Positions 1 through 64,000 of a DNA stretch of 64,000 nt are shown here, piece after piece. The notes beneath the pieces are model-generated. The model had not been told where the DNA came from and ran no database searches. It worked only from the letters and a program-made list of their open reading frames with translations. The number at the start of each line of letters is the position of its first letter. Positions within the stretch are counted from its first letter, which is position 1. The stretch comes from an uncultured bacterium. Lineage in GTDB: Bacteria > Babelota > Babeliae > Babelales > Vermiphilaceae. A program made the translations under genes and the position numbers. The stretch is from the NCBI GenBank assembly GCA_963738145.1, contig CAVTVH010000001.1:569011-633010 (forward strand), written 5' to 3'.

Positions 1-65
1 TGTCTCTGCCTCTTTTTTGCTTTGGCCGTTGGTGCAAAGGCGTTGACCAACGCTCTTCTGTAATG

Positions 66-599
66 CTATTTTCCAATGCCAATATTACCACAACCAATGC
101 GTGCACCAGCATTGCCAGATGGTTGCGTGGTTAAGTCATCTTCTTGTGCATGTATAATGACACTTCTTCCAAGAATGCTGTTCTTGCCATTGAGCGCAAG
201 ATACGGATCGATAAAATCTACTGAGGCTTGTCCTTGTTCATCGGCAACAATATTACCAAAATCGCCTACGTGACGTTTGGGGCTTGTGCGGCTACCATGA
301 GGTTGGCCTGTTGGATTAAAATGGCCGCCAGCACATACGGCATCGTCACAACCACAATCACCAAATTCGTGAATATGGAATCCATGGCTACCGGGTGTTA
401 ATCCTGTAAAGGTACCAACCACGCGTACGCCATTTTTTTCCTGAGTAAACGTTACCTTGCCTTGCATGGTATTACCTTTGGTGGGATGAACAACGGCAAC
501 GGCTTGTGTGATCGCCGTGTAAAAAGGTGAAAAAGTATAATAAAACGGGCTCAATAAAAAACAAATAACGACCATTAAAAGATGTAGAATGAAGTTCAT
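66..599 (-). CDS. sodC: Cu/Zn superoxide dismutase, exported
   Basis: 177-aa ORF with Cu/Zn-SOD signatures HGFHIHEFGDCG, GGHFNP, HVGDFGNI and GNAGARIGCG. The hydrophobic N-terminus suggests export. Confidence 0.9.
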   Translation of the reverse strand: MNFILHLLMVVICFLLSPFYYTFSPFYTAITQAVAVVHPTKGNTMQGKVTFTQEKNGVRVVGTFTGLTPGSHGFHIHEFGDCGCDDAVCAGGHFNPTGQPHGSRTSPKRHVGDFGNIVADEQGQASVDFIDPYLALNGKNSILGRSVIIHAQEDDLTTQPSGNAGARIGCGNIGIGK

Positions 600-616
600 G
601 AAATCTCCTTGTGCGT

Positions 617-1750
617 TTAGCGCGCTAAAATATCCTTACTCTCTTTTGGAATGTCCTGGTGTCTGTGTTGTTGCTCACCTGCCATTTGCTGGGTATGTTC
701 TTGCAAACCAAGCTGAATAATTTTATGCAAGAAGTCAGCAGGACGTAATCCAATTTCTGCCGCCTGGTGGAATATGCATGTTGCAGGTGTTAATCCTGGC
801 AGACTGTTTACTTCGAGTATAACGACCCGTTCTGTACCAGTTGGGTGTGCGTCTGCTCTTTGATAAAAACAATCGATGCGGGCATATCCTTTACAGCCTA
901 ATGCTGCATATGCTTTTTCCATAGTGCGTTGGACGAGCGCTAAAGTTTCTGCGGGCAACGGTGCTGGTGTTTGATTTTCGCCAGCGCCAGGTAAAAATTT
1001 TTCTTCAATAGAAAGAATGCTGCCTGCAGCGAGTGCTTGGCTTGGCGGTAACGCTTGAGGGTCTTCATTGCCCAAGACCCCTACCGTGAGTTCCATGCCA
1101 TGGATACATTCTTCAATCATGACATGCGTTTTTCCTTGAGCAAAAACAAGATCAAGAGCGGGAGCAAGGTCAGCAGCCTTACTAATTTTTTGCACCATAA
1201 CGCTGCAGCCATCATCATGAGGCTTAACAATAAGAGGCAGCGTAAAGGTGGTTAAGGTTTTTTCTATGACCTGTTCACGATGAACAACCCACTGATCCTG
1301 TGGTATAAGAACTGACATAGGCACATAAAAACCGCGACTTGCTAAATAGCGTGTTGTTTTAAACTTATCCATGCATAAAGCGCTTGCAAGAACAGAAGAG
1401 CCGTTGTACGGGATATTGAGCATCTCTAAAGCACCTTGAACTCCCCCATTTTCTCCCAAGCCGCCATGAAGAGCTATAAAGACAAAATCAGCAATTGATG
1501 GTAAGTCATTCCAGCCAATGGCTTTTGCTTGTGCCAGCCCAAGCTCTATCTCTTGTGTTGAATTACGCACTAATAATGCATTCGTGAGTATAAAAAGCTG
1601 CATCGAGCTTGAAACAAATACGGGAAGAGTTTCGTAGTGGTGCGATGAAAGTTTGTGGACTACGTTTCTGCCAGAATCAAGTGATATCTCTTTTTCATTA
1701 GAATTGCCGCCTAATAGGACGGCGACACGAATTTTTTTTGTTGATGACAT
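617..1750 (-). CDS. ddl: D-alanine--D-alanine ligase family protein, paralogue 1 (divergent omega loop, K-F instead of K-Y)
   Basis: N-terminus KIRVAVLLGGNSNEKEISLDSGRNV and ATP-grasp C-terminal half (GCKGYARIDCF, EVNSLPGLT). Start placed at MSSTKK (1750) rather than the longest ORF start (1798). Confidence 0.8.
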   Translation of the reverse strand: MSSTKKIRVAVLLGGNSNEKEISLDSGRNVVHKLSSHHYETLPVFVSSSMQLFILTNALLVRNSTQEIELGLAQAKAIGWNDLPSIADFVFIALHGGLGENGGVQGALEMLNIPYNGSSVLASALCMDKFKTTRYLASRGFYVPMSVLIPQDQWVVHREQVIEKTLTTFTLPLIVKPHDDGCSVMVQKISKAADLAPALDLVFAQGKTHVMIEECIHGMELTVGVLGNEDPQALPPSQALAAGSILSIEEKFLPGAGENQTPAPLPAETLALVQRTMEKAYAALGCKGYARIDCFYQRADAHPTGTERVVILEVNSLPGLTPATCIFHQAAEIGLRPADFLHKIIQLGLQEHTQQMAGEQQHRHQDIPKESKDILAR

Positions 1751-1760
1751 AGCAATAATC

Positions 1761-2834
1761 CTATACTTGCATGCCACGGGCACGCAGTTCCGTTTCAATT
1801 AAATGGTTAATAAGTTGTGCATGTGTTAAACCAATTTCCGCTGCTTGCCTGAACAAAAAACTTGTAGGCGCCATGCCACACAAAGTGTTCGGTTCTGTGA
1901 TGATAACGCGATTGTCTGGAGTTAAGAAACCATCAACGCGTGAGATGTTTTTTATAGCAAAAAGTTCACTGACAGCTAAACAGGTTGTTTGAATAAGATG
2001 CAGTTGTTCTTGTGTGCATCGAGCAGGAGTGAATTTTGTTGCACGTCCTGGCATATATTTTTGCTCGTAATCGAAAAAGAAAGATCCTTGTTCGGGTACG
2101 ATCTCTGTTGGTGGTAACAAAATGTGGTTGCTGCTTGTAGTATCAAGGAGCATGATGCACGAGAATTCCATGCCCTGTATATATTCTTCTATAATGACCG
2201 TTTGGCCTCGATTTGGTTGTACATAACAAGCATGATGCACAGCAGATTCTAACGAAGCATGATCATGTACAACGGTTATGCCCAGCGAAGATCCCTCTTT
2301 GTGCGGCTTTACAATATAAGGTAACGTAATGCCTTCCGCGCTCAGCTGTTGAACAACTTTATTGGTAGCAAAATGTGCAACATCGCCTACCGATAAGGTA
2401 ATACCTTTTGGCACATGAAAACCATGCGCTGCTAAGATATGTTTTTGAATATCTTTTGTCATGCATAGGGCGCTTGTGAGAATACCTGATCCTAAATAAG
2501 GTATGCCGAGTATTTCTAGAAAACCTTGTAGACAACCATCTTCTGCATAGTGACCATGAATGGCAAGATAGATGAAGTCGGCATGGCTTTTTAGTTGATC
2601 CCAGGTAATGCGTTGCGCTTCTTTATCAAGTCGATGAGTAAAATCGGTTGTTTTGCCACGATGGAGAAAGTGCCAAGGGAGTATAAATAACGTGCCGTCG
2701 CGACGTTGGAAAATAGGCACTATTTCATACAGTTGTGTGTCTAAGTGGTCACATACCGTACGGCCAGAATTAAAAGATGCTTCGTTTTCTACGGACCTTC
2801 CTCCCATGAAAACGCCAACACGCAACTTTTGCAC
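1761..2834 (-). CDS. ddl: D-alanine--D-alanine ligase, paralogue 2 (canonical omega loop FFDYEQKY)
   Basis: LRVGVFMGGRSVENEASFNSGRTV, FFDYEQKYMPG and EPNTLCGM. Start placed at GTG 2834, preceded by AAGGAAAA, because the longest ORF (to 2957) would overlap the divergent orn start. Confidence 0.8.
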   Translation of the reverse strand: MQKLRVGVFMGGRSVENEASFNSGRTVCDHLDTQLYEIVPIFQRRDGTLFILPWHFLHRGKTTDFTHRLDKEAQRITWDQLKSHADFIYLAIHGHYAEDGCLQGFLEILGIPYLGSGILTSALCMTKDIQKHILAAHGFHVPKGITLSVGDVAHFATNKVVQQLSAEGITLPYIVKPHKEGSSLGITVVHDHASLESAVHHACYVQPNRGQTVIIEEYIQGMEFSCIMLLDTTSSNHILLPPTEIVPEQGSFFFDYEQKYMPGRATKFTPARCTQEQLHLIQTTCLAVSELFAIKNISRVDGFLTPDNRVIITEPNTLCGMAPTSFLFRQAAEIGLTHAQLINHLIETELRARGMQV

Positions 2835-2949
2835 ATTTTTCCTTTTAAGGTAGTTATTTCTTGAGTAAAAATTTATAGTATTTAATCGTAATACTTTGCA
2901 CAGGCAAGTAAAGAAAATTCGCTCCTCTTTTTTCAAGGTTTTTCTGCGT

Positions 2950-3501
2950 ATGAACACAAAAGATAGATTGGTATGGATTGATTTGGAAATGACAGGGCTT
3001 GATGCTCAAAAAGATCTGATTTTAGAATTTGCCATGATTATTACGGATAATGATTTGAATGTCGTGGCACCGAAGGCGCACTATGTTATTCATCAGTCAC
3101 AAGCAGGATTATCTACTATGGATGCGTGGGTGCGAGAACATCATACCAAATCAGGACTCATTGGACAGGTGTCTCAGGCAACAATGTCCGTTGATGCCGT
3201 TGAACAAGAAGCTCTTGCGTTATTACGTGAACACTGTTCGCCAAAGAAGGCGCCATTATGTGGTAACTCGATTTGGCAAGACGCGATCTTTTTACGGCGA
3301 TACATGCCGCAGTTGATGGATTTTTTGCATTATCGTATTGTTGACGTTTCATCAATAAAAGAGGTGATTAAGCGTTGGTATCCAAAAAACAAAGAGGCGC
3401 ATTTTACTAAAAGCGATACACATCGAGCGCTGCAAGATATTGAGGAGTCGATTGCTGAATTGGCGTGGTATCGCAAGAAATTTTTTGTAAGTCAGGAGTA
3501 G
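2950..3501 (+). CDS. orn: oligoribonuclease
   Basis: LVWIDLEMTGLD (exo I), CGNSIWQDAIFLRRYMP, YRIVDVSSIKE and HRALQDIEESIAEL are typical DEDDh Orn motifs. Confidence 0.9.
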   Translation: MNTKDRLVWIDLEMTGLDAQKDLILEFAMIITDNDLNVVAPKAHYVIHQSQAGLSTMDAWVREHHTKSGLIGQVSQATMSVDAVEQEALALLREHCSPKKAPLCGNSIWQDAIFLRRYMPQLMDFLHYRIVDVSSIKEVIKRWYPKNKEAHFTKSDTHRALQDIEESIAELAWYRKKFFVSQE

Positions 3502-3505
3502 TAGT

Positions 3506-4204
3506 ATGCATGGTAAATCAAGTTTCTTGGTGGCAATTCTCATGATGTCTCATGTTAGCCATATAGCCACCTACAATGAGATGGAACAACTACAATCAAG
3601 GGTGATCCAAGCGCGCACTTGGCTTTGGGAGCATAGAAAATGGTTTGCTGCAGGTGCTGCGACAGCTCTTATTGTGGGTGGGGCATTATGTGTGGGATCG
3701 CGTCAACAAACTAAACCAGCAATGCCGCCATCATCATCATCACAACCGGCAACACAATCTACTACACCAGTCAGACCCATTTTTGATCCGCATACAAAAG
3801 GGGCGGGGCTATTGCATTACGTTTGTCATGGATGTGATGCACCATTTACACAGAGACTGCGGGGGTTGGGACTTGTTGATAAGACATCATGGTATGGTAT
3901 CAATCGGACATCAAGAACAGTGTGGTCAGTTGAGGCCTATCATAGTTTCTGTCCTGATTGGCATGGATTTCAAATAAATAACTGCCAGCCCAAATGTCGA
4001 AATAACCAAGGAACAGCATGTTTGATAGCAACTGATTGTTCCCATAGAAAAAACAGTTCAGATTCATGCTGGTATCATCGTGAAAGTGAGCTTTTTATTG
4101 GAAGATATGTTGATCGGCGAGGGGAATATGAAGCTATTAAAACCGCACCAAGGCCCTCAGTAGGCGGAAAAATTTTAACCATCATCGCAGTGGATTTGGT
4201 GTAA
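3506..4204 (+). CDS. hypothetical Cys-rich protein with N-terminal signal or membrane anchor
   Basis: 232-aa ORF with a hydrophobic segment (AAGAATALIVGGALCVG), a Ser/Pro linker and a Cys/His-rich C-terminal part. No family recognised. Confidence 0.4.
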   Translation: MHGKSSFLVAILMMSHVSHIATYNEMEQLQSRVIQARTWLWEHRKWFAAGAATALIVGGALCVGSRQQTKPAMPPSSSSQPATQSTTPVRPIFDPHTKGAGLLHYVCHGCDAPFTQRLRGLGLVDKTSWYGINRTSRTVWSVEAYHSFCPDWHGFQINNCQPKCRNNQGTACLIATDCSHRKNSSDSCWYHRESELFIGRYVDRRGEYEAIKTAPRPSVGGKILTIIAVDLV

Positions 4205-6158
4205 AATATATCTTGCTCGCGTAACTATTTTTATCAACAGCCGCAACAACCTTGAGAATCTCAGCGATGCTACCACTCTTAAGATATATTTTGCGTGAAA
4301 AACTTCCCTTGATTTTATGCACCGGTGGTTTGGCCGGGCCAAGGATGGTTATTTGATAGTTATTACGCTCTGTCAGTGCCAACAGTTCTTGGGCTAACAT
4401 GCCAGCATCTTTATCGATGGTTATCTCGTGTGTGTGCTTCAGTTCTATTTCAGCAAATCGTATGCAGGGGGGATAGATAACTGCTTCACGGGAAGCCATT
4501 TCGCTTTCATAAAAAGATATATAATCAATTTCATTGAGATAATTAAATATCTGGTGTTCTGCCATCGCTTGTACAATAACATGGCTGCGGCCTCCTGCGC
4601 GCCCTGCGCGACCGGCAACTTGGATAAGTTGCTGCAACGCAGTTTCAGATGCATTGTACATAGGAAAGTTAAGATTTAAATCTGCCCATAAGACACCCAC
4701 GAGTGTAACGCGGGGAAAATGGAATCCTTTGGTGATCGTTTGCGTGCCTACTAAGATATCTAAGGCCCCGCTGGTAAAATCGGTTATTGTTTGTTTCCAC
4801 ACCTTTTTTTGTGCCGTAATATCCATATCGGCACGGCCAATGCGGGCATTTGGAAATAGCTGCTGTAAAATGGTGACTACTTGTTGGGTGCCTATGCCTT
4901 TTTTTATAAAATGGTCCTGCCCTCGTTTGCAGGCAGGGCACGCCTTTGGCTGTTGCATATGCATGCCACAGTAATGACAGAGCAATGTTGTATGTTCATG
5001 GAGGGTAAGGCTTACCGAACAGGATGAACAGGTGAAGGTAAAACTACAGGCTGAACATTGCACAAAAAAGCTAAAGCCGCGTCGATTGATAAATATAATA
5101 ATCTGTTCTTTATGGGCAATACGATCTTTAATGGCCAGCTCAAGAGGCCGGCTAATCCAAAATGATGACCGTTGTTTTTTATCAGTAAGGAAGACTGTTT
5201 CAATGGTTGGTAAGGTGCCACCAAATCGTTGCGTGAGTTGAAAAAAATGCCAACCTTTTGTGCGAACATTATACAGTGAACTTATTGATGGTGTTGCAGA
5301 TCCCAGCAATATGGGAATATTTGCAAGCTGTGCACGCCAAATGGCAATCTCTTTACTATTGAATTTGGGATGTTTTTTTTCTTGGTAACCAGCATCATGC
5401 TCCTCATCAACAATAATGACCCCCAACTTTGCAATGGGAAGCAAAATCGGCATGTGTACGCCAATGATGAGCGTTGGCTTGCCATCAAGAAGTCGTTGCC
5501 ACAACGTACGCTTATCGGTCGTAGACGTTGCTGAGTGAAACCTAAAAAGAGCAATTTCTTCGGGCAGCTGGTGGCGCAAGAGTTGTTCAAATTGTAGTGC
5601 TAAGGTGACTTCGGGTAGCAATAATAATGCCGATTTTTGTTGCTGTATCGTATGCACAATGATTGATTTATATACTTCAGTTTTTCCCGATCCGGTAACA
5701 CCATGCAGTAATGTCGGTGCATAACGATTGGCGTCAATTGCTTGCTGTATAAAGAAGGATACTTCGTGTTGTTGTGGCGTCAGGGTTATTTGTTGCTCAT
5801 GTTGGGAAGATGCTGCTTTTGGTTTTTTTTTACGTTGTTGTGTCTCTTCAAGAAAAAGCCTGATGCGCCTGATGCACACCAATCTACTTATTTGGTAATA
5901 ATGGGCGATATGAGCAATAAAGGTGTGATACGTTCCATCTGCAGGGAACGGTTCAACATGGTCAATGGTTTTAATGGCGAATCTTATGTTGTCAGGCTTT
6001 GTGGGTAGAAGCTGTACAACCATTGCAGGTAGGCGCTTTGTGCGCAAGGGAACTTGCACAATAGTGCCGATGGTTAGCAGAGGTAGGTTTTCACCCTTTG
6101 GTAGGGAGTAGATAAGAGGTTCAGAATATTGATTTAAAAGTTTTACCCGGACAAACAT
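4182..6158 (-). CDS. priA: primosomal protein N' (replication restart helicase PriA)
   Basis: Walker [17 protein letters not shown] box, Cys-rich zinc region CSACSFTFTCSSCSVSLTLH..CHYCG..CPACK and helicase C-terminal motifs QVAGRAGR. Confidence 0.9.
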   Translation of the reverse strand: MFVRVKLLNQYSEPLIYSLPKGENLPLLTIGTIVQVPLRTKRLPAMVVQLLPTKPDNIRFAIKTIDHVEPFPADGTYHTFIAHIAHYYQISRLVCIRRIRLFLEETQQRKKKPKAASSQHEQQITLTPQQHEVSFFIQQAIDANRYAPTLLHGVTGSGKTEVYKSIIVHTIQQQKSALLLLPEVTLALQFEQLLRHQLPEEIALFRFHSATSTTDKRTLWQRLLDGKPTLIIGVHMPILLPIAKLGVIIVDEEHDAGYQEKKHPKFNSKEIAIWRAQLANIPILLGSATPSISSLYNVRTKGWHFFQLTQRFGGTLPTIETVFLTDKKQRSSFWISRPLELAIKDRIAHKEQIIIFINRRGFSFFVQCSACSFTFTCSSCSVSLTLHEHTTLLCHYCGMHMQQPKACPACKRGQDHFIKKGIGTQQVVTILQQLFPNARIGRADMDITAQKKVWKQTITDFTSGALDILVGTQTITKGFHFPRVTLVGVLWADLNLNFPMYNASETALQQLIQVAGRAGRAGGRSHVIVQAMAEHQIFNYLNEIDYISFYESEMASREAVIYPPCIRFAEIELKHTHEITIDKDAGMLAQELLALTERNNYQITILGPAKPPVHKIKGSFSRKIYLKSGSIAEILKVVAAVDKNSYASKIYFTPNPLR

Positions 6159-6200
6159 GCCTTTGATTATAACAAGTTTGTCCGGATTTTACATTTTGAT

Positions 6201-6662
6201 TTAATTCCAGCTCTTCTTGTTACCACGACCCTTCTTCTCTTTTTTTACGGCCGTTAAAGCAGCCTTTTGATGTGTTGTTGAATCTAAGTTTAAGCGTTTA
6301 TCGGTAATGGTTATAGTGTACGTTACTGCCTTTACCTGCGGGATATTGATAGTGAGTGTATGTGCCTGTGTTTCACCCGAACCATTTATTTTTGGATAAG
6401 CTTCTATTTCTAAGCTTTGTGGAGCAATATCGCGTGTTTCGCTTACTGTTTCACCCTTTTTTAGGGTACCAGATATAACATTGACAGGGCCTTCTTCTGG
6501 TTCAACCATTTCATTGATAACATTTTGCTCCGTTGGCAGCCAACTAGCATATTCCATTGTTTTAGATGCATTATTAGTTATGGTAAAAGTAACAGATGTA
6601 GCATCTACTGATTGTGATATGCATACTGCGCTGGTAAGTAGCGCTAATTTGAGGTAATTCAT
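6201..6662 (-). CDS. hypothetical secreted protein
   Basis: ORF with signal peptide MNYLKLALLTSAVCISQSVDA. No recognised family. Confidence 0.4.
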   Translation of the reverse strand: MNYLKLALLTSAVCISQSVDATSVTFTITNNASKTMEYASWLPTEQNVINEMVEPEEGPVNVISGTLKKGETVSETRDIAPQSLEIEAYPKINGSGETQAHTLTINIPQVKAVTYTITITDKRLNLDSTTHQKAALTAVKKEKKGRGNKKSWN

Positions 6663-6685
6663 ACGATTCTCTCCTTGTAAAAAAA

Positions 6686-7081
6686 TCATCTTACAATTAA
6701 ACGGTTATCTAAAGATTTTTGCCGCAATGCATCTTCTTCATGGTCATAGGTTATTTGTGCAAATGTTTGGAAATTAAGTTCAAAAAACATTTCGTGCTCG
6801 AATAACTTTTTGATGTCACTTGGCCGTATCATAAAATCGATGTAATGGCCTGAGGGTGAGGCTACAAGTCGATAATTCCCCGGTGTTAGGTTTTTATAAA
6901 CAATAATACCTAGTTTTTTAGGAGGAATAGCCATCGAAGTTAAGGGCGCTGGCGGTTGTATGCGCTCCAAGCGCACCGCTTGTTGTTGGCCAGTTGTATT
7001 ATCAACATAAAAACGAAAATCTTTTGCATGAATTATGGGCGACCCCAGAAAAAATGCGTAAATTAATATCTGTTTTTTCAT
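6686..7081 (-). CDS. hypothetical secreted protein
   Basis: 131-aa ORF with signal peptide MKKQILIYAFFLGSPIIHA, directly upstream of the previous ORF on the same strand. Confidence 0.4.
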   Translation of the reverse strand: MKKQILIYAFFLGSPIIHAKDFRFYVDNTTGQQQAVRLERIQPPAPLTSMAIPPKKLGIIVYKNLTPGNYRLVASPSGHYIDFMIRPSDIKKLFEHEMFFELNFQTFAQITYDHEEDALRQKSLDNRLIVR

Positions 7082-7261
7082 TTTTATTCTCTCTTTTGAC
7101 TTGTTTCAATAATTCTATTAATAAAATTAGCAGAAAAAAAACTATCAACTCAATGGATTTGTCGCCTTCGTGTGTCATGAGAGTTTTAATTGCTATACAA
7201 CAGCTCCATTAGTTAGGTTTGTGGAATAAAGATTCTTTTATGCGAATTCAAGGGGAAAGTA

Positions 7262-9823
7262 ATGATTAAGCAGATGAATTTTAGCTTTTATACCACGCTG
7301 TCGCCAGAAGATGCAATTGCCTATTTAGAAAGTAATGCCACGTCGGGGCTCAATAATGAGCAATATGGCGTGCGCAAAAGAGAGTATGGCCTTAACGAGG
7401 TTGATGCAGATGATATTTCAAAAATTGCCCTTTTATTGCGTCAAATGAAATCTCCCTTCATCTATCTCCTTTTATTTGCGGGTGGCGTTTCTTTTTTTTT
7501 AAAAAACAGTACCGAAGGGGTTGTGCTGTTGTGTATTGTTGCTCTTAATACTCTCTTTGGTTTTTATCAAGAGTATCGTGCCAGTAAAACGGTGCAGATG
7601 TTGAAACATTATGTGCTGGATCACATAAAAATACGCCGGAATGGGGCTGAAGTTCAGGTTGTTTCCACGGATATAGTTCCTGGGGACATTGTGGTGCTCT
7701 ATCCGGGAGATAGGGTGCCTGCCGACATGCGTATTATAGAATCATACAACGGTACGGTGGATGAATCTATGATTACCGGAGAATCGCTTGCGGTTGTTAA
7801 AACAAGCGAAAAGCTTGAGGCACAGGCTACAGAGTTTTTTTCGGCAAGAAATATTGTTTTTGCAGGTACAACGGTTATGACAGGAAAGATTATAGGTGTC
7901 GTATTTGCCACGGGGAGTAACGATGCGTTAGGCCTTTTAACATTGCGTGCGGCTAGTAATGTTGAGCACATGAGTAGTTTTTCGCGCGCATTAGGACAAT
8001 TTAGCCGTTTCGTGCTCTATCTTGTTCTTATTTCATTGCTCATCATTTGTGCCGCTCATATTCTGATCAAAGGAATGGCTCGGGTTGATATCATCGAGCT
8101 TATCTTATTTGCAAGTGCGCTGGCGGTAAGTGTTGTTCCTGAAGCATTGCCTCTTGTTATGACCTTTGCTTTATCACAAGGTGCTTTACGTTTAGCGCAA
8201 CGAAAAACCGTAGTTAAAAGGCTTTCAGCCATTGAAGATTTAGGAAACGTTCAGATTTTGTGTACTGATAAAACAGGAACGCTCACAGAAAATCTTTTGC
8301 GGGTTACCGATCTTTATGGGAATGACCCAAAGGCAGTGGCATTGTACGCATTATTGGCTGGAGATATTGGCGATCCAAAAAACATAGCAAAGGGGTTTGA
8401 TAAAGCATTATATAATGCTATGTCTGAAGAAGAACATTTGAATTTTTCTCGGTATCATAAGATAGCAGAAATTCCCTTTGATCCATCGCGATTGCGGACA
8501 GTTGCTCTGGTTAAAAATGATGCTATGTACGAAATAATTCTCCGCGGCGCCTCGGAAGTTGTGCTCACTCAATGCGATAGCATGACACCAGAAGAACGAG
8601 AAGCATCCTTTGGTTGGATAACTGCTGAAGGAAGAAAGGGTAATCGCGTTATTGCTGTGGCTAAAAAAGCAGTTACTGTTGGCAGTGAAAAAGAGCTTGC
8701 TTTACACGATGCTCATGCAGAAGAAAACCTTACTTTCTTGGGGCTTGTTTCGTTCCAAGATCCTATTAAAAAAACAGCCTTTCATGCATTAGATAGGGCA
8801 AAATCTCTTGGCCTTGAACTTAAAATTTTAAGTGGCGATAGCAAGGAAGCATGTGCCGCTGTAGGTATACAGCTGGGATTGATTAGCCAGGAAAGCGCAG
8901 TCGTTTTGGGTGCTGATTTTGCCGCACAATCGCCACAAAATAAGAAAAAGACCGTTAAAGAATCGGTGATTTTTGCCCGTGTTTCTCCCGAACATAAATG
9001 TGAGATTATTAGGATCTTGCAAGAAGAGAAAGATGTTGCCTATTTAGGGGACGGCATCAATGATGTGCTTGCGCTTAAGGAAGCGCATGTAGGACTTGCG
9101 GTGAATGATGCCACTGATGTAGCACGAGAAGCAGCAGATATTATATTATTACGAAAAAGTTTGACCGTGATTATTGATGGCATCCAAGAAGGGCGGAGAG
9201 TTTTTGCCAACACGCTTAAATATATCAAATTTAACCTGGCAGCAAACTTTGGAAACTTTTATTCTCTTGGGGTAGCAGCTCTTTTTATTGACCAATTACC
9301 GATGTTACCTGCGCAGATTTTACTCGTGAACTTCTTGTCTGATATTCCTCTTATTGCATTAGCCACTGATACGGTTCCTGAAGATGAGCTTAAGCGACCA
9401 GCTCGTTATGACATTAAAAATATGCTTATATTGACGACAATACTTGGAATTGTAAGCTCCGTTTTTGATCTCGTTTATTTTGCATTCTTCTTTCACTTGC
9501 CGTTTGGCATAGTACAGACAGGATGGTTTGTATTGAATGTGCTGACTGAAGTTATATTTATCTTCTCTATTCGAACCAATAAATTCTTTATGCATGGCAG
9601 TTGGCCATCCCGTTCATTATGGATATCAACTATTTTTGCGGCAGGGTTTGGTGTTTGGGTTGTTTATACAGCATTAGGTCAGAGACTCTTTAACTTTAGT
9701 TATTTGGATCACACGTTGATTGTAAAAATTATTCTTATTACGCTAGCCTATTTTGTTGTTTCGGAGATTGTGAAGCTCCTGTATTATAAGGTGAATAGCG
9801 GGAGGGTAACCCCAATAAAATAG
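7262..9823 (+). CDS. cation-transporting P-type ATPase (MgtA / H+-ATPase-like)
   Basis: 853 aa with TGES, phosphorylation site CTDKTGTLTEN, hinge GDGINDVLALKEAHVGLAV and multiple TM helices. RBS GGGGAAAG precedes the ATG. Confidence 0.85.
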   Translation: MIKQMNFSFYTTLSPEDAIAYLESNATSGLNNEQYGVRKREYGLNEVDADDISKIALLLRQMKSPFIYLLLFAGGVSFFLKNSTEGVVLLCIVALNTLFGFYQEYRASKTVQMLKHYVLDHIKIRRNGAEVQVVSTDIVPGDIVVLYPGDRVPADMRIIESYNGTVDESMITGESLAVVKTSEKLEAQATEFFSARNIVFAGTTVMTGKIIGVVFATGSNDALGLLTLRAASNVEHMSSFSRALGQFSRFVLYLVLISLLIICAAHILIKGMARVDIIELILFASALAVSVVPEALPLVMTFALSQGALRLAQRKTVVKRLSAIEDLGNVQILCTDKTGTLTENLLRVTDLYGNDPKAVALYALLAGDIGDPKNIAKGFDKALYNAMSEEEHLNFSRYHKIAEIPFDPSRLRTVALVKNDAMYEIILRGASEVVLTQCDSMTPEEREASFGWITAEGRKGNRVIAVAKKAVTVGSEKELALHDAHAEENLTFLGLVSFQDPIKKTAFHALDRAKSLGLELKILSGDSKEACAAVGIQLGLISQESAVVLGADFAAQSPQNKKKTVKESVIFARVSPEHKCEIIRILQEEKDVAYLGDGINDVLALKEAHVGLAVNDATDVAREAADIILLRKSLTVIIDGIQEGRRVFANTLKYIKFNLAANFGNFYSLGVAALFIDQLPMLPAQILLVNFLSDIPLIALATDTVPEDELKRPARYDIKNMLILTTILGIVSSVFDLVYFAFFFHLPFGIVQTGWFVLNVLTEVIFIFSIRTNKFFMHGSWPSRSLWISTIFAAGFGVWVVYTALGQRLFNFSYLDHTLIVKIILITLAYFVVSEIVKLLYYKVNSGRVTPIK

Positions 9824-9833
9824 GTCGTATCCC

Positions 9834-12547
9834 ATGAACTTTGATCCTAAAAAAACAGTCTACATTATCGATGGCTCATCATTTTTATATCGTGCTTATT
9901 ATAGTTTACGTCCCCTGCATTCAAGCAAAGGAATTCCCGTACAGGCAGTTTACGGTTTTTGCCGCATGATTAAGCGTTTAATTGATACGTTCCATCCGGC
10001 CTATATGGTGCTTGTCTGGGATAGTAAAGGCAAAACAACACGTCATGAACTATTGCCCTCATATAAAGCAACACGTCAAGCACCACCAAGCGATCTCTTT
10101 GAACAAAAAAAATATATTTTGCAGTTTGCCGATCTCATTGGGCTTAAGCAGCTGGCTCAACAAGGTATTGAAGCAGATGATATTATCTATTCTCTAGCAA
10201 AAGAGCGGGCAGATGAGGGAGATACCGTTGTCATGCTTACTGCTGATAAAGATATGGGGCAGGCATTGAGCTCCTTAGTGTACATGTATGATACATTTAA
10301 AGAAAAACTTATAGATGTTCCCGCCTTTGAAGCCGAAAAAGGCTTTCCAGTTAATAAACTTCCTTTTTATTATGCGCTCGTGGGCGATGCTTCTGACAAT
10401 ATTCCTGGCGTGAAAGGCATAGGAAAAACTGGGGCGCTCAAACTAGTTCAACAATTTGATTCCTTGATAGATCTCTATGAACATCTTGATCAAGTTGATA
10501 CAAAACGCATACGCGTTGCACTTGAAGCAGATAGAGAAAATGCTTTTCTTAGCCAAGATCTGTTTGTATTGCACTATTACCCAACGGGTTTGAGTAGAGA
10601 CGATTGCTCTTTTGATGAAAACAGTTGGGATCAAGCGCGTCCACTTTTTAAAGAACTTGATTTTAATTCGCTATTACAAGAATCAGGGGTAAAAAAAAAC
10701 GAGCAAAAGGTAGTTGATCCTCTGACGGTGCTTGCGAACTATGATTTTAGGGCCATTACAACTGAGCAAGAGTTAGATGAACTCTGTAAGAAGCTGAGAG
10801 AAACAGGATCGTTTGCACTTGATACAGAAACATTGGGGTTACAACCGCTTTCGGATGCTATGGTTGGCCTATCAATCTGCTATAAAGAAGGCATTGCCTA
10901 TTATATTCCTTTTGGTCATACGACGGGCGATCAACTTTCGCGAGATCAGATAGTGCGCGCCTTAAAGCCTATTCTAGAAGATCCAGCAATTGGCAAATAT
11001 TTACACAACACCAAATTTGATCAATTAGTTTTATTGTCGATAGGAATCCTTCTACAAGGTGTTGTTGATGATACCTGTATAGCAGCGTCATTATTGATGC
11101 CACAAGGGCAACGTAGTGGCCTTAAAAGCCTCTCAGAACATTTTTTTAATGAACCGATGTTGGCCTATGCTGATCTTATGAAACAGTACAAAATAAAAAA
11201 TTTTGCGCAGCTGCCGCTTGATGTTGCAACGCGCTATGCAGCAAGTGATGCTCACCAAACATTTAAATTGCAGCGCGTGTTAGCGCAAGAATTTGCCAAA
11301 GAGCCAACATTATATGCTGTCTATAAAACTATTGAGCTTCCCCTGGCACAGGTTTTGGTCCATATGGAGGCACATGGTATTTATTTAGAGAGCGTCGATT
11401 TACAGCAATTGAATGTAGAATTAACTAAGCGATTAATAGCCTTGGAGAATGAAATTATTTTGCTGGCCGATTATCAGCAAGGTGCCATTAACTTAAATTC
11501 GCCCAAACAAGTGCAGGAGTTATTGTTTGTAAAGTTACAACTGCCGCCCAAAAAAAAGAGCGCTAAAGGTGGCTATTCTACCGATCAGGAAGTATTGGAA
11601 CAGCTATCTGCATTGCATGTGGTGCCACGCCTCATTATCCAGTACCGCGAATTGGCAAAACTCAAGAGCACCTATGTTGAGGCACTACCTACCTACATTA
11701 ATCCCATAACTAAAAGAGTTCACACCACCTATAATCAAGTTTCGGTAGCGACAGGGCGGCTTGCAAGCTCTGATCCCAATCTACAAAACATTCCGGTTTC
11801 AGGAGAATTTGGTCTAGAGATTCGTGCTGCCTTTAAGGCAGAAACAGGCCACACCTTTATTGCTGCCGATTATTCTCAAATAGAGCTACGTGTGTTGGCG
11901 CATCTTTCTGGTGATGAGCAATTAACGCAGGCCTTCTTGCAAGGGCATGATATTCATGCGCAAACAGCATCACGATTATTTGATGTTTCGCTTGAACAAG
12001 TAACACATGAGCAACGGCAAATTGGCAAGCGTATCAACTTTAGTATTTTGTATGGCCTTACGCCGTATGGACTTTCAAAAGATTTAGGCATTTCATTTAA
12101 AGACGCTAAAACCTACATTGACAAGTATTTTGCGCAATATCCAAAAGTATCACGTTGGATGGAATCTGTTGTGGAGCATGCAAAGAAGAACGGCTTTGTA
12201 ACAACGTTTTTTGGACGTCGTCGTACAGTGCCCGCCATTTACGAACAAAATAAAGTTCTGTATGATGAAGCGGCTCGCATTGCAATTAATACCGTAGCGC
12301 AAGGGACAGCGGCTGAAATCATGAAGAAGGGTATGATACAACTTGATGAACAGTTCACACAGCAACACGTTGATGCGCATCTTGTTTTACAAATTCATGA
12401 CGAGTTGTTGGTGAGTGTGCGTGATGAACATGTTGCGCGCGCAGTTGAACTATTATTACGCATACCCTTGAATCAGTTGTAACATGGTCGGTGCCACTTG
12501 AAGTTACGGTACGTTCCGGTGCGACGTGGAAAGAAGTATCTAAATAA
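9834..12547 (+). CDS. polA: DNA polymerase I (C-terminal ~22 codons displaced into another frame)
   Basis: 5'-nuclease N-terminus, 3'-5' exo domain (FALDTETLGL) and Pol A motifs DYSQIELRVLAH, RQIGKRINFSILYG, QIHDELL. The ORF stops at 12482, but the conserved C-terminus ESVVTWSVPLEVTVRSGATWKEVSK* continues in the -1 frame to 12547. Confidence 0.9.
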
Positions 12548-12577
12548 ATTCATACATATACAAACATAGGGGCAGGC

Positions 12578-13138
12578 ATGAAACATGTGATGATCAAACT
12601 TATTATGGGCGCTTTGATCGTATCTACAAATGCACAAGTCTGTGCGAAGTTCGGTGATTCTATATCAGCAAAATTAAGTAATTATATATCAACAAAAAAT
12701 AAAGATTATGTGGCAGCTGCGGCACTTGGCGCGGCACAGGGAGGAATGGCGTCTATGCTCCTGAACCCCAAGTTATTTATTCCAAAGAAAGCGCGTTCAA
12801 CTGAGTGGGGATTCGGTGCAATAGAATCTGAAGAACCAATAGCAAGATCATCAGAAAGTTCATCTGCTTTGTTGGCCAGTGGAGCCTCTAGACATCCTAG
12901 ACCACATTTTGGTGGAAGTAGCCGCATCGGTCTTGGTATGGGGACTCTCATGATATCCGATAAGATCATGCTTGAGGATCTGATCACATTCGGGCCGGAA
13001 ACACTTAACAGTGAAAAAGCAGTTGCGATAGTTGAACATGCTCAAAGATTAAGAACGATACAAAGGACGGTCGCCTTGACTGTCTTCTTGGGAAGAGTTT
13101 TTGCTATGGCCAATCGGGCGCAGCCAAGATATCGATAG
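12578..13138 (+). CDS. hypothetical secreted protein
   Basis: 186-aa ORF with an N-terminal signal-like sequence. No family recognised. Confidence 0.35.
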   Translation: MKHVMIKLIMGALIVSTNAQVCAKFGDSISAKLSNYISTKNKDYVAAAALGAAQGGMASMLLNPKLFIPKKARSTEWGFGAIESEEPIARSSESSSALLASGASRHPRPHFGGSSRIGLGMGTLMISDKIMLEDLITFGPETLNSEKAVAIVEHAQRLRTIQRTVALTVFLGRVFAMANRAQPRYR

Positions 13139-13197
13139 AGATGATATTACCTCGAAAATGTTGAAATTATTTTTAACCAATAACAACAGGAGTTTTT

Positions 13198-13710
13198 ATG
13201 AAAAAGTCTATTTTATTCGTAGCGGCAGCGTGCTTGGTGGCAACTGCAGGTATGGAGGCGTCGTCATATAGTAGTTTGCGTGGTGACAATAGAGGGGGCG
13301 ACTCAAAACCAACAGTTTTGGTTGTTGAACGTGAGAAGCCAAAGGAAATGGGTTTTGCTGATTACATCAAAAAAGCCTTTAAAAATCCCCTAAGTGGAGG
13401 AGTCCTTTCTACTGCTATAGGCCGTGGTATTTCTTATGGACTCCATCATGAACTTAGATGGGGCGCTAAAAATGCTGGTAGCCTAGGCGCTTTCGTGGCT
13501 CTTGTATTAGCTGTTTTCACAGGCACAGAAGGGGGAGAGCGTGGTGATCTGGCAATAAAAGTGGGAGTAATGGGATTATCTGGCTTAGGTTCCTTAAAAC
13601 TATGGCCAGTTGCTGGCGGTGGACGTGGAGTTGGCCTAGACGGTCAACCAACCACAGTCGGCAGAACCAGCCCCCCATCTTCAAGCTCTTCAAGACCAGG
13701 ACAAGCATAG
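13198..13710 (+). CDS. hypothetical Gly-rich exported or membrane protein
   Basis: 170-aa ORF with signal peptide MKKSILFVAAACLVATAG, Gly-rich hydrophobic segments and a Ser/Pro tail. RBS AGGAG lies upstream. Confidence 0.35.
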   Translation: MKKSILFVAAACLVATAGMEASSYSSLRGDNRGGDSKPTVLVVEREKPKEMGFADYIKKAFKNPLSGGVLSTAIGRGISYGLHHELRWGAKNAGSLGAFVALVLAVFTGTEGGERGDLAIKVGVMGLSGLGSLKLWPVAGGGRGVGLDGQPTTVGRTSPPSSSSSRPGQA

Positions 13711-13725
13711 AGAATCACAATATAG

Positions 13726-13759
13726 CCGACCCTGTCCTCAAAAACAGGGTCGGTTCTTT
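13726..13759 (+). terminator. rho-independent terminator
   Basis: Perfect 10-bp stem CCGACCCTGT / ACAGGGTCGG with an 8-nt loop, followed by TTCTTT, just after the stop of the 13198..13710 ORF. Confidence 0.6.
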
Positions 13760-13775
13760 GGTCGCGTACCGTCCA

Positions 13776-13803
13776 TTGACATTTTTAACCATCCGAACAT
13801 ACT
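13776..13803 (+). promoter_or_regulatory. candidate sigma70 promoter upstream of rpmA
   Basis: TTGACA, 16-nt spacer, CATACT, about 105 nt upstream of the rpmA ATG. Confidence 0.4.
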
Positions 13804-13910
13804 AGAGTTAATTAGGTTCATGGAACGAGTCTAAGATAGGGTATATCAAGTCTGATATATCTAAAAATCAAAAAAATCTAAATTCTTATCAACAATTGCA
13901 AGGAATTGCG

Positions 13911-14165
13911 ATGGCAACGAGTAAATCCGGTGGTTCGACGACTAATGGTCGCGAGAGTATAAGTAAACGACTAGGCGTTAAACTTTTTGACGGCCAAGTT
14001 GTTCAAGGCGGAGAAATTATAGTTCGTCAACGTGGTACCCGCATCAATGCAGGTAAAATGGTTTCTCGAGCAGGTGACGATACCTTATTTGCCATGGGCG
14101 CTGGGGTTATCAAGTTCCATTTTGGTCGCAAAGGCCGTAAATACGTTTCTGTTCTTAAAGTATAA
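13911..14165 (+). CDS. rpmA: 50S ribosomal protein L27
   Basis: [43 protein letters not shown] aligns along its length with L27. RBS AAGGA. Confidence 0.9.
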
Positions 14166-14231
14166 GCATGTTATAGTAGGCCTTTATCTTATAATCATAT
14201 CTAAAGGTGCCTACTATTTTCGGGGAGTGTC

Positions 14232-15119
14232 ATGATCGATTTTTTGAAGGTTCGTTTTATTACTGCGCTTATTTCTGGCGGTATCATCCTTGGTTCTCTG
14301 GGTATGTATATCTACAATATCCAACACCGAGGTAGTGGCTTCACCTATAGCATAGATTTTACTGGTGGAACGCAAGCGTTATTGCGGTTTTCATCTCCAA
14401 TAAGCAGTCAAGAGCTTAAAAATGTCTTGGAAAAAGAAGGGTGGAGAGGGGCGGTAATTAGAGAATTTTCAAATAATGAAGTCTTGGTACGTGTACAAGA
14501 ATTCGTAAACGATTCAAAGGGTCTTGCAGAGCGTATACGTCAAACAATTTCAACTGCGTTCCCTGATACCCAAGTTTCGGTTCTTCAAAGCGAGGCTGTT
14601 GGTGCCGGTGTTGGTGCCGAGCTGCGTAAAAATGCGATATTAGCAATCATATTAGCTCTTATAGCCATTGCCCTCTATATAGCCTTCGTATTTTGGTCGT
14701 TTGCCTTCGCACTTGGTGCCATTGTTTCCCTGGCTCATGATGCCCTTGTTATGGTGGCCTTATTCCTGTTCCTTGATAAAGATATATCAATCAATGTTAT
14801 TGCGGCGATTTTAGCGGTTCTGGGGTATTCGATTAATGATACGATTGTGATCTTCTCGGCCATACGCGCTAACTTGAAGAAGATGCCGGGAGTTCCTCTC
14901 TATCAGGTAGTCAATACGAGTATCAATCAGACGTTACGCCGTACCATTCTGACAACGCTGGCAACAACCTTAACGGTCGTGGCCATGTTACTCCTGGGTG
15001 GTGAATCGTTATATGACTTCTCGCTCACCCTGTTTGTAGGTATAGTATTTGGTGTCTACTCTACAATTTATATCGCCAGCCCTGTTATGATGATGTTCTA
15101 TAAAGAAAAAAAAGCTTAA
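14232..15119 (+). CDS. secF: protein translocase subunit SecF
   Basis: IDFTGGT, six-TM layout and YSINDTIVIFSAIR are typical of SecF. No secD is adjacent. Confidence 0.85.
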   Translation: MIDFLKVRFITALISGGIILGSLGMYIYNIQHRGSGFTYSIDFTGGTQALLRFSSPISSQELKNVLEKEGWRGAVIREFSNNEVLVRVQEFVNDSKGLAERIRQTISTAFPDTQVSVLQSEAVGAGVGAELRKNAILAIILALIAIALYIAFVFWSFAFALGAIVSLAHDALVMVALFLFLDKDISINVIAAILAVLGYSINDTIVIFSAIRANLKKMPGVPLYQVVNTSINQTLRRTILTTLATTLTVVAMLLLGGESLYDFSLTLFVGIVFGVYSTIYIASPVMMMFYKEKKA

Positions 15120-15240
15120 AATCTTGAATTTTATACGTTGAGTTTGTTACGATTATTTTAGTGATATGTGCATGCACGTACTGCAGCCATCTTAATATTC
15201 TTAAGCCAATAAAAAGAAAAAATCCAAAAACCGTTTCTAC

Positions 15241-15320
15241 CCCTCGATACACCCTACTTCGCTTTCATGGGAATAACTACGAAGTACCGCTTAGCTACGA
15301 AGGGCACTCGGGGCGATAGG
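15241..15320 (+). repeat. dispersed intergenic repeat, family B
   Basis: CCCTCGATACACCCTACTTCGCTTTCATGGG...CTACGAAGGGCACTCGGGGCGATAGG. Related copies lie at 19945-19996, 25279-25490 (reverse), 46536-46589, 60131-60193 and 61247-61315. Confidence 0.7.
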
Positions 15321-15400
15321 TTTGTTCAAAAGATTAGGTTAGTTCAAAGCGTGATAATACCATTTTCCAATCATAGTTATTTTTTTCAGGGAGGGGCTCA

Positions 15401-17108
15401 ATGAAAGCCCGAGACGTTCAGGATAAAGAAATAAAAGAGCAACAACTTGATACTCCAGATCAACAGAGTTCATCCGAGGGTGATTCTACGTCGATGCCGA
15501 CAACAACACCTCCTATTGAAGCACCATTGCCAGATCCTAAGCCAACAACAGGCGCTCCTCGAGGGGAACGTAAAGTTGTGGTTAGAGCGACTGAGCCAAA
15601 AGTGGAATCAATGAAAGAAGCCAAACAGCCACAGCAACAACAGTACGCCCAAGAAAAGACAGCCTCCCATGAGCGTGACGAACGGCCAAGAACTGATGCA
15701 CGACCTAAAGAATATGGATCGCAACAACATCGTGATTATAGATCAGGGCAAGGTGGAGGATCTCATCAACGTTCTCATTCTCCCCATAACAATAATGGCA
15801 ATCAATACTATCAACAGTCTCAGCAACAAGAGCCCTATAAGCAACCAACGCTTGAGGAGCTTTCTTTGCTCGATTTGAATACGTATGCTCGTCGTTTTGG
15901 TATCGTTGGTGCAAGTTTGCTTTCAAAGCCCGACCTTATTGCGCGCATTCGTTATGTAGAAGCGCATCCTGATTTAGAAATGGAAGTTGAGGGTGTTCTC
16001 GAAAAATTGCCCGATGGCTTTGGATTTTTGCGGTCAGCAAAATTTGATTATGTATCTGGGCCTGATGACGTGTATGTTTCCCCATCACAAATCAGACGCT
16101 TTAACTTAAAAACGGGTGATACGGTTACTGGTGTTATTCGTAAACCAAAAGAAGGTGAAAAATATTTTGCCTTACTTAAGGTTTCCAAAATAAATTACGA
16201 AGATCCGGCGCTCAGTGCTGATCGGCCAATGTTTGATCGTTTAACTCCGCTTCATCCAAATAAAAAATTTAATTTAGAAGCAGATCCTACCATACTATCT
16301 ACGCGTATTATGGATATCTTTACCCCGATTGGTAAAGGTCAGCGTGGTCTTATTGTAGCGCCACCAAAAGTGGGTAAAACGGTATTACTCAAAGAAATAG
16401 GTAAAGCCATAATTGCTAACCATCCGGAAGTCTACTTAATAGTGTTGTGTGTTGATGAGCGACCTGAAGAAGTTGCGGACATGAAGCGTACCGTTAAAGG
16501 GGCATCGGCAGAAGTGATAAGTTCTACTTTTGATGAATCTGCTGAACGTCACGTGCAAGTTGCAGAAATTGTGTTAGAAAAAGCAAAACGTATGGTAGAA
16601 GCGGGCAAAGATGTTGTTATCTTACTTGATTCTATAACGCGTTTGGCCCGAGCTTACAATACAACGGCACCGGCCTCAGGCAAGGTGTTAACGGGTGGTA
16701 TTGATGCTAACGCATTGCAACGGCCAAAGCGATTCTTTGGTGCGGCACGTAACACTGAAGAAGGTGGTTCATTAACTATTATCGCTACGTGCTTTAATTG
16801 ATACTGGTTCACGTATGGATGAGGTTATTTACGAAGAATTTAAGGGTACGGGTAATATGGAAATGCATATGACACGTAAGCTTTCTAATCGTCGTGTATA
16901 TCCTGCCTTTGATCTTGTACAATCAGGAACTCGTCGCGATGAGCTCTTGCTCAATGAAGAAGAACTGAATAAGGTGTGGATATTGCAAAAGTTCTTATCA
17001 ACGATGAATACGACTGAGGGTATGGAATTCCTCATCGAACGCATGAAAAAGAGTAAGACTAATAAAGAGTTCGTCGATTCTATTAACAAGAAAACGGGTG
17101 CGTTGTAA
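15401..17108 (+). pseudogene. rho: transcription termination factor Rho, interrupted by a 1-nt frameshift near 16790, with a ~150-aa low-complexity N-terminal extension
   Basis: ORF 15401..16801 contains the Rho N-terminal and RNA-binding domain, Walker [16 protein letters not shown], and ends [15 protein letters not shown] 16815..17108 continues [35 protein letters not shown]. Dropping one base at ACG-T-GCT restores [15 protein letters not shown]. Confidence 0.9.
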
Positions 17109-17120
17109 AACAGTTGATTT

Positions 17121-18146
17121 CTAGAATATATCCAAAGTCAGATCAGAGAATAGCCCCTGTTGTGCCTTATAGCTTCCTACAAAGGCAATCATGCCAGCAT
17201 TGTCGGTGCAGTAGCGTGGTGATGGTGTGAAGAATTTTTTACCGTGCTCCTCGCATAATGCGCGAAGACGATTTTTGATATACGCATTACAAGCAACACC
17301 GCCGACAAAAGTGATTGCTTGTACATGGGGATAAAGCTCAAGAGCTTGTTCAATTTTTTGTTCAAAAATATCGGCTATACAGACTAAAAGTGAGCTAGCA
17401 ACCTGTTGCTTAAGCAGCTCATCATTCGCACGTAAAAAAGTTTTGGTGGCCATGTCGTAAGCATTTCTTTTTACCAAGTCGTAGAGCACTGCAGTTTTGA
17501 GGCCAGAAAAACTAAAATCGAGCGTTTTGTGTTTTGCTCGTGGGTAGGCAAAAAAATCTTCAAAGTTAACCTGCGCTGCCATTTTTTCTATAATGGGCCC
17601 ACCTGGATAGGGCAATCCCATGAGTTTGGCTATTTTATCAAATGCCTCGCCAGCAGCATCATCAACCGTGTGGCCTATCGTATCATAATCACCAAAACCA
17701 CGAATATAATACAAGGATGTGTGCCCTCCAGAAGCGGTAATACATAGATGCGGAAAAGGAACGTTATTTTCAATCGATGCAGAAAAAGCATGGCCTTCAA
17801 GATGGTTAATGCCAATAATTTTCTTATCCAGCGCCCATGCCATCCCTTTAGCGAAACAAAGACCAACGAGCAAAGAGCCGGGCAATCCTGGCGTGGATGT
17901 GATTGCAATAACATCAATATCATTGAGGGTGATCTGTGCGTTATCAAGCGCAAGCTGAATAATAGTATTAATTTTTTCAAGATGCGAACGTGACGCTATT
18001 TCTGGAACCACACCGCCATGTGCTTTATGCATGTCTATCTGGGAAAAAAGTACGTTTGAAAGCATACCGCGCTCGTGCTGATACACGGCAGCAGCTGTTT
18101 CATCGCACGATGTTTCTATACCAAGAACCTTAGGGTTAGTTTTCAT
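17121..18146 (-). CDS. tsaD: tRNA N6-adenosine threonylcarbamoyltransferase
   Basis: VLGIETSCDETAAAV, HLEGH, SGGHT and GVACN motifs of the Kae1/TsaD family. Confidence 0.9.
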   Translation of the reverse strand: MKTNPKVLGIETSCDETAAAVYQHERGMLSNVLFSQIDMHKAHGGVVPEIASRSHLEKINTIIQLALDNAQITLNDIDVIAITSTPGLPGSLLVGLCFAKGMAWALDKKIIGINHLEGHAFSASIENNVPFPHLCITASGGHTSLYYIRGFGDYDTIGHTVDDAAGEAFDKIAKLMGLPYPGGPIIEKMAAQVNFEDFFAYPRAKHKTLDFSFSGLKTAVLYDLVKRNAYDMATKTFLRANDELLKQQVASSLLVCIADIFEQKIEQALELYPHVQAITFVGGVACNAYIKNRLRALCEEHGKKFFTPSPRYCTDNAGMIAFVGSYKAQQGLFSDLTLDIF

Positions 18147-18895
18147 GTGGAGATAGCCAAAACTGTTTTTATAGAATGGTCAAAACGAACTTCTTGTTTT
18201 ACTTGGCTGTGGAGGGCGTTGTAATCAAGAGAAGAAAGAAGCATTTGTGCCGATGAGTCGTGGAGTCTTTTTTCTGATCCAGTTATAGCTAAGATATTTT
18301 TGTCGATAATTATAGTAGGAAGTTCAACACAATTACCGCCACGTATTTCTTCTATAAAAGCGGGATTGTAGCAGATGATAATGCATGTATCGGGTATTTT
18401 ATTATCATTAAATATCAACTTTTCCTCTCTCACTTGCCAGAAGAATTGCGGTGAAGAACTCTTTTTATGGTCATCGATTGATTCTTCGGGGATGACTTCT
18501 TTAAGCTGTAGGGTGTAAAACTTGTATTTTTTACGCGGATCTATTTTAAGGTGTTTGACTGTGGCGCCTTCTGTTTCGAATAAAATACCCTCGATAATGA
18601 GGATATTAAAATAGGTTTGTGCGCGATCATCGGTGATGCTGAATAAAATACGTTTCGTGTTGTTATCAGCGATACACTTAATTTTGTAGCCACTGCAGTA
18701 AATTGAAATGTCGGGTATTGTCGTAAGCGAGCGGGGAAATTGTATGGTCCCCATAAAAAGCATAGGATTGCGCGGTTTCAGATCATTTCCTAGGGCATTG
18801 TTGTAGAATGCGCATACCAGATATACCCAGATGAAATAATGGTTGATCATGAGACATCCCCAAGGTAGAAGGCTATACATTGTGTTAGTAACCAT
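18143..18895 (-). CDS. hypothetical protein (signal or anchor at N-terminus), overlaps tsaD start by 4 nt
   Basis: 250-aa ORF. The start may instead be MINHYF at 18847. No family recognised. Confidence 0.4.
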   Translation of the reverse strand: MVTNTMYSLLPWGCLMINHYFIWVYLVCAFYNNALGNDLKPRNPMLFMGTIQFPRSLTTIPDISIYCSGYKIKCIADNNTKRILFSITDDRAQTYFNILIIEGILFETEGATVKHLKIDPRKKYKFYTLQLKEVIPEESIDDHKKSSSPQFFWQVREEKLIFNDNKIPDTCIIICYNPAFIEEIRGGNCVELPTIIIDKNILAITGSEKRLHDSSAQMLLSSLDYNALHSQVKQEVRFDHSIKTVLAIST

Positions 18896-18984
18896 ATATT
18901 CTGAAATTCAAGAATATCTTTGTGTATGATACCCCAAATATAACTACGTTTCAAACGTTACTCCGTAGGTAAGGTCTTTAGAGT

Positions 18985-19473
18985 ATGATGCGACGAATTT
19001 CTCAGTGGCTTGCTTCATTAGTGGTTCATGAACGATCGAGTGCAAAATTGGCTTTTTCCTTTTGTATGGGTATTTATATAGCCTTTTCTCCCTTTGTTGG
19101 TTTTCATACGCTTATGACCTTTGTCATTGTCTGGTTATTGGGCCTCAATTTAGCGGTTACTTTTGCGGCGTCTTGCCTATTGCATAATCCTTGGACAACC
19201 ATTCCTATTTACGGTTTTGATTATATTTTTGGTGAATGGCTCCTCAAAACAGTTATGGGTCTTGATAGTTTAGCCATGAACCCATCATGGATGTTGTCGG
19301 TCAACGATACTCTATCTACCTATCTTGGCACGCCGCATATTGCCCTTTGGTCGTTTATGATAGGGGGCAATATATTAGGGATTGTATTTAGCTTTGGCCT
19401 TTATCCTATCATGAAGAAGCTCTTTATTAAGCTTGTTGAAAAAGTGCATGGCATTGCTAGCGTAGAGGGGTAG
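18985..19473 (+). CDS. small integral membrane protein (DUF2062-like)
   Basis: 162 aa. The pattern AFSFCMGIYIAFSPFVGFHT..NPWT..P plus three or four TM helices resembles the DUF2062 family as I recall it. Confidence 0.5.
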   Translation: MMRRISQWLASLVVHERSSAKLAFSFCMGIYIAFSPFVGFHTLMTFVIVWLLGLNLAVTFAASCLLHNPWTTIPIYGFDYIFGEWLLKTVMGLDSLAMNPSWMLSVNDTLSTYLGTPHIALWSFMIGGNILGIVFSFGLYPIMKKLFIKLVEKVHGIASVEG

Positions 19474-19476
19474 TTT

Positions 19477-19941
19477 ATGGGAATCAAAGTTATTGCCCAG
19501 AACAAAAAGGCTTTTTTTGAATATGAAATTTTAGACAAACTCGAGGCGGGCCTTGTGCTCACCGGCGATGAAGTTAAATCAATTCGGGCCGGGCAAGTTT
19601 CCCTCATAGGAGCATTTGCCGTTGTCACCAATGGCGAACTTTTTATGATCAACTGTACCATTGCTCCCTATAAACAGGCCTATACCAAGCGGGACGATCT
19701 TGCTACCAGAAGTCGCAAATTGCTCCTGGCAAAACGAGAAATTTCTAGAATTGTTGGTGATATCTCCCGTAAAGGGGTAACGATAGTGCCATTGAGTATC
19801 TATTTTAATGATCGGAATTTCATTAAAGTCGAGCTTGGTATATGTAAGTCGAAAAAAGCAGCAGGTAAAAAACAAGCAATTAAGGAGCGGGACATCGAAC
19901 GGCAAACACGTCGTGAAGTTAAGGATGTGTATAAGTATTAG
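19477..19941 (+). CDS. smpB: SsrA-binding protein SmpB
   Basis: AQNKKAFFEYEILDKLEAGLVLTGDEVKSIRAG..RSRKLLL.KREI and a basic C-terminal tail. Full-length SmpB pattern. Confidence 0.9.
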   Translation: MGIKVIAQNKKAFFEYEILDKLEAGLVLTGDEVKSIRAGQVSLIGAFAVVTNGELFMINCTIAPYKQAYTKRDDLATRSRKLLLAKREISRIVGDISRKGVTIVPLSIYFNDRNFIKVELGICKSKKAAGKKQAIKERDIERQTRREVKDVYKY

Positions 19942-19996
19942 ACCTGATCTTCGCTACTTACGTAGCTCCGTGGGAATTCCCTTTATTATTTTCGGG

Positions 19997-20027
19997 CCCC
20001 AATCGCAGCCTTTTGGCGAGATTGGGT
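19997..20027. repeat. hairpin repeat, family A (CCCAATCGCAG...GCGAGATTGGG)
   Basis: Imperfect palindrome between the smpB stop and the tmRNA copy 1 3' end. Related copies at 20532-20557 and 46590-46618. Confidence 0.7.
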
Positions 20028-20034
20028 GAAAGTT

Positions 20035-20501
20035 TGGAGGCGATGGGAGTCGAACCCATGTCCGTATCACGTCAAGAATCGAGCACTACACGCTTAGTTT
20101 TTGATGATACTGTGCATGACCTCAAAAACAGAGTAAATCATGCAAGCTTATTGGGTGATACACACAATCCCACGCAATAAATAATCCTTGGATAGTGGTC
20201 CTATCTTTTATTATACGAATGAGCTCAGCTGATAGACACGCCTTGCCCAAAAGAGTGTTTGCGTCTTACGCAACTCTAAAAAGTCTTTGTCTGCGTGCCG
20301 CTACTGCAGGAGCAAATGCTGCTGCTATGCTAGCCATTACAAAACCAAGTACTTCCATAAAGCCAAAGCGTTCGCCTTGGACACCTGCATCACTTTGAGT
20401 GTTTGCATTTATCTTTTTTAACCAATTGTTTAACGAGCACTTGATCAACGCTCGGCATGCTCTCAACGCCATCAATAACACGTCGAAACCAGTACGCCCC
20501 C
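20035..20501 (-). ncRNA. ssrA: tmRNA (SsrA), copy 1, ~467 nt, long tag reading frame
   Basis: On the minus strand: 5' GGGGGCGTACTGGTTTCGACGTG ... GGACATGGGTTCGACTCCCATCGCCTCCA 3'. The 7-bp acceptor stem has a G3:U70 pair and there is a T-arm. CCA is not encoded. Homologous along its length to copy 2. Confidence 0.85.
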
Positions 20502-20531
20502 GAATTTTTCAAAGAACCACCTAATTTTTAT

Positions 20532-20557
20532 CCCAATCGCAGTCTTTGCGAGATTGG
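20532..20557. repeat. hairpin repeat, family A
   Basis: CCCAATCGCAGTCTTTGCGAGATTGG, about 30 nt upstream of the tmRNA copy 1 5' end. Confidence 0.7.
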
Positions 20558-20710
20558 TATCAAAGGATATGTTTATGATAGCATAGCTACCTCAAATGTT
20601 AAGAATGATTATTTTTCCCACTCTGCTATATTAAAATCAGGTAAAAATTCAATATTTTTAAGTTGTTAGGAAAAGATTTTCAACCCCCCTTCCCACACAA
20701 AGGACCCTCC

Positions 20711-21250
20711 ATGACTTCAAAAAACCTCACTATTTTCCTCACCCTCCTCGCACTAACCCCAGCCACACTAGTGTCATTCGCCGTTATTAATCAAACCGAT
20801 ACGGCAAAAGAGTTGGAATTGACCGAGGCATATCGCCATACATCTAAAATGCCAGATGGAGGGACTTCGTCAAAGGTTGTGCCCCTTAACGATACAAATA
20901 AACCCCATGCGCTCACGGTAGCAGCTAAATCCATAGTTTATTTTAAACTGACACAAGCATGCCCGGTGATGCTGTGTGATGTTATAACAACAACAGTGAA
21001 AGATAATACAACAACAGAATCGCGGATGCAGACTTGTTATGAGCCTTATCCTTTGACTCGTACCGAAAAAGCTTCAAAGTTTACCGATAAGTGGGGTTTA
21101 GTTATATGCAAACCGGATGCTTACAATAACGATTATGCTAACTCTTTTGCAAGACGTACGGCTCTCATGCAAGGATATGGCATTAAAATAGCACATCCCC
21201 AACTCCTGAAAAAAACAACCGTAGATGCATTGCCAAAAGAACTTGCCTAG
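20711..21250 (+). CDS. hypothetical secreted protein
   Basis: Signal peptide MTSKNLTIFLTLLALTPATLVSFA. No family recognised. Confidence 0.4.
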   Translation: MTSKNLTIFLTLLALTPATLVSFAVINQTDTAKELELTEAYRHTSKMPDGGTSSKVVPLNDTNKPHALTVAAKSIVYFKLTQACPVMLCDVITTTVKDNTTTESRMQTCYEPYPLTRTEKASKFTDKWGLVICKPDAYNNDYANSFARRTALMQGYGIKIAHPQLLKKTTVDALPKELA

Positions 21251-21372
21251 CCCTATAAACTAATATGATCCAACAAAGCTGGGAAGATTCAAAACCTCCC
21301 CGGCTTCATTTTTTTAGTAATACGTTATACTAGTGCTCAATTAAGAAAATCGCATTACCCTAGGATTTTCAA

Positions 21373-23403
21373 ATGAAGCACTCCATTTATTTATCGCTTA
21401 TTCTTGTAACCATTCCTTTCACCATTGCCGCACACAAAGATTCCAACACATCGTTATTTCATAAAATAAAACATCATTGTGTTTCTATGCTACCGGAAGT
21501 GGAAAAAGATTGGCCAAATGAGGCTTTCTATGACTACGTAGAGCGGTGTATGAAGTATCAGCGTGATTTGCAGCCGATAGAAAAAACACGAGCAGTATTT
21601 AAAATATTTTCTCCTCATCACAAAAAGGCATGCGCTCAGGTGCTTGCTGACACAAAAACATGGCAAGATCTGTGTTTATTCGGGACAGAACAGGGGTTTG
21701 AGGGATCATTTTTACATAAAATTAATCGCACGATCAGTGAATTAGGCCGCATTCATATTGTGTGTATGATGGCACAACCATTAACTGATTGTAAAAAAAT
21801 AAAGAAACGCCAACGTATTATTAAAGCATTCGTTGAAGATGAGCAGTTATATGCATCGGTAAGCGCATTGCTGAAGGAATTTTCAACGCTCGAGAACTTC
21901 CTCTTTTCATTTTGGTTGCAAGACATGCTACGTCAGGCATCAAAAAAACATTATTTCAGTGTCCCCTATTTTAAGAAATTCAACGAGAACCTTAATAAAA
22001 GCGAAATAGCCCTTGATGTAAAAACCTATTTTGACCATGGTAAACGATGTATGTGGTTTATCAGTACAGCCGCGGCAGCAATCGTATTACCGATCTATGG
22101 GTATATGCAATACACAAGCGCGGACATTGGCCCAACATTTCAAGAGACGGCCGAGCGGCTAACTGGTTCTGGAGGCCCTGCAATAGTATGGCTTATGTCG
22201 TTGATTAAGAATAATAAACTTAAAGGGCTGGCATCTGCAGGAGCAGGTTGGGTGTGTGGTGTTGTGGCAAAAGAGGAGTTTGATTGGGCCTACGACAATA
22301 TTTTTTTAGAAACATGTTTGCAAGAAAAACTTATAGCAGTTTCACGAGCTCAGAAAATTATCAAGGAGCTAGCCGTTTGCGTCCATGAACATGAAGAACT
22401 TATGCAAGGGCTAGATTTTGCAGAACATCTTAAAGATTACGCCAAGGGGCACGGGACATCTGATGGAATGCGTAAGCTTACTAAACTTTTGAAAAGTACA
22501 ACATTTGCATCGCAGCCGTCACCATGTTCACGATTGGGAAGAGTGCTTGTTACGTATGATCTTATGCATGAAGTTAAATCAGAATGGACGGGAGCGCTTG
22601 CAGCATTAGGAGAGTTGGATGCTTATGTGGCTTTAGCTAGCTTGTATAAAGAGTATGAAAACAAAGAAAGACGATTCTGTTTTGTAGGTTTTGTGGAACA
22701 TGATAAACCAACTATAGTGATGCAACAATTTTGGAATCCGTGTGTTAATGCACAAAACGTAGTTGCCAATTCTATTACTGTCGGTGGTAATGAACGCCAA
22801 AATATTATTATTAGTGGGCCAAATGCGGGTGGAAAATCTACATTATTGCGTTCAATTGCACATAATCTTATTCTTGGCCAAACATTCGGTATAGCGGCAG
22901 CACAGGAGATGTCGATTACGCCATTTAGTTTTATCGCTACTTACTTAAATATTGCCGACGATATTCTTTCGGGGACCTCAATGTTTAAAGCTCAGGTTTT
23001 ACGAGCACAATGGCTCCTCGATAAAACAAGCACTTTATCTGAAAAAGATTTTTCGTTCATTGTAGTGGATGAGATTTTTAGTGGTACGGCTCCTCGTGAA
23101 GGGCAAGCTGCTTCGTATGCCTTTGCCAAATATATGGGTAGCATGCCAAATTGCATATCTATGATTGCGACACATTTTCCTCTTTTACTGCAATTGCAGG
23201 AGGAAACAACTTCATTTGCTAACTATAAAGTCTCGGTTTCTGTCGGCCCTGATGGGACTATTATATATCCTTTCACCATTCAAAAGGGTGCATCAGACCA
23301 AAATATAGCATTTGATATATTACGGGCTGAAGGTTTTGATCACGCTATTTTAGAAAGTGCATATGAAGTTTTACGTTCCCATCAACTCAATTTTACAGCG
23401 TAG
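21373..23403 (+). CDS. MutS-related protein: signal peptide and TM segments plus a C-terminal MutS domain V ATPase, with no mismatch-binding domain
   Basis: Walker A GPNAGGKSTLLRS, STF-like SGTSMFKAQ, Walker B FIVVDEIFSGTAPREG and ATHF. The N-terminal 450 aa lack MutS domain I and contain hydrophobic helices (CMWFISTAAAAIVLPIYGYM, LASAGAGWVCGVVA). Confidence 0.75.
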   Translation: MKHSIYLSLILVTIPFTIAAHKDSNTSLFHKIKHHCVSMLPEVEKDWPNEAFYDYVERCMKYQRDLQPIEKTRAVFKIFSPHHKKACAQVLADTKTWQDLCLFGTEQGFEGSFLHKINRTISELGRIHIVCMMAQPLTDCKKIKKRQRIIKAFVEDEQLYASVSALLKEFSTLENFLFSFWLQDMLRQASKKHYFSVPYFKKFNENLNKSEIALDVKTYFDHGKRCMWFISTAAAAIVLPIYGYMQYTSADIGPTFQETAERLTGSGGPAIVWLMSLIKNNKLKGLASAGAGWVCGVVAKEEFDWAYDNIFLETCLQEKLIAVSRAQKIIKELAVCVHEHEELMQGLDFAEHLKDYAKGHGTSDGMRKLTKLLKSTTFASQPSPCSRLGRVLVTYDLMHEVKSEWTGALAALGELDAYVALASLYKEYENKERRFCFVGFVEHDKPTIVMQQFWNPCVNAQNVVANSITVGGNERQNIIISGPNAGGKSTLLRSIAHNLILGQTFGIAAAQEMSITPFSFIATYLNIADDILSGTSMFKAQVLRAQWLLDKTSTLSEKDFSFIVVDEIFSGTAPREGQAASYAFAKYMGSMPNCISMIATHFPLLLQLQEETTSFANYKVSVSVGPDGTIIYPFTIQKGASDQNIAFDILRAEGFDHAILESAYEVLRSHQLNFTA

Positions 23404-24637
23404 AAACAGTAAAGAAGTTTGACCATTTTTTAAGCCGTTGTAACTGTATGTGGGCTTGTTGCATGCGTATATCCTTAAACTGATCGCTTGAGACCCACTG
23501 AGGAATGATTTTGTGGGCATAGTCCATAAAACAGTCAAAACCTATGCAATACTTTTGATTACCTTGGCTATCCGTTATTTTTTCAGGAAATGCGACGCCA
23601 ATGCCAAAAAGCCGAGGAGCTATAAGGCCATTTGCTTCGTTGTAAGAAACTATAGGAGTAGCTCCATTAATAGATGGAAGATCATTGCGTTCATAACCAA
23701 TCGCATAAATTACTTTAGTACACCTGGTGTTGGTAAGGCCGGCAGCAATATCTTGATCGGTTGGTGTGTAGATGCGAGTTAAGTTTGCAGGCGGATTAAT
23801 TTCAAGTACATTTTGCGCCCATTCAGCAGCAACGCCTTTTAATTCAGTTGTTTTGCTTAGTAAAGGGTTACTTTTTTCTGCTACAAATTTGAGGGGAGTA
23901 CGGTAGAAATTGTAAATATGGTCTACTGGTTTTTCTAATTCCGATAAAAATTTTAAGAGTAAAATTGCTGAATGCGAGCTACCTACAACAGCTACCCTAT
24001 CATTTGGTGTTACTAGCGTGGGCAGGATAAACCTATCCAGAGCACTATCAAGAGGAATTGTTTTATCTTTTTCATAGGGCAGCTCTTTTGGATATGATCC
24101 AGTTGCGAGTATAACATGGTGAGCGGAAAGCTCCTGCCCTCCTTTAGTGTTAACATGCCAGGTGTTGTTATCAAAATAGAGGGCGTCCATAGAATCTTGT
24201 ACCGCATGAATACGCGCTTTAAGGTAATTGGTTATCTGTTGTAGGGGCCTGACAATAACCCCTAATTCATAGCCTCGCTCATTTGGGTCTAAGGTTTTGA
24301 GGTAATCTAATTCGGCACAGGAACAGTTTTGAAATGTTGTACATGTGCTTACAAAGTCTATGAACTCTTGTACTCTGCTGTTAGCAAAAACACGTTGATA
24401 AAAGGCGCCCATACGGCCCACATTAAATTCAGGGTCAAGCCAAATAATACTTTCTTGGCGTACGCCAATATCTAAAAGGACACCGATAGTAAGAATCCCT
24501 GCAGGACCAGCCCCAACAATAAGCCAATCGGCGACATGTTGAGGTTGCGCGGGTGTGTTGTTACCCACAAGTTGGGGATTAGGCACCGCAATTAAAGAAA
24601 GTGAAAATATACAATAGGCAAATAAAGTGTATTTCAT
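23393..24637 (-). CDS. FAD/NAD(P)-binding oxidoreductase with signal peptide
   Basis: Two dinucleotide-binding motifs (WLIVGAGPAGI and VAVVGSSHSA). Start at MKYTLFAYCIFSLSLIA, preceded by AAAGGA. Confidence 0.6.
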   Translation of the reverse strand: MKYTLFAYCIFSLSLIAVPNPQLVGNNTPAQPQHVADWLIVGAGPAGILTIGVLLDIGVRQESIIWLDPEFNVGRMGAFYQRVFANSRVQEFIDFVSTCTTFQNCSCAELDYLKTLDPNERGYELGVIVRPLQQITNYLKARIHAVQDSMDALYFDNNTWHVNTKGGQELSAHHVILATGSYPKELPYEKDKTIPLDSALDRFILPTLVTPNDRVAVVGSSHSAILLLKFLSELEKPVDHIYNFYRTPLKFVAEKSNPLLSKTTELKGVAAEWAQNVLEINPPANLTRIYTPTDQDIAAGLTNTRCTKVIYAIGYERNDLPSINGATPIVSYNEANGLIAPRLFGIGVAFPEKITDSQGNQKYCIGFDCFMDYAHKIIPQWVSSDQFKDIRMQQAHIQLQRLKKWSNFFTVSTL

Positions 24638-24879
24638 GGGAATCCTTTGAAAAAAGTCTATTTTGGCTAACACTACTGATCCGCGCAGGCTTTTGTAAAG
24701 GATTTCGAGAGAAATTCTGGCATACCCCTGCGGGCCATACCATTTGAAATTATTGTTATCCTGAGTATTGTTAAATATATATGTTGAAATTGAAGGTTAA
24801 AGTACCATTCTTGAGCAAGAATATTGAGAGAGGGACTCTTTTTTGGGTATCCTTTGAGAGTTGATCATTGAAATATTAG

Positions 24880-25236
24880 GGGGGCGTCAAGGTCTCGACG
24901 TGGTAGAAATGCCATCAAGAGCATGCCGAGCGTTGTTCAAGTGCTCGTTAAACAATTGGACAAATACCTAATTGCAACTGTTAATTCAGCTGCCTTTACG
25001 GCGTAAGCCGTAAAAGACTTGTTAATGAGCCGTGTCTATCAGGTGAATTAACTCGTATAATACAAGATAGAACTTTCGGGTAAGATTTTTTGATTTTGTA
25101 TCCCGTAAAGTATCACTAAACCAACATACCTATCGAAGTCTGTCTTTGAGCTGATAGGTGTGTACATTCTAAGACTGAGCATGGAGCGCTTGATTGTTGA
25201 CCACTGCGGACATGGGTTCGATTCCCATCGCCTCCA
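24880..25236 (+). ncRNA. ssrA: tmRNA (SsrA), copy 2, ~357 nt, 10-codon tag
   Basis: 5' GGGGGCGTCAAGGTCTCGACGTGG ... GGACATGGGTTCGATTCCCATCGCCTCCA 3'. Acceptor stem with G3:U70. Tag frame GCA ACT GTT AAT TCA GCT GCC TTT ACG GCG TAA (24974-25006) encodes ATVNSAAFTA. Confidence 0.85.
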
Positions 25237-25278
25237 ATCTTTTACCCAATTTTGCCAGGGGCAAGAATTGGGACCCAA

Positions 25279-25490
25279 TTCGCCTGCGGGGGAAAGACTT
25301 TGAAGTGTGGCTGGGCGACATTGGCTGCGCCGCATTTGATATAAGATGACTTAGGCGAAGATTGCCCCACGTAGCTAAGAGATACCCCATAGATATTCCC
25401 CACGAAAGCGAAGTGTGGGCTGGCTGCAAATGTAAATTGACTATTTATTGATTCGCCTACGGGGGGAGAAACTTCGAGGGTTTGGCCACC
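25279..25490 (-). repeat. composite of family B repeats immediately 3' of tmRNA copy 2
   Basis: Direct ~40-nt repeats TTCGCCTGCGGGGGAAAGACTTTGAAGTGTGGCTGGGCGAC (25279) and TTCGCCTACGGGGGGAGAAACTTCGAGGGTTTGGCCACC (25452). The central part is the reverse complement of the 15241-15320 repeat. Confidence 0.6.
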
Positions 25491-25558
25491 ACTGCTCCTT
25501 ACCAAGAATTTAAGACTGATAGTTGAAATGTGAAGGTTATCTATTTTGGAGGTTATAT

Positions 25559-26089
25559 ATGGATTCTATAAGAAGACTTTTGATAATTACGGGCCACCTA
25601 TTCATTGCAGGTGTAATGCATGGTGCTGGTGCCGATATCCCGCTTGAGCGGATAGTTGGTGATACTGCCGGATCACTCACACCGCTGTTAGCATCATCCC
25701 CTACAGCTGCTGAAAAAGATCTGTGTTCTATTTGTCATGACGATCTTAAAGACAACCTATCTACGTTGCCTTGTAAGCATAGATTGCACACCGAATGCTA
25801 TGAGGGTTTAATAAATTCAAGGTTAGTAAGTGAAGCAGTTCTATGTCCATTGTGTCGGGCTGATGTGGGGATAAAAGGGCAAAATCAACCAGATGTTGCG
25901 CTACGGGTAGTTCCTGCAGCAGATAATCAAGTATTACAAGAACTTCAACGAGCGCGAGAGCGAGCATCGGCAAGAGGGCTCAGACATTGTATTGGTGGCT
26001 TGTGTTTGCTAGGAGCGGCTATAGCTATTGTTGTTTCCTTAAATTATCATTTTCAGTGGATACAGTTTGGGCCTACTACAGGACATTAA
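25559..26089 (+). CDS. RING-H2 finger protein with N-terminal signal peptide and C-terminal TM helix
   Basis: C-x2-C-x12-C-x-H-x2-H-x2-C-x15-C-x2-C (CSICHDD..LPCKHRLHTEC..CPLC) at 25724-25855. GGAGG RBS lies 7 nt before the ATG. C-terminal anchor IGGLCLLGAAIAIVVSL. Confidence 0.75.
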   Translation: MDSIRRLLIITGHLFIAGVMHGAGADIPLERIVGDTAGSLTPLLASSPTAAEKDLCSICHDDLKDNLSTLPCKHRLHTECYEGLINSRLVSEAVLCPLCRADVGIKGQNQPDVALRVVPAADNQVLQELQRARERASARGLRHCIGGLCLLGAAIAIVVSLNYHFQWIQFGPTTGH

Positions 26090-26104
26090 AGGAGATACAG
26101 TCAA

Positions 26105-26632
26105 ATGAACTATTTAAGGTTTTTTTTAACCCTACATTGTCTGTTGTTAATCACTACTTTTTATGCCAGTTCTCCATTATCAACTATTCAAGTATCATCG
26201 CCGTCATCGGAGCTTCTACTAACTCATGACGCCACTTCTGCAGATGAGTTTGCATCAGAAAGTTCTAAGCGAGCATGCGCCATCTGTTTAGAAGATCTTA
26301 CGAGTCCAAAAAAAGAATTGCCTTGTGCTCATGAATTTCATGCGGTTTGTTACCAAGAATTGAAAAAATCTAAGCCAGAAAGCGAACAGATAAAATGTCC
26401 CTTGTGTCGAGCAGGTACAGGTGAACAAGGAGAAAACAAAGAGGCTGCGCAAGAAATAGGGGTTGGACAACCACAACCGGCCTTCGACGTAATTGAAGCA
26501 GAGAGATTGAGACGTAGGACATTACTAAAATGGGTCTGCGCCGGGATTATTGTTGTTGGTTCTACAGTTGCATTCACCTTGCTAAATGCTCAGTATGGGT
26601 GGATACATTTTGATCCTCATGGTATTCCCTAA
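26105..26632 (+). CDS. RING-H2 finger protein, tandem paralogue
   Basis: Identical spacing of metal ligands (CAICLED..LPCAHEFHAVC..CPLC) at 26276-26407. Has a signal peptide, C-terminal TM WVCAGIIVVGSTVAFTLL and a shared tail motif Y-x-W-I-x-F. Confidence 0.75.
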   Translation: MNYLRFFLTLHCLLLITTFYASSPLSTIQVSSPSSELLLTHDATSADEFASESSKRACAICLEDLTSPKKELPCAHEFHAVCYQELKKSKPESEQIKCPLCRAGTGEQGENKEAAQEIGVGQPQPAFDVIEAERLRRRTLLKWVCAGIIVVGSTVAFTLLNAQYGWIHFDPHGIP

Positions 26633-26768
26633 AAATCTTACCCCCTTGAGGCCAAAGACTCTTATTTGAAACTTTTTGATTTTTCTATATATTCTAAATG
26701 TGCGCATTTTGGATGTGCTCTTTAAGTAAAGCAGACTTCTAACTAGGGTATATAGGGAGACCATTTTT

Positions 26769-27056
26769 ATGATACGTATACAATCTTTATTAAGCATAAG
26801 CCTTTTATTATTCGCTTCTTCTTTTTCCTACGCAGCCGAACAAGATCAGTTAAAAGGGGGTATAGAAATGCCCTCATCACCTCTAGGTGCTTCCTGCACA
26901 TCTATTAATATTAGTACCGTCCCTCTTTTGAATAATGAAACTCCTGTCATTAGTGGTGGATCAACTTGTTTAAAGGCCTGCGTTCTTACTACAATTTCTG
27001 TAGGTCTATTGTCGGCATTGGCAATTGGTGGCATGCATATTGCGCAGTCGATGTAA
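26769..27056 (+). CDS. hypothetical small exported protein with C-terminal TM helix
   Basis: 95-aa ORF with a signal peptide and the hydrophobic C-terminus CVLTTISVGLLSALAIGGM. Confidence 0.35.
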   Translation: MIRIQSLLSISLLLFASSFSYAAEQDQLKGGIEMPSSPLGASCTSINISTVPLLNNETPVISGGSTCLKACVLTTISVGLLSALAIGGMHIAQSM

Positions 27057-27174
27057 CTTATCTATGCGTTGACTAATCCTTAAAACGCACTAGGCTTAAA
27101 CATTGTCTAATCAGTCTTAAGATGCAATTCTAATGTTTAATTCTTTATGTGTTTTAATTAAAGGATTTTTTTGT

Positions 27175-27801
27175 ATGATCACAAAAAGCAAATTGTTTTT
27201 AACGGCTACTCTTGTAGGTTCAGTGGCCGGTCTTCAAGCCTCGTTTAAGCCTTTAACGCCAACTCCATCGGCTACAGCAACCCCTAAAGCTTCAGTATCT
27301 AGTAAAGTTTCGGCATCGAGTGATGATGTAAACATCTATTACATCGATACCGCTATGGCAATGCAAAATTGCGATCGCGGCAAAGAGCTTTCCCTGGAAT
27401 TAGACAAAAAACGCGAGCAGTTAAAGGATGCGGTGGGCAAACAGGCTAAGAAATTGACTGATGCAGACAAAGATTTTAAAACCAAGAACGCAACTATGAG
27501 TCCTGCAGCACGTAGTTCAGCTGCAGCAAGCATAGATAAAATGCAGCGTGAGTTAGAAGTGTTTGCAAAGAATAGCGAAGAAGAGTTCAACTTAGCTGTA
27601 CAGCAAGCAATGCAAGAAATGTCTCCAGTGATTGAAAAAATTATCACTAAAATAGCAAAAGATAAAAATGCTGACGTTGTGCATGATACGGCAACTGGTC
27701 GCACATGGCGTTTTTCTACTAAGCACTCCATGACAGATGATGTAATTGTAGCGATAAATCAAGAGTACGCTGCCAGTAGCAAGGCAAAAGTAACTGCGTA
27801 G
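27175..27801 (+). CDS. skp: periplasmic chaperone Skp (OmpH family)
   Basis: Signal peptide followed by a long coiled-coil, Lys/Glu/Gln-rich region typical of OmpH/Skp, ending IAKDKNADVV.D... Confidence 0.65.
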   Translation: MITKSKLFLTATLVGSVAGLQASFKPLTPTPSATATPKASVSSKVSASSDDVNIYYIDTAMAMQNCDRGKELSLELDKKREQLKDAVGKQAKKLTDADKDFKTKNATMSPAARSSAAASIDKMQRELEVFAKNSEEEFNLAVQQAMQEMSPVIEKIITKIAKDKNADVVHDTATGRTWRFSTKHSMTDDVIVAINQEYAASSKAKVTA

Positions 27802-27830
27802 TAACTTTCTTGGTATAAGAGTGATATAAA

Positions 27831-27857
27831 AGGCGGATCAAAAGATCCGCCTTTTTT
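27831..27857 (+). terminator. rho-independent terminator
   Basis: AGGCGGATC-AAAA-GATCCGCCT followed by TTTTT. It overlaps the pth upstream region. Confidence 0.7.
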
Positions 27858-27867
27858 GGGTATATAT

Positions 27868-28383
27868 ATGACTATAAAAGCAATTATAGGTTTGGGTAAC
27901 CCCGGCCCTAAATATTATAATAATCGCCATAACATTGGTTTTCGCGTGGTAGATGCCTTAGCGGATCGATTTGCTGGTTCTTGGCATCAAAAGGGGAGCA
28001 TGGAATTGGCAGAAATAACTTTACACGGTAACCAGCTACTCCTTATTAAGCCTCAAACATTTATGAATAGTTCCGGCAACGTGATCCCGTTCTTGCAGAA
28101 AAAAGGAGTTAAGCCAGAAGAAATTTTGGTGGTGCACGATGAACTCGAGCTGCCCTTTGGCGTCCTTAAATTAAAAATGGGGGGCAGCGCTAAGGGGCAC
28201 AATGGCCTTAAATCTATCATCGCTCACTGTGGCCCAGAATTTATGCGGCTTCGCTTTGGCATCGGCCGCCCCGAACAGCGGGAAATGGTGCCCGATTATG
28301 TTCTGCAAAACTTCTCTGAAAAATCAGATGAGATTGAGCGGCATATTAGCGAGGCAGTGGCTATGATTGAACGGGAAAAATAA
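27868..28383 (+). CDS. pth: peptidyl-tRNA hydrolase
   Basis: IIGLGNPGPKYYNNRHNIGF, HDELELPFG and GGSAKGHNGLKSI. Confidence 0.9.
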   Translation: MTIKAIIGLGNPGPKYYNNRHNIGFRVVDALADRFAGSWHQKGSMELAEITLHGNQLLLIKPQTFMNSSGNVIPFLQKKGVKPEEILVVHDELELPFGVLKLKMGGSAKGHNGLKSIIAHCGPEFMRLRFGIGRPEQREMVPDYVLQNFSEKSDEIERHISEAVAMIEREK

Positions 28384-28777
28384 ATCGGCTTGTTGAAGAA
28401 CTACTGCTCGAAGATAATGAGCTTGATGAAGATGATGGTGTGGTGTTTGGTGTATCTGTGAATCTTGCAAGAGAACCATGTGATGTTGTCATTGAGCCGT
28501 GTAATGGACTGTTTGTAGGGGTTGTTAGAGGAATTGCTGTAGGAGTTGCTTTAGGGGATCTTTTGGCTATTTCTCTAAGATTGCCATACATGACACGTGC
28601 TGTTTCTTGTCCGGTACGCGTCAGTACTCGGTGAGCAGAGTATACATACATCGGCGTTGGCGTGGCGAGGGGTGTGGTATGTCTGGATGTTTCTGGGGTG
28701 CTTGTTGAGGCTCCATACGCCCAAATATTGATTCCAGTAGATATCAAGAAAATAATAGCTCTATACTGTGTACTCAT
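28361..28777 (-). CDS. hypothetical secreted Ser/Thr/Pro-rich protein
   Basis: 138-aa ORF with a signal peptide and a low-complexity tail TPSSSSSSLSSSSSSSTS. Confidence 0.4.
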   Translation of the reverse strand: MSTQYRAIIFLISTGINIWAYGASTSTPETSRHTTPLATPTPMYVYSAHRVLTRTGQETARVMYGNLREIAKRSPKATPTAIPLTTPTNSPLHGSMTTSHGSLARFTDTPNTTPSSSSSSLSSSSSSSTSRFIFPVQS

Positions 28778-28866
28778 AAACGGCCTACTCTCTTTTTTTA
28801 AAAAACTTTAATTATATCTTGATTACTACCGTAGCATATTGCCAAAAAAAAATGCCAGCATTTGGA

Positions 28867-31481
28867 TTATAAAGGTTGTTCCGCAAGCCATTTTGTAAGA
28901 GCTGCTTCCAACTCAGGACCAAACACTCCGCCACCTTGTAATGTTGTAGCCGAGCCACCACCGCGGATGCCAAGACTATCTTTCAGCCATGTAGCAAACG
29001 AACGCATATCAATGCGCTTGCCTAATTCTGGCGCTAATAAGCAGAAAAAGAGTTGCTTGCCTTCAGTTGTGCTGCTGACAAAATAAAATCCTGGTTGTTT
29101 GGCGTTGAGTCGCGTGGCAATGTCGCGTAGCTCTTCATTGGAAAGATTCTCCTCCATAATAAATAGAAAATTGATGCCGTTAATTGGGGTACTACGTGAT
29201 TGCCATAGAGGAATTTTAGAATAGACTAATTGCTTTTTAACGGAGCGTAATTCTTCTTGCGTCTTTTTTAAAACATCTTGTTGTTTATGCACCGCTTCAA
29301 GCACATCTTCACGTTTTACTTTAAATTCTTGGCTGAGGTTTTTAACGGTATCAAAGCAATCCTGGAATAGCCCTATCGCCTTAGGCCCAGTCACGGCAAC
29401 GATGCGTTTATGGCCCGCAGCTAAGGAGCTAACATCTATGATTTTAAAAGCTCCAATAACACCGGTAGATGGCACATGTGTACCGCCGCATAACTCTGCA
29501 GAAAATCCTGGGATATCAACAAGCCGGACCTTTTCTGGATTATATTTATCGCCAAAAAATGCTAGAGCACCGCGGGTAACGGCTTCTTTCATCGACATAT
29601 ACGCAACGTTGAGTTGGATGTCTTCTCTAATCTTTTCGTTGACCAGATCTTCTATGCGTTTGATCGTTGCGGGAGCTAATGGGTCATGGCAGGTAAAATC
29701 AAAGCGTAAATAATCGGGGTGCACCAATGATCCTGACTGTTTTACTTGTTTGCCCAAGATTTCGATAAGTGCGGCTTGGAGCATGTGGGTGGCAGTGTGG
29801 TTCTTCATGGCATTGGTACGCCATACAGGATCAACCGTTGAAGTAACCGCCATGCCAATTTTAAGGTTAGTTGGCGCTACAATCTGTGGAGCAATTGCAT
29901 TGTTCATATACTGCACGCTAATGATCGGCGTTGTGTGATTGTCTATCGTTAAGGTTCCCTGATCAGGCACTTGGCCGCCGCCAACAATAAAAAAGGGGGA
30001 CTTTTGAGCGATAACAAAGCAGGATTGACCAGCAGTCACTGAGTCGACAACTTTTTGATTATGTACAAGAGCTAGTATAGTTGATGGCGTAGAAAGTTCG
30101 GTATATCCAGTGAATTCTGATACAAGCGCCGGATCTATGTCGACTTCAACTTCATGGGCGCCAGCTTTTTTGCCCGACTGCTCTTTTTGTTTGAGCATCT
30201 CTTGTTCAAAGCCCTTGGTATCCACCGTAAAGCCATGCTCACGTGCCATAATTTCAATCAGCTCGGAGGGGAACCCAAAAGTATCGTAGAGTTTGAATGC
30301 TTCTGTTCCGCTGACAACTTTATTTGTTTGATGTGCCGCAAAGTAGTTTTTTAACAGAGCATTACCGCGTACTAAGTTGGCGGAAAATTTATCGATCTCG
30401 CTTTTGAGGATTTCCAAAATGAGCGTAGCACTTGTTTTTAATTCTGGGTAAATGGCAGCAAAATCATCGACAACAACCGCTGATAGTTCAGGAAAAATAT
30501 TTTTATCAGTGAGCTTTTGAGTGAATAGGGCTGCGCGCCTGATGATTTTGCGCAGAACATAGCCGCGACCCTCATTTGAAGGAGCGCATCCATCAGCAAT
30601 GAGCATGGTTGATGAACGAATGTGGTCAGCTAATACATGGAAGGCTGCCTTAGTTGCAGCGTCTTGTTGGCTATAGGTTTTGCCTGTTAACTCTTCTATT
30701 TTACGGATAATGCCGGAAAAAAGGTCGGTTTCATAAACAGAATCTTTGTTTTGCAAGACTGGCACACAAACGTTCAAGGCCCATGCCAGTATCAACGCCC
30801 GTTTGACGCAAAGGTTTATCGGTGCCATCCGCTTGACGATCAAATTGCATAAATACGATATTCCAGAATTCTAAAAAGCGGTCACAATCACAGCCTGGAG
30901 CGCACTCAGCGGATCTGCAACCGAACGTGGTGCCGCGATCGATATACATTTCGGTACATGGGCCGCAAGGGCCAGTGTCGCCCATTTGCCAGAAGTTATC
31001 CTTGGCGCCAAGGCGATGGATACGTTCTTGGGGAATTGCCGATCATGGTGTGCCACAAGTTGTAGGATTCATCGTCTTGTGTGAATACAGAAACGTGAAT
31101 GTTGTCGGCTGCTATTTTGTAATCTTTAGTGATGAGTTCCCAGGCAAAGGTGATGGCCTCTTTTTTAAAGTAGTCGCCAAAGGAGAAGTTGCCCATCATT
31201 TCAAAAAAGGTGAGATGGCGTTTGGTGAATCCTACGTTGTCTAAATCGTTATGTTTGCCGCCGGCACGGACACATTTTTGAATAGAAACAGCGCGTTTGT
31301 AACTGCGCGTCTCTTTGCCAAAAAAAAGATCCTTGAACTGGTTCATGCCAGCATTGGCAAATAGCAGCGTAGGATCTTGTGCTGGTATAAGGGACGAACT
31401 GGCCACTTTTTCATGGCCATTGCGGATAAAGTAGTCGAAAAATTTTTTACGGACTTCTAGCGAATTCATATCTATTATCAC
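28867..31481 (-). pseudogene. alaS: alanine--tRNA ligase, split by two 1-nt frameshifts (near 31035 and 30760)
   Basis: Three collinear ORFs. 30996..31481 covers [22 protein letters not shown] and [16 protein letters not shown]. 30731..30985 covers [18 protein letters not shown] and FWNIVFMQF. 28867..30843 covers [13 protein letters not shown], the editing domain HTATHMLQ and the C-terminal domain. Confidence 0.9.
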
Positions 31482-31641
31482 CTTCGGTTAATAGTGTGTC
31501 CGAATAGTATACCGTAGCTGAAGGATGTGTAAAATTAGTGCTTTTTCTTTAATCTCGTAACCCCGGTGCAAGGGGGCTGTTTTGGGGTATACTAAAACAG
31601 ATGTAACCTATCACCTCTGTTTTAGTATAAGGAACGGCACC

Positions 31642-32379
31642 TTGAAAGTAACTATTGTCATACCTGCCCATAATGAAGAAAAACGATTAGCACGTACCTT
31701 GCGCCATTATATAGACTATTTTTCTTCACAACCATTTAGTACTGAGATTTTGGTAGTATTGAATGGTTGTAGCGATGGTACTTTGGCTCTTGTACAAGAA
31801 TTTCAACGGCGTTCATCCATGATTAACTTTCTCAACATAGCCGATTCAGGTAAAGGATTGGCCATTGCTCAAGGTTTTGCGCAGGCAGCTCTACAGAATA
31901 ATGATTATATAGGCTTTGTTGATGCAGATATGGCGACGGCGCCCCACTATTTTTGCGATCTTATAAAAAAAATTGGGCAGTTTGATGGTATTATTGCGAG
32001 TCGCTATATGAAGGGAGCTACGGTAGCACCGCCTCGGCCGTGGATTAAATATTGGGGAAGAAGGCTTGTCTACGACAATCTCGTCTATCTTCTTTTTTTT
32101 ATGAACTACAAAGATTTTCAATGTGGCGCGAAGCTCTTTACGCGAGAAACGATCGTTAAAATAGTTCCTCATTTAACGGTGAAGCAATGGGCCTTCGATG
32201 TAGAACTCCTCTATTTGGCAAAAAAGTTTGGTTTTAAGGTTAAGGAAATCCCTACCGTTTGGTGCGACCAAGACGACAGTAAATTAAAAATTATGCGTTC
32301 TGGAGTACGCATGCTTGGCTCAGTGGTTAAGTTACGCATACACCATTCACCTTTTGGGCGTTTTTTAAGTTCTAAGTAG
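31642..32379 (+). CDS. family 2 glycosyltransferase (polyprenyl-phosphate sugar transferase-like)
   Basis: VTIVIPAHNEEKRL, VLNGCSDGT and FVDADM. Start placed at TTG 31642 after AAGGAA. The longest ORF starts at 31582. Confidence 0.7.
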   Translation: MKVTIVIPAHNEEKRLARTLRHYIDYFSSQPFSTEILVVLNGCSDGTLALVQEFQRRSSMINFLNIADSGKGLAIAQGFAQAALQNNDYIGFVDADMATAPHYFCDLIKKIGQFDGIIASRYMKGATVAPPRPWIKYWGRRLVYDNLVYLLFFMNYKDFQCGAKLFTRETIVKIVPHLTVKQWAFDVELLYLAKKFGFKVKEIPTVWCDQDDSKLKIMRSGVRMLGSVVKLRIHHSPFGRFLSSK

Positions 32380-33076
32380 GATCTTGTCTGTTTGCCCTGA
32401 TCATGCATACATACACGGAACCTAAAGGGATCCATCGCATATACTTTTCTAAGGGGCGCAATAGACGCATGCATTGCGGGAAGAAAGAATAAAACAAAGA
32501 TTGTGTTGGGCCATATTTGCTCATCAATTGTTTTGTGGAGCGTGGCCGCATCATATGTGCATCTTTTTCATGAGGATTACGTCTAAAGGTATAAGCAGTG
32601 GCTGGGTTGTAGGGATTGAGCTCAAAAACGATAAGAGCCCCACCAGGTTTTAAAATACGCATGAGTTCTTGTAGGTAATGCTCATGCTCTTGAGGAGGGA
32701 TGTGATGGAAGGTCTCTGCGGCGTATATTAGATTAAAAGTAGCGTTGGAAAACTTAAGAATGTGACCTGATACAGAAAATGAAATAGTTGGATAGGCTAT
32801 TGTGGCAATTTCGATATGCTCAGCTGAGGGATCTATTCCATAGACGGTAGCTTGCGGTAATAAGGCGCCTACAAAAGAGGTCATGAGTCCATCCCCGCAC
32901 CCAAAATCTAAAATCTTTATAGACTTATTGTGTAGATGCGGGAACAACTCAGTAATTATAGTTGCTTTGTATTCGGCAAAAAAAGTAGCGGCTTCTCCTG
33001 AAAGTTCTCTGTTTTTTGCTACGAGTGCGTAGTAATTTTTAGTGAGATTTTTCTGTTCAGGCTTCACATGTGCCAC
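32372..33076 (-). CDS. class I SAM-dependent methyltransferase
   Basis: Motif I ILDFGCGDGLM and post-I/II regions. LKPGGALIVFELNP. Confidence 0.75.
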   Translation of the reverse strand: MAHVKPEQKNLTKNYYALVAKNRELSGEAATFFAEYKATIITELFPHLHNKSIKILDFGCGDGLMTSFVGALLPQATVYGIDPSAEHIEIATIAYPTISFSVSGHILKFSNATFNLIYAAETFHHIPPQEHEHYLQELMRILKPGGALIVFELNPYNPATAYTFRRNPHEKDAHMMRPRSTKQLMSKYGPTQSLFYSFFPQCMRLLRPLEKYMRWIPLGSVYVCMIRANRQDPT

Positions 33077-33085
33077 TACTATTCA

Positions 33086-33883
33086 TTATAAAATAACGCA
33101 GCGATTTCCTGGTATGGTGGCATCTTTTTCTACCATCCATAATGGAAGTTCTTGCGTAGAGGCGCAGCATCCATGAGCATTCTCAGGTGTGCATGAAAGT
33201 GTAATGTAATAGGATAGAGGGATCTCTTTGGATTCAAATTTTTTTATGTACACTTTTTTTATCTTATACGTAATGCCATCACTTATGCATAATTTGTTAA
33301 TAAGCTGTCTCGGATCGCTGAGTGCCATTTTTGCGTATAAATATGCTGCCGCAATATTGGGATATCTTGCTCCTTCGTGTTGTCCGATCGCATCCCATAT
33401 TGTTGTCAGACTTCCAGTATGTGTTCCAGCGTCAATTGCTCTTCTAGCGATTATATTTTCTTCATCGCGTTTATCAAGATCAATGGTGCCTATTGTTAAA
33501 GGAGCAGTGTAGTCTTCCCCGAGAAAAGCGGCGTAATCATGATCACCAACACTATCGTCAGATGATGATTTCACTAAAAGACCAATGGAGCCATCATCGC
33601 GTTTATCAAGATCAATGGTGCCTATTGTTAAAGGAGCAGTGTAGCCTTCCCCGAGAAAAGCGGCGTAATCATGATCACCAACACTATCTTCAGATGATGA
33701 TTTCACTAAAAGACCAATGGAGCCATCATTCATGCTGTGGAGCGAACTGTGTGAATCAACACTTGATGCGGAGACGAACCTTGTATCTCTTGCAAGTAAA
33801 TCTGACTTAGCAGCAGCGTTGCATATTCCATAATAGGAACTTGCTGTGAGCAGTAATGCAATAACGGTTAATTTTACCTTCAT
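33086..33883 (-). CDS. hypothetical secreted protein containing a 44-aa tandem duplication
   Basis: Signal peptide MKVKLTVIALLLTASSYYG. Two near-identical units DGSIGLLVKSSS.DSVGDHDYAAFLGE.YTAPLTIGTIDLDKRD. Confidence 0.45.
   Translation of the reverse strand: MKVKLTVIALLLTASSYYGICNAAAKSDLLARDTRFVSASSVDSHSSLHSMNDGSIGLLVKSSSEDSVGDHDYAAFLGEGYTAPLTIGTIDLDKRDDGSIGLLVKSSSDDSVGDHDYAAFLGEDYTAPLTIGTIDLDKRDEENIIARRAIDAGTHTGSLTTIWDAIGQHEGARYPNIAAAYLYAKMALSDPRQLINKLCISDGITYKIKKVYIKKFESKEIPLSYYITLSCTPENAHGCCASTQELPLWMVEKDATIPGNRCVIL
33463..33726. repeat. 132-bp tandem direct repeat, two copies, in-frame within the CDS
   Basis: Positions 33463-33594 and 33595-33726 differ at only a few bases by eye. Confidence 0.9.
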
Positions 33884-34036
33884 CTATAAACTCCTTTTTA
33901 TTAAAAAATTGCTTCATACTATCAAAAATCCACTTCTAATAATAATTCTATATGAAACTCTCTCCGCGTCAAACGGATGGGAAAAACCCTATGATTCCAG
34001 GTTTGGATTATTGCAGGCAGTAAAAATGGGTTGCTT

Positions 34037-35272
34037 TTAATAGATAGGGAATCGCTCGCATAATTTTTGGGCTTTTTTTGCAATATTCTGCAGATAAAGC
34101 CCATCATCTGCATGCATAAGTGCATCATCGATAAGCTCAACAATCTGTAAACATTCAGCCTGCCCCATGCCGCGCGTGGTTATAGCGGGAGTTCCTATGC
34201 GGATACCACTCGTGATCCAAGGTTTTTGTGTATCAAAAGGGATACAGCTACGACTAACGCTGATACCTGCAGTCGCAAGAGCCTGCTCTGCCTGAAGTCC
34301 TGTGCGATTTTTGGATTGTAAATCAAGGACAAAAAGATGGTTGTCAGTCCCCCCAGCAACTATTCTATAGCCGCGATCAATAAATTCTTGAGACATGGCC
34401 TGAGCGTTAGCAATTATTGCTTGTGCATAGGAAATAAAGGAAAACTGTAACGCCTCATGGAATGCGACTGCCTTGGCGGCAATACTGTGCATAAAAGGGC
34501 CGCCCTGCATGCCAGGCATAATAGTCTTGTCTATAAGATCGGCATACTCTTTTTTGCTCATAATGAGCCCACCGCGTGGCCCCCGTAACGTTTTATGGGT
34601 GGTGCTTGTTACAAAATCAGCATAGCCGATAGGTGAGGGATGTACTTGAGCAGCAATTAAACCTGCGATATGAGCTATATCAACCATCAAGAGAGCATTA
34701 ACAGCCTTTGCTATGGAAGAAAATCGTTCAAAATCAATAAAACGGGAATAAGCTGATGCGCCAGCTACAATTATTTTAGGTTTATGTTCATGGGCCAGAC
34801 GCTCAATTTCATCATAATCGAGCTGTTCTGTTTCCCTATTTACTTTGTATTGTACACATTTATAGATTTTTCCTGAAAAGTTGACCGTGTGGCCATGGGT
34901 AAGATGTCCCCCTTCGTTGAGGCTCATTCCTAAAAGTGTATCGCCTGGATTAAGAACTGCCATGTAGACGGCCATGTTGGCAGGAGATCCTGCGTGGGGC
35001 TGAACGTTGGCATGTTCGGCATTAAAGAGCTTTTTACAACGTTCTATCGCTAACAATTCAGCTTCATCTACATAGATACATCCACCGTAGTAACGTTTTC
35101 CGGGGTACCCTTCAGCATATTTATTGGTGAGAATCGATCCGGTTGCTTCAAGAACAGCTCTGGAAACGTAATTTTCCGAGGCAATAAGATTGATACTGTT
35201 TTGCTGACGCAAGGTCTCTTTTTGGATAACAGAAGCTATAACGGGGTCGGCGGATGTTATGGATTGCATCAT
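34037..35272 (-). CDS. glyA: serine hydroxymethyltransferase
   Basis: INLIASENY, YAEGYPGKRYYGGC and TSTTHKTLRGPRGG (PLP lysine). Start at MMQS after AAAGGAG. Confidence 0.92.
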   Translation of the reverse strand: MMQSITSADPVIASVIQKETLRQQNSINLIASENYVSRAVLEATGSILTNKYAEGYPGKRYYGGCIYVDEAELLAIERCKKLFNAEHANVQPHAGSPANMAVYMAVLNPGDTLLGMSLNEGGHLTHGHTVNFSGKIYKCVQYKVNRETEQLDYDEIERLAHEHKPKIIVAGASAYSRFIDFERFSSIAKAVNALLMVDIAHIAGLIAAQVHPSPIGYADFVTSTTHKTLRGPRGGLIMSKKEYADLIDKTIMPGMQGGPFMHSIAAKAVAFHEALQFSFISYAQAIIANAQAMSQEFIDRGYRIVAGGTDNHLFVLDLQSKNRTGLQAEQALATAGISVSRSCIPFDTQKPWITSGIRIGTPAITTRGMGQAECLQIVELIDDALMHADDGLYLQNIAKKAQKLCERFPIY

Positions 35273-35424
35273 TGGTAGCTCCTTTATGGGTAAAAGCGAC
35301 AGAGAGATGATACAAGGCTTCATTGTAGTACTATTTCATGGTCGGTCAATGGCCGCTTGTTATTTTGTCTCACTTTTTTATACTTACAATAAATATAAGT
35401 TTTCTCTTATTGAAGGGGTACTTC

Positions 35425-35991
35425 GTGATATCAACGTCGGATTTAAGAAAAGGTACTAAAATTCTCTACAATGCAGAGCCCTATATAGTTGTTGATTTTC
35501 AGCATGTTAAACCAGGAAAAGGCGGCGCGTTTGTACGTACCAAAATGAAAAATCTCATTTCTGGCCTTATTCGTGAAGAAACTTTCCGTTCTGGAGAGAA
35601 GTTCCCCGCACCAGACCTTGAAACAAAACAGATGCAATACTTGTATAAAGATGACGATCTCTACCACTTTATGGATCAGGATAGTTTTGAACAAACTACG
35701 TTAAATAAACATCAAGTAGAAGATGTGCTTTCCTTTTTAAAAGAACAAGAAGTTTATCAAGTGCTCTACTTTTCAGAGCGTCCTATAGCAGTAACGCCAC
35801 CAATGTTTATGGAGCTTAAGGTAGTTGAGGCTTCGCCGGGAGTTCGTGGTGATACAGCCCAAGGCGCAGCAAGCAAGCCAGTTACCTTGGAAACGGGTCT
35901 TGTTATGCAAGTTCCCCTCTTTATTAACGAAGGGGACTATCTCAAGATAGATACCAGAACATCAGAGTATATAGAACGGGTTAAGAAGTAA
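35425..35991 (+). CDS. efp: elongation factor P
   Basis: ISTSDLRKGTKILYNAEPYIVVDFQHVKPGKGGAFVRTKMKNL. GTG start at 35425 after GAAGGGG gives a ~188-aa product typical of EF-P. Confidence 0.9.
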   Translation: MISTSDLRKGTKILYNAEPYIVVDFQHVKPGKGGAFVRTKMKNLISGLIREETFRSGEKFPAPDLETKQMQYLYKDDDLYHFMDQDSFEQTTLNKHQVEDVLSFLKEQEVYQVLYFSERPIAVTPPMFMELKVVEASPGVRGDTAQGAASKPVTLETGLVMQVPLFINEGDYLKIDTRTSEYIERVKK

Positions 35992-36009
35992 TAAAAAGTG
36001 GGGGAAATT

Positions 36010-36507
36010 ATGTTAAGGGCTTCAGATAATTCAAAAGACGTGCCTCAGATTGATGATGTGGACGAAGTAAGCGAGCATCAATCGTACGCAAATTTAACAC
36101 GGCGCGACATGCGTTCTCTTATTTTTCATCTTCTCTACGCCATGGAATCGTACGAATATAGTGCAGTACTGCGTGATATAGTTGATGCCTTTAATACCGG
36201 TTTTGATTTTGATATCCCTCATGATGGCCAAGCTGTCGTGATAACGCAAGAAATTATCGATACGCGTGATGCATTGGATGAACGCATTAAGCCTTATTTG
36301 CATAATTGGCGCTTTGAACGCATTGGCCAAAGCACAAAACTTATCTTGCGTATGGCAATGTGGGAACTCCAACAACCCGATGCAATTCCCAGTGTTGTGA
36401 TCAACGAAGCAGTTGAGCTTGCCAAATGTTTTGCCGAAAAAGATGCCTATAAGTTTGTGAATGGTATTTTGGATGAAGCAGTTAAGGCTTCTGTGGTTTC
36501 CGAGTAA
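36010..36507 (+). CDS. nusB: transcription antitermination factor NusB
   Basis: RRDMRSLIFHLLYAME.., W.FERIGQSTKLILRMAMWEL and VVINEAVELAK.F....YKFVNGILD. Confidence 0.85.
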   Translation: MLRASDNSKDVPQIDDVDEVSEHQSYANLTRRDMRSLIFHLLYAMESYEYSAVLRDIVDAFNTGFDFDIPHDGQAVVITQEIIDTRDALDERIKPYLHNWRFERIGQSTKLILRMAMWELQQPDAIPSVVINEAVELAKCFAEKDAYKFVNGILDEAVKASVVSE

Positions 36508-37258
36508 ACACCACTGCCAGATGGCGTATCAAGCGATCATCTTCTTGCAAAATATCTTTGCGTCGTCTATCAATTTCTATTTTTGGTTCAGAGTTTGTGA
36601 GCGTCAGGTAGTAATCCTGTGCCCAATCAAAGTTATTAGTTTGTGCATACGCGTGTAACCACGGAATCCAGTGTGCAATCAACGGATCGCGCATATCGGT
36701 ATGATCGGGTTCACTGTTTTTTAAGCATAACCGAATATTAGCAATTCGTTCGTGCTGAGGATATACACGGCCAAATATACCCATCACTGGTTGTACAAAA
36801 TCATTACATGAAAACAAATTATAAAAATAGTTAATGCGATTCATAGGTGGCATGTAGTGGTTACAATTGACCGGCACGGCTAAAGCAAAAAATGCTTCTA
36901 CTTTTTGGGGAGCTTGTTGCCGCTCCAATTCTTGGCACGCCACAATACCTACATTTGCGCCATGGCTATGGCCAATAAGGTAGATATGATCAAGGCTATC
37001 GTAACGTTGTAGATAACGGGCAACATCTTTACCGGCTTGTGCACGACTTGGAAAATCTGCATTGCCAGACCACGGTATATGAACAACATGTGCATGAAAA
37101 GGTGTACTGCTTTTTTGTAAAGCTACAAAAAAAGCTCCGCCCAGTTGGTGCCAGGAACTTGTACGTGCCCATGTGCCATGGATGATGACATACACTGTTT
37201 GATGCGTGAGTGTAAATGTGGAGAGAATTGTTAAACACGCAGCAAAAATCTTATGCAT
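36482..37258 (-). CDS. alpha/beta-hydrolase (lipase/esterase-like), exported
   Basis: Signal peptide MHKIFAACLTILSTFTL, VYVIIHGTW and nucleophile elbow GHSHG. Subfamily not resolved. Confidence 0.6.
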   Translation of the reverse strand: MHKIFAACLTILSTFTLTHQTVYVIIHGTWARTSSWHQLGGAFFVALQKSSTPFHAHVVHIPWSGNADFPSRAQAGKDVARYLQRYDSLDHIYLIGHSHGANVGIVACQELERQQAPQKVEAFFALAVPVNCNHYMPPMNRINYFYNLFSCNDFVQPVMGIFGRVYPQHERIANIRLCLKNSEPDHTDMRDPLIAHWIPWLHAYAQTNNFDWAQDYYLTLTNSEPKIEIDRRRKDILQEDDRLIRHLAVVFTRKPQKP

Positions 37259-37556
37259 GTGGCGTGTAGTTACCAGACAACTGGCAAGCAGTTGCAATAA
37301 GATCACATTTGATATGTCGCGCGCAAGTCCATGCCGCAGCATCATTGTGCCCTAGGAGGGCCTGCATCTGAATTTGCCGCTCTTGATGAGGAAGATCACG
37401 TGTCGAGGCCCAACATTGAATACCTCGATCAAAGGCTGCTTGCATTTGATATTTAACATTCTGAAGTTGCCGTTGTTGTTGATAAGAAAGATTGTGTGCT
37501 GCTTGTATGTGTATGAAAACAGAACTGAGTAACAAGATTGTTTGCAATCTTTTCAT
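37251..37556 (-). CDS. small secreted hypothetical protein
   Basis: Signal peptide MKRLQTILLLSSVFIHIQA followed by a Gln-rich mature part. Confidence 0.3.
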   Translation of the reverse strand: MKRLQTILLLSSVFIHIQAAHNLSYQQQRQLQNVKYQMQAAFDRGIQCWASTRDLPHQERQIQMQALLGHNDAAAWTCARHIKCDLIATACQLSGNYTPHA

Positions 37557-37719
37557 AGGATTATCCTTTGAAATGAAGGGAAGAATATTTCTTTGCAAAC
37601 GTTAAGAACGTGTAGATGTAATCAGCTGTATATTATCCAATTATGAGTGAAGCTGTCTAGAAGTTTTTGATAAGAGTGAGCAAGGCCAAGCAATATCTAC
37701 ATGCTTGGCCTACCCGATT

Positions 37720-37941
37720 TTAGAGAGGGTTACTTCGATTTAACCATGTTAATGCAGCTCTGCGTCGTTGTTGGCCGGTAAGAGTACGTAAATACGACCA
37801 TGTAATTACACGTGATTGGTAATTATTATGTGTTGCGAGCATGTATTGAGTCTGTCTTTGGCGAAGTTGCGCATTATGTTTGGTTGCATGGAGTGCCGTG
37901 CATATGCAGCTTATGATAAGCGCTGTGTGTATTATTTTCAT
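37720..37941 (-). CDS. small secreted hypothetical protein
   Basis: Signal peptide MKIIHTALIISCICTALHA followed by a Gln/Arg-rich mature part. Confidence 0.3.
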   Translation of the reverse strand: MKIIHTALIISCICTALHATKHNAQLRQRQTQYMLATHNNYQSRVITWSYLRTLTGQQRRRAALTWLNRSNPL

Positions 37942-37953
37942 AGGGATTCTCAT

Positions 37954-38346
37954 CTAACCATTAAAGAATGGGAGAACATTACCTGCTAGGTTGTAAGCAT
38001 TATTAAAAAAACTGATATTTTGATTCCTTCTTTTGGTTGAATCCGTTAGGTAATTCCATGCAGAACTGCCCAGGGGTTTTACAAAATTACGTACGAGGGG
38101 ATCGCGAGTACCATTGTCTACAACAAGTAATGAGGCAAAGAAGACGAGTGCTCCCGCTTTTCTTGGATTTTCCTTTGCCCATTCGGTAAGCGTGAGTTCT
38201 TTGGTTGTAGCTGGCTTGCTGCCGGTAAGCACTGACCAAGCTTTGCGTGTGCTTACAACACCAAAAATCGTGACGCCTTGTAGCGATAATGGTGCCCAGA
38301 GCAGTAGGCAGAACAAGGCGCGATTATAGATCATATTGTTTTTCAT
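37954..38346 (-). CDS. small secreted or membrane hypothetical protein
   Basis: 130-aa ORF with a signal peptide and one internal hydrophobic helix. Confidence 0.35.
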   Translation of the reverse strand: MKNNMIYNRALFCLLLWAPLSLQGVTIFGVVSTRKAWSVLTGSKPATTKELTLTEWAKENPRKAGALVFFASLLVVDNGTRDPLVRNFVKPLGSSAWNYLTDSTKRRNQNISFFNNAYNLAGNVLPFFNG

Positions 38347-38370
38347 ACAATGACTCCTGTAAATAGATAG

Positions 38371-38580
38371 TTATTTAGATTGTCGAGCTCGTAGAGTAGC
38401 TATATAAAGACCATTGCCTCTTCTTAATTGGTTGAGGAATGAGGAATTGCTGTGTCTTCTTGCTACGAACATACCGGCCATCGCTTTTGGCGGTGTATGG
38501 CGGCAGTAGTTGAATTTGTCTCGTGCATTGATGGAAAGAATGGTGCAGCATACCAGGAGAGTTTTGTAGAATAACTTCAT
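38371..38580 (-). CDS. small secreted hypothetical protein
   Basis: Signal peptide MKLFYKTLLVCCTILSINA followed by a basic mature part. Confidence 0.3.
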   Translation of the reverse strand: MKLFYKTLLVCCTILSINARDKFNYCRHTPPKAMAGMFVARRHSNSSFLNQLRRGNGLYIATLRARQSK

Positions 38581-38671
38581 AAAAAACTCCTTATAAAGAT
38601 AATTGGGCAACAGTTTTTAAATACACTGTCGCCCAACATACTAATTTACTGCACGTATGTATAGATTTTTG

Positions 38672-39178
38672 CTACTTCAAATCAGGAAAGAACAGAGCTA
38701 GTTCAGTTCTAGCAGTTTCAGGGGCATCAGAACCATGCGTAGCATTATTGCCGATGTTAGCGCCAAATCGTTTACGTATGGTGCCTTCAGCTGCTTTTTG
38801 TGGATCAGTTGCTCCCATCAAATCGCGCCAGCCTTTTATAGCATTCTCTTTTTCAAGAGCCATAACGATAACGGGACCAGATGTAATAAAATCTACAAGT
38901 TCATTGAAGAAAGGTTTTTCTTTATGGACGCCATAAAAACGCTGAGCTTTTTCTTTTGGAATTTCTATTTTTTCCATGCGTATAATAGTAAAGCCATTGT
39001 TTTCTATAGCATCAATAATTTTACCACTGTTCTTTGCTTTAATGGCATCTGGTTTAATAATTGCAAAGGTACGTTCCATGGTAGATCCTTTACCAAATCT
39101 TTTTTTCATAACGAGCCAAAGAGTAGCAGCCACTAAGGCTGCTACTCCCACTACTATCAAGAGTGATTTGCTATTCAT
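38672..39178 (-). CDS. ndk: nucleoside diphosphate kinase with an N-terminal hydrophobic anchor or signal
   Basis: ERTFAIIKPDA, FYGVHKEKPFF, GPVIVMALE and NATHGSD (active-site His). Preceded by MNSKSLLIVVGVAALVAATLWLV. The start overlaps the rpsA stop by 8 nt (ATGAATAG). Confidence 0.85.
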   Translation of the reverse strand: MNSKSLLIVVGVAALVAATLWLVMKKRFGKGSTMERTFAIIKPDAIKAKNSGKIIDAIENNGFTIIRMEKIEIPKEKAQRFYGVHKEKPFFNELVDFITSGPVIVMALEKENAIKGWRDLMGATDPQKAAEGTIRKRFGANIGNNATHGSDAPETARTELALFFPDLK

Positions 39179-41000
39179 TATCGTTTGACTCCTGCTTACG
39201 TGCAGCATGCTTTTCCAATTCTAATTGGAGCATGCTCTTTGCTTTAGGTGTTTGCGCTTGTTGGTGTTGGGCAGGCTTTTCACGTTTAACGCGAGGCTCT
39301 GCATGAGCAGATTCAGCTCTAGGCTCTTTAGCTTCTTTTACTCTCGGAGTTGATTGTGTCTTGAGGCTTAAGCCGAGTTTACGATCATTCTTATTCACGT
39401 TGATCACTTTGAATTGCATCTTTTGACCAACTTTAAGAATGTCTTCTACCTTTTCGACGTTTTGATCGGATAGTTCAGAAATATGAACTAAACCTTCAAT
39501 GCCGTTAGGTAACTTGATAAATGCACCAAAGTTGGTGATCTTAGAAACTTCGCCTTCAACAAAAGAACTAACAGGATATTCTTGTTCGATAAGCTCCCAT
39601 GGATCTTTGCTTAACTGCTTAATGCCTAACGATACCTTTTTGCTATCTTTGTCGATATTTAAAACTATAGCTTCGACTTCTTGGCCTTTTTTATAAATAT
39701 CGCTTGGATGATCAATATGCTCAGTCCAAGAAAGATCAGAAATATGGACAAGACCGTCAATACCTGGCATCAGCTGTACAAAGACACCAAAATCGGTGAT
39801 GTTGCTGACGGTTCCCTTGATTTTTTCACCAATCTTAAACTGCTGATCGATAGCTTCCCAAGGGTTTTTCTCGAGTTGTTTGATACTGAGAGACATTCTG
39901 CGATTTGTAGGATCAACAGAAACGACAAGTACTTCAATTTCATCGCCAACGCGGAACTTTTTCGATAGATCTGTAATGCGATCAGTCCACGAGATTTCAG
40001 AAATATGTACTAATCCCTCAACACCTTTTTCTACTTCAACAAACAAGCCGTAATCGGTAATGCTTGAGATTCTACCTTTAACGCGAGAACCAACTTTGAG
40101 TTTGTCGTTGATTTTTTCCCAAGGATTGCCAGAAAGCTGCTTGAGACCAAGTGATATTTTTTCGTGGTCTTTATCAAATGAAAGTACTTTTACGGTAATG
40201 GTTTCGCCAATGCGTACCATTTCGCTTGGATGGGAAATGCGTCCCCATGTCATATCAGTGATATGGAGCAAGCCATCTACGCCACCAACATCAATGAATA
40301 CGCCATAATTGGTAATATTTTTGACGACACCTTGTATGACTTGGTTTTCTTTGAGAGTATCCAATATCTTTTGGCGAACTTCTGAGCGTTGATCTGCCAA
40401 TTGTTTACGGCGAGATATGATAACATTACCTCGTTTTCTATTAACTTTTATGATACGGGCAGAAATTTGTTGCCCAACATATTGGTCAAAGTCGGTAACA
40501 CGTTGCAAATCAATCTGTGATCCTGGTAAAAAGGCAGGGATCCCAATATCGACGTTAAGGCCACCCTTAACTTTATGGGTAACGATACCTTCAACAGCTT
40601 TATCTTCTTCGAATAATTTAAGGACGGTATCCCAGGCTTTAAGGGCTTTAGCTTTTTCATACGAAAGGACAACATTGCCTTCCATGCTTTCCAGCTGATC
40701 AAGGATAACTTCAATTTCATCACCTTTTTTCAGGTGTGATAAATCGTGAGGTGAAAATTCATATTTAGGAATAAGGCCATCTGATTTGTAGTTGATATCA
40801 ACTACAACGCCATCGTTATCGATAGCAACGACGATGCCTTTGATAAGTTTTCCTGGTTGCATCTTTTCGAGCATGCCGCTATAAAGGCTGGCGAGTTCTG
40901 ATTTTTGCTGATCATTGAGCGTGAGTTCGGTTTCTCGGGCTGCGAGTAACGCTGGATCAGCTTTTGCAAATTGCGAGGGGCGTACAACTTCTTTTGACAT
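39171..41000 (-). CDS. rpsA: 30S ribosomal protein S1
   Basis: 609 aa with six S1 repeats (G.V..I..GV.VD.. GL.HIS..) and a basic C-terminal tail. Confidence 0.92.
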   Translation of the reverse strand: MSKEVVRPSQFAKADPALLAARETELTLNDQQKSELASLYSGMLEKMQPGKLIKGIVVAIDNDGVVVDINYKSDGLIPKYEFSPHDLSHLKKGDEIEVILDQLESMEGNVVLSYEKAKALKAWDTVLKLFEEDKAVEGIVTHKVKGGLNVDIGIPAFLPGSQIDLQRVTDFDQYVGQQISARIIKVNRKRGNVIISRRKQLADQRSEVRQKILDTLKENQVIQGVVKNITNYGVFIDVGGVDGLLHITDMTWGRISHPSEMVRIGETITVKVLSFDKDHEKISLGLKQLSGNPWEKINDKLKVGSRVKGRISSITDYGLFVEVEKGVEGLVHISEISWTDRITDLSKKFRVGDEIEVLVVSVDPTNRRMSLSIKQLEKNPWEAIDQQFKIGEKIKGTVSNITDFGVFVQLMPGIDGLVHISDLSWTEHIDHPSDIYKKGQEVEAIVLNIDKDSKKVSLGIKQLSKDPWELIEQEYPVSSFVEGEVSKITNFGAFIKLPNGIEGLVHISELSDQNVEKVEDILKVGQKMQFKVINVNKNDRKLGLSLKTQSTPRVKEAKEPRAESAHAEPRVKREKPAQHQQAQTPKAKSMLQLELEKHAARKQESNDNE

Positions 41001-41034
41001 GAAAACTCCGTTAAGGTCGGCCTCTTGTATAAAA

Positions 41035-41116
41035 AGAGGGTTAAAAGTGAATAATAAGGAATAAACTACAGATCTTTAGTATATAAAAAAGGGATATTTA
41101 CTCAAATGATATCATA
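41035..41116. repeat. ~80-nt intergenic repeat, copy 1 (rpsA upstream region)
   Basis: About 85 percent identical by eye to 42190-42272. On the minus strand it contains TTGAGT, a 16-nt spacer and TATACT (41105-41078). Confidence 0.8.
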
Positions 41117-42167
41117 AGGTCGGCTTCTCTAGGGTTGCTATAACATTACTATGTGCATCGCGTGTAAATATATAAGAAACAAACCCCAGCTCTGTATAAG
41201 GGTGTCCAGCCGGTTTTTTATAAACGGTTGCTTTACGCGTTATTAAGCAAGAACCACCAACCATCCCCAGTTCAGGTAAACCTTCATCTCTAAAAGATAC
41301 AAAATAATCAGAGCCCGCAAGACTATGAAGTTTGTCGTGATTATCAATAATATTAATTGTATTAGGGATGCTTAATTCTTCCTGACTGAAGCTAGAAAAA
41401 CTATCGCTGGAAGAGCTGCTAGATGAACTGCTTGAGGAAGACGATGAGGTTGAGCTTGTAGGAGATTGTTTGGCAGCACTGAGGAGCATAAGGTTGATAC
41501 TTAAAGCTCCAGCTAGTCGCGTTGCTGTGCTCATTATCCTTTTTGTTGCGTTATAGACGGGATAATGGGCGGCAGGCCAACTTGTAATTTTATAAAGAAA
41601 ATATGCTAAAGGGCCACCCTTCCTTAAGTATGAATCAGGAGCCGCCTTTTGATGAATTGCTGCTGTACATTCAATAGAGACCTCTTCGTGGCCCTTTTTA
41701 TAAATGTACTCTTGATCACGAAGCTTGCACCTACGATCTTCATCACAACCCCAATACACCTGAGGAATATTCTCAAATCGCACAAGATAATCATAACCGG
41801 TAGGTGTACACAAATATTCGTGCCCAATCCTGTGTATATTAGGCCCGTCAAAAGACGTAGCGAGAGTCATATCTATGGTGGCGGGAGGGGTTAATATTTT
41901 TAGAATTAAGCTTTCTAGCATTGAAGTTGAAGAACTGCTACTCGATGAGCTGCTCGTTGCTAATCGACAAGAACATGATGACGAGCAAGAACTTGATGAA
42001 CTACAGGAAGATGAAGACAAGCTGCTGCTTGAAGAGGAAGAAGTTGAGCTTGTGGATGACTGATTTTTTTGCTCTTGTGCCCTTTTATCTTGATCCGCAC
42101 CGAGCGTACTAGTTGGCATGCAGAGAATAATCATACACAAGCTAAGAAAAGATTTTGGTGTGGTCAT
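41112..42167 (-). CDS. secreted protein with two poly-Ser tracts
   Basis: Signal peptide, then STSSTSSSSSSSLSSSSCSSSSS.. and SSTSSSSSSSSSSSSSSDS tracts flanking two globular segments. Confidence 0.45.
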   Translation of the reverse strand: MTTPKSFLSLCMIILCMPTSTLGADQDKRAQEQKNQSSTSSTSSSSSSSLSSSSCSSSSSCSSSCSCRLATSSSSSSSSSTSMLESLILKILTPPATIDMTLATSFDGPNIHRIGHEYLCTPTGYDYLVRFENIPQVYWGCDEDRRCKLRDQEYIYKKGHEEVSIECTAAIHQKAAPDSYLRKGGPLAYFLYKITSWPAAHYPVYNATKRIMSTATRLAGALSINLMLLSAAKQSPTSSTSSSSSSSSSSSSSSDSFSSFSQEELSIPNTINIIDNHDKLHSLAGSDYFVSFRDEGLPELGMVGGSCLITRKATVYKKPAGHPYTELGFVSYIFTRDAHSNVIATLEKPTL

Positions 42168-42189
42168 AGAAGAATATCCTGTACAAGAA

Positions 42190-42272
42190 AGAGGGTTAAA
42201 GTAGTGAATAATGAGGATAAATACAGATCTTTAGTATATAAAAAAGGAGTTACTTACTCAAATTTTAATCAT
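42190..42272. repeat. ~80-nt intergenic repeat, copy 2 (upstream of the poly-Ser gene)
   Basis: Paralogue of 41035-41116. On the minus strand it contains TTGAGT, a 17-nt spacer and TATACT (42261-42233). Confidence 0.8.
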
Positions 42273-43102
42273 AGCCGTGTTGTTTCTCCGGTTGCCCTAT
42301 TATAGGTGGCGCTGTAGAGATAAGTAGGGGTGCCATCTTGAGGGGCGCTATAAATGTTAACACGAACCAAAACTGACTTTGATTTGATTATAGCGTCGAG
42401 GGCAGCGGGATTCTGGTCTGATAAGCCAGCAAGGTGATTGCCTGATTCGCTGTGACTCAGCAGAACTATCGATGATCCTATACTTGCCACGCTTAAAAGG
42501 CTGCTGGCAGCGGCGGTGGTGCTATCGAGGTTTGGAAGAGGAACTATCGCTCCAAATGTTGGTCCGGGGCCACGGCGTGCTGCAAGTAATCGTGCGTGCG
42601 CGGAAGTTGTGGGAGGCTTGTGCGGTCTTGGTAGCAGTTGTTCTGCGAGTACTGGAGCCCCGTGAAATAGAGGCGATGGAGAAGAGCCTACCAGCGAGGT
42701 AGATGAAGGAGCAGAAGACGAACAATCTGGCGATGGCGGCGTACCAAGAGGGCCCGATGATGGTGGGAGCGATGCAGGCAAAGTAGGCGGTGGAATGTCG
42801 ATGCGGGCATGGTTATGTTTTGTCGGAGCTGGCGTTGGTGGTTTTGGTGACGGAGTGGGGGGATGAGAGGGATATGTAGGCCTGTGAAGAAAAAGAGCAA
42901 GACCCACACATGCTCCCGCGCAGAGCGTGATGGTGCCTTTATTGCGGTACACCCATTTGCCGAAACTTTGTAAGTGTGGTGCTAGGCGCGCTGGTTGAGC
43001 TGTCTGTGTAGAAGCAGTGTCCGCTGGTATGCCAGCAGACACTGTAGGTGTTAGGACTATAGAACATATGAGAGCGAGAGATGTTAGAAGCCTATCTATC
43101 AT
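42269..43102 (-). CDS. secreted or anchored Pro/Ser-rich protein
   Basis: Signal peptide, W-x-Y/W-R-N-K motif followed by a TM helix, a long Pro/Ser-rich region and a short C-terminal globular part. Confidence 0.4.
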   Translation of the reverse strand: MIDRLLTSLALICSIVLTPTVSAGIPADTASTQTAQPARLAPHLQSFGKWVYRNKGTITLCAGACVGLALFLHRPTYPSHPPTPSPKPPTPAPTKHNHARIDIPPPTLPASLPPSSGPLGTPPSPDCSSSAPSSTSLVGSSPSPLFHGAPVLAEQLLPRPHKPPTTSAHARLLAARRGPGPTFGAIVPLPNLDSTTAAASSLLSVASIGSSIVLLSHSESGNHLAGLSDQNPAALDAIIKSKSVLVRVNIYSAPQDGTPTYLYSATYNRATGETTRL

Positions 43103-43111
43103 AAGATGCTT

Positions 43112-43765
43112 TTATACTTTTACAGGTTCGTTGAGTGTTGGATATACGCCGCTCCAATTGTATTGCGCAAGCCCGACAAGTCTGTAAATGGATAGAGGAG
43201 TGTTTGAGCTGACTGCAATTCCAGGAGCAATAACTGCTATTATACCATGTTCCGATGTGTAATAAGCAACAGGCGGTACCTTGTTGGCATTAATTGTAGC
43301 AGGGAAAGAACTTGATCCTGATGCAGAAGAAAGTTCTGGATACAGGCCCGAAGAAGGCTGCGATGTTGATGATGAGTTGCTTGGTGATTTCGGACTCGAT
43401 ACGCAAGAGTTAGAAGAATATGAAGAACTTGAAGAAGACGCTGGTACGGTTGGTGTCCATCCAGAAGGCATAACTAGAGGATTGAGTCTATCTGCTACCG
43501 AGTTAGCACGGCGTGCTGCACCGCGAGCAAGAGTTGCCGTCCTTTTTTGTAGATAGGTGGTCGCTGCTGTGGATCGTGATGTTGGATTAAAATAATAGGC
43601 GACCGCAATAGCAGTAGCTGTTCCTATATATACTTTATTTCTCCACAGGAATTCACCGGCACGGCGCGCCATGGATTTTTTTGGTGTGATTGGTGTAGCG
43701 TAAAAAGCTATGGGCAGACACAGGGCTAAGATGAATGCATTAAATTTTTTTGAGGTCAGTAACAT
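43112..43765 (-). CDS. secreted or anchored Ser-rich protein (same architecture)
   Basis: Signal peptide, FLWRNKVYIGTATAIAVAYYF, a Ser-rich linker and a C-terminal globular part. Lies 9 nt from the next gene. Confidence 0.4.
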   Translation of the reverse strand: MLLTSKKFNAFILALCLPIAFYATPITPKKSMARRAGEFLWRNKVYIGTATAIAVAYYFNPTSRSTAATTYLQKRTATLARGAARRANSVADRLNPLVMPSGWTPTVPASSSSSSYSSNSCVSSPKSPSNSSSTSQPSSGLYPELSSASGSSSFPATINANKVPPVAYYTSEHGIIAVIAPGIAVSSNTPLSIYRLVGLAQYNWSGVYPTLNEPVKV

Positions 43766-43780
43766 TGTCTAATCCTTTGT

Positions 43781-44557
43781 TTATTTACGAGTTCCGTCAG
43801 AGTTATACGAGGTAAAACCAACACTAGCGCCAGCTCGGATGATAGGTCCTTCAGTGTCTAACTCTGCTTTCGTAGAATCTGTATAGGGGTGATCGGCATC
43901 TATCGCAGTTGGTACTGGTGGATTGTTAGAATTTACGGATTCATAAAATTCTACGCCCATAGATGCACCCAGTTGATTCATTGAGAATAAATGATTTCCA
44001 GACGGAGTTCTGTGTAAAAGATGATTGTTTGATGTATGTCTTACGGCTACAGCCGAGCCTCCTATGCAATTTAGTACGGGCTTCGCACTCAGATCGAGTC
44101 TTACGGGCTTAGGCCATGCTGGATTTGAAGGGCCTCCAGAGGAGCGTGATGAACTCAATGAAGAACTATGCGATGAACTCGAAGAGGAGTGAGGTTTAGA
44201 AGAACTAGATGATGATGGGCAGTCATGAGGTGATTCTGCAAAACTCTTTGAAGATTGCTCAGAACTGCTCGATGGAGATGCTGACGACGAAGGTAAACGA
44301 GGTTGGAGCGCAGAACGAGCCACGCGAGCTCTGATCCTTTGTCCTCGTGGCGATTGCGCCTGATCTACGGCGACCGCTATCACAGCTGCTGCACAGACTA
44401 GATTTTGGAGAGTCATACGTTCCCAAAGGTAGTGGCGCCATGTTGTCTTTTTATCCTGTTTGGCGTGCCCATGGCTGGCCTCAAGAGATGGGGCAACCGA
44501 TCCTAGCATTATGCAGAGAGCAAGTGCCGTGAGTGATATATTTTTTAACATTAACAA
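43781..44557 (-). CDS. secreted or anchored Ser-rich protein (same architecture)
   Basis: Signal peptide, YLWERMTLQNLVCAAAVIAVAV, a Ser-rich linker and a C-terminal globular part. Confidence 0.4.
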   Translation of the reverse strand: MLMLKNISLTALALCIMLGSVAPSLEASHGHAKQDKKTTWRHYLWERMTLQNLVCAAAVIAVAVDQAQSPRGQRIRARVARSALQPRLPSSSASPSSSSEQSSKSFAESPHDCPSSSSSSKPHSSSSSSHSSSLSSSRSSGGPSNPAWPKPVRLDLSAKPVLNCIGGSAVAVRHTSNNHLLHRTPSGNHLFSMNQLGASMGVEFYESVNSNNPPVPTAIDADHPYTDSTKAELDTEGPIIRAGASVGFTSYNSDGTRK

Positions 44558-44656
44558 CTCCTGTTAAACGATTTATGGACGCAAAAACATGAAGAGTATA
44601 GCGCATTTTATGCGGTAAGCAAAAATAATTTGTGATTCCCTCTGGGGAGGGTGGTT

Positions 44657-44685
44657 TTGACAATGAGTAATAATTAAACTATTAT
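44657..44685 (+). promoter_or_regulatory. candidate sigma70 promoter for the DEAD-box helicase gene
   Basis: TTGACA, 17-nt spacer, TATTAT. This leaves a ~115-nt 5' leader. Confidence 0.5.
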
Positions 44686-44803
44686 GAATAGATCAGAATA
44701 GTTTTCTGATTTGATAGTAACAATTCTTATTTATGATGTGCTTGTATGGGTTAGCGGTAAGGTTCATTTCATACGGGCATATAAAACCAATTAGGTGGCC
44801 CTT

Positions 44804-46498
44804 ATGAAAGATTCGATGAATAGTACCAGTATCCCCTCTTTTAAAGATTTTCCTTTAGCCCCCCAAATCCTAGAAAATTTAGCCCAGGTGGGTATAGAAA
44901 ACCCAACACAGATACAAATCAAGGCATTAGAACACCTTCTTGCCGATGTCAAAGTGGATTTCCACGGCCAGGCCCAAACAGGGACTGGTAAAACATTAGC
45001 CTTTGGCCTTCCCCTATTCCAATCAATTGATCGCACTGTAAGGCCACCACAAGCACTCATTGTGGCTCCAACACGGGAACTCGTTGTACAAATTTGCGAC
45101 AGTCTTAGAGCCGTAGCAAAAGGGCTTGGTATTATTATTGAGCCAGTCTATGGTGGTGTCTCTATAGAACAGCAGCTGCGTGTATTAAGGAAGGGCGTCC
45201 ACATTGTTGTTGGTACTCCGGGGCGTCTCAATGACCATTTGCGCCGCAAAAGCCTTGCAATTGCCCATTTAAAAACATTGGTGCTTGATGAAGCAGATAT
45301 TATGCTTGATATGGGATTCAAAGAAGAAATTGATGAGATTTTGACCTACGCCAGCAAAGATCGCCAAATTTGGCTCTTTTCTGCAACCGTAAAACCAGGG
45401 ATTCGAGATCTTAAAGAGCGCCACATGAAAGATCCTATTACAGTCAAAGTGGCAGCAAAAGCATTAACTGTAGCTTCTACAAAACAATATTATTGTGTGG
45501 TTCCTCGCCGCTTGCGCCTTGGTGCGCTTGTTCGGTTTATAGAGGGAGCAGCTCAAGATTTTTATGGCGTGATATTTTGTCAAACTAAGATACTTGCCGA
45601 TGAAGTAGCTCAATCCTTAAATGATTTTGGCTACGGCGTAAAAGCCTTGCATGGTGATATGAGCCAGGCTGTACGTAATAAAGCAATCAAAGAATTCAAA
45701 GAAAAAAGATTTACCATTTTGGTAGCAACTGATGTAGCAGCGCGTGGCCTTGATATTGCTAATCTGACGCACGTTGTTAACTACTGTTTACCAGAAGATC
45801 AAGAAAGCTATGTCCATCGCATTGGCCGTACGGGACGAGCTGGGAAAGAAGGCGTGGCAATTACCTTGGTCAATCCGAGTGAGCTGCGTAGATTGCAGCA
45901 GATGGCCACACGTTTCCAGGCGGACATTATACAACTTACTATTCCCGATTGCACATCTATAACACAACAGCGTTTGGAAAAGGCAGCGGCAAATCTCGAT
46001 GCTCTGCTAGCAAAACCAGTTGATAAACACGCATGCTCACAACAATTGTATGCATTGTTGCAACAACGTTCACCGCAAGATTTGGTGAATGGTTTATATC
46101 ATATGTTGAGCCAGTCTGTGCTCAACAGTTGTGCTCAACAGCAAGAACTTGAAAAAGCGTCATTCAACTCTGAAAGATCTTCTTCTTCTTCCTACGACCG
46201 TGGCGGTGATCGCGGCGATCGTGGGGGCTATCGCGGCCGTCGAGATTATGGCAATCGCGATGGTAATCAACAAGAAATTATGTTCAACGTCGGTCTTGAC
46301 GATGGGATAACAAAACAAGATCTCCTAGCGCACGTACAACTGGCACAATCACTTAAAGGTGAGCGTGTTGGCCGCGTGCATGTCATTAACCGTCGTAGCT
46401 TTGTTACGGTCCCACCGCATATTGCTCAGCCGTTACAGCGGGAGCTTAATGGTAAGCCGTTGCAGGGCAAACAGGTCCGCGTGACCATGTCGTCGTAA
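44804..46498 (+). CDS. deaD: DEAD-box ATP-dependent RNA helicase with RGG-rich linker and DbpA-like C-terminal RNA-binding domain
   Basis: Q motif, AQTGTGKT, PTRELV, DEAD, SAT and HRIGRTGRAG. Also has SSSSYDRGGDRGDRGGYRGRRDYGNRDG and a C-terminal RBD-like segment. Confidence 0.88.
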   Translation: MKDSMNSTSIPSFKDFPLAPQILENLAQVGIENPTQIQIKALEHLLADVKVDFHGQAQTGTGKTLAFGLPLFQSIDRTVRPPQALIVAPTRELVVQICDSLRAVAKGLGIIIEPVYGGVSIEQQLRVLRKGVHIVVGTPGRLNDHLRRKSLAIAHLKTLVLDEADIMLDMGFKEEIDEILTYASKDRQIWLFSATVKPGIRDLKERHMKDPITVKVAAKALTVASTKQYYCVVPRRLRLGALVRFIEGAAQDFYGVIFCQTKILADEVAQSLNDFGYGVKALHGDMSQAVRNKAIKEFKEKRFTILVATDVAARGLDIANLTHVVNYCLPEDQESYVHRIGRTGRAGKEGVAITLVNPSELRRLQQMATRFQADIIQLTIPDCTSITQQRLEKAAANLDALLAKPVDKHACSQQLYALLQQRSPQDLVNGLYHMLSQSVLNSCAQQQELEKASFNSERSSSSSYDRGGDRGDRGGYRGRRDYGNRDGNQQEIMFNVGLDDGITKQDLLAHVQLAQSLKGERVGRVHVINRRSFVTVPPHIAQPLQRELNGKPLQGKQVRVTMSS

Positions 46499-46535
46499 AG
46501 ATCCTATCTATTCATAGTTTGTGTTTTTCGGGGTC

Positions 46536-46618
46536 ACCACCCTTCGATACGCTTACGCTACTCAGGATAAACTCCGCTTTTTTCTGGGTCCCAATCGCAA
46601 CCCTTGGGTGAGATTGGG
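46536..46618 (+). repeat. composite repeat: family B unit followed by family A hairpin
   Basis: CACCCTTCGATACGCTTACGCTACTCAGGATAAACTCCGC ... CCCAATCGCAACCCTTGGGTGAGATTGGG. Confidence 0.7.
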
Positions 46619-46632
46619 TAAGGTGTTGGGGC

Positions 46633-47490
46633 TCAAAACATCATCTCGTGTTGAATAACCGCCAGTTCTTCAGTCTGCTTTCTGTAGTAGATATCGTAGA
46701 TCAATGCTTTAAATATCATCGTGATTGTCTGCATAAAAGCACCAATGAACATGGTAAGCATTGCCGTTATAATTGCAAACGCTGTACTACTACTGACAAT
46801 TGCTAGTGAGCCAACCAAGGCAAGAGGCAGTACAATAGCAAAGCCAATAAGACTAATAATGATAGATCCAGAAATTATTTCGGCAAGGTGGTGCCGTACA
46901 ACAAAGAGTGAAGTTTTTACCGCATTAAGAATCGAACCTCGCTGTAAGGCTATGCAAGGTAGTACAAGAAATAGAGCTAACATGATGGCAATGCTCACAG
47001 CTGCGGCAATGATGATGGCTACCGTTTTTAAATTTGGTGAACTACCTTCAAAAGATGTTACAAAAAACATAGATATAATATTGGCAAGCATACACAAGAA
47101 AGCCCACTGTAGAATAATCCACCACTTAGAAGAGCTATTAGCGAAACTTGCACGGAATGTACTGCTTTGTTGGCGTAAGAACTGTGTTGCGTGAAAAATA
47201 AGAGTTACATTCGCAAAAATAATAATAAATGTCATAAACATGTTGAGTATGATAACAATCAAATAACGAGTCATTGGTGCAAATGGTAGGCCATTAACTA
47301 AGATAACAAGGTCCAGATCTTTCAAATACGCCTTATCAAGAGCAAACCACCATATGAGCGCAAAGGCACCAAGAAGGAGCCCTGTGGCAGGTATTAAAGA
47401 ATAAAAAATTAACTTTTTTTCTTTATAAAGAATATTAAAGCTGTCAATTGCCAGCTCTATGCCATGTACACATCGTTTAAACAATGTCAT
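46633..47490 (-). CDS. hypothetical polytopic membrane protein
   Basis: 285-aa ORF with about six predicted TM helices. No family recognised. Confidence 0.4.
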   Translation of the reverse strand: MTLFKRCVHGIELAIDSFNILYKEKKLIFYSLIPATGLLLGAFALIWWFALDKAYLKDLDLVILVNGLPFAPMTRYLIVIILNMFMTFIIIFANVTLIFHATQFLRQQSSTFRASFANSSSKWWIILQWAFLCMLANIISMFFVTSFEGSSPNLKTVAIIIAAAVSIAIMLALFLVLPCIALQRGSILNAVKTSLFVVRHHLAEIISGSIIISLIGFAIVLPLALVGSLAIVSSSTAFAIITAMLTMFIGAFMQTITMIFKALIYDIYYRKQTEELAVIQHEMMF

Positions 47491-47558
47491 ATCTTCTCCC
47501 TTGAATTTTTATAGTGACGAAATTCACCATAAAAAAAAGGGCATATAAAGCGCAAGAG

Positions 47559-48176
47559 TTATGTTAAATGAGAGATAATTAATTGGCTCCAACTTTCCAA
47601 CCGATCCTCATAAGTCTTGCAGGTTTCCAGAGACACGAGGGCACCACTTTCCAGCTCATCTTTAACGCATATTGCCTCGGAATTTCCTTGTAAAAGAAGC
47701 ACAAGGCCAATGTGCACCTGTCCTACGGGATTTGTATCATCATTCAGAAGGCCAAGGAGGGTTATAGTCATCGAACCACGATAATCAACTTCTTCATGGA
47801 ACTCTCGGCGCGCCCAATCAAACAAGGTAGATCCCGCTTGTAAATCCTCAGAGCGGATATGGCCGCCAATACCAAGCGTATATTTTCCTTGCAAGCGTAC
47901 TTCTGATGCTTTTGCCTTGCGCTGCATAAGAAAAAAAGAGTCACGATACTTGAAGATCATGTAAGGAATAATTTGTTTATAGGTTGGATTGGTTTCCATG
48001 AGCGAGCGTGGTCTAAATTGTTTGTGCTGTTCGATAATGGGTAGGTAATGGTTGACATCGATCTTGGCAAGTCCGTGCCACGCCGGCCGATGGGCAAAAA
48101 GTGCTGCTCGGGGAACCACAAGAATCTGTTCATCTAGATGGTGGTAATGAGATTGTTCTGTTGTTTGCATTGACAT
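47559..48176 (-). CDS. Nudix-like hydrolase (tentative)
   Basis: GIGGHIRSED...ARREFHEEV resembles a degenerate Nudix box. The overall pattern resembles YmaB-type proteins as I recall them. Confidence 0.45.
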   Translation of the reverse strand: MSMQTTEQSHYHHLDEQILVVPRAALFAHRPAWHGLAKIDVNHYLPIIEQHKQFRPRSLMETNPTYKQIIPYMIFKYRDSFFLMQRKAKASEVRLQGKYTLGIGGHIRSEDLQAGSTLFDWARREFHEEVDYRGSMTITLLGLLNDDTNPVGQVHIGLVLLLQGNSEAICVKDELESGALVSLETCKTYEDRLESWSQLIISHLT

Positions 48177-48341
48177 ATTTTTATAACCCCTTGTATGATC
48201 ATTTTACCCAAACGTTGTAAACTTCTGTAGTGTTGATAAAAAGTTGATTAATGTAAAGTTTCAAAACGTAGATGACTCGCAAGTGGTCACACATTTAAAT
48301 GAAAGGCGGAATGCAATGAAGCCTTTCAAAAAGGAGATAGT

Positions 48342-48782
48342 ATGAACGGTGCATCAACCACATCTATGACAAAAAATGGATTACGGCCACGTAGTTATGC
48401 AGCATGGAAATTATTGAAATACACCTACGGCATTGTGCCAATTGTGGCGGGGTTGGATAAATTCTTTAATATTTTGACCAACTGGTCCGCGTATGCAAAT
48501 CCAGCAATCGCAAAAGCTGTATCATTAGAACCGGCAACATTTATGTATATTGTTGGCGTCATAGAAATTATTGCAGGTATTTTAGTGCTCAGTAAGGCAA
48601 CAAAGTTTGGTGCCTACTTGGTTGCTCTATGGCTTTTGATTATCGCGGGTGACTTAGTTTCTATGGGTGTCTATTACGATGTAGCGGTACGTGATGCCGT
48701 TATGGCAATTGGTGCGATTGCGCTTGGACTATTATCCCATGATGTTGGTTGTTACGATGATAATTGTGGTTATACGCGATAA
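48342..48782 (+). CDS. small membrane protein (DoxX-like, tentative)
   Basis: 146 aa with four hydrophobic helices. The pattern YGIVPIVAGLDKFF...IVGVIEIIAGILVL is reminiscent of the DoxX family. Confidence 0.4.
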   Translation: MNGASTTSMTKNGLRPRSYAAWKLLKYTYGIVPIVAGLDKFFNILTNWSAYANPAIAKAVSLEPATFMYIVGVIEIIAGILVLSKATKFGAYLVALWLLIIAGDLVSMGVYYDVAVRDAVMAIGAIALGLLSHDVGCYDDNCGYTR

Positions 48783-48797
48783 ATCAAGGAACTCTTC

Positions 48798-48959
48798 ATG
48801 CGCTGGGATAATCGTACATTTATAAGTTGGGCAGTTATAGTAGGAGCTTTACTTGCATTGTTTGTAGCCTATTATTTCATGATACGTACATCTGGCACCT
48901 ATAATCGAGTTGGATATCCCAAATTACCAGTTGCTGGCGCCGTACGGGGCGGTAGATAA
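48798..48959 (+). CDS. possible 53-aa single-TM protein
   Basis: ATG 7 nt after AAGGA. Encodes MRWDNRTFISWAVIVGALLALFVAYYFMI... It is below the ORF-track length cut-off. Confidence 0.3.
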   Translation: MRWDNRTFISWAVIVGALLALFVAYYFMIRTSGTYNRVGYPKLPVAGAVRGGR

Positions 48960-48964
48960 GCTGG

Positions 48965-49279
48965 TTATTTTTTTATAATGTGAGCAACACTAGCTGTATG
49001 CATAAGTTTTGCTAACGTACGAATGGTAGGATTTTTACCCTTAAGACTATGGTAAGGCACTTCTTGAGATATCTTGGTGCGAGCTGGTTTTTTAACAGTA
49101 GTAAGTGCTTCTAGATATATATCAATGACTTCCATGGCTCCTTCGGGATCATTGCTCAGCAGACATTCTACGATGGCTTTACCAATAAAATTAGTATTCA
49201 AAATAGTTTTGTGTGGGTTCCAAACAGTTACATCTGCTGTTGGCTTAAGATGGAGTGATGATGTTTTTAGATGCTTCAT
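48965..49279 (-). CDS. HTH antitoxin-like protein (addiction-module antidote, COG3636/HigA-like pattern), orphan
   Basis: IGKAIVECLLSNDPEGAMEVIDIYLEA and ISQEVPYHSLKGKNPTIRTLAKLM match the pattern ..AYLNAA.E.GDP......L.DIA.A / GLSRE.LYKALS..GNP.F.T..KV. as I recall it. No toxin gene is adjacent. Confidence 0.45.
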   Translation of the reverse strand: MKHLKTSSLHLKPTADVTVWNPHKTILNTNFIGKAIVECLLSNDPEGAMEVIDIYLEALTTVKKPARTKISQEVPYHSLKGKNPTIRTLAKLMHTASVAHIIKK

Positions 49280-49350
49280 AATGAAGAGTTTCTGATGCTT
49301 TCTGTAAAAAATCAAGGAATTAAAGATGTGTGTGGCTATACGCGATAACC

Positions 49351-49644
49351 CTACTTTTTCTTAGTTACTTTGCGACGCGTTGTTTTCTTCTTAGGAGCAG
49401 CGCGTTTTACTGTTGTCCGTTTAGGTGCCTTTTTTGTCGTGATTCGTTTGGCAGGTGCTCTACGCGATTTCTTGGGCGCAGGAACCTTAGCACCTTCTTC
49501 ACGAGCTTCAGAAAGGCCAATAGCGATTGCTTGTTTGCGTGATGTTACCTTTTTACCACTCTTGCCACTTTCGAGTTCGCCTTTTTTGTATTTGCGTACA
49601 GCTTTTTTTACCATCTCGCCTGATTTTTTACCATACTTTGCCAT
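49351..49644 (-). CDS. small highly basic protein with histone H1-like Lys/Ala/Pro tail
   Basis: The N-terminal KQAIAIGLSEAREEGAKVP motif is a conserved small-protein family (DUF name uncertain). The C-terminal tail is PAPKKSRRAPAKRITTKKAPKRTTVKRAAPKKKTTRRKVTKKK. Confidence 0.5.
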   Translation of the reverse strand: MAKYGKKSGEMVKKAVRKYKKGELESGKSGKKVTSRKQAIAIGLSEAREEGAKVPAPKKSRRAPAKRITTKKAPKRTTVKRAAPKKKTTRRKVTKKK

Positions 49645-49823
49645 GGGATTTCCTTCTTTTTGGATTGTTAAAATAGAGATTTTATACAAGGATGGCGGAA
49701 CTCCAGGGACAAAAGCAAGAGTACACGAATTTTGAGGGACTCTTTTTTAAACAGTGTTCTTTTATGGTAGGCTGGTGAGAACTTAAAAATTGTGTGCATT
49801 TTCCTAATTCCAAGGAACCCCTC

Positions 49824-52262
49824 ATGGCATATGATGTCAAAAGCGTAGAACAAAAATGGCAGCAGCGGTGGCAAGAAAATAATCCTCTTGCAGCAACCAG
49901 ACCCTCAGGCAGTGGTAAAAAATTTTATTGTCTTGATATGTTCCCCTACCCTTCAGGTTCTGGGCTCCATGTTGGCCACTGGCGAGGCTATGTGCTTTCC
50001 GATATTTATGCACGTATGAAGTGGCTGCAAGGCTACAATGTGTTGCATCCTATGGGGTGGGATGCTTTTGGGCTACCGGCAGAAAACGATGCTATAAAAA
50101 AGGGCATTCAGCCAGCAGAAGGCACGGCACGTAATATTGCAACATTCAAAAAACAGTTACAACAATTGGCTGCTATCTACGATTGGGATAAAGAAGTTAA
50201 TACGACCGATCCTGATTATTATAAATGGACGCAATGGATCTTCTTGCAAATGTATAAAGCGGGCCTTGCTTATCAATCCGATATGCCTATCAACTGGTGC
50301 CCATCGTGTTTAACCGGTCTTGCCAATGAAGAAGTAGTCCAAGGTAAATGTGATCGTTGTGGTACCGTGGTAGAAGAAAAAAAGGTTCGCCAATGGGTGC
50401 TTAAAATAACTGCCTATGCACAAAAACTATTAGATGGCCTTGATACACTTGATTGGTCAGAAAAAGTAAAATTGATGCAGCGCAACTGGATTGGCAAAAG
50501 CGAAGGCATAGAGATTCTTTTTAAAGTAAATGATTTGGAAGGATCTACTGTTCATCTACCAGTTTACACCACACGTCCGGACACTATTTTTGGTACTACC
50601 TTTATTGTAGTTGCACCTACGCATCCTATTGTAGATCGTATTACAGCATCAGAAGAAAAAGAAGAGGTAGCAAATTATCGTGACTTGGTAAAAAGCACCC
50701 TCGCCTTTGGTAATGATGCCGACGATACTAAAGAAAAAACGGGGGTATTTACGGGCGCGTATGCAGAAAATCCTGCAAATAAAGAGTTAGTTCCTGTCTA
50801 TGTAGCTGATTACGTGCTCATGGAATATGGCACAGGCGCTGTTATGGGTGTTCCCGGCCATGACGAACGGGACCGCGATTTTGCAGAAAATTTTGATCTC
50901 CCCATTAAATATGTGATCAACCCTGCTCATGGTGTTTCCATGTATGAGGATGACGGCAAAGGGCCCTTGATGCATAGCGGCCCCTTTGATGGCCTTGATG
51001 CGCAAACAACCGGCAAGCAAAAAGTTATGGATTATCTTGAGCAACAAGGAGTTGGTAAACGTAAAGTACAGTACAAGTTGCGAGATTGGATATTTTCTCG
51101 TCAGCGTTATTGGGGCGAACCAATTCCCTTGATACATTGTCCTACATGTGGTGTGGTGCCAGTTCCTGAAGATCAATTACCAGTACTACTGCCTGAAGTA
51201 AAACAGTATCAACCAACAGGTACGGGAGAATCGCCACTTGCAGCTATTGAATCATGGGTAAATACTCCATGCCCACATTGTGGCGGTAAGGCAAAGCGAG
51301 AAACAAATACAATGCCGCAATGGGCTGGTTCATGCTGGTACTTCTTGCGTTATCCTAATCCCCATTTGAAAGACAAGCCGTGGGATGCTAAAGATATGCT
51401 CTACTGGATGCCCGTAGATCTCTATATCGGTGGCATTGAACATGCAATTTTGCATTTATTGTATGCGCGCTTTTACGTAAAAGTGCTCCATGATTTGGGC
51501 CATCTGCCCTTTGATGAACCGTTTAAGAACTTATTTAATCAAGGCATGGTGCTTAAGCTTTCAGCAACGACTGGCCTTGTAGAAAAGATGTCAAAATCAA
51601 AAGGCAACGTAGTTAATCCCGATGATATTGTTGCCACCTACGGATCTGATGTACTGCGCATGTATATGATGTTCATGGGGCCGCCAGAACTTGATTGTGA
51701 ATGGCAAGATGCAAGCCTCGATGGTATTAAGCGCTTTTTGGTGAAGTTGATCGCCTATCTGACTGATCCGGCACATATAATTCCTCAAGGACAATCAGAG
51801 GATATGGCCGTTACAAAACGCCTGCATAAGTTCCTCCGTGATTACCAAGATCGTATCGCCCACTTTAAACCAAACACAGCTATATCAGCTGCCATGGAAT
51901 GGTTGAACGATACTACAGCGCAATCAATGAAGTTAAGTAAGGATTCTGTAGAGAAAATATTAGTATCACTCTCGGTGATGGCGCCACATATGGCATGTGA
52001 ATTGCTTGAACAACTCCTTGGCAAGCAACTTGCCGATTGCACGTGGCCTGCCTATGATCCGGTATTGTTAACTGAAAATACGGTTAATATGGTGGTGCAA
52101 GTAAATGGCAAAGTGCGCGCTAATATACAAGTCCCTCGTGGTGCCAAGCAGGTGGAAGTGCAAGAGCAGGCAGAACAAGCTGTTGCCAAATGGCTTGCAA
52201 CTACCACAGAAGTGAAAGTGGTTTTTGTCCCTGACCGATTGATTAATTTTGTGGTCAACTAG
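49824..52262 (+). CDS. leuS: leucine--tRNA ligase
   Basis: [12 protein letters not shown] (HIGH), the CP1 editing domain, zinc-binding CPSC..CDRCG and KMSKSKGN. Confidence 0.93.
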
Positions 52263-52342
52263 CGGTGCTTGGTGTAGAATGATGAGCGTTTTCTTAGGTG
52301 ATAGTATCTGTTGACGAATCATTTGCATAAAAAAGGATCATC

Positions 52343-52696
52343 ATGAAAAAGTTAATAGCGTTATCACTGTTAGTATCAACTGTTGCATCTGCAGAAATTA
52401 ATCTTGATGTGCACGTAGTTATTGCAGATCAAGAACTCAAAAAAAGATGTGTATTTAATGAAGAGACACAAGTGTATTTTGCTGAGCAAGATGCACTGAG
52501 GGTAGAAGCAACTGCAGTGTGCGAGCAAGATGAAGTAGTAACGAATTTCAAGGTGTTTGTAAAAAACGAACAAGGCGAGCAGTTACTTGTCATGGAGCCT
52601 GTACTGAGAGCAGAATTTGACCACGAAGCATGCATAGTTATAGGCAATGAAGCAGGAGATATGGTTGCTTCAGTCGCGGTAACTGCAACAAAATAG
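52343..52696 (+). CDS. hypothetical small secreted protein
   Basis: Signal peptide MKKLIALSLLVSTVASA followed by an acidic mature part. Confidence 0.35.
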   Translation: MKKLIALSLLVSTVASAEINLDVHVVIADQELKKRCVFNEETQVYFAEQDALRVEATAVCEQDEVVTNFKVFVKNEQGEQLLVMEPVLRAEFDHEACIVIGNEAGDMVASVAVTATK

Positions 52697-52738
52697 TCTT
52701 TTCCTCTTAGATGAACATCACTTAAGAAAAATAGAGAT

Positions 52739-52761
52739 GGGAGCCTCGAGGCTCCCATTTT
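52739..52761. terminator. hairpin terminator between convergent genes
   Basis: GGGAGCC-TCGA-GGCTCCC followed by ATTTT. Confidence 0.6.
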
Positions 52762-52795
52762 GATGGTGCGCCCAGCTAAGCTTGCTAGAGCTAAT

Positions 52796-54043
52796 TTATC
52801 CCTTCCAACCCTCTTGCCTTAATTCGCTCTCAGCAGCTTGTATCAATCTAAGTGATGCGGCCTGCTTTCTGTCTAACATCTGCCGTTCCTCGAGATCAAA
52901 CACAAATCCTTCCGATCGCCGTATTATTTTAACGAGATCTTTTTTGTTTAATTCGGCAGCAAATAACAACGGGGAGGGTCTTATCGTTACATAGCCACCA
53001 TGACGTAATAATGTATCAATAACATCACCGAGGTCGTTGTTTATCGCCTTATATATAGGATATCTTTCTTCCCCAGAACTTTCTTTCTCATCTGGAACTC
53101 TCGTGAAGGAAGGGTAGGCCATTTTTGCTACCTGAGGGTGTTGATTAATGGTTTGGATGGCCGCTGTGCTATCTTTTCTCCTTATGGCATCATCAAGAAG
53201 TTCCGCTTGAATTTCAAGAGGAGTTAATGGAGTTGGTGGAGCTGGTTTTTTTGCTTCCCTTGCTTCTCGTATTTTGGCGAGCATTTCAAGAGCATATGAG
53301 TCACCAGCCAACATTGTATGTAACATTGTATCTAAACGAGTATTTTCAAGATAAGCGTTATGCTCAATGAGCAGATCGACACTTTTTTGATCATGATGTT
53401 TTAATGCGTTAAGAAGTGATGTGCTATCTGCGGAAGCTTTATCGCTTAATAATAGCTGCATAAATTTAAAAGCCCTTTTTCGATCGGGTAAATTGCTGGC
53501 GATTATGAGCAGCGTTTCCTGGTTAGGACCGAAGTGTTCAAATTTAATTTGAGGTGTTTCTCTGATGAGAGTTGATAGCTGTTCATGATCGCCACTTCTT
53601 ATGGCTTCTCGTGCCGCAGTAAGATTTTTTTGTAAGTGTTCAAGTCTAGCTTTTGTTAAATTAATTTTTTCATTAATAAGAGCTGCTTCTTCTGGCGTTG
53701 CTGGTTCTGCGCCAGCATTAAAGAGCTCAAGAACGAGAGACCAAAGTCCGCCGGCTTGAGCATCCTGTATTCTTCTAGACAACTTTTTAGTTAACTTTGT
53801 TGCCTTGTCTGGATCCAACATATTGACGATTTTATTGATGTCTAAGATTGCGCGAGCTTCGTTAATTATCTCCGGTGTCACGCGTGCTCCATTGGCAATT
53901 GCTTGGTAGATCTTTTTTAATGAGCCCTCACGTACAGCCGTTCTTAGTTCGCCTGGTGCATTGCTCAAGACTCCTATCGCTCCATGGAGCATGTTCACCC
54001 AAAGCGAGCAGCTTGCAAAGAAGATAAGAAAATAAGCATTCAT
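52796..54043 (-). CDS. exported ankyrin-repeat-like protein
   Basis: Signal peptide, then several ~33-aa units with an ANK-like pattern (LLNALKHHDQKSVDLLIEHNAYLE, PIYKAINNDLGDVIDTLLRHGGYV, LLFAAELNKKDLVKII). Confidence 0.5.
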   Translation of the reverse strand: MNAYFLIFFASCSLWVNMLHGAIGVLSNAPGELRTAVREGSLKKIYQAIANGARVTPEIINEARAILDINKIVNMLDPDKATKLTKKLSRRIQDAQAGGLWSLVLELFNAGAEPATPEEAALINEKINLTKARLEHLQKNLTAAREAIRSGDHEQLSTLIRETPQIKFEHFGPNQETLLIIASNLPDRKRAFKFMQLLLSDKASADSTSLLNALKHHDQKSVDLLIEHNAYLENTRLDTMLHTMLAGDSYALEMLAKIREAREAKKPAPPTPLTPLEIQAELLDDAIRRKDSTAAIQTINQHPQVAKMAYPSFTRVPDEKESSGEERYPIYKAINNDLGDVIDTLLRHGGYVTIRPSPLLFAAELNKKDLVKIIRRSEGFVFDLEERQMLDRKQAASLRLIQAAESELRQEGWKG

Positions 54044-54212
54044 ATACTATCCTTTTATTCGTATTGTTTCTGTTTTTAGCATGATAGCAGATACGAAATA
54101 GCAACCACAAGATTGAGGCTTCTTTTTTCCTTTTTTCTTGTTATGCATGTAATCTTTGTATTAGTATTCCAGGCGATAGTTAAGGTGCGTTTCAGATTAA
54201 GGTATGTAGAAT

Positions 54213-54449
54213 ATGGAATCAAAAAAAGGAATTAAATTTCTTGTTAATGAAAAAGGCAATAAAACTGGCGTATTAATACGCGTTAACGTATTTGAAAAAC
54301 TTCTTGATGAGCTAGAAAATATCAAGGATATTGCCCTTGTATATGAAGTTACTAGTAAAAAAATGAAGACGGTACCCTATGAGCAGGTCAAAAAAGAGAT
54401 GTTTGGTGAAGGCAAGAAGAAATATATAGGAACTACTAGATTATGGTGA
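54213..54449 (+). CDS. small antitoxin-like protein (tentative)
   Basis: FLVNEKGNKTGVLIRVNVFEKLLDELENIKDI matches the common antitoxin N-terminal pattern (..D.kGk..aVvlp...ye.l.e.leD.). No toxin gene was detected. Confidence 0.35.
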   Translation: MESKKGIKFLVNEKGNKTGVLIRVNVFEKLLDELENIKDIALVYEVTSKKMKTVPYEQVKKEMFGEGKKKYIGTTRLW

Positions 54450-54619
54450 TCAAAAAAAAATATCCTAAAATCGAGCCTTTCATATGTTAAGGACAAACAT
54501 GGCAAGGTAGTAGAGGTGTATTTACCTTACAAAATATACGAATCTATTTTTGAAGAAATGAATGATTTAAAAAAAAGAATAGCTCTGTTAAAGAAAAAAA
54601 TCCCAAAAAACGAGCGTCC

Positions 54620-54928
54620 CTAAAACACCTTCTCATAAATAAATGTACACACCTCATAGCCAATCGCTACCACCGATATAGTCAGCAAGATATACAACAG
54701 TATGCAGCGGGGTGAATAAGGGTTGGTAAGACAATTAGGAAAGCGCCATGTCCGTGCATTGCTCACAAAGTAAGGCGTAAAAATATACATACCCGCGACA
54801 ATAAAAAAAACGCCAATCGTATTTTGTGTTGCTGTTGATAAACGTTCTGAAAGCATCACCACTGCACCACCCGCTATAATGATTAACCAAGCACCAATTT
54901 CTAACACATTATTTTTTAGCCAGTTCAT
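54620..54928 (-). CDS. small membrane protein
   Basis: Start at MNWLKNNVLEIGAWLIIIAGGAVV. Three hydrophobic helices. 4-nt overlap with the upstream ORF. Confidence 0.35.
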   Translation of the reverse strand: MNWLKNNVLEIGAWLIIIAGGAVVMLSERLSTATQNTIGVFFIVAGMYIFTPYFVSNARTWRFPNCLTNPYSPRCILLYILLTISVVAIGYEVCTFIYEKVF

Positions 54929-55194
54929 GCAAAGTTCCTCATAAATAGCCAGATAATAAATACGATAAGATAAAATAGAAGAATCACATTCCCAGCTTTT
55001 GCTCTTTGTGCGCATGCAGGGCATTGCCAATCTGTTTTCAACCATTCAAGCCATACCCATCTCATGGGATGATTATGTTTTGGATACAATTCCGGATGTT
55101 TCTTTAATCGCCACTTGCTATAGAAAATCAATCCCGCAAACAATGCAATAAAAAATGTAAGCCAAGCCAGTAACTCGATAGTCTCTCGGGTCAT
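54925..55194 (-). CDS. small membrane protein
   Basis: Start at MTRETIELLAWLTFFIALFAGLIFY. Two hydrophobic helices and a CPAC pair. Confidence 0.35.
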   Translation of the reverse strand: MTRETIELLAWLTFFIALFAGLIFYSKWRLKKHPELYPKHNHPMRWVWLEWLKTDWQCPACAQRAKAGNVILLFYLIVFIIWLFMRNFA

Positions 55195-55280
55195 GAGTGT
55201 CCTTTTAAGATGGAAACAATTCTTGTTTATCACCTTAGTAGTTTTGTAAGGTGGAAGGCAAGAGATCAAGAGGAGTAGTT

Positions 55281-55880
55281 ATGCCAAAAAAAGATTCTTT
55301 AAAAATTTATCGCACGCGGCGGGACCTGACCCGTTCACCAGAGCCCTACGGCACAACCAAAAAGAAAAAAGCTGACAAGCTCATTTTTGTAATCCAAAAA
55401 CATGCGGCAAGCCATTTACATTACGATTTCCGCATCGAATATGATGGTGTTCTCAAATCATGGGCGGTACCAAAAGGGCCTTCCATGAATCCTGCTATCA
55501 AACGTTTGGCGATGCCAACTGATGACCATCCCATGGAGTATGCAGATTTTGAAGGGATTATCCCTCAAGGTTCCTATGGTGGCGGTACCGTGATGGTATG
55601 GGATACAGGTACCTACAACAATATAAAAAAGCATAATGGTAAGTTGGTGCCCATGAAGGATTGCATAAAAAAAGGAACGATAGAAATTTTTCTTGAAGGT
55701 GAAAAACTACAAGGTGGTTTTGCTTTAATACGGACAGCGCGTGGCTGGCTTCTTATAAAAATACGTGATGACTATGCAAGCGCACGCAAAAACCCCGTCA
55801 ACACCCAACAAAAATCTGCACTGACGGGACGCACTATGGCGCAGATACGTAAAGATATGAAGGGTGCATATGAAAAATAA
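55281..55880 (+). CDS. stand-alone LigD 3'-phosphoesterase (PE) domain protein
   Basis: FVIQKHAASHLHYDFRIE, LKSWAVPKGPS, DHPMEYADFEG.IP and GTVMVWD.G.Y. Confidence 0.8.
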   Translation: MPKKDSLKIYRTRRDLTRSPEPYGTTKKKKADKLIFVIQKHAASHLHYDFRIEYDGVLKSWAVPKGPSMNPAIKRLAMPTDDHPMEYADFEGIIPQGSYGGGTVMVWDTGTYNNIKKHNGKLVPMKDCIKKGTIEIFLEGEKLQGGFALIRTARGWLLIKIRDDYASARKNPVNTQQKSALTGRTMAQIRKDMKGAYEK

Positions 55881-56739
55881 AAAATCTGAGATACCGCCTC
55901 TTGAAATAAGCAATGTAGATAAAATATTGTTTCCTAAAACTGGTATCACTAAAGGTGACCTTTTAAATTATTATGCCAGTATCGCACCTATCATTATTCC
56001 TTATATGGAAGATCGACTGATTTCTATGCAACGTTATCCTAATGGCATTGAACACGAAGGCTTTTTCCAAAAAAATGCAGGGAGCTACTTCCCATCATGG
56101 ATAAAAACAAAAAAAGTGAAGCGTCAGGATGAAGGTAGTGTTGAGTACGTAGTATGCAATAACGCTCAGACGTTAGTATATCTTGCCAATCAACTTTGCA
56201 TTACACCACATCTATGGCTGAGCCGAGTAGATAAGCTGCAGTACCCCGATCGTATGATTTTTGATTTAGATCCATCTGGGACTGATTTTTCTTTGGTGCT
56301 GTCTGCTGCAAAAGAGTTAAAACGCATATTAGAAGATCGCGGGTTAGTGCCCTTTGTTATGACAACGGGTTCCAGGGGATTGCACATTGTAGTGCCGTTG
56401 AAACGTACTAAAAAATTTGATTATGTACGCGCCTATGCCCGTGATATTGCGCATACCATGGCGCAGGAATATCCAGCCGATTTTACGATTGAACTCCGCA
56501 AAAATAAACGTAAAAAAAGAGTATTTATTGATTATCTGCGCAATGGCTTTGGTGCTACTGCTGTATCCCCTTATGCAGTGCGTGCGATTGAAGGCGCTCC
56601 AGTTGCTACCCCACTGGAATGGAAAGAAGTAAAAAAAGGTCTTTCGCCACAGGCATGGACCATCAAAACCATATTTAAGCGGTTGGCTCGGCGTAAAGAT
56701 CCGTGGCATGGCATTGATAAGCAAGCATGTAAGATTTGA
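55870..56739 (+). CDS. stand-alone LigD polymerase/primase (PrimPol-type) domain protein
   Basis: ISNVDKILFP..GITKGDLLNYY, FFQKN, MIFDLDP, TTGSRGLHIVVPL and IDYLRNGFGATAVSPYAVRA. Overlaps the PE gene stop. Confidence 0.8.
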   Translation: MKNKKSEIPPLEISNVDKILFPKTGITKGDLLNYYASIAPIIIPYMEDRLISMQRYPNGIEHEGFFQKNAGSYFPSWIKTKKVKRQDEGSVEYVVCNNAQTLVYLANQLCITPHLWLSRVDKLQYPDRMIFDLDPSGTDFSLVLSAAKELKRILEDRGLVPFVMTTGSRGLHIVVPLKRTKKFDYVRAYARDIAHTMAQEYPADFTIELRKNKRKKRVFIDYLRNGFGATAVSPYAVRAIEGAPVATPLEWKEVKKGLSPQAWTIKTIFKRLARRKDPWHGIDKQACKI

Positions 56740-56749
56740 AAGGAAAAAT

Positions 56750-58816
56750 ATGTTTAATCAACTCAAGAGATTGACACTTATAAGTATAATCTGCATGGCA
56801 GGCGAATGTTATGCGGCAGCAAAATCTACACCACCCGAAGTAACGGCAAGCACGGTTCCAGAGGCTCCACTACTTGAGCAAGAACGCAAAGAGGAAGAAA
56901 GCAAAGGAGAGAAAAAAGAGGTTGCGCGAGTCATTAAGGAGCGCCCCGTAGTGCGCCATGACCAGATTATGCATGATGTTATAGTGTGCCTTAATCATAA
57001 GCAGGAGGATATGGACGATGTAGCACCAGGATTTGTAACAGGATATTTTGCTCTAGCATTATGTCAGCAGTGTGTGCCAATTGTAGTAACAGAACCAGTT
57101 GTAGCAAGTTTTTTCGCGTGGCTACATCATACGGGGCCTCTTGATTATTTAGTACGTGATGCAAAAGAAAAATTGAAAAAAACATTCTCTGATGCTGCAT
57201 GGGATGTTTATACGTCAGGTGGATTCTATCGTTTTATACCTAAAGTGTATGGGGGTACTTTGGGATGGGCAAAGGATAGTGGCTGGAAGCAGATAGCTCT
57301 TGAAAGTATCATAAAAAACAGAGCCCATCTAAAAAAGGAACTTGCTATTGATGTTGCTACATTGATTGCATCATTTGAAACACCATCAACGGGTTATTGG
57401 AATATCGTGATCTATGGCCATGGCATGTACTCGGAGGCTTCAAAGGTTCCAGCAGCGAAAGTGCTTCATCCAACCCACGCTATCACGCAAGCGGAGGTAA
57501 AAGACGGAGCTATAGCAGGATTGTTTTTTGTAGACTTTAAACGGTTTTTGAACTTTATTTCACAGCCTGAGGTTAAAATTAACTTCTTCTACTACTGCAC
57601 CTGTTATGGTGGCGATGTAAATGCCATACTGCCGTATACAGTAACATTACTTAATGAAAAAGGGGGTAAAAATGTTCTGCGTTTTGATACTACACGCGCT
57701 GGTTTTACGGTTATGGTTGGCGCAGTTTCCGATTCGCCAACTATAAGTAGACCACTTACTAGTCTTACTGAATGTGCCAAGGGCAAACCTATCTCTTCTG
57801 ACAATGTCGATTTTGCCACTTTTTTTACTAAGGCTCATGAATTTGAGCGTGTTGGAGATATGCCAAAGAGATTTTCTATGCAAGAGCTGAAGATTCTTGG
57901 CCAAGCTATTACACAAAGTCACTCTAAACTTACGCCGTTTGATATACAATATCCGCAGGAAGATCCGTTTCTTGTGGCCAATATTCCTCTCGTTAAAGGT
58001 CCACAATCAGATTCTTTTCAGCCATTACTTTTGAATAAACATCAGTATTACTTGAACAAGGCATGGGTGCAGAAACGTGTTTTAGAAGGCAGCGCTTCAT
58101 TTGAGTTCATAGATCCGCAAGCAATTTTAGTTTCAGCGCCAGAAGTGCCAATTCCACTATCTATTATTGTTAGCCCAGATACGCTTGCTCCAGCAATTAT
58201 ATCTATGATCCCAGGACAATCACTTATTAAATTTGATTCGCTCAAAATAACGAGTACCTTTTCAACCTTTTTTACGAGAACAATGGGGACCGTACGATCA
58301 TTGAATGCAAATTTTTATTTTAAGAAATTAAGACTCATGAATGATCAGTATGGGCCACATATAGATATAGATAAATACGTGACGCTTACGGATGTTTTTG
58401 TGCTCTTGAGGGGGTTCTCACTGATTGTCTATTTTACTGATCGCAATGGCACTAGATATAGCATCGTTGCTCAAGCAGCAGAGTTTTCATCTTTGTCTCT
58501 AAAATTTTATACCTTAGCGACGACATTGAAATATCCTATCTTGCCTGCCGTGATCATACCAGATAATCAATTTTTAGATGCCGTAGTACATTACTTCTCA
58601 AAGGGCGACATGCATGGAATATTTGATGTGCTGTCTCCCAAAGAGCTTAAAACAATAAGAGCATGGTATGAGAGTGAGAAGTATTCAGATATAGAGCGCT
58701 ATGGTGAAATTTTTGGTGAACCAGTTTCTCCGGAACAGGAGAAAAAGGAAAAAGAAGTTGCAGCAGAAGCGGCGCAGTTTAAAAAAGAAGCTGAAGCGCG
58801 TATGAAGAAAAGATAA
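56750..58816 (+). CDS. large secreted hypothetical protein with a possible clan CD-like His/Cys dyad
   Basis: Signal peptide MFNQLKRLTLISIICMAGECYA. NIVIYGHG and INFFYYCTCYGG each follow a hydrophobic strand. Lys/Glu-rich C-terminal tail. Confidence 0.45.
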   Translation: MFNQLKRLTLISIICMAGECYAAAKSTPPEVTASTVPEAPLLEQERKEEESKGEKKEVARVIKERPVVRHDQIMHDVIVCLNHKQEDMDDVAPGFVTGYFALALCQQCVPIVVTEPVVASFFAWLHHTGPLDYLVRDAKEKLKKTFSDAAWDVYTSGGFYRFIPKVYGGTLGWAKDSGWKQIALESIIKNRAHLKKELAIDVATLIASFETPSTGYWNIVIYGHGMYSEASKVPAAKVLHPTHAITQAEVKDGAIAGLFFVDFKRFLNFISQPEVKINFFYYCTCYGGDVNAILPYTVTLLNEKGGKNVLRFDTTRAGFTVMVGAVSDSPTISRPLTSLTECAKGKPISSDNVDFATFFTKAHEFERVGDMPKRFSMQELKILGQAITQSHSKLTPFDIQYPQEDPFLVANIPLVKGPQSDSFQPLLLNKHQYYLNKAWVQKRVLEGSASFEFIDPQAILVSAPEVPIPLSIIVSPDTLAPAIISMIPGQSLIKFDSLKITSTFSTFFTRTMGTVRSLNANFYFKKLRLMNDQYGPHIDIDKYVTLTDVFVLLRGFSLIVYFTDRNGTRYSIVAQAAEFSSLSLKFYTLATTLKYPILPAVIIPDNQFLDAVVHYFSKGDMHGIFDVLSPKELKTIRAWYESEKYSDIERYGEIFGEPVSPEQEKKEKEVAAEAAQFKKEAEARMKKR

Positions 58817-58916
58817 TTTTCTATTTCTCTTGTATTTATACCTGCAAACATTGTATGGTTAGCTTCTAAATCGAGGGCGATAAAGTATTGTTTTTGTAGG
58901 AGACGATAACAACTCT

Positions 58917-59375
58917 ATGAAGCTTCTCCCATTTTTACTGATTCTTGTTGCATGTTGTGCTTATGCTGCAGATAAACAGCCTTTGCAAAGTACACAAAGC
59001 TCGGGAGTTCTTACTATCGTTAATAACAATATCTTGCAAGATCCAGATGATTGCCGTCGTTATGTGGGAAGTGAGTTGGTTTTACATATGTTTTCACAAA
59101 CGTCAGATTCTTTATTGAAAAATCTCAATCAATTTAATGATAATAAATTAGAAGAATACACCAGAAGTTTGTGTAAAGCTTGTGCGCACAAGCTCCTGGA
59201 AAAACGTTTTAATCAAAAAACAGTTTCGGGCAAAACGGTAGAACAAGAATTTCGTAGTGCACGTCCTATGGCCGCTCAAAAAATGATTCAAAAACTTAAA
59301 AAACAGGCGGCATCAGATTACAGTGGCTGGGCAGTGTTGTATGGTATGAGTTTGGCTAGATCTTCTCAAGTGTGA
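58917..59375 (+). CDS. hypothetical secreted protein
   Basis: Signal peptide MKLLPFLLILVACCAYA. No family recognised. Confidence 0.35.
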   Translation: MKLLPFLLILVACCAYAADKQPLQSTQSSGVLTIVNNNILQDPDDCRRYVGSELVLHMFSQTSDSLLKNLNQFNDNKLEEYTRSLCKACAHKLLEKRFNQKTVSGKTVEQEFRSARPMAAQKMIQKLKKQAASDYSGWAVLYGMSLARSSQV

Positions 59376-59387
59376 AAAGGGTGATAA

Positions 59388-60107
59388 ATGAAGAAATATA
59401 GTATCATAGCGTATATGGGATGTTCGTTGATGTATGGTGCAAGCGATCTACCTACTGGGCCTATACCAGGATCAACAGTACATCAAATACCAATCCCTCC
59501 TGGTATTGAAAAAATAGTTGTCTTCAATGCCAGTGTATTAAATCAAGGTGCCCCAGTGCATATTACTCATACTTTTAATCCCGATTCGACACCGTCTGCA
59601 GCGTCTGTTACACCTTTGCTTGGGCACAAAAGCTTGGTGACACGCTGTATAGAATATTGTCTGCACAATAAGCTGAAAACATGTATAGGTGCAGTTGGCC
59701 TTAGTTATGCAACTGTGTACGGGCTCTTGTGGTATTTGCAAGGTGACGTAAGCGATTGGGCAAACTGGAAGAGTGAACTATCATTGCTTGATCTTACCAA
59801 TAGCCCCCAAAAAGAAATGGCAGATGAACTCTTTGCAACAATAAAAATGCGGTATTTGCCTGCTGGATATACGGTTGCCAATTATTTGGATCCACTTGTG
59901 GGTTTTATAAACGATATTGATTGTGAACTGGGCAACTTCGAACGGTTAGAACGTGTCAGCCGTGCCTTAAGTTCCATAAAAATCACCCTGCTTTTCCCTG
60001 GCTGTTTATTAGATAATGATGTTGTACGTGGCAAGATAGATCGTTTACGTTATTTAAAGCAGCTTGCCGTTACTCAGTTGAGTGGGTATAACGTGGCGCC
60101 AAGGTAG
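59388..60107 (+). CDS. hypothetical protein (signal peptide plus one internal TM)
   Basis: 239-aa ORF 13 nt after the previous stop. No family recognised. Confidence 0.35.
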   Translation: MKKYSIIAYMGCSLMYGASDLPTGPIPGSTVHQIPIPPGIEKIVVFNASVLNQGAPVHITHTFNPDSTPSAASVTPLLGHKSLVTRCIEYCLHNKLKTCIGAVGLSYATVYGLLWYLQGDVSDWANWKSELSLLDLTNSPQKEMADELFATIKMRYLPAGYTVANYLDPLVGFINDIDCELGNFERLERVSRALSSIKITLLFPGCLLDNDVVRGKIDRLRYLKQLAVTQLSGYNVAPR

Positions 60108-60130
60108 AGTTTGTTAAATTATCCGTACGT

Positions 60131-60193
60131 GGCAACCCTTCGATACACCCTACTCCGCTCTATGGGCTACGCAGGGCACTCGGGGCGAACGGG
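60131..60193 (+). repeat. dispersed repeat, family B
   Basis: GGCAACCCTTCGATACACCCTACTCCGCTCTATGGGCTACGCAGGGCACTCGGGGCGAACGGG. Confidence 0.7.
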
Positions 60194-60212
60194 CTTTGGA
60201 TATGGTGGACAT

Positions 60213-60713
60213 GTGTGGAATTTGTGCCTTTTTACTCTGTTGTTATGCCTGATTGATAACGCACATGGAGCTCAATTTTCGCAGGATTTTTTACAGCATC
60301 TTAAAAAAACATTGGAGCCCTATCGAGTAGCAGCCACGCCAGATGATCAGAAACCCAAAGATCTCGAAGATTCAAAAGAACGTTATAGATGGGTTTCTAG
60401 GTTCATCAATCTGAGTGCGCTGGTCTATGCGGCACACGCCATTTATGAACGCCATCAACAACCACCATTACAGAGCGTTCATCCTTTCTTTCGTGCAACC
60501 ATTGCTAAAATGGTTCATGCCTTGCTTCCCAAGACGCTTATGTTACCAGTCAAAGGGTACTTTTTTGTAGATGCGCTCAGCATTATCATTGAAACGATGC
60601 TCTATAAAACTATTGCCCAATTACTCCTTTTTTGTGGCACGCATGATATTGATGAGGTGGCGCAAGAAGGGGTAAGTCGCTCTAAAAAAATCATTAAGGC
60701 CTTGTTTGTCTAA
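60213..60713 (+). CDS. hypothetical membrane protein (start uncertain)
   Basis: The longest ORF (from 60111) begins inside the family B repeat. GTG at 60213 gives a signal-like N-terminus VWNLCLFTLLLCLIDNAHG. Confidence 0.3.
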   Translation: MWNLCLFTLLLCLIDNAHGAQFSQDFLQHLKKTLEPYRVAATPDDQKPKDLEDSKERYRWVSRFINLSALVYAAHAIYERHQQPPLQSVHPFFRATIAKMVHALLPKTLMLPVKGYFFVDALSIIIETMLYKTIAQLLLFCGTHDIDEVAQEGVSRSKKIIKALFV

Positions 60714-60786
60714 ATCATTGTCTTGTACTTAAATGCACCTGTAAACTGGATGAATAAATAAAGGGGTAACAAGTTAGGGTGGTTAG

Positions 60787-61209
60787 ATGAGACAGTATAG
60801 ATATGCGCTTATAGTTATTTTTTTAGGGACGATCAATGTATGCTATTCTTATCACAAATTTTGTTATACAACATATAACTATCCAAATGATGAAAATCGT
60901 AAACAGACCTTTGAATCGATGATGCAAAAAGAGGTTCCCGTGTATCAACGCAACAAAGCTGATTACCTCTTTTCATACCCCAATGGTAAGGGATATTGTT
61001 TTGTTCGTATTACAAAAAAGGATAAGCGTAAGATTCAAGAAATTCTGTTACTCTACGAAGCATGTTGTCCGATCGATGAAAAGTTTATTCGCCATGTGGC
61101 ATCATGTAACTATAAATACCGGGAAATTGTTTGGATATTGGAAGATTTCAGACGTGAATATGAGCAGGTCACCGTGGGTGATGTTGTACGTAGGCTCAAG
61201 AAAAGTTAA
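60787..61209 (+). CDS. hypothetical secreted protein
   Basis: 140-aa ORF with an N-terminal hydrophobic segment. No family recognised. Confidence 0.35.
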   Translation: MRQYRYALIVIFLGTINVCYSYHKFCYTTYNYPNDENRKQTFESMMQKEVPVYQRNKADYLFSYPNGKGYCFVRITKKDKRKIQEILLLYEACCPIDEKFIRHVASCNYKYREIVWILEDFRREYEQVTVGDVVRRLKKS

Positions 61210-61246
61210 TACGTCAATATAATTTGTAAAAAAAATCTGTTCGTAT

Positions 61247-61315
61247 GGTTCGACAGGCTCACCACGAACGGGTACAACTATTTCTAGCCGTTCGCCCTGA
61301 GCTTGTCGAAGGGTG
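61247..61315. repeat. family B repeat arranged as an inverted pair (MITE-like hairpin)
   Basis: TTCGACAGGCTCACCACGAACGG (61249-61271) and the reverse complement of TTCGACAAGCTCAGGGCGAACGG (61288-61310). One frame translates as MVRQAHHER..VRPELVEG. Confidence 0.7.
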
Positions 61316-61329
61316 CGAATGGCTAAAGG

Positions 61330-62472
61330 ATGTTAGTGCATATTGCCTTGGTAACTAATAACTACAAGCCCTATTCAGGAGGTGTAGTAAGTTCAGTCGA
61401 TTCATTTGCGCAAGAATTAAGGAAGAACGGTCACAAAGTTACGATCATAACGCTCAATTTTTTAGGCGCTCAGCATGCCGATGATGAACACGTTATTCGT
61501 TTAAAGTGTCCGATTAAATTTATGTATCACCAAAATCATATGGCCGTGCCCTGGTTTCCTGATAGGCAAATACAAGAACTTTTTGATACCTTACGGCCCG
61601 ATATTATTCATAGCCAACATCCTTTTTTATTGGGAACTTCAGCCAAGCGATATGCAAAAAAATATGGTATACCAATAGTTTTCACCTATCACACTCGCTA
61701 TGCAGATTATCTTCACTATATTCCATTGCCAGATTCCATTGTCCGTCCCGTTGTGCAACGGTTTGTTGATGGCTATTGTAGTTCGGTTGATTCTATTATT
61801 GCACCTACCCGTTCTATTGAAGCTCTTATACGTTCGCGTAATGTAGATACGCCCATTCATGTTATACCCAGCGGCTTGCAACCAGCATTTGTTCCCCAAG
61901 AACGACCTGTCAAAAAAACTGGGCAAGGAACACCCTTCAATCTCTTGGTGGTCAGTAGATTTGCCCCAGAAAAAAATATTAGTGTTTTGATTGATCTTTT
62001 TAAACGGTTGGGCGATCGCTTTACTATGACACTCATCGGCTATGGCCCAGAATTTGAGCCACTTAAAAACTATGGCTATCGGGATTTGGGTCTCTCGCCA
62101 GAGCGCATAACTTTTATTCATAAGCCAGAAAAACAAATCATTGCAGATGCGTATAAAAAAGCAGATCTTTTCTTATTTTCTTCAATCACCGACGTACAGC
62201 CGCTCGTATTTGTAGAATCGATGGCAGGGTCTACGCCTATCATAGCGTTAGCTGGGCCTGGTAGAGATAATATTATTAATGGTGTGAACGGTTTTGTGGT
62301 TAATACTATTGATGAGATGGAAACTATGGTGCGGCAGATAGCTGATAACCCCGATCTGCACGCGGCGCTACAAGATGGTGCTTGGCGTATGGCACAAGAT
62401 TATTGGCCGTCACAAACGACCAAGAAATTGTTGGGAGTGTATGAGGGGTTGGTGACGAATACTATTGGATAA
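61330..62472 (+). CDS. family 4 glycosyltransferase (GT-B, group 1)
   Basis: IALVTNNYKPYSGGV..S...FAQELRKNGHKVTIIT and the C-terminal E-x7-E-like region FVESMAGSTPIIA. Confidence 0.8.
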   Translation: MLVHIALVTNNYKPYSGGVVSSVDSFAQELRKNGHKVTIITLNFLGAQHADDEHVIRLKCPIKFMYHQNHMAVPWFPDRQIQELFDTLRPDIIHSQHPFLLGTSAKRYAKKYGIPIVFTYHTRYADYLHYIPLPDSIVRPVVQRFVDGYCSSVDSIIAPTRSIEALIRSRNVDTPIHVIPSGLQPAFVPQERPVKKTGQGTPFNLLVVSRFAPEKNISVLIDLFKRLGDRFTMTLIGYGPEFEPLKNYGYRDLGLSPERITFIHKPEKQIIADAYKKADLFLFSSITDVQPLVFVESMAGSTPIIALAGPGRDNIINGVNGFVVNTIDEMETMVRQIADNPDLHAALQDGAWRMAQDYWPSQTTKKLLGVYEGLVTNTIG

Positions 62473-62512
62473 TTTGGTTTCGTAGCCCCCATTTCCTGCT
62501 ATACTAAAGAGC

Positions 62513-64000
62513 ATGAATACTAAAAAACCCCTATTCAAATTACATGCTCCGTTTCCACCTGCTGGTAGTCAGCCTGAAGCAATCAAGCAGTTAACTCAGG
62601 CACGACCCGGGCAATCGACGTTGCTGGGTGTTACCGGCTCAGGTAAAACCTATACCATAGCCAATGTGATAGCCAACCAAAATAAGCCTGTATTGATATT
62701 ATCGCCTAATAAAACCTTGGCGGCCCAATTATATGAAGAATTTTCCCAATTTTTCCCTGAAAATAAGGTTTGTTATTTTGTCAGCTACTATGATTACTAC
62801 CAACCAGAATCCTATCTGCCGGCCCAAGATATTTATATTCCCAAAGAAACAAAGGTAAACAGCGAAATTGAGCGGCTACGCGTAGAAGCAACCGCATCGC
62901 TGATCAACCGTAAGATACCATTGTTATTGCATCAGTTTCCTGTATCTATTCTCTGGGCAATCCAACTGATTATAAAAATTTAGCCATTAGCCTCACGTGG
63001 GGCAAAAAATATCAGGCGCGAACTTATTACGTCAACTTATTTCTATTCAATATCAGCGCAATGATATGGAAAAAGCCTCAGGCACCTTTCAAGTTATGGG
63101 CAATACTGTTGAAGTAAATTTACCGTATCAAAAAGAAAAACTCCGCATTGAGTTATTTGGTGACGACCATTGAAGGGCTGCATGGGTGAGCAAACATAAT
63201 AATACCGTGACTCACAACTTGATAACACGATTATTTTTCCTGCAAGCCATTTTGTGACACACTAAGAGATCGAAAAATGCTGCTATCGCCAGCATTCAAA
63301 CAGAAGCTTGAAGCAATGGCTGCCCACAAGTGGAAATCCTATTATATCGTGAACGGATTCGAAAAACGCGTATCTCATGATCTTGAAATGCTCGAAGAAA
63401 TTGGATATTGCAGGGTATTGAAAATTATTCCGCTCACTTTGATGGTCGACCAGGAGAGGCCATCCCTATTCTTTATTTGATTTCTTTCCTGAATGATTTT
63501 TTACTTATCATTGATGAATCGCATATGGCTATTCCACAATTACGTGGCATGTATGCGGGCGACAAAGCGCGTAAAAAATCACTCATTGAGTTTGGATTTC
63601 GCTTACCAACCGCCTAAGAAAATCGTCCGCTAAAATTTGAAGAAATAGAAGAATATTTTAAAGATGTTATTTTTGTTTCTGCAACACCGGGAGAATATGA
63701 ACTAAAACATTCACACAATTCGTTGAACAAATTATTCGTCCAACCGGATTAGTTGATCCACAATAGATGTGCATGCCGCGGCCGGGCAAATTGGATCATT
63801 TGATTGACAATATTAAAGAGACACAGCTGAAAAAGGGTATCGTACATTGTAACGGTCATGACAAAAAAATTGGCCGAAGAATTAGCACGCTATCTTGAAG
63901 AACAACAAATAAAAGTTTGTTATTTGCATAGTGAATTAAAAACACCCCAGCGCACTGAATTGCTCCAAAAATTACGTCTTGGTATTTTTGATTGTTTGGT
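62513..64000 (+). pseudogene. uvrB: excinuclease ABC subunit B, heavily disrupted, continuing past the window end
   Basis: The first ~135 codons are intact ([37 protein letters not shown]). From about 62925 the conserved segments ([101 protein letters not shown]) are scattered over all three frames. There is also an in-frame TAA at 63615-63617. Confidence 0.85.

Follow-up and report, generated by a model that had tools for sequence, protein, structure and literature searches.

Two full-length, diverged tmRNA genes and a single smpB gene in a reduced Dependentiae genome

Introduction

The tmRNA–SmpB system is nearly universal, and its RNA gene, ssrA, is almost always present as a single copy. 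The locus described here lies in a 64-kb stretch of DNA that was analyzed as a whole—referred to below as the window—and raises the question of how two such genes came to stand near one smpB gene, and whether both RNAs might serve in trans-translation. An earlier note, made from the letters of the window, had described the locus as carrying two complete, diverged tmRNA genes, which description is the starting point of the present analysis. The host is a Babeliales/Dependentiae (TM6) bacterium with a genome of about 1 Mb.

Results

Identification of the two tmRNA genes

Over the whole 64-kb window ARAGORN called two tmRNA genes and no more, one on each strand (Table 1), and the Rfam model RF00023 recognized the same two loci at scores to be compared with a gathering score of 47 bits and with the 113–161 bits of the tmRNAs of single-copy relatives. 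Both alignments spanned model positions 1–374, and thus represent full-length matches, so that the check on the two loci returned two complete, one-piece tmRNAs, not one. Both copies are, moreover, colinear with the standard model and have uninterrupted T-loops in the RF00023 alignment, neither an intron nor a permutation being observed. Beyond the two tmRNAs, no further Rfam model rose above threshold anywhere in the window.

The architecture given in the earlier note was borne out in most particulars. The copies lie head-to-head about 4.4 kb apart; both open with 5' GGGGGCG...TCGACG and possess a 7-bp acceptor stem with the G3:U pair as well as the T-arm GGGTTCGA(C/T)TCCC; and neither encodes a CCA after CGCCTCCA. 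Copy 1 is convergent with smpB and exceeds copy 2 by 110 nt. The stretch GCATGCCGAGCGTTG(A/T)TCAAGTGCTCGTTAAACAATTGG upstream of the tag, which had been called identical, does occur in both copies, but is near-identical. That stretch constitutes pseudoknot 1 (PK1) and is conserved in many Dependentiae tmRNAs, so that it is uninformative on the relationship between the two copies; gene conversion as the cause of the match was rejected on the same ground of phylum-wide conservation.

Table 1. Features of the two-ssrA locus (positions within the 64-kb window).
Feature	Position	Strand	Basis
smpB, sole SmpB partner gene	19477-19941	+	Pfam PF01668, E 7.5e-51
Hairpin element T (CCAATCGCAGCC..GGCGAGATTGG), immediately 3' of copy 1	19999-20025		Repeat comparison
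tmRNA copy 1 (467 nt, long-tag type), the inverted resident ortholog	20035-20501	-	ARAGORN; Rfam RF00023, 125.6 bits, E 1e-48
Copy 1 tag frame, resume codon GCA, 46 codons + UAA in helix-5 loop	20266-20406	-	Frame analysis
Hairpin element T', direct-repeat copy of T, 5' of copy 1	20533-20557		Repeat comparison
Lineage-specific ORF, 179 aa, hydrophobic N-terminus	20711-21250	+	ORF call
Divergent MutS-family ATPase (MutS_III + MutS_V)	21373-23403	+	Pfam
FAD/NAD-dependent oxidoreductase-like gene (Pyr_redox_2)	23393-24637	-	Pfam
tmRNA copy 2 (357 nt, short-tag type), the extra gene	24880-25236	+	ARAGORN; Rfam RF00023, 137.8 bits, E 8e-54
Copy 2 tag frame, ATVNSAAFTA + UAA	24974-25006	+	ARAGORN, frame analysis
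Trailer hairpin of copy 2 (CCAATTTTGCC..GGCAAGAATTGG)	25246-25271		Alignment with relatives

Structural constraint

With RNAalifold, 60 of the 64 consensus pairs were found to be kept in copy 1 and 57/64 in copy 2, the single-copy relatives retaining 57–64; copy 2 hence lies at the low end of that range (56/64 on a second alignment). Between the copies, 11 pair changes are compensatory and 6 one-sided, the retention and covariation counts alike having taken in nested pairs only. The G:U at alignment columns 3/492, together with all the acceptor- and T-stem pairs, is found in each copy, and likewise in 22/22 Dependentiae sequences, while PK1 is kept in both with loop-helix differences (A-U to U-A and G-U to G-C) that preserve pairing. 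Each tag frame opens at the GCA shared in the alignment and closes with a UAA inside the helix-5 hairpin; the leader motif of the clade, CTTTGAAA, and a trailer hairpin are common to both copies; and an SmpB partner is encoded nearby (Table 1). Both copies are, on these grounds, probably functional.

Neighborhood of the genes

Upstream, the order tsaD-X-DUF2062-smpB is conserved in all relatives, and the Pyr_redox_2 gene is syntenic in three of them (L080, L084, L085). The interval from smpB through ssrA to the MutS-like gene is, for its part, hypervariable among relatives: a comparison of the variable ORFs within it, performed to test for the inversion of a larger block, revealed no homology among those genomes, and the 179-aa ORF of the window had no match in Pfam or NCBIfam nor any homology to the genes that occupy its place in the relatives. 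The MutS-like ATPase, which scores far under the NCBIfam cut-offs for MutS1 and MutS2, is encoded beside ssrA in L080, L081, L084, and L085 also. Hairpin element T recurs at 46591–46617, and a homologous trailer hairpin follows both copy 2—in the same orientation to its gene as that of T to copy 1—and the tmRNA of L085. The second element flanking copy 1, T', may be the footprint of the rearrangement that flipped this gene. Promoter and terminator scans gave counts equal to the shuffled expectation.

Origin of the two copies

Roughly 30 relatives each contain a single ssrA, located near smpB and, within this clade, of the long-tag type. The tmRNA of the relative L082 is 83.8% identical to copy 1, and in 500/500 bootstraps these two genes were sisters, with copy 2 outside the pair; the N-terminal half of the copy 1 tag can be aligned in frame to that of L082 (ANT.S.AG..E.FGF); and in L080, too, the MutS-like gene has upstream of it a minus-strand tmRNA resembling copy 1. 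By these four lines of comparison, copy 1 is orthologous to the relatives' single smpB-adjacent ssrA. The ancestral position of that gene is 40 nt downstream of smpB; in the window it is inverted.

Copy 2, in turn, is only 66.2% identical to copy 1. Its tag begins at the resume codon GCA, runs for 10 codons, and stops at a UAA within the CGGCGUAAGCCG hairpin, and the peptide resembles the L011 tag ATPNVATVPAFA; its best matches are the L085 and L011 tmRNAs (73.5% each), with the latter of which it has 8 unique states in common; and the bootstraps placed it with L011 in 32% and with L085 in 22%. In comparison with the relatives and in the tree, copy 2 is clearly a tmRNA of the Dependentiae type. 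No tmRNA was found in the Pyr_redox–RING spacer—the site of copy 2—of L080, L084, or L085–87. The branching of copy 2, as judged from the tree, predates the split between copy 1 and its nearest ortholog in L082, which early branching, along with the 66% identity, indicates that copy 2 is either an old paralog or a gene imported from a different member of the Dependentiae, and not a recent duplicate. Acquisition from another Dependentiae lineage would be more parsimonious than the retention of an old paralog lost elsewhere. The survey and tree of relatives accordingly extend the description in the earlier note: the two genes are not a simple duplicated pair, but a resident ortholog, now inverted, and an extra gene.

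Tag reading frame of copy 1

The copy 1 tag peptide, whose start was taken as the resume codon aligned with those of relatives, is ANTQSDAGVQGERFGFMEVLGFVMASIAAAFAPAVAARRQRLFRVA, with its UAA in the GUUGCGUAAGACGCAAC hairpin. The tag that ARAGORN reported, ARRQRLFRVA, is the mere tail of this 46-codon frame, a circumstance that calls for caution in annotation pipelines, the long tags having been cut short by that program. The additional 110 nt of copy 1 fall wholly within the tag frame, and the other two frames across the region contain 3 stops each. We considered the insertion as a structured RNA module and discarded that possibility, the folding energy being ordinary (z = -0.86) and one frame alone being open; the length difference consists in an expanded tag ORF, with no additional pseudoknot material.

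In the relatives from this clade the tag frames have 26–41 codons. A review quotes a range of 8–35 aa (PMC8012679), beyond which the clade frames of 36, 41, and 46 codons extend. The copy 1 tag has a net charge of +2, its final 10 residues alone carrying +4, and its hydropathy over 19 residues peaks at 2.11, as against a net charge of ≤0 and a hydropathy of ≤1.22 in the 12 other tags, from which it therefore stands out. The ending ...AFA, the most common in the phylum, is absent from the tags of both copies.

Discussion

We consider it rather probable, from the comparisons above, that the locus contains two genuine, intact tmRNA genes served by one SmpB—the one vertically inherited and inverted, the other additional—and that both act in trans-translation. 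According to this proposal, copy 1 would be the ssrA inherited vertically within the Babeliales clade at its ancestral site by smpB; the gene of some 0.5 kb would have become inverted, to be bracketed now by two hairpin elements, and its tag frame would have expanded to 46 codons. The lineage of copy 2, whose tag is a conventional one of 10 codons, would have parted from that of copy 1 before the divergence of the host and its nearest sampled relative, and copy 2 would have been inserted into the Pyr_redox–RING spacer. Both RNAs would be transcribed, receive their CCA post-transcriptionally, be charged with alanine, and work with SmpB, so that stalled nascent chains would be tagged with either of two very different C-terminal tags.

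An alternative to which we assign a lower, though appreciable, likelihood is a gene replacement under way, in which just one copy—most likely copy 2, though the reverse is possible—would be functional, the other being silent or on its way to becoming a pseudogene by drift. The outlying charge and hydropathy of the copy 1 tag, which could reflect relaxed selection rather than a function, would suit such a course, as would the insertion of 8–9 codons (ARRQRLFR) before its stop relative to L082, the inversion that displaced the gene from its ancestral position, and the promoter-like matches near both copies that are no commoner than in shuffled sequence. Copy 1 nevertheless exhibits no structural decay: it keeps the pairs counted above, only two having been broken specifically in this copy since the split from L082; between these two tmRNAs 12.7% of the paired columns differ versus 30.4% of the others, the stems of copy 1 thus changing 2.4 times more slowly than its remaining columns; the 46-codon frame is still open, in contrast to the two other frames with their stops; and both copies have an intact tRNA-like domain and an intact PK1.

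The same unusual tag admits a different interpretation. Within it, a transmembrane-like hydrophobic segment is followed by the basic cluster RRQRLFRVA, resembling a tail anchor, so that the copies might form a subfunctionalised pair in which copy 2 supplies a short degron and copy 1 a tag routing chains to the membrane—a suggestion that we regard as doubtful. Were it true, the chains tagged by copy 1 would, for instance, be delivered to FtsH or sequestered instead of going to cytosolic proteases, and the routing of products to the membrane by a tag would put trans-translation to a new use.

That the pair arose through a recent inverted duplication in this genome, after which the copies diverged rapidly and copy 2 lost the greater part of its tag frame, is disfavored by the comparisons and seems to us very unlikely. 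The encoded CCA, present in most relatives, is missing from both copies, which furthermore share the TCAAGT loop of PK1, the sequence GTATAATA.AAGATAG, as well as homologous 3' trailers (the CTTT.ACCCAAT hairpin); yet L082 likewise has no CCA, the TCAAGT loop is found in L081, L082, and L084 as well, and the trailer hairpin also in L085, so that these features are traits of the clade. The pairing of copy 1 with L082 in every bootstrap and the corresponding gap in identity, along with the unique states and the similar tag that copy 2 shares with L011, likewise speak against such an event.

Equally improbable, in our estimation, is an artefact of assembly, whether through the collapse of strains or species or through the chimeric insertion of a foreign tmRNA at 24.7–25.3 kb. 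The Logan short-read contig L079 (run ERR10755946), reached by homology search with the MutS-like gene, is 100% identical to the window at 19987–24707, thus spanning copy 1 and all the genes between the copies, and matches to the outer flanks come from the contigs L001 and L077. The Logan contigs do stop at 24707 and resume at 25320, so that copy 2 and its immediate flanks lie within the intervening 612 nt (24708–25319); and the window carries indels relative to the short-read contigs—3 in 8 kb against L077—which indicates that the assembly is not error-free. On either side of copy 2 the genes (MutS-like, Pyr_redox, RING, OmpH, pth) nonetheless follow the order found in the relatives, which argues against a chimeric join and makes one between two genomes unlikely; L079 and L077 do not overlap, so that the short-read graph holds sequence between them; the GC content is uniform; and at the remaining breaks between contigs lie dispersed repeats of the hairpin or REP-like kind.

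Three further searches may be recorded here. An exact protein look-up for spurious ORFs overlapping either tmRNA copy found none on record. A metagenome scan with the PK1 signature yielded no close relative and a single contig, L078, bearing one tmRNA similar to that of L009. Finally, P0122 (SmpB 80% identical), considered as the missing half of the cut tmRNA of L080, was rejected as belonging to another genome and having no tmRNA in 1.6 kb.

A by-product of a mobile element—an island or prophage integrated in ssrA, or an element with a tmRNA of its own—is largely refuted and would be the least credible origin: the 3' ends of tmRNA genes are well known as sites of integration, 60 IMG/VR viral contigs have the same 29-nt 3' end at their termini, and the smpB–ssrA–MutS-like interval is hypervariable, but Pfam and NCBIfam searches of the neighboring ORFs disclosed neither an integrase or recombinase nor any phage gene, whether between the two copies or next to them, blastn against 50,697 phage records gave no match, the 60 IMG/VR matches were all either tmRNAs unrelated to the two copies or att sites of other bacteria, the flanks of the copies are syntenic with the chromosomes of L080, L084, and L085, and both genes, as the earlier note had maintained, are full length and mutually inverted, unlike a short direct repeat of the 3' end.

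Natural genomes with two ssrA genes are rare test cases for the evolution of tag sequences and of tmRNA dosage, and here a reduced genome of about 1 Mb, from a phylum of obligate intracellular type, retains two constrained tmRNAs with very different tags. If both are active, the locus offers a ready system for the partitioning of tag identity between two rescue RNAs with one SmpB; if one is decaying, an essential RNA gene has been caught in the middle of its replacement.

Comparison with known systems

Both copies resemble the standard one-piece tmRNA in the tRNA-like domain, the G3:U pair, the T-arm, PK1, the GCA resume codon, the stop in helix 5, the downstream pseudoknot region, and the adjacent smpB; they depart from it in that two genes are present, neither of which encodes a CCA, and in that the copy 1 tag, at 46 codons, exceeds the 8–35 aa of the review (PMC8012679) and is hydrophobic and basic, rather than neutral or acidic. 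The premise in the earlier note that bacterial genomes carry one ssrA holds as the normal case, but not without exception, second or third ssrA alleles in one genome having already been documented (PMC4131195). The present genome is like those examples in having more than one full-length ssrA, and unlike them in that both genes are chromosomal, head-to-head at a short distance, and provided with very different tags, and in that the host has a reduced genome and belongs to a phylum of intracellular lifestyle. Our literature search found no paper describing a Dependentiae genome with two ssrA genes.

The integration of islands at the 3' end of ssrA leaves partial direct repeats of that end beside an integrase. 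As with such fragments, tmRNA sequence is repeated here near ssrA in hypervariable surroundings; unlike them, the copies are complete, inverted, 66% identical to each other, and unaccompanied by an integrase. Phages may also carry tmRNAs, as do the mycobacteriophage Bxz1 group and Bacillus phage G, and with these the locus would share an extra tmRNA gene of foreign origin able to coexist with that of the host, whereas it has neither phage context nor phage similarity, copy 2 being of the Dependentiae type. A genome with two ssrA genes is rare, but not unprecedented, and the locus described here constitutes a new case rather than a new kind of system.

Two tmRNA Genes in the Window

ARAGORN called two tmRNA genes and no tRNA genes in the 64-kb window, and in both tmRNA copies the Rfam search aligned the one-piece tmRNA model RF00023 along its full length, with scores (see the table) to be read against a gathering score of 47. 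The earlier note, which had proposed these genes from the sequence alone, thus described them correctly: the 5' GGGGGCG...TCGACG, the G3:U pair, the T-arm, and the 3' CGCCUCCA without an encoded CCA are present in the raw sequence of each copy, and the 5' ends oppose one another about 4.4 kb apart. The stretch that it considered identical in the two copies extends over 39 nt with one mismatch, and is therefore near-identical; the excess of about 110 nt in copy 1 is confirmed, and lies entirely within the tag frame. By every criterion testable on sequence, both copies belong to the standard one-piece family, and neither is an island-generated fragment, a phage-borne tmRNA, or a permuted or intron form. 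The window has two real tmRNA genes.

As a separate observation, the 29-nt tmRNA 3' end GGACATGGGTTCGAYTCCCATCGCCTCCA occurs in 60 IMG/VR viral contigs (L089-L148), mostly at about 100 nt or less from the contig end, a location that fits prophage att sites within other bacteria's tmRNA genes; those tmRNAs are unrelated to the ones in the window.

Features of the window and of relatives' loci from its own Dependentiae clade (L080-L087), with positions on each sequence
Feature	Sequence	Positions	Strand	Remarks
REP-like repeats	window	15232-15306, 25363-25414, ~46540-46580, 60128-60159		intergenic; CCCTCGATACACCCTACTTCGCT / CGTAGCTAAG..GAAAGCGAAGT
rho	window	15401-17108	+	466-aa ORF and separate 97-aa C-terminal ORF (16815-17108)
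smpB	window	19477-19941		Pfam E 7.5e-51
Hairpin element, 25-27 nt	window	19999-20025 (T), 20533-20557 (T'), 25246-25271, 46591-46617		CCCAATC..GATTGGG, often then CCC
tmRNA copy 1	window	20035-20501	-	ARAGORN; RF00023 125.6 bits; tag 46 codons
Orphan ORF, 179 aa	window	20711-21250		between copies
Divergent MutS-family ATPase	window	21373-23403		between copies
Pyr_redox-type oxidoreductase	window	23393-24637	-	between copies
tmRNA copy 2	window	24880-25236	+	ARAGORN; RF00023 137.8 bits
RING-finger pair	window	25559-26089, 26105-26632	+	tandem
alaS	window	28867-31481	-	three ORFs: 28867-30843, 30731-30985, 30996-31481
alaS	L077 (short-read contig)	3548-5878		single 776-aa ORF
Tandem duplication, 132-nt unit	window	33462-33725		perfect register, 98% identical
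Local GC peak	window	42001-43000		GC content 0.49, GC skew 0.28, vs rest of window; no Rfam family match
tmRNA	L082 (order: L082/L083)	1605-2045	+	SmpB identity 89%; tag 36 codons; smpB(+), tmRNA 40 nt downstream
tmRNA	L085 (order: L085-87)	2725-3145	+	SmpB identity 80%; tag 26 codons; smpB, 301-aa ORF, tmRNA, 85-aa ORF, MutS-like, Pyr_redox(-), 194-aa ORF, RING
tmRNA	L084	5150-5605	+	SmpB identity 78%; tag 41 codons; smpB ... AAA_14 gene, tmRNA, MutS-like, Pyr_redox(-), RING
tmRNA	L081	2201-2640	+	SmpB identity 73%; tag 35 codons; smpB ... tmRNA, RING, MutS-like
tmRNA	L080		-	contig without smpB, beginning inside tmRNA; three ORFs(-), MutS-like(+), Pyr_redox(-), RING

Structural Constraint and Tag Frames

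Folded with RNAalifold, 22 Dependentiae tmRNAs yielded a consensus of 64 nested pairs, and covariation was seen in 39. Of the 64, copy 1 retains 60 and copy 2 57, which compares with 57-64 in the single-copy relatives; a second alignment gave similar retention. When the two copies are compared, 38 pairs are the same in both, 6 have changed on one side only, and 11 carry compensatory double changes. Copy 1 differs from the L082 tmRNA in 12.7% of the paired versus 30.4% of the other columns, and in that comparison the pairs broken specifically in copy 1 number only two. To judge from these patterns, the RNA of copy 1 is not in decay. In both copies the clade's 5' leader motif, (C/A)TTGAAA, stands a few bases upstream of G1, and each copy is followed by a 3' hairpin; in promoter scans near the copies, promoter-like matches were no commoner than in shuffled sequence. 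The hairpin element, found 3' of both tmRNAs and of the gene at 46.6 kb, with the T' copy 5' of copy 1, has no U-tract and is therefore no canonical intrinsic terminator.

The tag frame of copy 1 begins at a GCA resume codon aligned with those of all the relatives and ends at a UAA in the helix-5 loop, encoding ANTQSDAGVQGERFGFMEVLGFVMASIAAAFAPAVAARRQRLFRVA; the other two frames of that segment have three stops each, and the extra segment has no unusual RNA structure (z = -0.86). ARAGORN, which cuts several long tags of the clade short, gives just the last 10 residues. Very long tags are a feature of this Babeliales clade, of 26-41 codons in the relatives (contigs L009 and L078 also carry long-tag loci), the frame of copy 1 being the longest among those surveyed; it aligns in frame with the L082 tag as ANT.S.AG..E.FGF...AVA...A*. 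The copy 1 tag bears a net charge of +2 (its ten C-terminal residues, +4) and reaches a 19-residue hydropathy maximum of 2.11; in 12 other Dependentiae tags, that of copy 2 included, the net charge is at most 0 and the hydropathy at most 1.22. This altered character may reflect drift after the arrival of copy 2, or a new function.

On the basis of established tmRNA biology, both copies would be transcribed, each from the spacer upstream of it, which is about 200-240 nt long and shared with a gene reading the other way, then processed and completed by the CCA-adding enzyme; AlaRS would charge both RNAs via the G3:U pair, and both would be brought with SmpB to stalled ribosomes, the appended tail amounting to 11 or 47 residues (the encoded tag together with the charged Ala). 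The chief rival reading, in which a single copy is active amid an ongoing replacement, we consider unlikely, in that the structure is constrained in both copies and the tag frames are open in both.

Ancestral Layout and Origin of the Second Gene

The window SmpB has its nearest relatives in Candidatus Babeliales/Dependentiae (TM6) MAGs, and one smpB adjoins a tmRNA in the window. We surveyed some 35 Dependentiae smpB loci, with flanks of up to 10 kb, along with closer relatives obtained through protein searches; ARAGORN, nhmmer, and Rfam found more than one tmRNA at no relative's locus. From the arrangements in the relatives, together with Pyr_redox-RING spacers that contain no tmRNA in L080, L084, and L085-87, we infer that the ancestor had one ssrA, in the order smpB, tmRNA, MutS-like, Pyr_redox, and RING; copy 1 occupies that ancestral site, but inverted, and copy 2 a spacer that is empty in the relatives. 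Over its first 100 nt, the L080 tmRNA matches copy 1 at 91% identity. Every relative has its own genes interspersed among smpB, ssrA, and the MutS-like gene, with no homology from one relative to another, that interval being a hypervariable spot. T and T', in direct orientation, bracket the inverted copy 1, and may mark the rearrangement that inverted it.

Over 340 ungapped columns, copy 1 is 83.8% identical to the L082 tmRNA and 66.2% to copy 2, whose best matches are L085 and L011, another Dependentiae sequence (73.5% each); copy 2 and L011 have eight unique states in common and similar tags (ATVNSAAFTA and ATPNVATVPAFA, respectively). In a neighbor-joining tree of 25 tmRNAs, copy 1 grouped with L082 in 500/500 bootstraps, copy 2 being placed with L011 in 32%, with L085 in 22%, and inside the clade in 16%. 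The traits shared by the copies were rejected as a sign of recent duplication or gene conversion, since each recurs in relatives: the encoded CCA is missing in L082 too, the TCAAGT loop is also found in L081, L082, and L084, the CTTT.ACCCAA... trailer hairpin also in L085, and the pseudoknot 1 stretch is kept across much of the phylum. By that grouping, and with the shared traits being those of the clade, copy 2 split off before the window organism parted from that of L082; a recent duplication, which would not leave copy 2 outside the copy 1-L082 pair, is accordingly most improbable. Copy 2 is either an old paralog, in which case several losses must have taken place, or was acquired from another Dependentiae as a xenolog, for which one gain suffices; the latter is slightly favored.

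Support from Short-Read Contigs

The Logan short-read contigs of run ERR10755946 derive from the same organism as the window. L001 corresponds to 16839-20016 (2 mismatches), L079 to 19987-24707 (100% identity), and L077, of about 8 kb, to 25320-33491 (8 mismatches and 3 indels). Copy 1 with its long reading frame and all three inter-copy genes, which L079 spans entirely, have support from an independent assembly; for the 612-nt segment (24708-25319) that includes copy 2, no independent contig was recovered. A chimeric assembly is nevertheless hardly credible: the gene order flanking copy 2 on both sides is that of the relatives; a gap separates L079 from L077, so that the short-read graph holds sequence between them too; and the L001/L079 break sits on the dispersed hairpin repeat. 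We thus regard copy 2 with high confidence as real and not as an assembly artefact.

The splitting of alaS in the window, which matters because AlaRS charges tmRNA, probably results from indel errors of the window assembly, or else from strain-level frameshifts. The apparent split in rho, whose 466-aa ORF is extended at its N-terminus by a long stretch rich in Q and P, may likewise stem from a frameshift or from an error in the assembly.

Gene Neighborhood

Downstream of copy 2, after a 320-nt spacer containing one of the REP-like repeats, come two RING-finger proteins, an OmpH-like gene, pth, and alaS, in that order. The RING-finger pair, eukaryote-like (E3 ligase-type), with C-terminal hydrophobic segments and syntenic homologs in relatives, is a typical candidate for the host-targeting effectors of intracellular bacteria. 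The MutS-family ATPase has MutS_III and MutS_V domains and a hydrophobic N-terminus, scores far under the MutS1/MutS2 cut-offs, and has no detected Smr domain; a MutS-like gene beside ssrA is conserved in the clade (syntenic in L080, L081, L084, and L085), with smpB, pth, and alaS near. MutS2 is a sensor of ribosome collisions in Bacillus, for which reason this could, by analogy, be a translation quality-control neighborhood. GC content is even across the window. An island or phage origin of the second gene we hold to be very doubtful indeed, no integrase or phage gene being present near the copies.

Comparison with Known Systems

A review gives the known tag range as 8-35 aa (PMC8012679), and a 2025 tmRNA database paper 10 aa as the commonest length (PMC11915505); three frames of this clade, of 36, 41, and 46 codons, exceed the former range. 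Full-text literature searches found no paper describing a two-ssrA Dependentiae genome, but more than one ssrA allele per genome is documented (PMC4131195), so that such a genome is rare, but precedented. What is less usual here is the inversion of the resident gene, whose tag frame is the longest surveyed, and the nature of the extra gene, an old or foreign one and no fresh duplicate.

Follow-up and report, generated by a model that had tools for sequence, protein, structure and literature searches.

Tags encoded by tmRNA are usually viewed as degrons of about 10 residues, with the 27-residue tag of Mycoplasma as the textbook exception, and published tag collections span roughly 8 to 35 residues. 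Gur and Sauer in 2008 and Ge and Karzai in 2009 are said to have found that the extended ssrA tags of Mycoplasma and Mesoplasma are read by Lon. In Mycoplasma, which lacks ClpXP, an "unusual long" tag has been described that is for this reason read by Lon, and Lon recognizes accessible hydrophobic regions (PMC8403727, PMC8138137, PMC10695633). No published maximum for the length of a tmRNA tag was found in the literature, nor any description of dual tmRNAs in the Dependentiae.

The window, by which we mean the whole 64 kb stretch of DNA that was analysed, is part of the chromosome of a member of the Dependentiae (TM6/Babeliales), a bacterium with a protist-parasite lifestyle, and contains two full-length tmRNA genes on which ARAGORN and Rfam RF00023 agree. 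One of them, copy 1, resembles a standard one-piece tmRNA acting with SmpB in its tRNA-like domain with G3:U, its long helix 2 and four pseudoknots, its resume GCA about 15 nt past pseudoknot 1 (PK1), its stop codon in the helix-5 loop, the adjacent smpB gene, and a tag whose final Ala is preceded by a non-polar residue. It differs in having a tag of 46 codons, compared with 10-14 in model bacteria, in the 24-residue hydrophobic core and the RRQR cluster of this tag, and in not encoding CCA. The longest tmRNA in a 2005 survey measured 425 nt (PMC1168896), compared with 468 nt for copy 1. Judged from its sequence, copy 1 is a real if extreme variant of the known tmRNA system and probably a functional one, and it is quite likely that this paralogue resumes translation at GCA 20406-20404 and gives rescued chains a 46-residue tail.

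Architecture and neighbourhood of the two tmRNA genes

Copy 1, the long-tag paralogue, occupies positions 20034..20501 of the minus strand (468 nt). It was detected by ARAGORN and by RF00023 with 125.6 bits (threshold 47), and the alignment covers model positions 1-374 completely, without truncation. Copy 2, the short-tag paralogue, occupies 24880..25237 of the plus strand (358 nt, 137.8 bits with RF00023, helices verified). The conventional 10-residue tag predicted for it, ATVNSAAFTA (24974-25003, stop at 25004-25006, plus strand), was confirmed by ARAGORN.

Throughout copy 1 the stems pair at 3/3 to 8/8 positions, bar one mismatch. The acceptor stem GGGGGCG/CGCCUCC pairs 7/7, including G3:U, the identity element for AlaRS (G3:U70), and the T-arm AUGGG/CCCAU pairs 5/5 around UUCGACU; the 3' half of the tRNA-like domain, with the T-arm and the acceptor 3' strand CGCCUCC, lies at 20036..20059 (minus strand) and pairs with 20495-20501. 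Helix 2 is intact. PK1 (20419..20454, minus strand) is formed by CGAGC/GCUCG and UGAUCAA/UUGGUUA with 5/5 and 7/7 pairs, and helix 5 (20252..20277, minus strand), AGAG-UUGCG / CGCAA-ACA-CUCU, has 5/5 and 4/4 pairs and is homologous to helix 5 of copy 2 (8/8 pairs). For pseudoknots 2, 3 and 4 (20097..20249, minus strand), the base-pairing check gave 5/5 and 6/6 pairs in PK2, 7/8 and 6/6 in PK3, and 7/7, 3/3 and 8/8 in PK4. The two copies are about 69-76% identical, and their non-tag bodies only about 69%. The sequences of PK2 s6, PK3 s8, PK4 s10 and H2b differ between the copies and are fully paired in each, which indicates that both have long been kept as tmRNAs.

These data bear on the suggestion, made in the original prediction, that copy 1 may be a tmRNA gene in decay. 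Copy 1 would then be a pseudogene with a tag swollen by junk insertions, and trans-translation would be left to copy 2, which does have the higher Rfam score (137.8 vs 125.6) and the conventional tag; the tag of copy 1 is moreover unique to this genome, its C-terminus is atypical and CCA is not encoded. The missing CCA is uninformative on decay, since copy 2 does not encode it either; most relatives do, and both window copies must depend on a CCA-adding enzyme. All helices of copy 1 pair, however, its G3:U, T-arm and T-loop are intact, and the diverged stems pair in both copies at about 69% body identity, unlike what neutral decay would produce. The tag frame is uninterrupted up to its stop in the helix-5 loop and follows host codon usage, and it is copy 1, not copy 2, that holds the conserved slot beside smpB. 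Decay of copy 1 is thus improbable.

The smpB gene (19477..19941, plus strand; Pfam SmpB, E = 7.5e-51) is convergent with copy 1 at a distance of 93 nt, and the order Rho-TsaD-DUF2062-SmpB-tmRNA is conserved. A promoter-like, TG-extended sequence, TTAACA-16-TATCAT (20575..20602, minus strand), matches the consensus at 10/12 positions, a consensus match only, and precedes the mature 5' end of copy 1 by about 74 nt. A hairpin repeat in the 5' leader (20533..20557, minus strand) has just one other copy in the 64 kb window, two in all where chance would give 0, and a hairpin repeat 9 nt downstream of the gene (19999..20025, minus strand) is a putative terminator or processing element.

The copies are 4.3 kb apart and form an inverted duplication, which extends into the flanks by about 20 nt on either side. 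A second pair of a short-tag and a long-tag gene was found in the metagenome lineage L084, in the same gene order as in the window: smpB, long copy, short copy, pth, alaS. Flanks are common to both copies inside each genome and are not shared between the window and L084; a neighbour-joining tree of the tmRNA bodies was poorly resolved. The two pairs may reflect gene conversion or independent duplications. A phage or mobile origin of copy 1 was rejected, as 50,697 phage records gave no match to copy 1 by blastn and the PK1 pattern was absent from the viral contigs scanned, and no sign of a plasmid or genomic-island origin of the pair was seen. Other genomes with more than one complete tmRNA gene show the same multiplicity, but here the genes form a chromosomal inverted pair beside smpB with about 69-76% identity, their tags are very unlike (10 vs 46 residues), and the pair recurs in L084.

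Resume codon and reading frame of copy 1

In both copies a GCA codon follows the CAATTGG box, at a distance of 15 nt in copy 1 and 14 nt in copy 2, and had been predicted to be the likely resume codon. For copy 1 (20404..20406, minus strand; gene position 96) this placement is upheld by the Rfam alignment, the relatives and a context matrix. The covariance model, which could have put the resume codon elsewhere and given a short tag, keeps it in place, with the consensus GCaAAC aligned at 20406 with high posterior probability. In the 41 relatives the resume codon occupies gene position 92-98, homologous to position 96 of copy 1, and a resume-context matrix trained on clade relatives gives position 96 a score of 17.0 bits, the highest of any site in copy 1 and inside the training range of 9.5-19.5.

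Translation from this codon reproduces exactly the predicted frame of 46 codons, ANTQSDAGVQGERFGFMEVLGFVMASIAAAFAPAVAARRQRLFRVA (20269..20406, minus strand), which ends at UAA (20266..20268, minus strand) in the loop of helix 5. The distance from the resume codon to this stop is a whole number of codons (46.0), and the helix-5 loop is the canonical place of tmRNA stop codons (PMC1168896). An open frame of 45 codons would arise by chance alone with P ~0.06. Measured by the codon usage of the genome, the coding log-likelihood of the whole frame is +19.0 bits, where true genes read in their own frame reach 10.3 +/- 5.6, and this score was matched by 0/20,000 shuffles and 0/3,814 non-tag tmRNA windows; the two off-frames of the region score -24.6 and -38.7 bits, as do the off-frames of real genes. 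The strongest coding signal comes from codons 1-36, which alone give +19.1 bits, with 0/20,000 shuffles as high. Codons 33-46 score 1.8 bits in frame 0 and -8.7 and -11.5 bits in the off-frames, and the last 10 codons taken alone show no coding signal (-0.1 bits). GC content by codon position is 0.67/0.52/0.24. With these properties, the 46-codon frame of copy 1 looks translated.

ARAGORN itself reports a different tag for copy 1, ARRQRLFRVA, which is read in the same frame and begins at an internal GCA (position 204; 20298-20296). On this reading an insertion of 108 nt, left untranslated as a spacer, would separate PK1 from the true resume codon. Ten residues ending in VA are an ordinary tag length, and the GUAGCG just upstream carries U-A-G at -5 to -3, which we take to resemble U85-A86-G87 of E. 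coli. The context matrix, by contrast, gives this site -10.0 bits vs 17.0 at position 96; the site is 108 nt farther from PK1 than in all 41 relatives (92-98), and the supposed spacer is the very stretch, codons 1-36, that carries the coding signal and shows no extra fold. Resumption at the internal GCA is therefore very unlikely, and ARAGORN's choice presumably reflects a built-in limit on tag distance in its source code. With frames of such length the program, the standard annotation tool, puts the tag in the wrong place, and long-tag tmRNAs are for this reason probably under-reported in metagenome-derived genomes.

Resumption at 20406 also has to be weighed against the idea, likewise part of the original prediction, that the gene has been re-purposed into a small-protein mRNA. 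In this case the tmRNA gene would also, or now, serve as mRNA for a hydrophobic peptide of 30-71 residues that starts at an internal ATG (M17) or an upstream GTG; a 71-codon ORF does begin at GTG 20481, a gene caller gave a 68-residue product (P0001), and an ATG lies in frame at codon 17. But the GTG is located inside the helix 2 of the tRNA-like domain and PK1 region, reading of the sequence showed nothing like a Shine-Dalgarno sequence before either start, and the coding signal starts at the resume codon and includes codons 3-16, before the ATG. The complete tmRNA architecture is kept, and what opens the frame is the canonical resume context of trans-translation instead of a start codon, while its stop falls in the helix-5 loop. 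An independent small protein is accordingly the least probable of the explanations considered here, and we regard it as extremely unlikely.

The sequence of copy 1 is known from one assembly only, and a chimeric junction or an indel in the metagenome-assembled genome could in principle have created the long frame or lengthened that of a shorter tag. In alaS, 10 kb away, the assembly has two single-base frame changes that are missing in relatives, so that assembly indels are possible in the window. The independent Logan contig L001 breaks inside the downstream hairpin repeat, 18 nt short of the copy 1 gene; it was recovered with smpB, the only one of the exact-product look-ups to give a Logan contig, as those with P0001, MutS, o195 and PyrRedox gave no independent contig. 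Against an artefact, about 20 other window genes that were checked are full length, and L001 matches the window over 3.2 kb with 99.94% identity and no gaps. In codons 1-36 and again in codons 33-46, frame 0 is the only one with a coding-like score, and neither of the ends that the other frames would give, ...LLQ* and ...KTF*, resembles that of a tag. Since the resume context and the stop in the helix-5 loop share one frame, an artefact would need a pair of compensating errors. The probability that the length of the frame is artefactual is accordingly very small.

The region of the tag, the folding of which had been proposed as a check, showed no extra RNA structure (z = -0.86); it does not behave as a structured insert, and the UAA sits in the helix-5 loop. 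A structured RNA insert, an intron or a MITE within the tag ORF was rejected on this fold score and the lack of terminal repeats, and apart from AGCAGCA the ORF contains no internal repeats of at least 7 nt. Searches for orthologues of the 46-residue tag in 5.8 billion protein clusters (word-indexed) and in 1.84 billion representatives (exhaustive phmmer), and a blastn search in which the tag ORF was compared with the window and every fetched locus, returned only its own sequence and one spurious match (E = 9e-4); no orthologue was found in metagenome contigs matching one exact PK1-region pattern. A captured fragment of a protein gene as the source of the tag is not supported, as there was no protein or DNA match; an old capture is possible.

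Length and composition of the tag

The tag had been described as several-fold longer than usual. This holds among its own relatives, where tags measured 7-32 residues in the 41 sampled, and against the 27 residues called "unusual long" in the literature (PMC8403727). Tags of 21-32 residues were found in nine of the sampled genes (L003, L037, L082, L009, L084l, L092, L004, L079 and L010), and long tags are common in this Dependentiae subclade, often on the smpB-proximal tmRNA. Among orthologous long tags, the differences in length are 3 or 6 nt. The tags of relatives usually end in AFA, VFA, VYA or ALA; in the copy 1 tag, AFA is internal (residues 30-32), and residues 1-32 parallel the 32-residue tag of L092 (z = 2.9). 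The copy 1 tag looks like a clade-type AFA tag of about 32 residues with an extension of 14 residues, PAVAARRQRLFRVA (codons 33-46; 20269..20310, minus strand), delimited by alignment of the tag to those of L092 and L003. Homology to the tags of L003, L037 and L082 (ANTQSDAG... vs ANSTRDAI..., compared by eye) was rejected at z <=1.1, and a hand alignment at about 50% identity was too weak to derive the 14-codon extension from a helix-5 unit duplicated in tandem. The long tag would be the extreme of a trend in the subclade, in which a "...GF...GF...AFA" tag received small in-frame insertions and the 14-codon 3' extension. A translated-looking tag of 46 codons would widen the known limit of message length in tmRNA.

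The 46 residues include 5 Phe, 5 Val and 11 Ala. Codons 14-37 (20296..20367, minus strand) encode a hydrophobic core of 24 residues, FGFMEVLGFVMASIAAAFAPAVAA, which is Ala/Gly-rich with one Glu and one Pro and was analysed by Kyte-Doolittle, Hessa and AF2. The predicted hydrophobic, helix-like character of the core was borne out: the best 19-residue Kyte-Doolittle window reaches 2.11, above the classical threshold of 1.6 and compared with 0.5-1.2 in relatives, and AF2 in single-sequence mode models one helix over residues 4-45, with a pLDDT of 93 for residues 21-30. The tag also contains the RRQR cluster and ends, as had been stated, in a nonpolar ..VA (...RLFRVA). This C-terminus, with FRVA and the RRQR cluster, is unlike the usual ends of the clade and for that reason may be a poor degron.

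Of the proposed membrane helix, the hydrophobicity stands, and the predicted insertion is marginal. The Hessa dGapp summed over the best 19-residue window is +1.87 kcal/mol (position-independent), where a value of about 0 or less would be expected of a transmembrane segment, and residues 38-46, C-terminal to the hydrophobic stretch, carry a net charge of +4. The tag resembles tail anchors and transmembrane segments in its order of a polar linker, a hydrophobic helix of about 19-24 residues and a basic cluster, but its positive charges come after the helix, on the side where the positive-inside rule would not place them in a tail anchor.

Predicted fates of tagged proteins

Once alanylated, copy 1 would join SmpB into stalled ribosomes; translation would pick up at GCA 20406-20404, read 46 codons and stop at the UAA in the helix-5 loop, so that rescued nascent chains would gain the 46-residue tail ANTQSDAGVQGERFGFMEVLGFVMASIAAAFAPAVAARRQRLFRVA. 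We infer that this long tag, rich in Phe, Ala and hydrophobic residues, could act as a degron for an AAA+ protease that reads extended hydrophobic sequence. By analogy with Mycoplasma, candidates would be Lon or the membrane-bound FtsH. No protease gene was found among the 10 largest ORFs of the window, which covers 64 kb of a contig of about 1 Mb, and nothing was found in the literature on the Clp/Lon content of TM6. The genome paper of Chromulinavorax, also a member of the Dependentiae, names lon among the cytoplasmic proteases and never mentions Clp (PMC6561590).

As in Mycoplasma and Mesoplasma, the long tags belong to host-dependent bacteria with reduced genomes, far exceed that of E. coli and are rich in hydrophobic and aromatic residues. 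The copy 1 tag shares with the Lon-type tags a length of at least about 27 residues together with hydrophobic/aromatic determinants, and the usual "...AFA" end of the clade matches the "...YAFA" end of mf-ssrA. It differs from the Mycoplasma type in its length (46 vs 27 residues), in that AFA is internal and the end is ...RLFRVA and not (Y/N)AFA, and in its best Kyte-Doolittle window (2.11 vs ~0.0 in mf-ssrA). Unlike the Mycoplasma type, the Dependentiae genome also keeps a short-tag tmRNA. Should a Dependentiae protease recognise the long tag as a strong and orthogonal degron, the tag could serve as a tool like the mf-ssrA/mf-Lon pair.

With the resume site, the translated look, the length and the hydrophobic core all supported, the specialised tagging system suggested in the original prediction is a better reading than decay or re-purposing. 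The two paralogues could lead to different recognition and fates of tagged proteins, or could be used under different conditions. In its most far-reaching form, this lineage of Dependentiae and at least one other would keep two specialised trans-translation channels, the short tag leading to ordinary cytosolic degradation and the long tag, with its helix-forming hydrophobic segment and basic cluster, to another fate, such as the membrane and FtsH, sequestration in aggregates, or use at a stage of infection; we regard this proposal as speculative and rather unlikely. A conventional paralogue beside a long-tag copy nevertheless provides a natural system in which to ask whether rescued proteins can meet two different fates within one cell.

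As a separate observation on the peptide, FGFMEVLGFVMASIAAAFAPAVAAR is the tryptic peptide of the copy 1 tag that follows R13, and it lies within residues 1-36.

Two tmRNA genes beside smpB

Analysis of the window with ARAGORN and the Rfam model RF00023 identified two complete tmRNA genes, both matching the full model. Copy 1, of 468 nt, is encoded on the minus strand (20034-20501) and scored 125.6 bits with RF00023; copy 2, of 358 nt, is on the plus strand (24880-25237) and scored 137.8 bits. The surplus of about 110 nt in copy 1 lies entirely inside the tag reading frame, and the bodies of the two genes are only about 69% identical. Together they form an inverted segmental duplication whose homology reaches about 20 nt past both gene ends, with repeat arms at 20417-20522 and 24859-24964 and at 20014-20064 and 25207-25257. 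The 4.3 kb between the repeats contain the open reading frame o195, a MutS-family gene, and a pyridine-nucleotide oxidoreductase, a secreted-protein candidate being among them; recombination between the arms could invert this segment.

The smpB gene (19477-19941, plus strand) lies 93 nt from copy 1 and is convergent with it, and the relatives of its product are all from Dependentiae (TM6, Babeliales; 56-77% identity), a group of obligate parasites that live inside protist cells (PMC6561590). The upstream order o295-Rho-o97-TsaD-o250-DUF2062-SmpB-tmRNA, in which o295, o97, and o250 are open reading frames, is conserved across the clade, and no sign of a phage or mobile origin was found. Copy 1 occupies the conserved smpB-adjacent site, yet its orientation is opposite to that in most relatives.

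Every structural element of copy 1 pairs: the acceptor stem (7/7 bp, with G3:U), the helix 2 segments (8/8, 5/5, and 5/5 bp), PK1 (5/5 and 7/7 bp), helix 5 (5/5 and 4/4 bp), PK2 (5/5 and 6/6 bp), PK3 (7/8 and 6/6 bp), PK4 (7/7, 3/3, and 8/8 bp), and the T-arm (5/5 bp). Copy 2 is intact to the same degree. Several stems differ in sequence between the copies and are fully paired in both, for example in PK2 (UGGGC/GCUCA vs GUUAAU/AUUAAC) and PK4 (UGCAUGA/UCAUGCA vs ACAUACCUAUC/GAUAGGUGUGU), a pattern that marks long-term selection on both RNAs and not decay. Copy 1 is a tmRNA by every structural test run, and of the alternatives considered in the original prediction, neither a decaying tmRNA gene nor re-purposing into a small-protein mRNA is supported. 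Both genes end in ...GCCTCCAA (20034-20042; 25229-25240) and lack the encoded CCA present in most relatives (CCACCA in 18/19 of those aligned). The trait is derived and shared by both genes, and it implies that they depend on an enzyme that adds CCA; since it affects both copies alike, it does not point to a defect in either.

Copy 1 is preceded, at a distance of about 74 nt, by a promoter-like site, TTAACA-16-TATCAT (10/12 matches, TG-extended). The 64 kb window has exactly two copies of a 25-27 nt hairpin, CCAATCTCGC-N5-7-CTGCGATTGG, arranged as direct repeats on either side of copy 1, at 20533-20557 (minus) in the 5' leader and at 19999-20025 (minus), 9 nt beyond the 3' end; the pair may represent a terminator that was duplicated, or a stem used in precursor processing.

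Resume codon and reading frame of the copy 1 tag

The translation of copy 1 from 20406 to 20266 on the minus strand, ANTQSDAGVQGERFGFMEVLGFVMASIAAAFAPAVAARRQRLFRVA, comprises 46 codons followed by TAA at 20268-20266, in exact agreement with the original prediction, which had placed the resume codon at a GCA 14-15 nt after the CAATTGG box and read the copy 2 tag as ATVNSAAFTA. The distance from the box to the GCA proved to be 15 nt in copy 1 and 14 nt in copy 2, and the tag encoded by copy 2 was confirmed. ARAGORN misplaced the start of the copy 1 tag, entering the same frame at an internal GCA at gene position 204 (window 20298; counted from the 5' end of copy 1) instead of 96 (20406), and reported only ARRQRLFRVA. 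Four results favour position 96. In the Rfam alignment, the consensus 'UGCaAACgAc' is aligned with maximal posterior probability to UGCAAACAC of copy 1, the downstream part being treated as an insertion. Tag starts fall at gene positions 92-98 in 41 other tmRNAs of Dependentiae, taken from genome and metagenome loci, and give sensible tags ending in AFA, VFA, VYA, ALA, or AAA. A resume-context weight matrix, derived from 28 distinct relatives and spanning the codon and the 12 nt before it (training range 9.5-19.5 bits), scored 17.0 bits at position 96, 5.9 at the next best site in copy 1, and -10.0 at the site chosen by ARAGORN. Finally, the 36 codons omitted by ARAGORN are the most coding-like part of the frame. 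The tmRNAs of two relatives with 23-residue tags (L079 and L089) were missed by ARAGORN and found by Rfam, and mis-annotation of long-tag tmRNAs is likely in metagenome-derived genomes.

By chance alone, an open stretch of 45 codons would be only mildly improbable (P ~0.06), and composition is stronger evidence of translation than length. With a codon table trained on 26 long ORFs of the window, the tag frame scored +19.0 bits, compared with 10.3 +/- 5.6 for true genes in frame, and its off-frames scored -24.6 and -38.7 bits, essentially equal to those of real genes (-23.8 and -38.7). The tag-frame score was matched by none of 20,000 shuffles and by none of 3,814 equal-length windows from non-tag parts of tmRNAs, and GC by codon position was 0.67/0.52/0.24. 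Codons 1-36 alone scored +19.1 bits (0/20,000 shuffles), codons 33-46 scored +1.8 in frame vs -8.7 and -11.5 out of frame, and the last ten codons were neutral. The fold of the tag region is no more stable than that of shuffled sequence (z = -0.86), and the region is therefore not a structured insertion. The UAA lies in the helix 5 loop (UUGCG-UAAGA-CGCAA, lengthened by AGAG/CUCU), which is the canonical site of tmRNA stop codons (PMC1168896); a canonical start and a canonical stop therefore share one frame, 46 codons apart.

Indel errors in the assembly are a much less likely source of the long frame. Protein and DNA searches for further copies found the exact 46-residue tag in one assembly only, and an independent Logan contig, agreeing with the window at 99.94% over 16839-20016, breaks off within the 19999-20025 hairpin, just short of copy 1. 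The gene alaS (28870-31487, minus), 10 kb away, encodes the enzyme responsible for charging tmRNA. Two single-base changes near 31010 and 30745, absent from relatives, split it over three frames, and in the relatives L084 and L004 it is one intact ORF of about 885 aa; either these breaks are indels of the assembly or an essential gene is truly disrupted. Against an indel origin of the tag frame, about 20 other genes of the window are intact, the start context and the stop are in one frame, no other frame scores as coding, and a tag read in the alternative frames would finish with ...LLQ* or ...KTF*.

Long tags and paired tmRNA genes in relatives

Tags in the sampled relatives have 7-32 residues, so the copy 1 tag is, as originally noted, well beyond the usual length. 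Long tags of 21-32 residues were found in several lineages (L003 and L037, 27; L082, 29; L004, 28; L009 and the long copy of L084, 31; L092, 32; L079 and L089, 23; L010, 21). Between orthologous long tags, the length differences are 3 or 6 nt, indicating that the frame is kept, and their peptide sequence changes fast. Over residues 1-32, the copy 1 tag (...RFGF..VLGF......AAAFA) runs parallel to the tag of L092, which has 32 residues (...NYGF..SLFGF......AVAFA), with an alignment z of 2.9 against shuffles; the tags of the other relatives showed no significant similarity by the same comparison. The copy 1 tag runs 14 residues past AFA (PAVAARRQRLFRVA). The simplest history would be that a long tag typical of the clade was lengthened at its 3' end and took up small in-frame insertions.

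Of 44 loci showing tmRNA-like matches, the window and the metagenome contig L084 are the only ones that contain two tmRNA genes. The two genes of L084 (9606-9962 and 12519-12943, both minus) are separated by 2.6 kb; the copy with the long tag (31 residues, 149.9 bits) adjoins smpB, and the short-tag copy (ATPEVAALA, 145.1 bits) is distal. Both loci share the gene order smpB, long copy, short copy, pth, alaS, and other lineages have the proximal copy alone (e.g. L010) or the distal copy alone (L080). Within each genome the two copies share flanking sequence, the flanks of the window and L084 are unrelated, and a tree of the tmRNAs gave no clear branching; for these reasons, the pairs would be accounted for either by a single old duplication whose copies were homogenised through gene conversion or by a separate duplication in each lineage. 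About 170 nt of 3' flank are common to both L084 copies and also to L003 and L099, and the L084 short copy likewise lacks an encoded CCA. Compared with L084, the complete chromosome OY969699 (L009, 12139-19100) carries an insertion of about 7 kb behind its long-tag tmRNA; the L009 locus covered by the analysis ends about 0.9 kb short of the point expected for a short copy.

Properties and possible role of the long tag

The copy 1 tag begins with 13 polar residues at the N-terminus (net charge -1), continues with a hydrophobic core of 24 residues in which Phe, Ala, Val, and Gly are abundant (net charge -1), and closes with a basic end, RRQRLFRVA (net charge +4). The predicted hydrophobic stretch was borne out by a best 19-residue Kyte-Doolittle window of 2.11, compared with 0.5-1.2 in the long tags of relatives. 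As weak evidence, AF2 in single-sequence mode modelled one helix over residues 4-45 (pLDDT 79.6). The suggestion of a membrane helix fared less well: a true membrane anchor is possible and not favoured, because the best window on the Hessa scale sums to +1.9 kcal/mol and a positive cluster lies on its C-terminal side.

An analogy with Mycoplasma is better supported. There, ClpXP is absent and an 'unusual long' tag of 27 residues is read by Lon, which recognises accessible hydrophobic stretches; ssrA-tagged proteins can also be degraded by FtsH (PMC8403727, PMC8138137, PMC10695633). For the Dependentiae isolate Chromulinavorax, the genome paper names lon as one of the cytoplasmic proteases and contains no mention of Clp (PMC6561590). 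On these precedents, we propose that the long tag may act as an extended hydrophobic degron for Lon or FtsH, and the short-tag paralogue would provide a second, conventional signal. At 46 residues, the copy 1 tag exceeds the 27 residues of the Mycoplasma tag. No protease gene was found among the largest ORFs of the window. The idea of a specialised tag is supported. The tag frame of copy 1 has a length outside the usual range of the family and an unusual hydrophobic character, with a conventional paralogue alongside, and the system would be of greater interest if the two tags prove to direct different fates.

Within about 12 kb (19477-31487), translation-rescue genes are clustered, namely smpB, the two tmRNAs, a peptidyl-tRNA hydrolase gene (27856-28383), and alaS, and an OmpH/Skp-like gene (27133-27801) lies inside this cluster. 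Two neighbouring RING-finger (C3HC4) proteins (25523-26089 and 26105-26632, both plus) immediately follow copy 2, and an ankyrin-repeat protein is encoded at 52796-54043 (minus); these eukaryote-like domains probably belong to host-directed effectors, as is typical for Dependentiae. Rho (15401-16801, plus) has a long N-terminal extension that aligns poorly with relatives, its RNA-binding domain beginning at residue 196 of 466.

Follow-up and report, generated by a model that had tools for sequence, protein, structure and literature searches.

Borrowing of RING, U-box and F-box modules by intracellular bacteria is already established in Babela, Neochlamydia, Legionella and Simkania. SneRING (SNE_A12920) of Simkania negevensis, which lives in amoebae as an obligate intracellular bacterium, showed RING E3 activity in experiments and is located in part at the host ER and mitochondria (PMC12591485). 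In SneRING, an N-terminal RING with an atypical ligand set (a His at the Zn1 site and N-x2-C at Zn2) is followed by an alpha/beta domain at the C-terminus, and neither a signal peptide nor a transmembrane (TM) helix is described for it (PMC12591485). Simkania also has a neighbouring pair of RING-like genes, SNE_A08690 and SNE_A08700 (PMC12591485). The NEX1b RING/U-box-LRR family of Neochlamydia (PMC4209131), LubX and NleG are likewise eukaryote-type E2-recruiting modules of intracellular or pathogenic bacteria. In these proteins the module, of the U-box or RING/U-box kind and partly zinc-free, is joined to an LRR or another domain that binds substrates, and type III/IV systems deliver the product. 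RING proteins with a C-terminal tail anchor are known from eukaryotes (RNF5/RMA1 type).

The Dependentiae are widespread, almost unstudied protist parasites, which apparently manipulate their hosts without classical injection machines. Eukaryote-like proteins with signal peptides are the usual presumed effectors of this phylum (PMC4378268, PMC6561590). Babela massiliensis encodes a RING protein and has signal peptides on 79 of its 126 ankyrin proteins (PMC4378268). In Chromulinavorax, signal peptides were reported in 44% of the CDS, with Sec and outer-membrane vesicles proposed as routes (PMC6561590).

Here we describe a tandem pair of proteins, RING1 and RING2, from a member of the same phylum. 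We consider it rather probable that they carry canonical RING-H2 E3 domains acting on the ubiquitin system of the protist host, and we infer their activity, secretion and localisation. With Babela and Chromulinavorax they share a eukaryote-like domain behind a signal peptide, in proteins presumed to be secreted to the protist host (PMC4378268, PMC6561590); unlike in RING1/RING2, a C-terminal anchor and a tandem arrangement are not given for the Babela RING protein in these two papers. Going by the description of SneRING, the pair is set apart from it by canonical ligands, another phylum and another architecture. In contrast to NEX1b, LubX and NleG, RING1 and RING2 have no recognisable substrate-binding domain, and their specificity may come from membrane anchoring.

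Organisation of the locus

We analysed a 64-kb stretch of DNA (the window). The best matches of AlaRS, Pth and SmpB were in Dependentiae/Babeliales MAGs, with 52–67% identity; the source lineage is Dependentiae (TM6/Babeliales), which is obligate intracellular and protist-infecting. These matches spoke against Chlamydiae, a group that a GC of ~42% and eukaryote-like genes would also have suited. An earlier sequence-only reading of the window had placed two ORFs at 25559–26632, downstream of tmRNA copy 2, and both were found there, with 321 nt between the end of the tmRNA gene and the start of RING1 (Table 1). This spacer gave no Rfam match past the tmRNA end. RING1, RING2 and orf95 are the sole ORFs between tmRNA copy 2 and OmpH. 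The 15-nt intergenic gap suggests that RING1 and RING2 form an operon. A promoter-like site of its own (26666–26693) precedes orf95, whose membership in the RING1/RING2 system is uncertain.

RING1 and RING2 are paralogues, with a full-length identity of 30% (E 6e-22), and despite this low value both kept all eight ligands, the signal-like N-terminus, the TM helix and the tail. The duplication is old, since the paralogues are only 30% identical. Both are real genes, as shown by paralogue conservation, Shine-Dalgarno sites and an identical second assembly. In the latter (Logan ERR10755946, locus L001), which was assembled independently from short reads, both ORFs are 100% identical and the gene order RING1-RING2-orf95-OmpH-Pth-AlaRS is as in the window. 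The L001 contig stops at the adjacent inverted tmRNA copies, a repeat.

Table 1. Features of the RING1/RING2 locus, in window coordinates
Feature	Coordinates	Strand	Description	Evidence
tmRNA gene copy 2	24880..25237	+		ARAGORN; Rfam RF00023, 137.8 bits (cut-off 47)
Shine-Dalgarno, RING1	25548..25552	+	GGAGG, 6 nt before ATG	Read from sequence
RING1 (ORF1, P0001)	25559..26089	+	176 aa; ATG 25559, stop 26089; signal-peptide-like N-terminus, linker, RING-H2, linker, Arg-rich stretch, TM helix, aromatic tail	ORF list, Pfam, model, Foldseek
RING1 N-terminus	25559..25633	+	Residues 1-25, MDSIRR-LLIITGHLFIAGVM-HGAGA; putative Sec-type n/h/c regions	Kyte-Doolittle peak 7-25, helix 2-21, charge bias
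RING1 RING-H2 core	25724..25855	+	C56-C99; ligands C56 C59 C72 H74 H77 C80 C96 C99	Pfam, AlphaFold2 pLDDT 89-96, Foldseek to RNF38/RNF165/HRD1
RING1 predicted C-terminal TM helix	25988..26041	+	Residues 144-161, CIGGLCLLGAAIAIVVSL	Hydropathy, model, charge
RING1 aromatic tail	26042..26086	+	NYHFQWIQFGPTTGH; uncharged, with [F/Y]-x-W-I-x-F-x-P	Alignment, motif search, charge
Shine-Dalgarno, RING2	26089..26094	+	AAGGAG, 10 nt before ATG	Read from sequence
RING2 (ORF2, P0002)	26105..26632	+	175 aa; ATG 26105, stop 26632; RING1 paralogue, architecture identical	
RING2 N-terminus	26105..26167	+	Residues 1-21, MNYLR-FFLTLHCLLLITTFYA; signal-peptide-like (heuristic)	Helix 2-21, sequence
RING2 RING-H2 core	26276..26407	+	C58-C101; ligands C58 C61 C74 H76 H79 C82 C98 C101	Pfam, AlphaFold2 pLDDT 93-97, Foldseek
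RING2 predicted C-terminal TM helix	26534..26587	+	Residues 144-161, VCAGIIVVGSTVAFTLLN	Hydropathy, model, charge
RING2 aromatic tail	26588..26629	+	AQYGWIHFDPHGIP	Alignment, motif search, charge
orf95	26769..27056	+	Orphan ORF; putative signal peptide and C-terminal TM layout, without RING	ORFs, Pfam, hydropathy

That eukaryotic or viral DNA was misjoined to a bacterial contig, as an assembly chimera or contamination, is hardly conceivable. The RING is of the eukaryotic type, and inverted tmRNA copies of the kind at which L001 breaks can mislead assemblers, but the independent assembly joined the whole stretch from RING1 to AlaRS at 100% identity, and the genes are intron-free and have bacterial Shine-Dalgarno sites, 15-nt operon spacing and host-like GC.

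The RING-H2 domain

The pattern C-x2-C-x12-C-x-H-x2-H-x2-C-x15-C-x2-C, described earlier as a perfect RING-H2 ligand set with equal spacing in the two ORFs, matched exactly in RING1 and RING2. Among the six-frame ORFs of the window, a strict RING regex matched twice, versus not once in 200 shuffles. Pfam zf-C3HC4 (PF00097) scored 35.3 bits in RING1 and 33.7 bits in RING2 (cut-off 21), and zf-RING_2 (PF13639), the family that the sequence-only reading had proposed for a check, placed both proteins above its curated threshold (33.4 and 34.8 bits, respectively; cut-off 27.3). NCBIfam and PADLOC gave no matches for either protein.

All PDB sequence matches were RING E3s, namely RNF38 (E 5.5e-8), RLIM, HRD1, Arkadia, RNF165 and gp78. 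In a 74-sequence RING alignment, the ligand columns were invariant (H77/H79 nearly so), and Ile58/Ile60 and Pro97/Pro99 of RING1/RING2 were invariant or nearly invariant. The alignments also showed that the E2-contact positions are present, i.e. Ile58/Ile60, Leu84/Leu86 and Pro97/Pro99, and that Arg100/Arg102 follows Cys8; in the HMMER alignment with RNF38, CPLCRAD lies opposite CPICRAD. By the position rule for RING linchpins, the Arg after the last Cys is the counterpart of the RNF38 linchpin Arg454, named in the title of PDB entry 9q8y. The E2-contact and linchpin roles of these positions are assigned by the general rules for RING E3s and by the titles of entries 9q8y and 5lg7.

The AlphaFold2 models were of high confidence over the RING (Table 1). 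The top Foldseek matches were solved RING E3 domains (RNF38, RNF165, HRD1 and gp78), with target-normalised TM-scores up to 0.81 and rmsd ≈ 2 Å. A cross-brace fold with two Zn ions would be consistent with these models, which superpose on solved RINGs and whose input alignment was made of RING proteins, so that the RING fold is partly built into them. Judged by sequence and by these models, RING1 and RING2 are eukaryote-type RING-H2 domains, closest to bona fide RING E3s. Their assignment to the eukaryotic type by the sequence-only reading was borne out by the nearest matches in both sequence and fold (RNF38, RLIM, HRD1, Arkadia, RNF165 and gp78); the top matches were these RING E3s and not bacterial zinc ribbons.

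With the eukaryotic RING-H2 E3s (RNF38, Arkadia-RNF165, RLIM, HRD1, gp78) the pair shares the eight-ligand C3H2C3 pattern, Ile and Pro directly behind Cys1 and Cys7, respectively, and the linchpin Arg behind Cys8. RING1 and RING2 differ from them in a longer second loop (x15), in Leu replacing the helix Trp, in being bacterial, and in a putative Sec-type signal before the RING and a predicted tail anchor after it. The likeness is limited to the RING of ~50 residues.

Conjugation systems with E1/E2-like proteins exist in bacteria. The premise of the sequence-only reading that bacteria lack a ubiquitin system was therefore too absolute. However, no E1-, E2-, JAB- or ubiquitin-like gene was found among the neighbours (tmRNA, OmpH, Pth, AlaRS) or the scanned ORFs of the window. 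It is very improbable that the pair serves a bacterial ubiquitin-like conjugation of the Prok-RING type, with bacterial or phage targets inside the bacterium. RING-like domains tied to E1/E2/JAB operons are known in bacteria (Pfam Prok-RING families), but Prok-RING_4 (PF14447) reached 11.4 bits (E 0.32), well short of its cut-off of 27, so that membership was rejected, also for want of an E1/E2/JAB neighbourhood. PADLOC gave no defence match, and the N-terminal export signal speaks against a cytoplasmic role.

Relatives and origin

In a word-index protein search, the sole full-length match was the query itself, and RING1 and RING2 were singletons among 15 billion sequences. When 1.84 billion representative proteins were searched exhaustively by profile, no full-length relative emerged; the RING alone matched, and among these proteins the architecture is without counterpart. 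No orthologue was found beyond the source genome. Neither ~780 kb of related Dependentiae loci nor 491 kb of loci from metagenomes contained a match to a looser RING regex. The metagenomes were also queried for closer relatives with OmpH, which returned nothing, and with Pth, for which identities did not exceed 67% and none of the 80 loci contained a RING.

We regard the RING as belonging, ultimately, to a eukaryotic or giant-virus type. Giant-virus contigs and MAGs were among the best non-self RING matches, with up to 47–48% identity over ~50 residues, in the RING only and in unrelated architectures. The search for a donor, a step that the sequence-only reading had proposed, pointed to no specific eukaryote or other source.

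The same reading had suggested insertion of an island at ssrA, which our data do not bear out. We regard it as improbable that a recently integrated genomic island, attached at the 3' end of ssrA (tmRNA copy 2), carried in RING genes of a eukaryote or giant virus. The pair does lie 321 nt from a tmRNA 3' end, and the stretch between tmRNA and OmpH/Pth differs from one Dependentiae genome to the next, with small secreted orphan ORFs present there every time. Nevertheless, no integrase or mobility gene occurs between tmRNA copy 2 and OmpH, and RING1, RING2 and orf95 match no integrase family. The 23-nt tmRNA 3' end (≤ 3 mismatches) was found solely in the two tmRNA genes of the 64 kb, with no other att-like copy, and no suitable direct repeat was detected in that stretch. 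The composition is host-like, with GC of 0.441 and 0.413 in RING1 and RING2, compared to 0.424 ± 0.027 in the host; the codon score and the GC3 values (0.288 and 0.295) fall within the host range, near its lower limit, and of these two measures GC3 could be read in favour of an island. The proximity of tmRNA to SmpB, OmpH, Pth and AlaRS is a conserved, ancestral synteny in other Dependentiae, and the 30% identity of the paralogues points to an old duplication. Membership in an ssrA-integrated island was thus rejected for lack of an integrase, a direct repeat and deviant composition.

None of the related loci compared had a counterpart of RING1, RING2 or orf95, which would also suit an island, as would the giant-virus MAGs among the best RING matches (47–48% identity over ~50 residues). 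However, the absence from relatives says little about the date of arrival, because the nearest relatives available are distant (AlaRS ≤ 61%, Pth ≤ 67%). The RING genes resemble long-standing residents that were duplicated where they lie, as opposed to recent arrivals on an island targeted to ssrA. In relatives, a small Cys-rich secreted family is found beside tmRNA; it is unrelated to RING1/RING2 and absent from the window.

Termini and topology

Signal peptides and TM helices were assigned from hydropathy, charge and model helices. The hydrophobic N-terminus and C-terminal helix ascribed to each protein by the sequence-only reading both correspond to Kyte-Doolittle peaks and to helices in the models (residues 2–21 and 123–169 in RING1, 2–21 and 127–163 in RING2). 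The RING1 N-terminus has a possible cleavage site between AGA and D (heuristic). The C-terminal helices reach Kyte-Doolittle values of 2.0–2.2 over 19 residues; five Arg lie within the 15 residues ahead of the helix in RING1 (LQRARERASARGLRH), and ERLRRRTLLK stands ahead of it in RING2. The tails share the motif [F/Y]-x-W-I-x-F-x-P (F-Q-W-I-Q-F-G-P and Y-G-W-I-H-F-D-P), so that a common tail was rightly noticed earlier as Y-x-W-I-x-F, but the literal Tyr is present only in RING2. Outside RING1 and RING2, the motif was absent from all ORFs of the window and of loci L001–L057.

The N-terminal charge bias points to an N-in/C-out orientation, and the flanks of the C-terminal helix (five Lys/Arg before, none after) would place the RING side in the cytosol. 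This charge topology is compatible with export followed by tail-anchor insertion from the cytosolic side.

The order of RING, C-terminal TM helix and short tail is that of tail-anchored RINGs of eukaryotes (RNF5/RMA1) and giant viruses. In several of the best profile matches (P0025, P0080, P0100, P0118 and P0026), the x12 spacing and CPLCR occur together with a long second loop and a C-terminal TM helix. These proteins differ from RING1/RING2 in having no N-terminal signal peptide; only their RING is similar, and their TM helix and tail could not be aligned with those of the pair. We also considered the PA-TM-RING E3s (RNF13/GRAIL), which have the order signal, PA, TM, cytosolic RING; in RING1/RING2 the order is signal, RING, TM, and Pfam detected no PA domain. 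The RNF13 RING is a generic fold match and no more.

When preceded by a Sec signal, a hydrophobic helix would as a rule stop transfer and anchor the protein. The RING would then remain periplasmic, in a compartment that may oxidise zinc-binding cysteines and offers no E2. RING1 and RING2 could accordingly be envelope proteins, in which the signal is cleaved, the helix stops transfer and a periplasmic RING-like zinc module is anchored to the inner membrane, with a role in protein-protein interaction or metal binding unrelated to ubiquitin. Such a layout of signal peptide, soluble domain, hydrophobic helix and short tail is the textbook type I order. Envelope or secreted proteins lie beside the pair (OmpH/Skp by Pfam; orf95 of like layout), and the window showed no secretion system dedicated to effectors. 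We nevertheless find this account rather unlikely. All E2-contact features of active RING-H2 ligases were kept at 30% paralogue identity, which would be unexpected if E2 binding were irrelevant, and the Lys/Arg residues on the RING side of the helix, with none in the tail, are the opposite of what the positive-inside rule predicts for a type I protein. Moreover, a Cys/His zinc site is ill-suited to the oxidising periplasm, and no bacterial RING family with an envelope role is known.

Possible function

The sequence-only reading took the pair for secreted effectors that hijack host ubiquitin. This is plausible because the host lineage belongs to the obligate intracellular Dependentiae, where eukaryote-like proteins bearing signal peptides are the norm; the ligase activity is a part of that claim which we infer.

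As action on the host ubiquitin system, the favoured reading, we propose the following course. RING1 and RING2 would be co-transcribed and translated from strong Shine-Dalgarno sites, and, judging from the sequence pattern and the habit of the phylum, the Sec-type N-terminal signal would export each protein from the bacterial cytoplasm. [quoted passage not shown] By homology, the RING would bind host E2~ubiquitin, with Ile behind Cys1, Leu of the helix and Pro behind Cys7 as contacts and the Arg behind Cys8 as linchpin, and would thereby promote the passage of ubiquitin to nearby host or bacterial proteins.

A bolder version, which we offer tentatively and with considerable doubt, is that these are the first Sec-exported, tail-anchored bacterial RING E3s, either inserted in a host membrane (e.g. 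via outer-membrane vesicles or a reduced envelope) or displayed on the bacterial surface to recruit host E2s. In the host-membrane case, the helix and the [F/Y]-x-W-I-x-F-x-P tail would insert into the membrane of a host organelle or vacuole, with the RING toward the cytosol. If true, a bacterium would be placing a membrane-bound ubiquitin ligase in its host independently of a secretion system.

The pair extends the theme of modules borrowed by intracellular bacteria, and its layout of signal peptide and tail anchor raises the question of how membrane-anchored effectors exit the bacterium. Between residues ~26 and 140 the proteins are small and soluble, which makes them an easy in vitro target for studying the writing of host ubiquitin. 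An ankyrin protein is also encoded in the 64-kb window.

Gene pair and shared architecture

RING1 and RING2 lie on the same strand and look like an operon, since only 15 nt separate them. An independent short-read assembly of the same organism (L001, Logan ERR10755946) carried both genes with 100% identity, and its order of RING1, RING2, orf95 (an orphan ORF), OmpH, Pth and AlaRS was that of the window, which rules out an assembly artefact behind the linkage. The spacer upstream of RING1 had somewhat elevated GC, contained no convincing ORF and gave an Rfam match only to the tmRNA end, and its + strand showed no consensus promoter for the pair.

Features of the window and related loci (window positions unless a locus is named)
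Feature	Position	Strand	Remark
RING1 gene	ATG 25559 to stop 26089	+	176 aa, ORF call
RING2 gene	ATG 26105 to stop 26632	+	175 aa, ORF call
Shine-Dalgarno GGAGG, RING1	25548-25552	+	read from sequence
Shine-Dalgarno AAGGAG, RING2	26089-26094	+	read from sequence
RING1 presumed signal region			MDSIRR-LLIITGHLFIAGVM-HGAGA/D, putative
RING2 presumed signal region			MNYLR-FFLTLHCLLLITTFYA/SS, putative
tmRNA copy 1	20034-20501	-
Segment between tmRNAs	20663-24673
tmRNA copy 2	24880-25237	+
Spacer, tmRNA copy 2 to RING1	25238-25558		321 nt, GC 0.46
orf95	26769-27056	+
orf138	28361-28777	-
AlaRS, two frames	28867-30843; 30996-31481	-
Ankyrin-repeat protein	52796-54043	-	415 aa
Cu/Zn superoxide dismutase	66-599	-
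D-Ala-D-Ala ligases	617-1798; 1761-2957	-
Small Cys-rich family	L024 14152-14475; L002 18395-18706; L034 19314-19571		also L005, L025

The proteins are paralogues (30% identity over the full length, E 6e-22), and because they are only this similar, the duplication is probably old. Both run, in five parts, from a hydrophobic N-terminus through the RING and a stretch rich in Arg and Lys to a hydrophobic helix at the C-terminus and a tail, [F/Y]-x-W-I-x-F-x-P. The sequence-only reading had given the tail as Y-x-W-I-x-F in both; this is literal in RING2, whereas RING1 fits the broader consensus. The terminal hydrophobic segments it described were borne out, and recurred in the AlphaFold2 models as an N-terminal helix (2-21 in both) and a long C-terminal one (123-169 in RING1, 127-163 in RING2).

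RING-H2 domain

The ligand pattern C-x2-C-x12-C-x-H-x2-H-x2-C-x15-C-x2-C was exact in both translations, as the sequence-only reading had stated. The strict regular expression had two matching ORFs in the window, whereas 200 shuffles gave no match; a looser one found no match in ~780 kb of related loci and 491 kb of metagenomic loci. For RING1 and RING2, respectively, Pfam scores were 35.3 and 33.7 bits with zf-C3HC4 (threshold 21), and 33.4 and 34.8 bits with zf-RING_2, the profile named in that reading (curated threshold 27.3). Prokaryotic RING family 4 reached 11.4 bits, below its cut-off of 27. A PDB search with the pair profile returned RING E3 ligases only, namely RNF38 (E 5.5e-8), RLIM, HRD1/synoviolin, Arkadia, RCHY1, RNF165, gp78/AMFR, ZNRF3 and RNF13.

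AlphaFold2 gave pLDDT 89-97 over the RING of both proteins, from a 74-sequence input alignment itself made up of RING proteins. Foldseek matched the models to RING domains only in the PDB, the best being RNF38, RNF165, HRD1, gp78 and TRIM25 (target-normalised TM-scores ≤0.81, ~2 Å). The claim of a eukaryote-type RING-H2 was thus upheld by sequence and fold; the cross-brace zinc site is putative.

In the alignments, both paralogues kept an Ile behind Cys1, a Leu where the helix of RNF38 and Arkadia has Trp, and a Pro behind Cys7, three positions that contact the E2 in active RINGs; their Arg after Cys8 aligned with the RNF38 linchpin. Both domains are genuine RING-H2 domains, with E2-binding features intact in these alignments.

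Relatives and origin

RING1 and RING2 were singletons among ~15 billion sequences. A profile search of 1.84 billion representatives gave 2576 matches at E ≤0.001, all of which, except the two window proteins, matched via the RING only. Some of the better ones had the x12 spacing, long second loop and CPLCR of the pair, and combined a RING with a C-terminal TM and low-complexity composition. Matches in giant-virus contigs reached at most 47-48% identity over ~50 residues in unrelated architectures, and the BFVD fold matches were giant-virus RING proteins; together they point to a RING of eukaryotic or giant-virus type. Neither the representatives nor the giant-virus contigs yielded a named donor. 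The best non-self match to the RING profile was P0003, a 745-aa library protein from outside the window with eight tandem near-identical RING-H2 repeats; it could come from a eukaryotic gene that was misassembled or whose repeats expanded.

Organism and genome setting

The window is ordinary bacterial chromosome, and the genes identified in it include those for SecF, Rho, TsaD, SmpB, a MutS-like protein, OmpH/Skp, Pth, AlaRS, SHMT, EF-P, NusB, NDK, S1, PolA, PriA, LeuRS, Ddl and SOD. The best AlaRS relatives (52-61%) occurred only in Dependentiae/Babeliales (TM6) genomes, and Pth matched metagenomes at ≤67%; the organism therefore belongs to the Dependentiae, in a lineage of which no near relative has been sequenced, and a chlamydial affiliation is ruled out. 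Known Dependentiae are obligate intracellular protist parasites. Among the proteins of Babela are a RING finger protein, F-box proteins and deubiquitinases, and 79 of its 126 ankyrin proteins have signal peptides (PMC4378268). Chromulinavorax has signal peptides in 44% of its CDS, and Sec export and outer-membrane vesicles were proposed for delivery (PMC6561590).

The window also holds an ankyrin-repeat protein (Ank_2, 29.6 bits), a typical Dependentiae host-interaction gene. The orphan orf95 has a signal-peptide-like N-terminus and a C-terminal TM helix, the layout of the RING proteins without the domain; orf138 is an orphan with a signal-peptide-like N-terminus, rich in Ser/Thr/Pro. Neither matched Pfam or NCBIfam, or related loci by tblastn. 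The AlaRS gene occupies two reading frames, whose counterparts are collinear in related Dependentiae (same frame in L002), and was called differently in L001 (776 aa); an assembly indel error, or a pseudogene, is the probable cause. The superoxide dismutase gene adjoins tandem D-Ala-D-Ala ligase paralogues.

Proposed mode of action

RING1 and RING2 are two expressed-looking genes with canonical RING-H2 domains in an obligate intracellular bacterium. We propose that the Sec-type N-terminus would export the proteins, the C-terminal helix would anchor them in a membrane, and the RING would then recruit host E2~ubiquitin. The N-terminal charge pattern predicts N-in/C-out, by which the rest of the protein would be exported. 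The C-terminal helix (Kyte-Doolittle 2.0-2.2) has five Arg/Lys in the preceding 15 residues and none after it, a tail-anchor signature that would leave the N-terminal domain cytosolic. The two signals conflict in one membrane, yet fit a two-stage life, in which the proteins would first leave the bacterium and later enter a host-facing membrane, their RING exposed to the host cytosol. A helix of this hydrophobicity should, however, stop transfer in the inner membrane, so the main rival is an envelope protein that faces the periplasm and has a role unrelated to ubiquitin, a reading to which we give perhaps one chance in five. Involvement in a bacterial ubiquitin-like system is improbable: the ORFs scanned in the window included no E1, E2 or JAB gene, and the pair had no Prok-RING or PADLOC match. 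The host-directed effector role claimed in the sequence-only reading is plausible, given an intracellular lineage in which eukaryote-like proteins with signal peptides are common.

Its domain places the pair in the RING-H2 family; in function, we group it with eukaryote-like E3 modules known from intracellular bacteria, among them Legionella LubX. Others are the Babela RING protein, the Neochlamydia RING/U-box-LRR protein NEX1b (PMC4209131) and SneRING of Simkania, which is experimentally active and in part localises to the ER and mitochondria (PMC12591485). The pair extends this theme, and differs from all these proteins in its fully canonical ligand set, the absence of a recognisable substrate-binding domain, the layout of signal peptide, RING and tail anchor, and a conserved tail motif that, among the ORFs of the window and of loci L001-L057, only the pair carries. 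Only the Sec and membrane-anchoring layout could be new in mechanism.

The tmRNA neighbourhood

The pair indeed lies directly downstream of tmRNA copy 2, which ends 321 nt before RING1 by ARAGORN/Rfam calls. Insertion as an ssrA island, also proposed from the sequence, was not supported. Between tmRNA copy 2 and OmpH we found no integrase, only RING1, RING2 and orf95, and the window held no further repeat of the tmRNA 3' end. Composition was host-like (GC 0.441 for RING1 and 0.413 for RING2 vs 0.424 ± 0.027), with GC3 and codon score inside the host range, at its low edge. The order AlaRS, Pth, OmpH ... tmRNA, SmpB recurs in other Dependentiae, so the tmRNA proximity reflects ancestry. What fills the slot between OmpH and tmRNA varies: relatives have a P-type ATPase there, with small orphan ORFs that bear signal peptides, and this genome has the RING pair and orf95. 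The slot is therefore plastic, but there is no sign of recent integration.

A small Cys-rich family (85-107 aa, signal peptides, motifs QEDI, ECF-x-C-x-CP and EHT) is conserved across five related loci. It is absent from the window, where the RING pair fills the equivalent slot. In L024, L002 and L034 its gene and the tmRNA are convergent neighbours, meeting at the tmRNA 3' end; the L005 and L025 loci showed no tmRNA.

The two full-length tmRNA genes are inverted, 4.4 kb apart, and score far over the Rfam threshold (125.6 bits for copy 1, 137.8 for copy 2), compared with at most one tmRNA per related locus. Their mutual identity of ~66% is no higher than that of either copy to other Dependentiae tmRNAs (60-68%), so their duplication was not recent. 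Copy 1 is ~110 nt longer, its tag frame continuing to ...AAAFAPAVAARRQRLFRVA and a stop, and adjoins SmpB in inverted orientation, whereas the SmpB-tmRNA pair of relatives is co-oriented. The segment between the copies encodes an orphan 195-aa ORF, the MutS-like protein (limited to domains III and V, with weak PADLOC matches, e.g. mad8, E 1e-4) and, on the opposite strand, an FAD-dependent oxidoreductase. If the two tmRNA copies recombined, the segment could be inverted.
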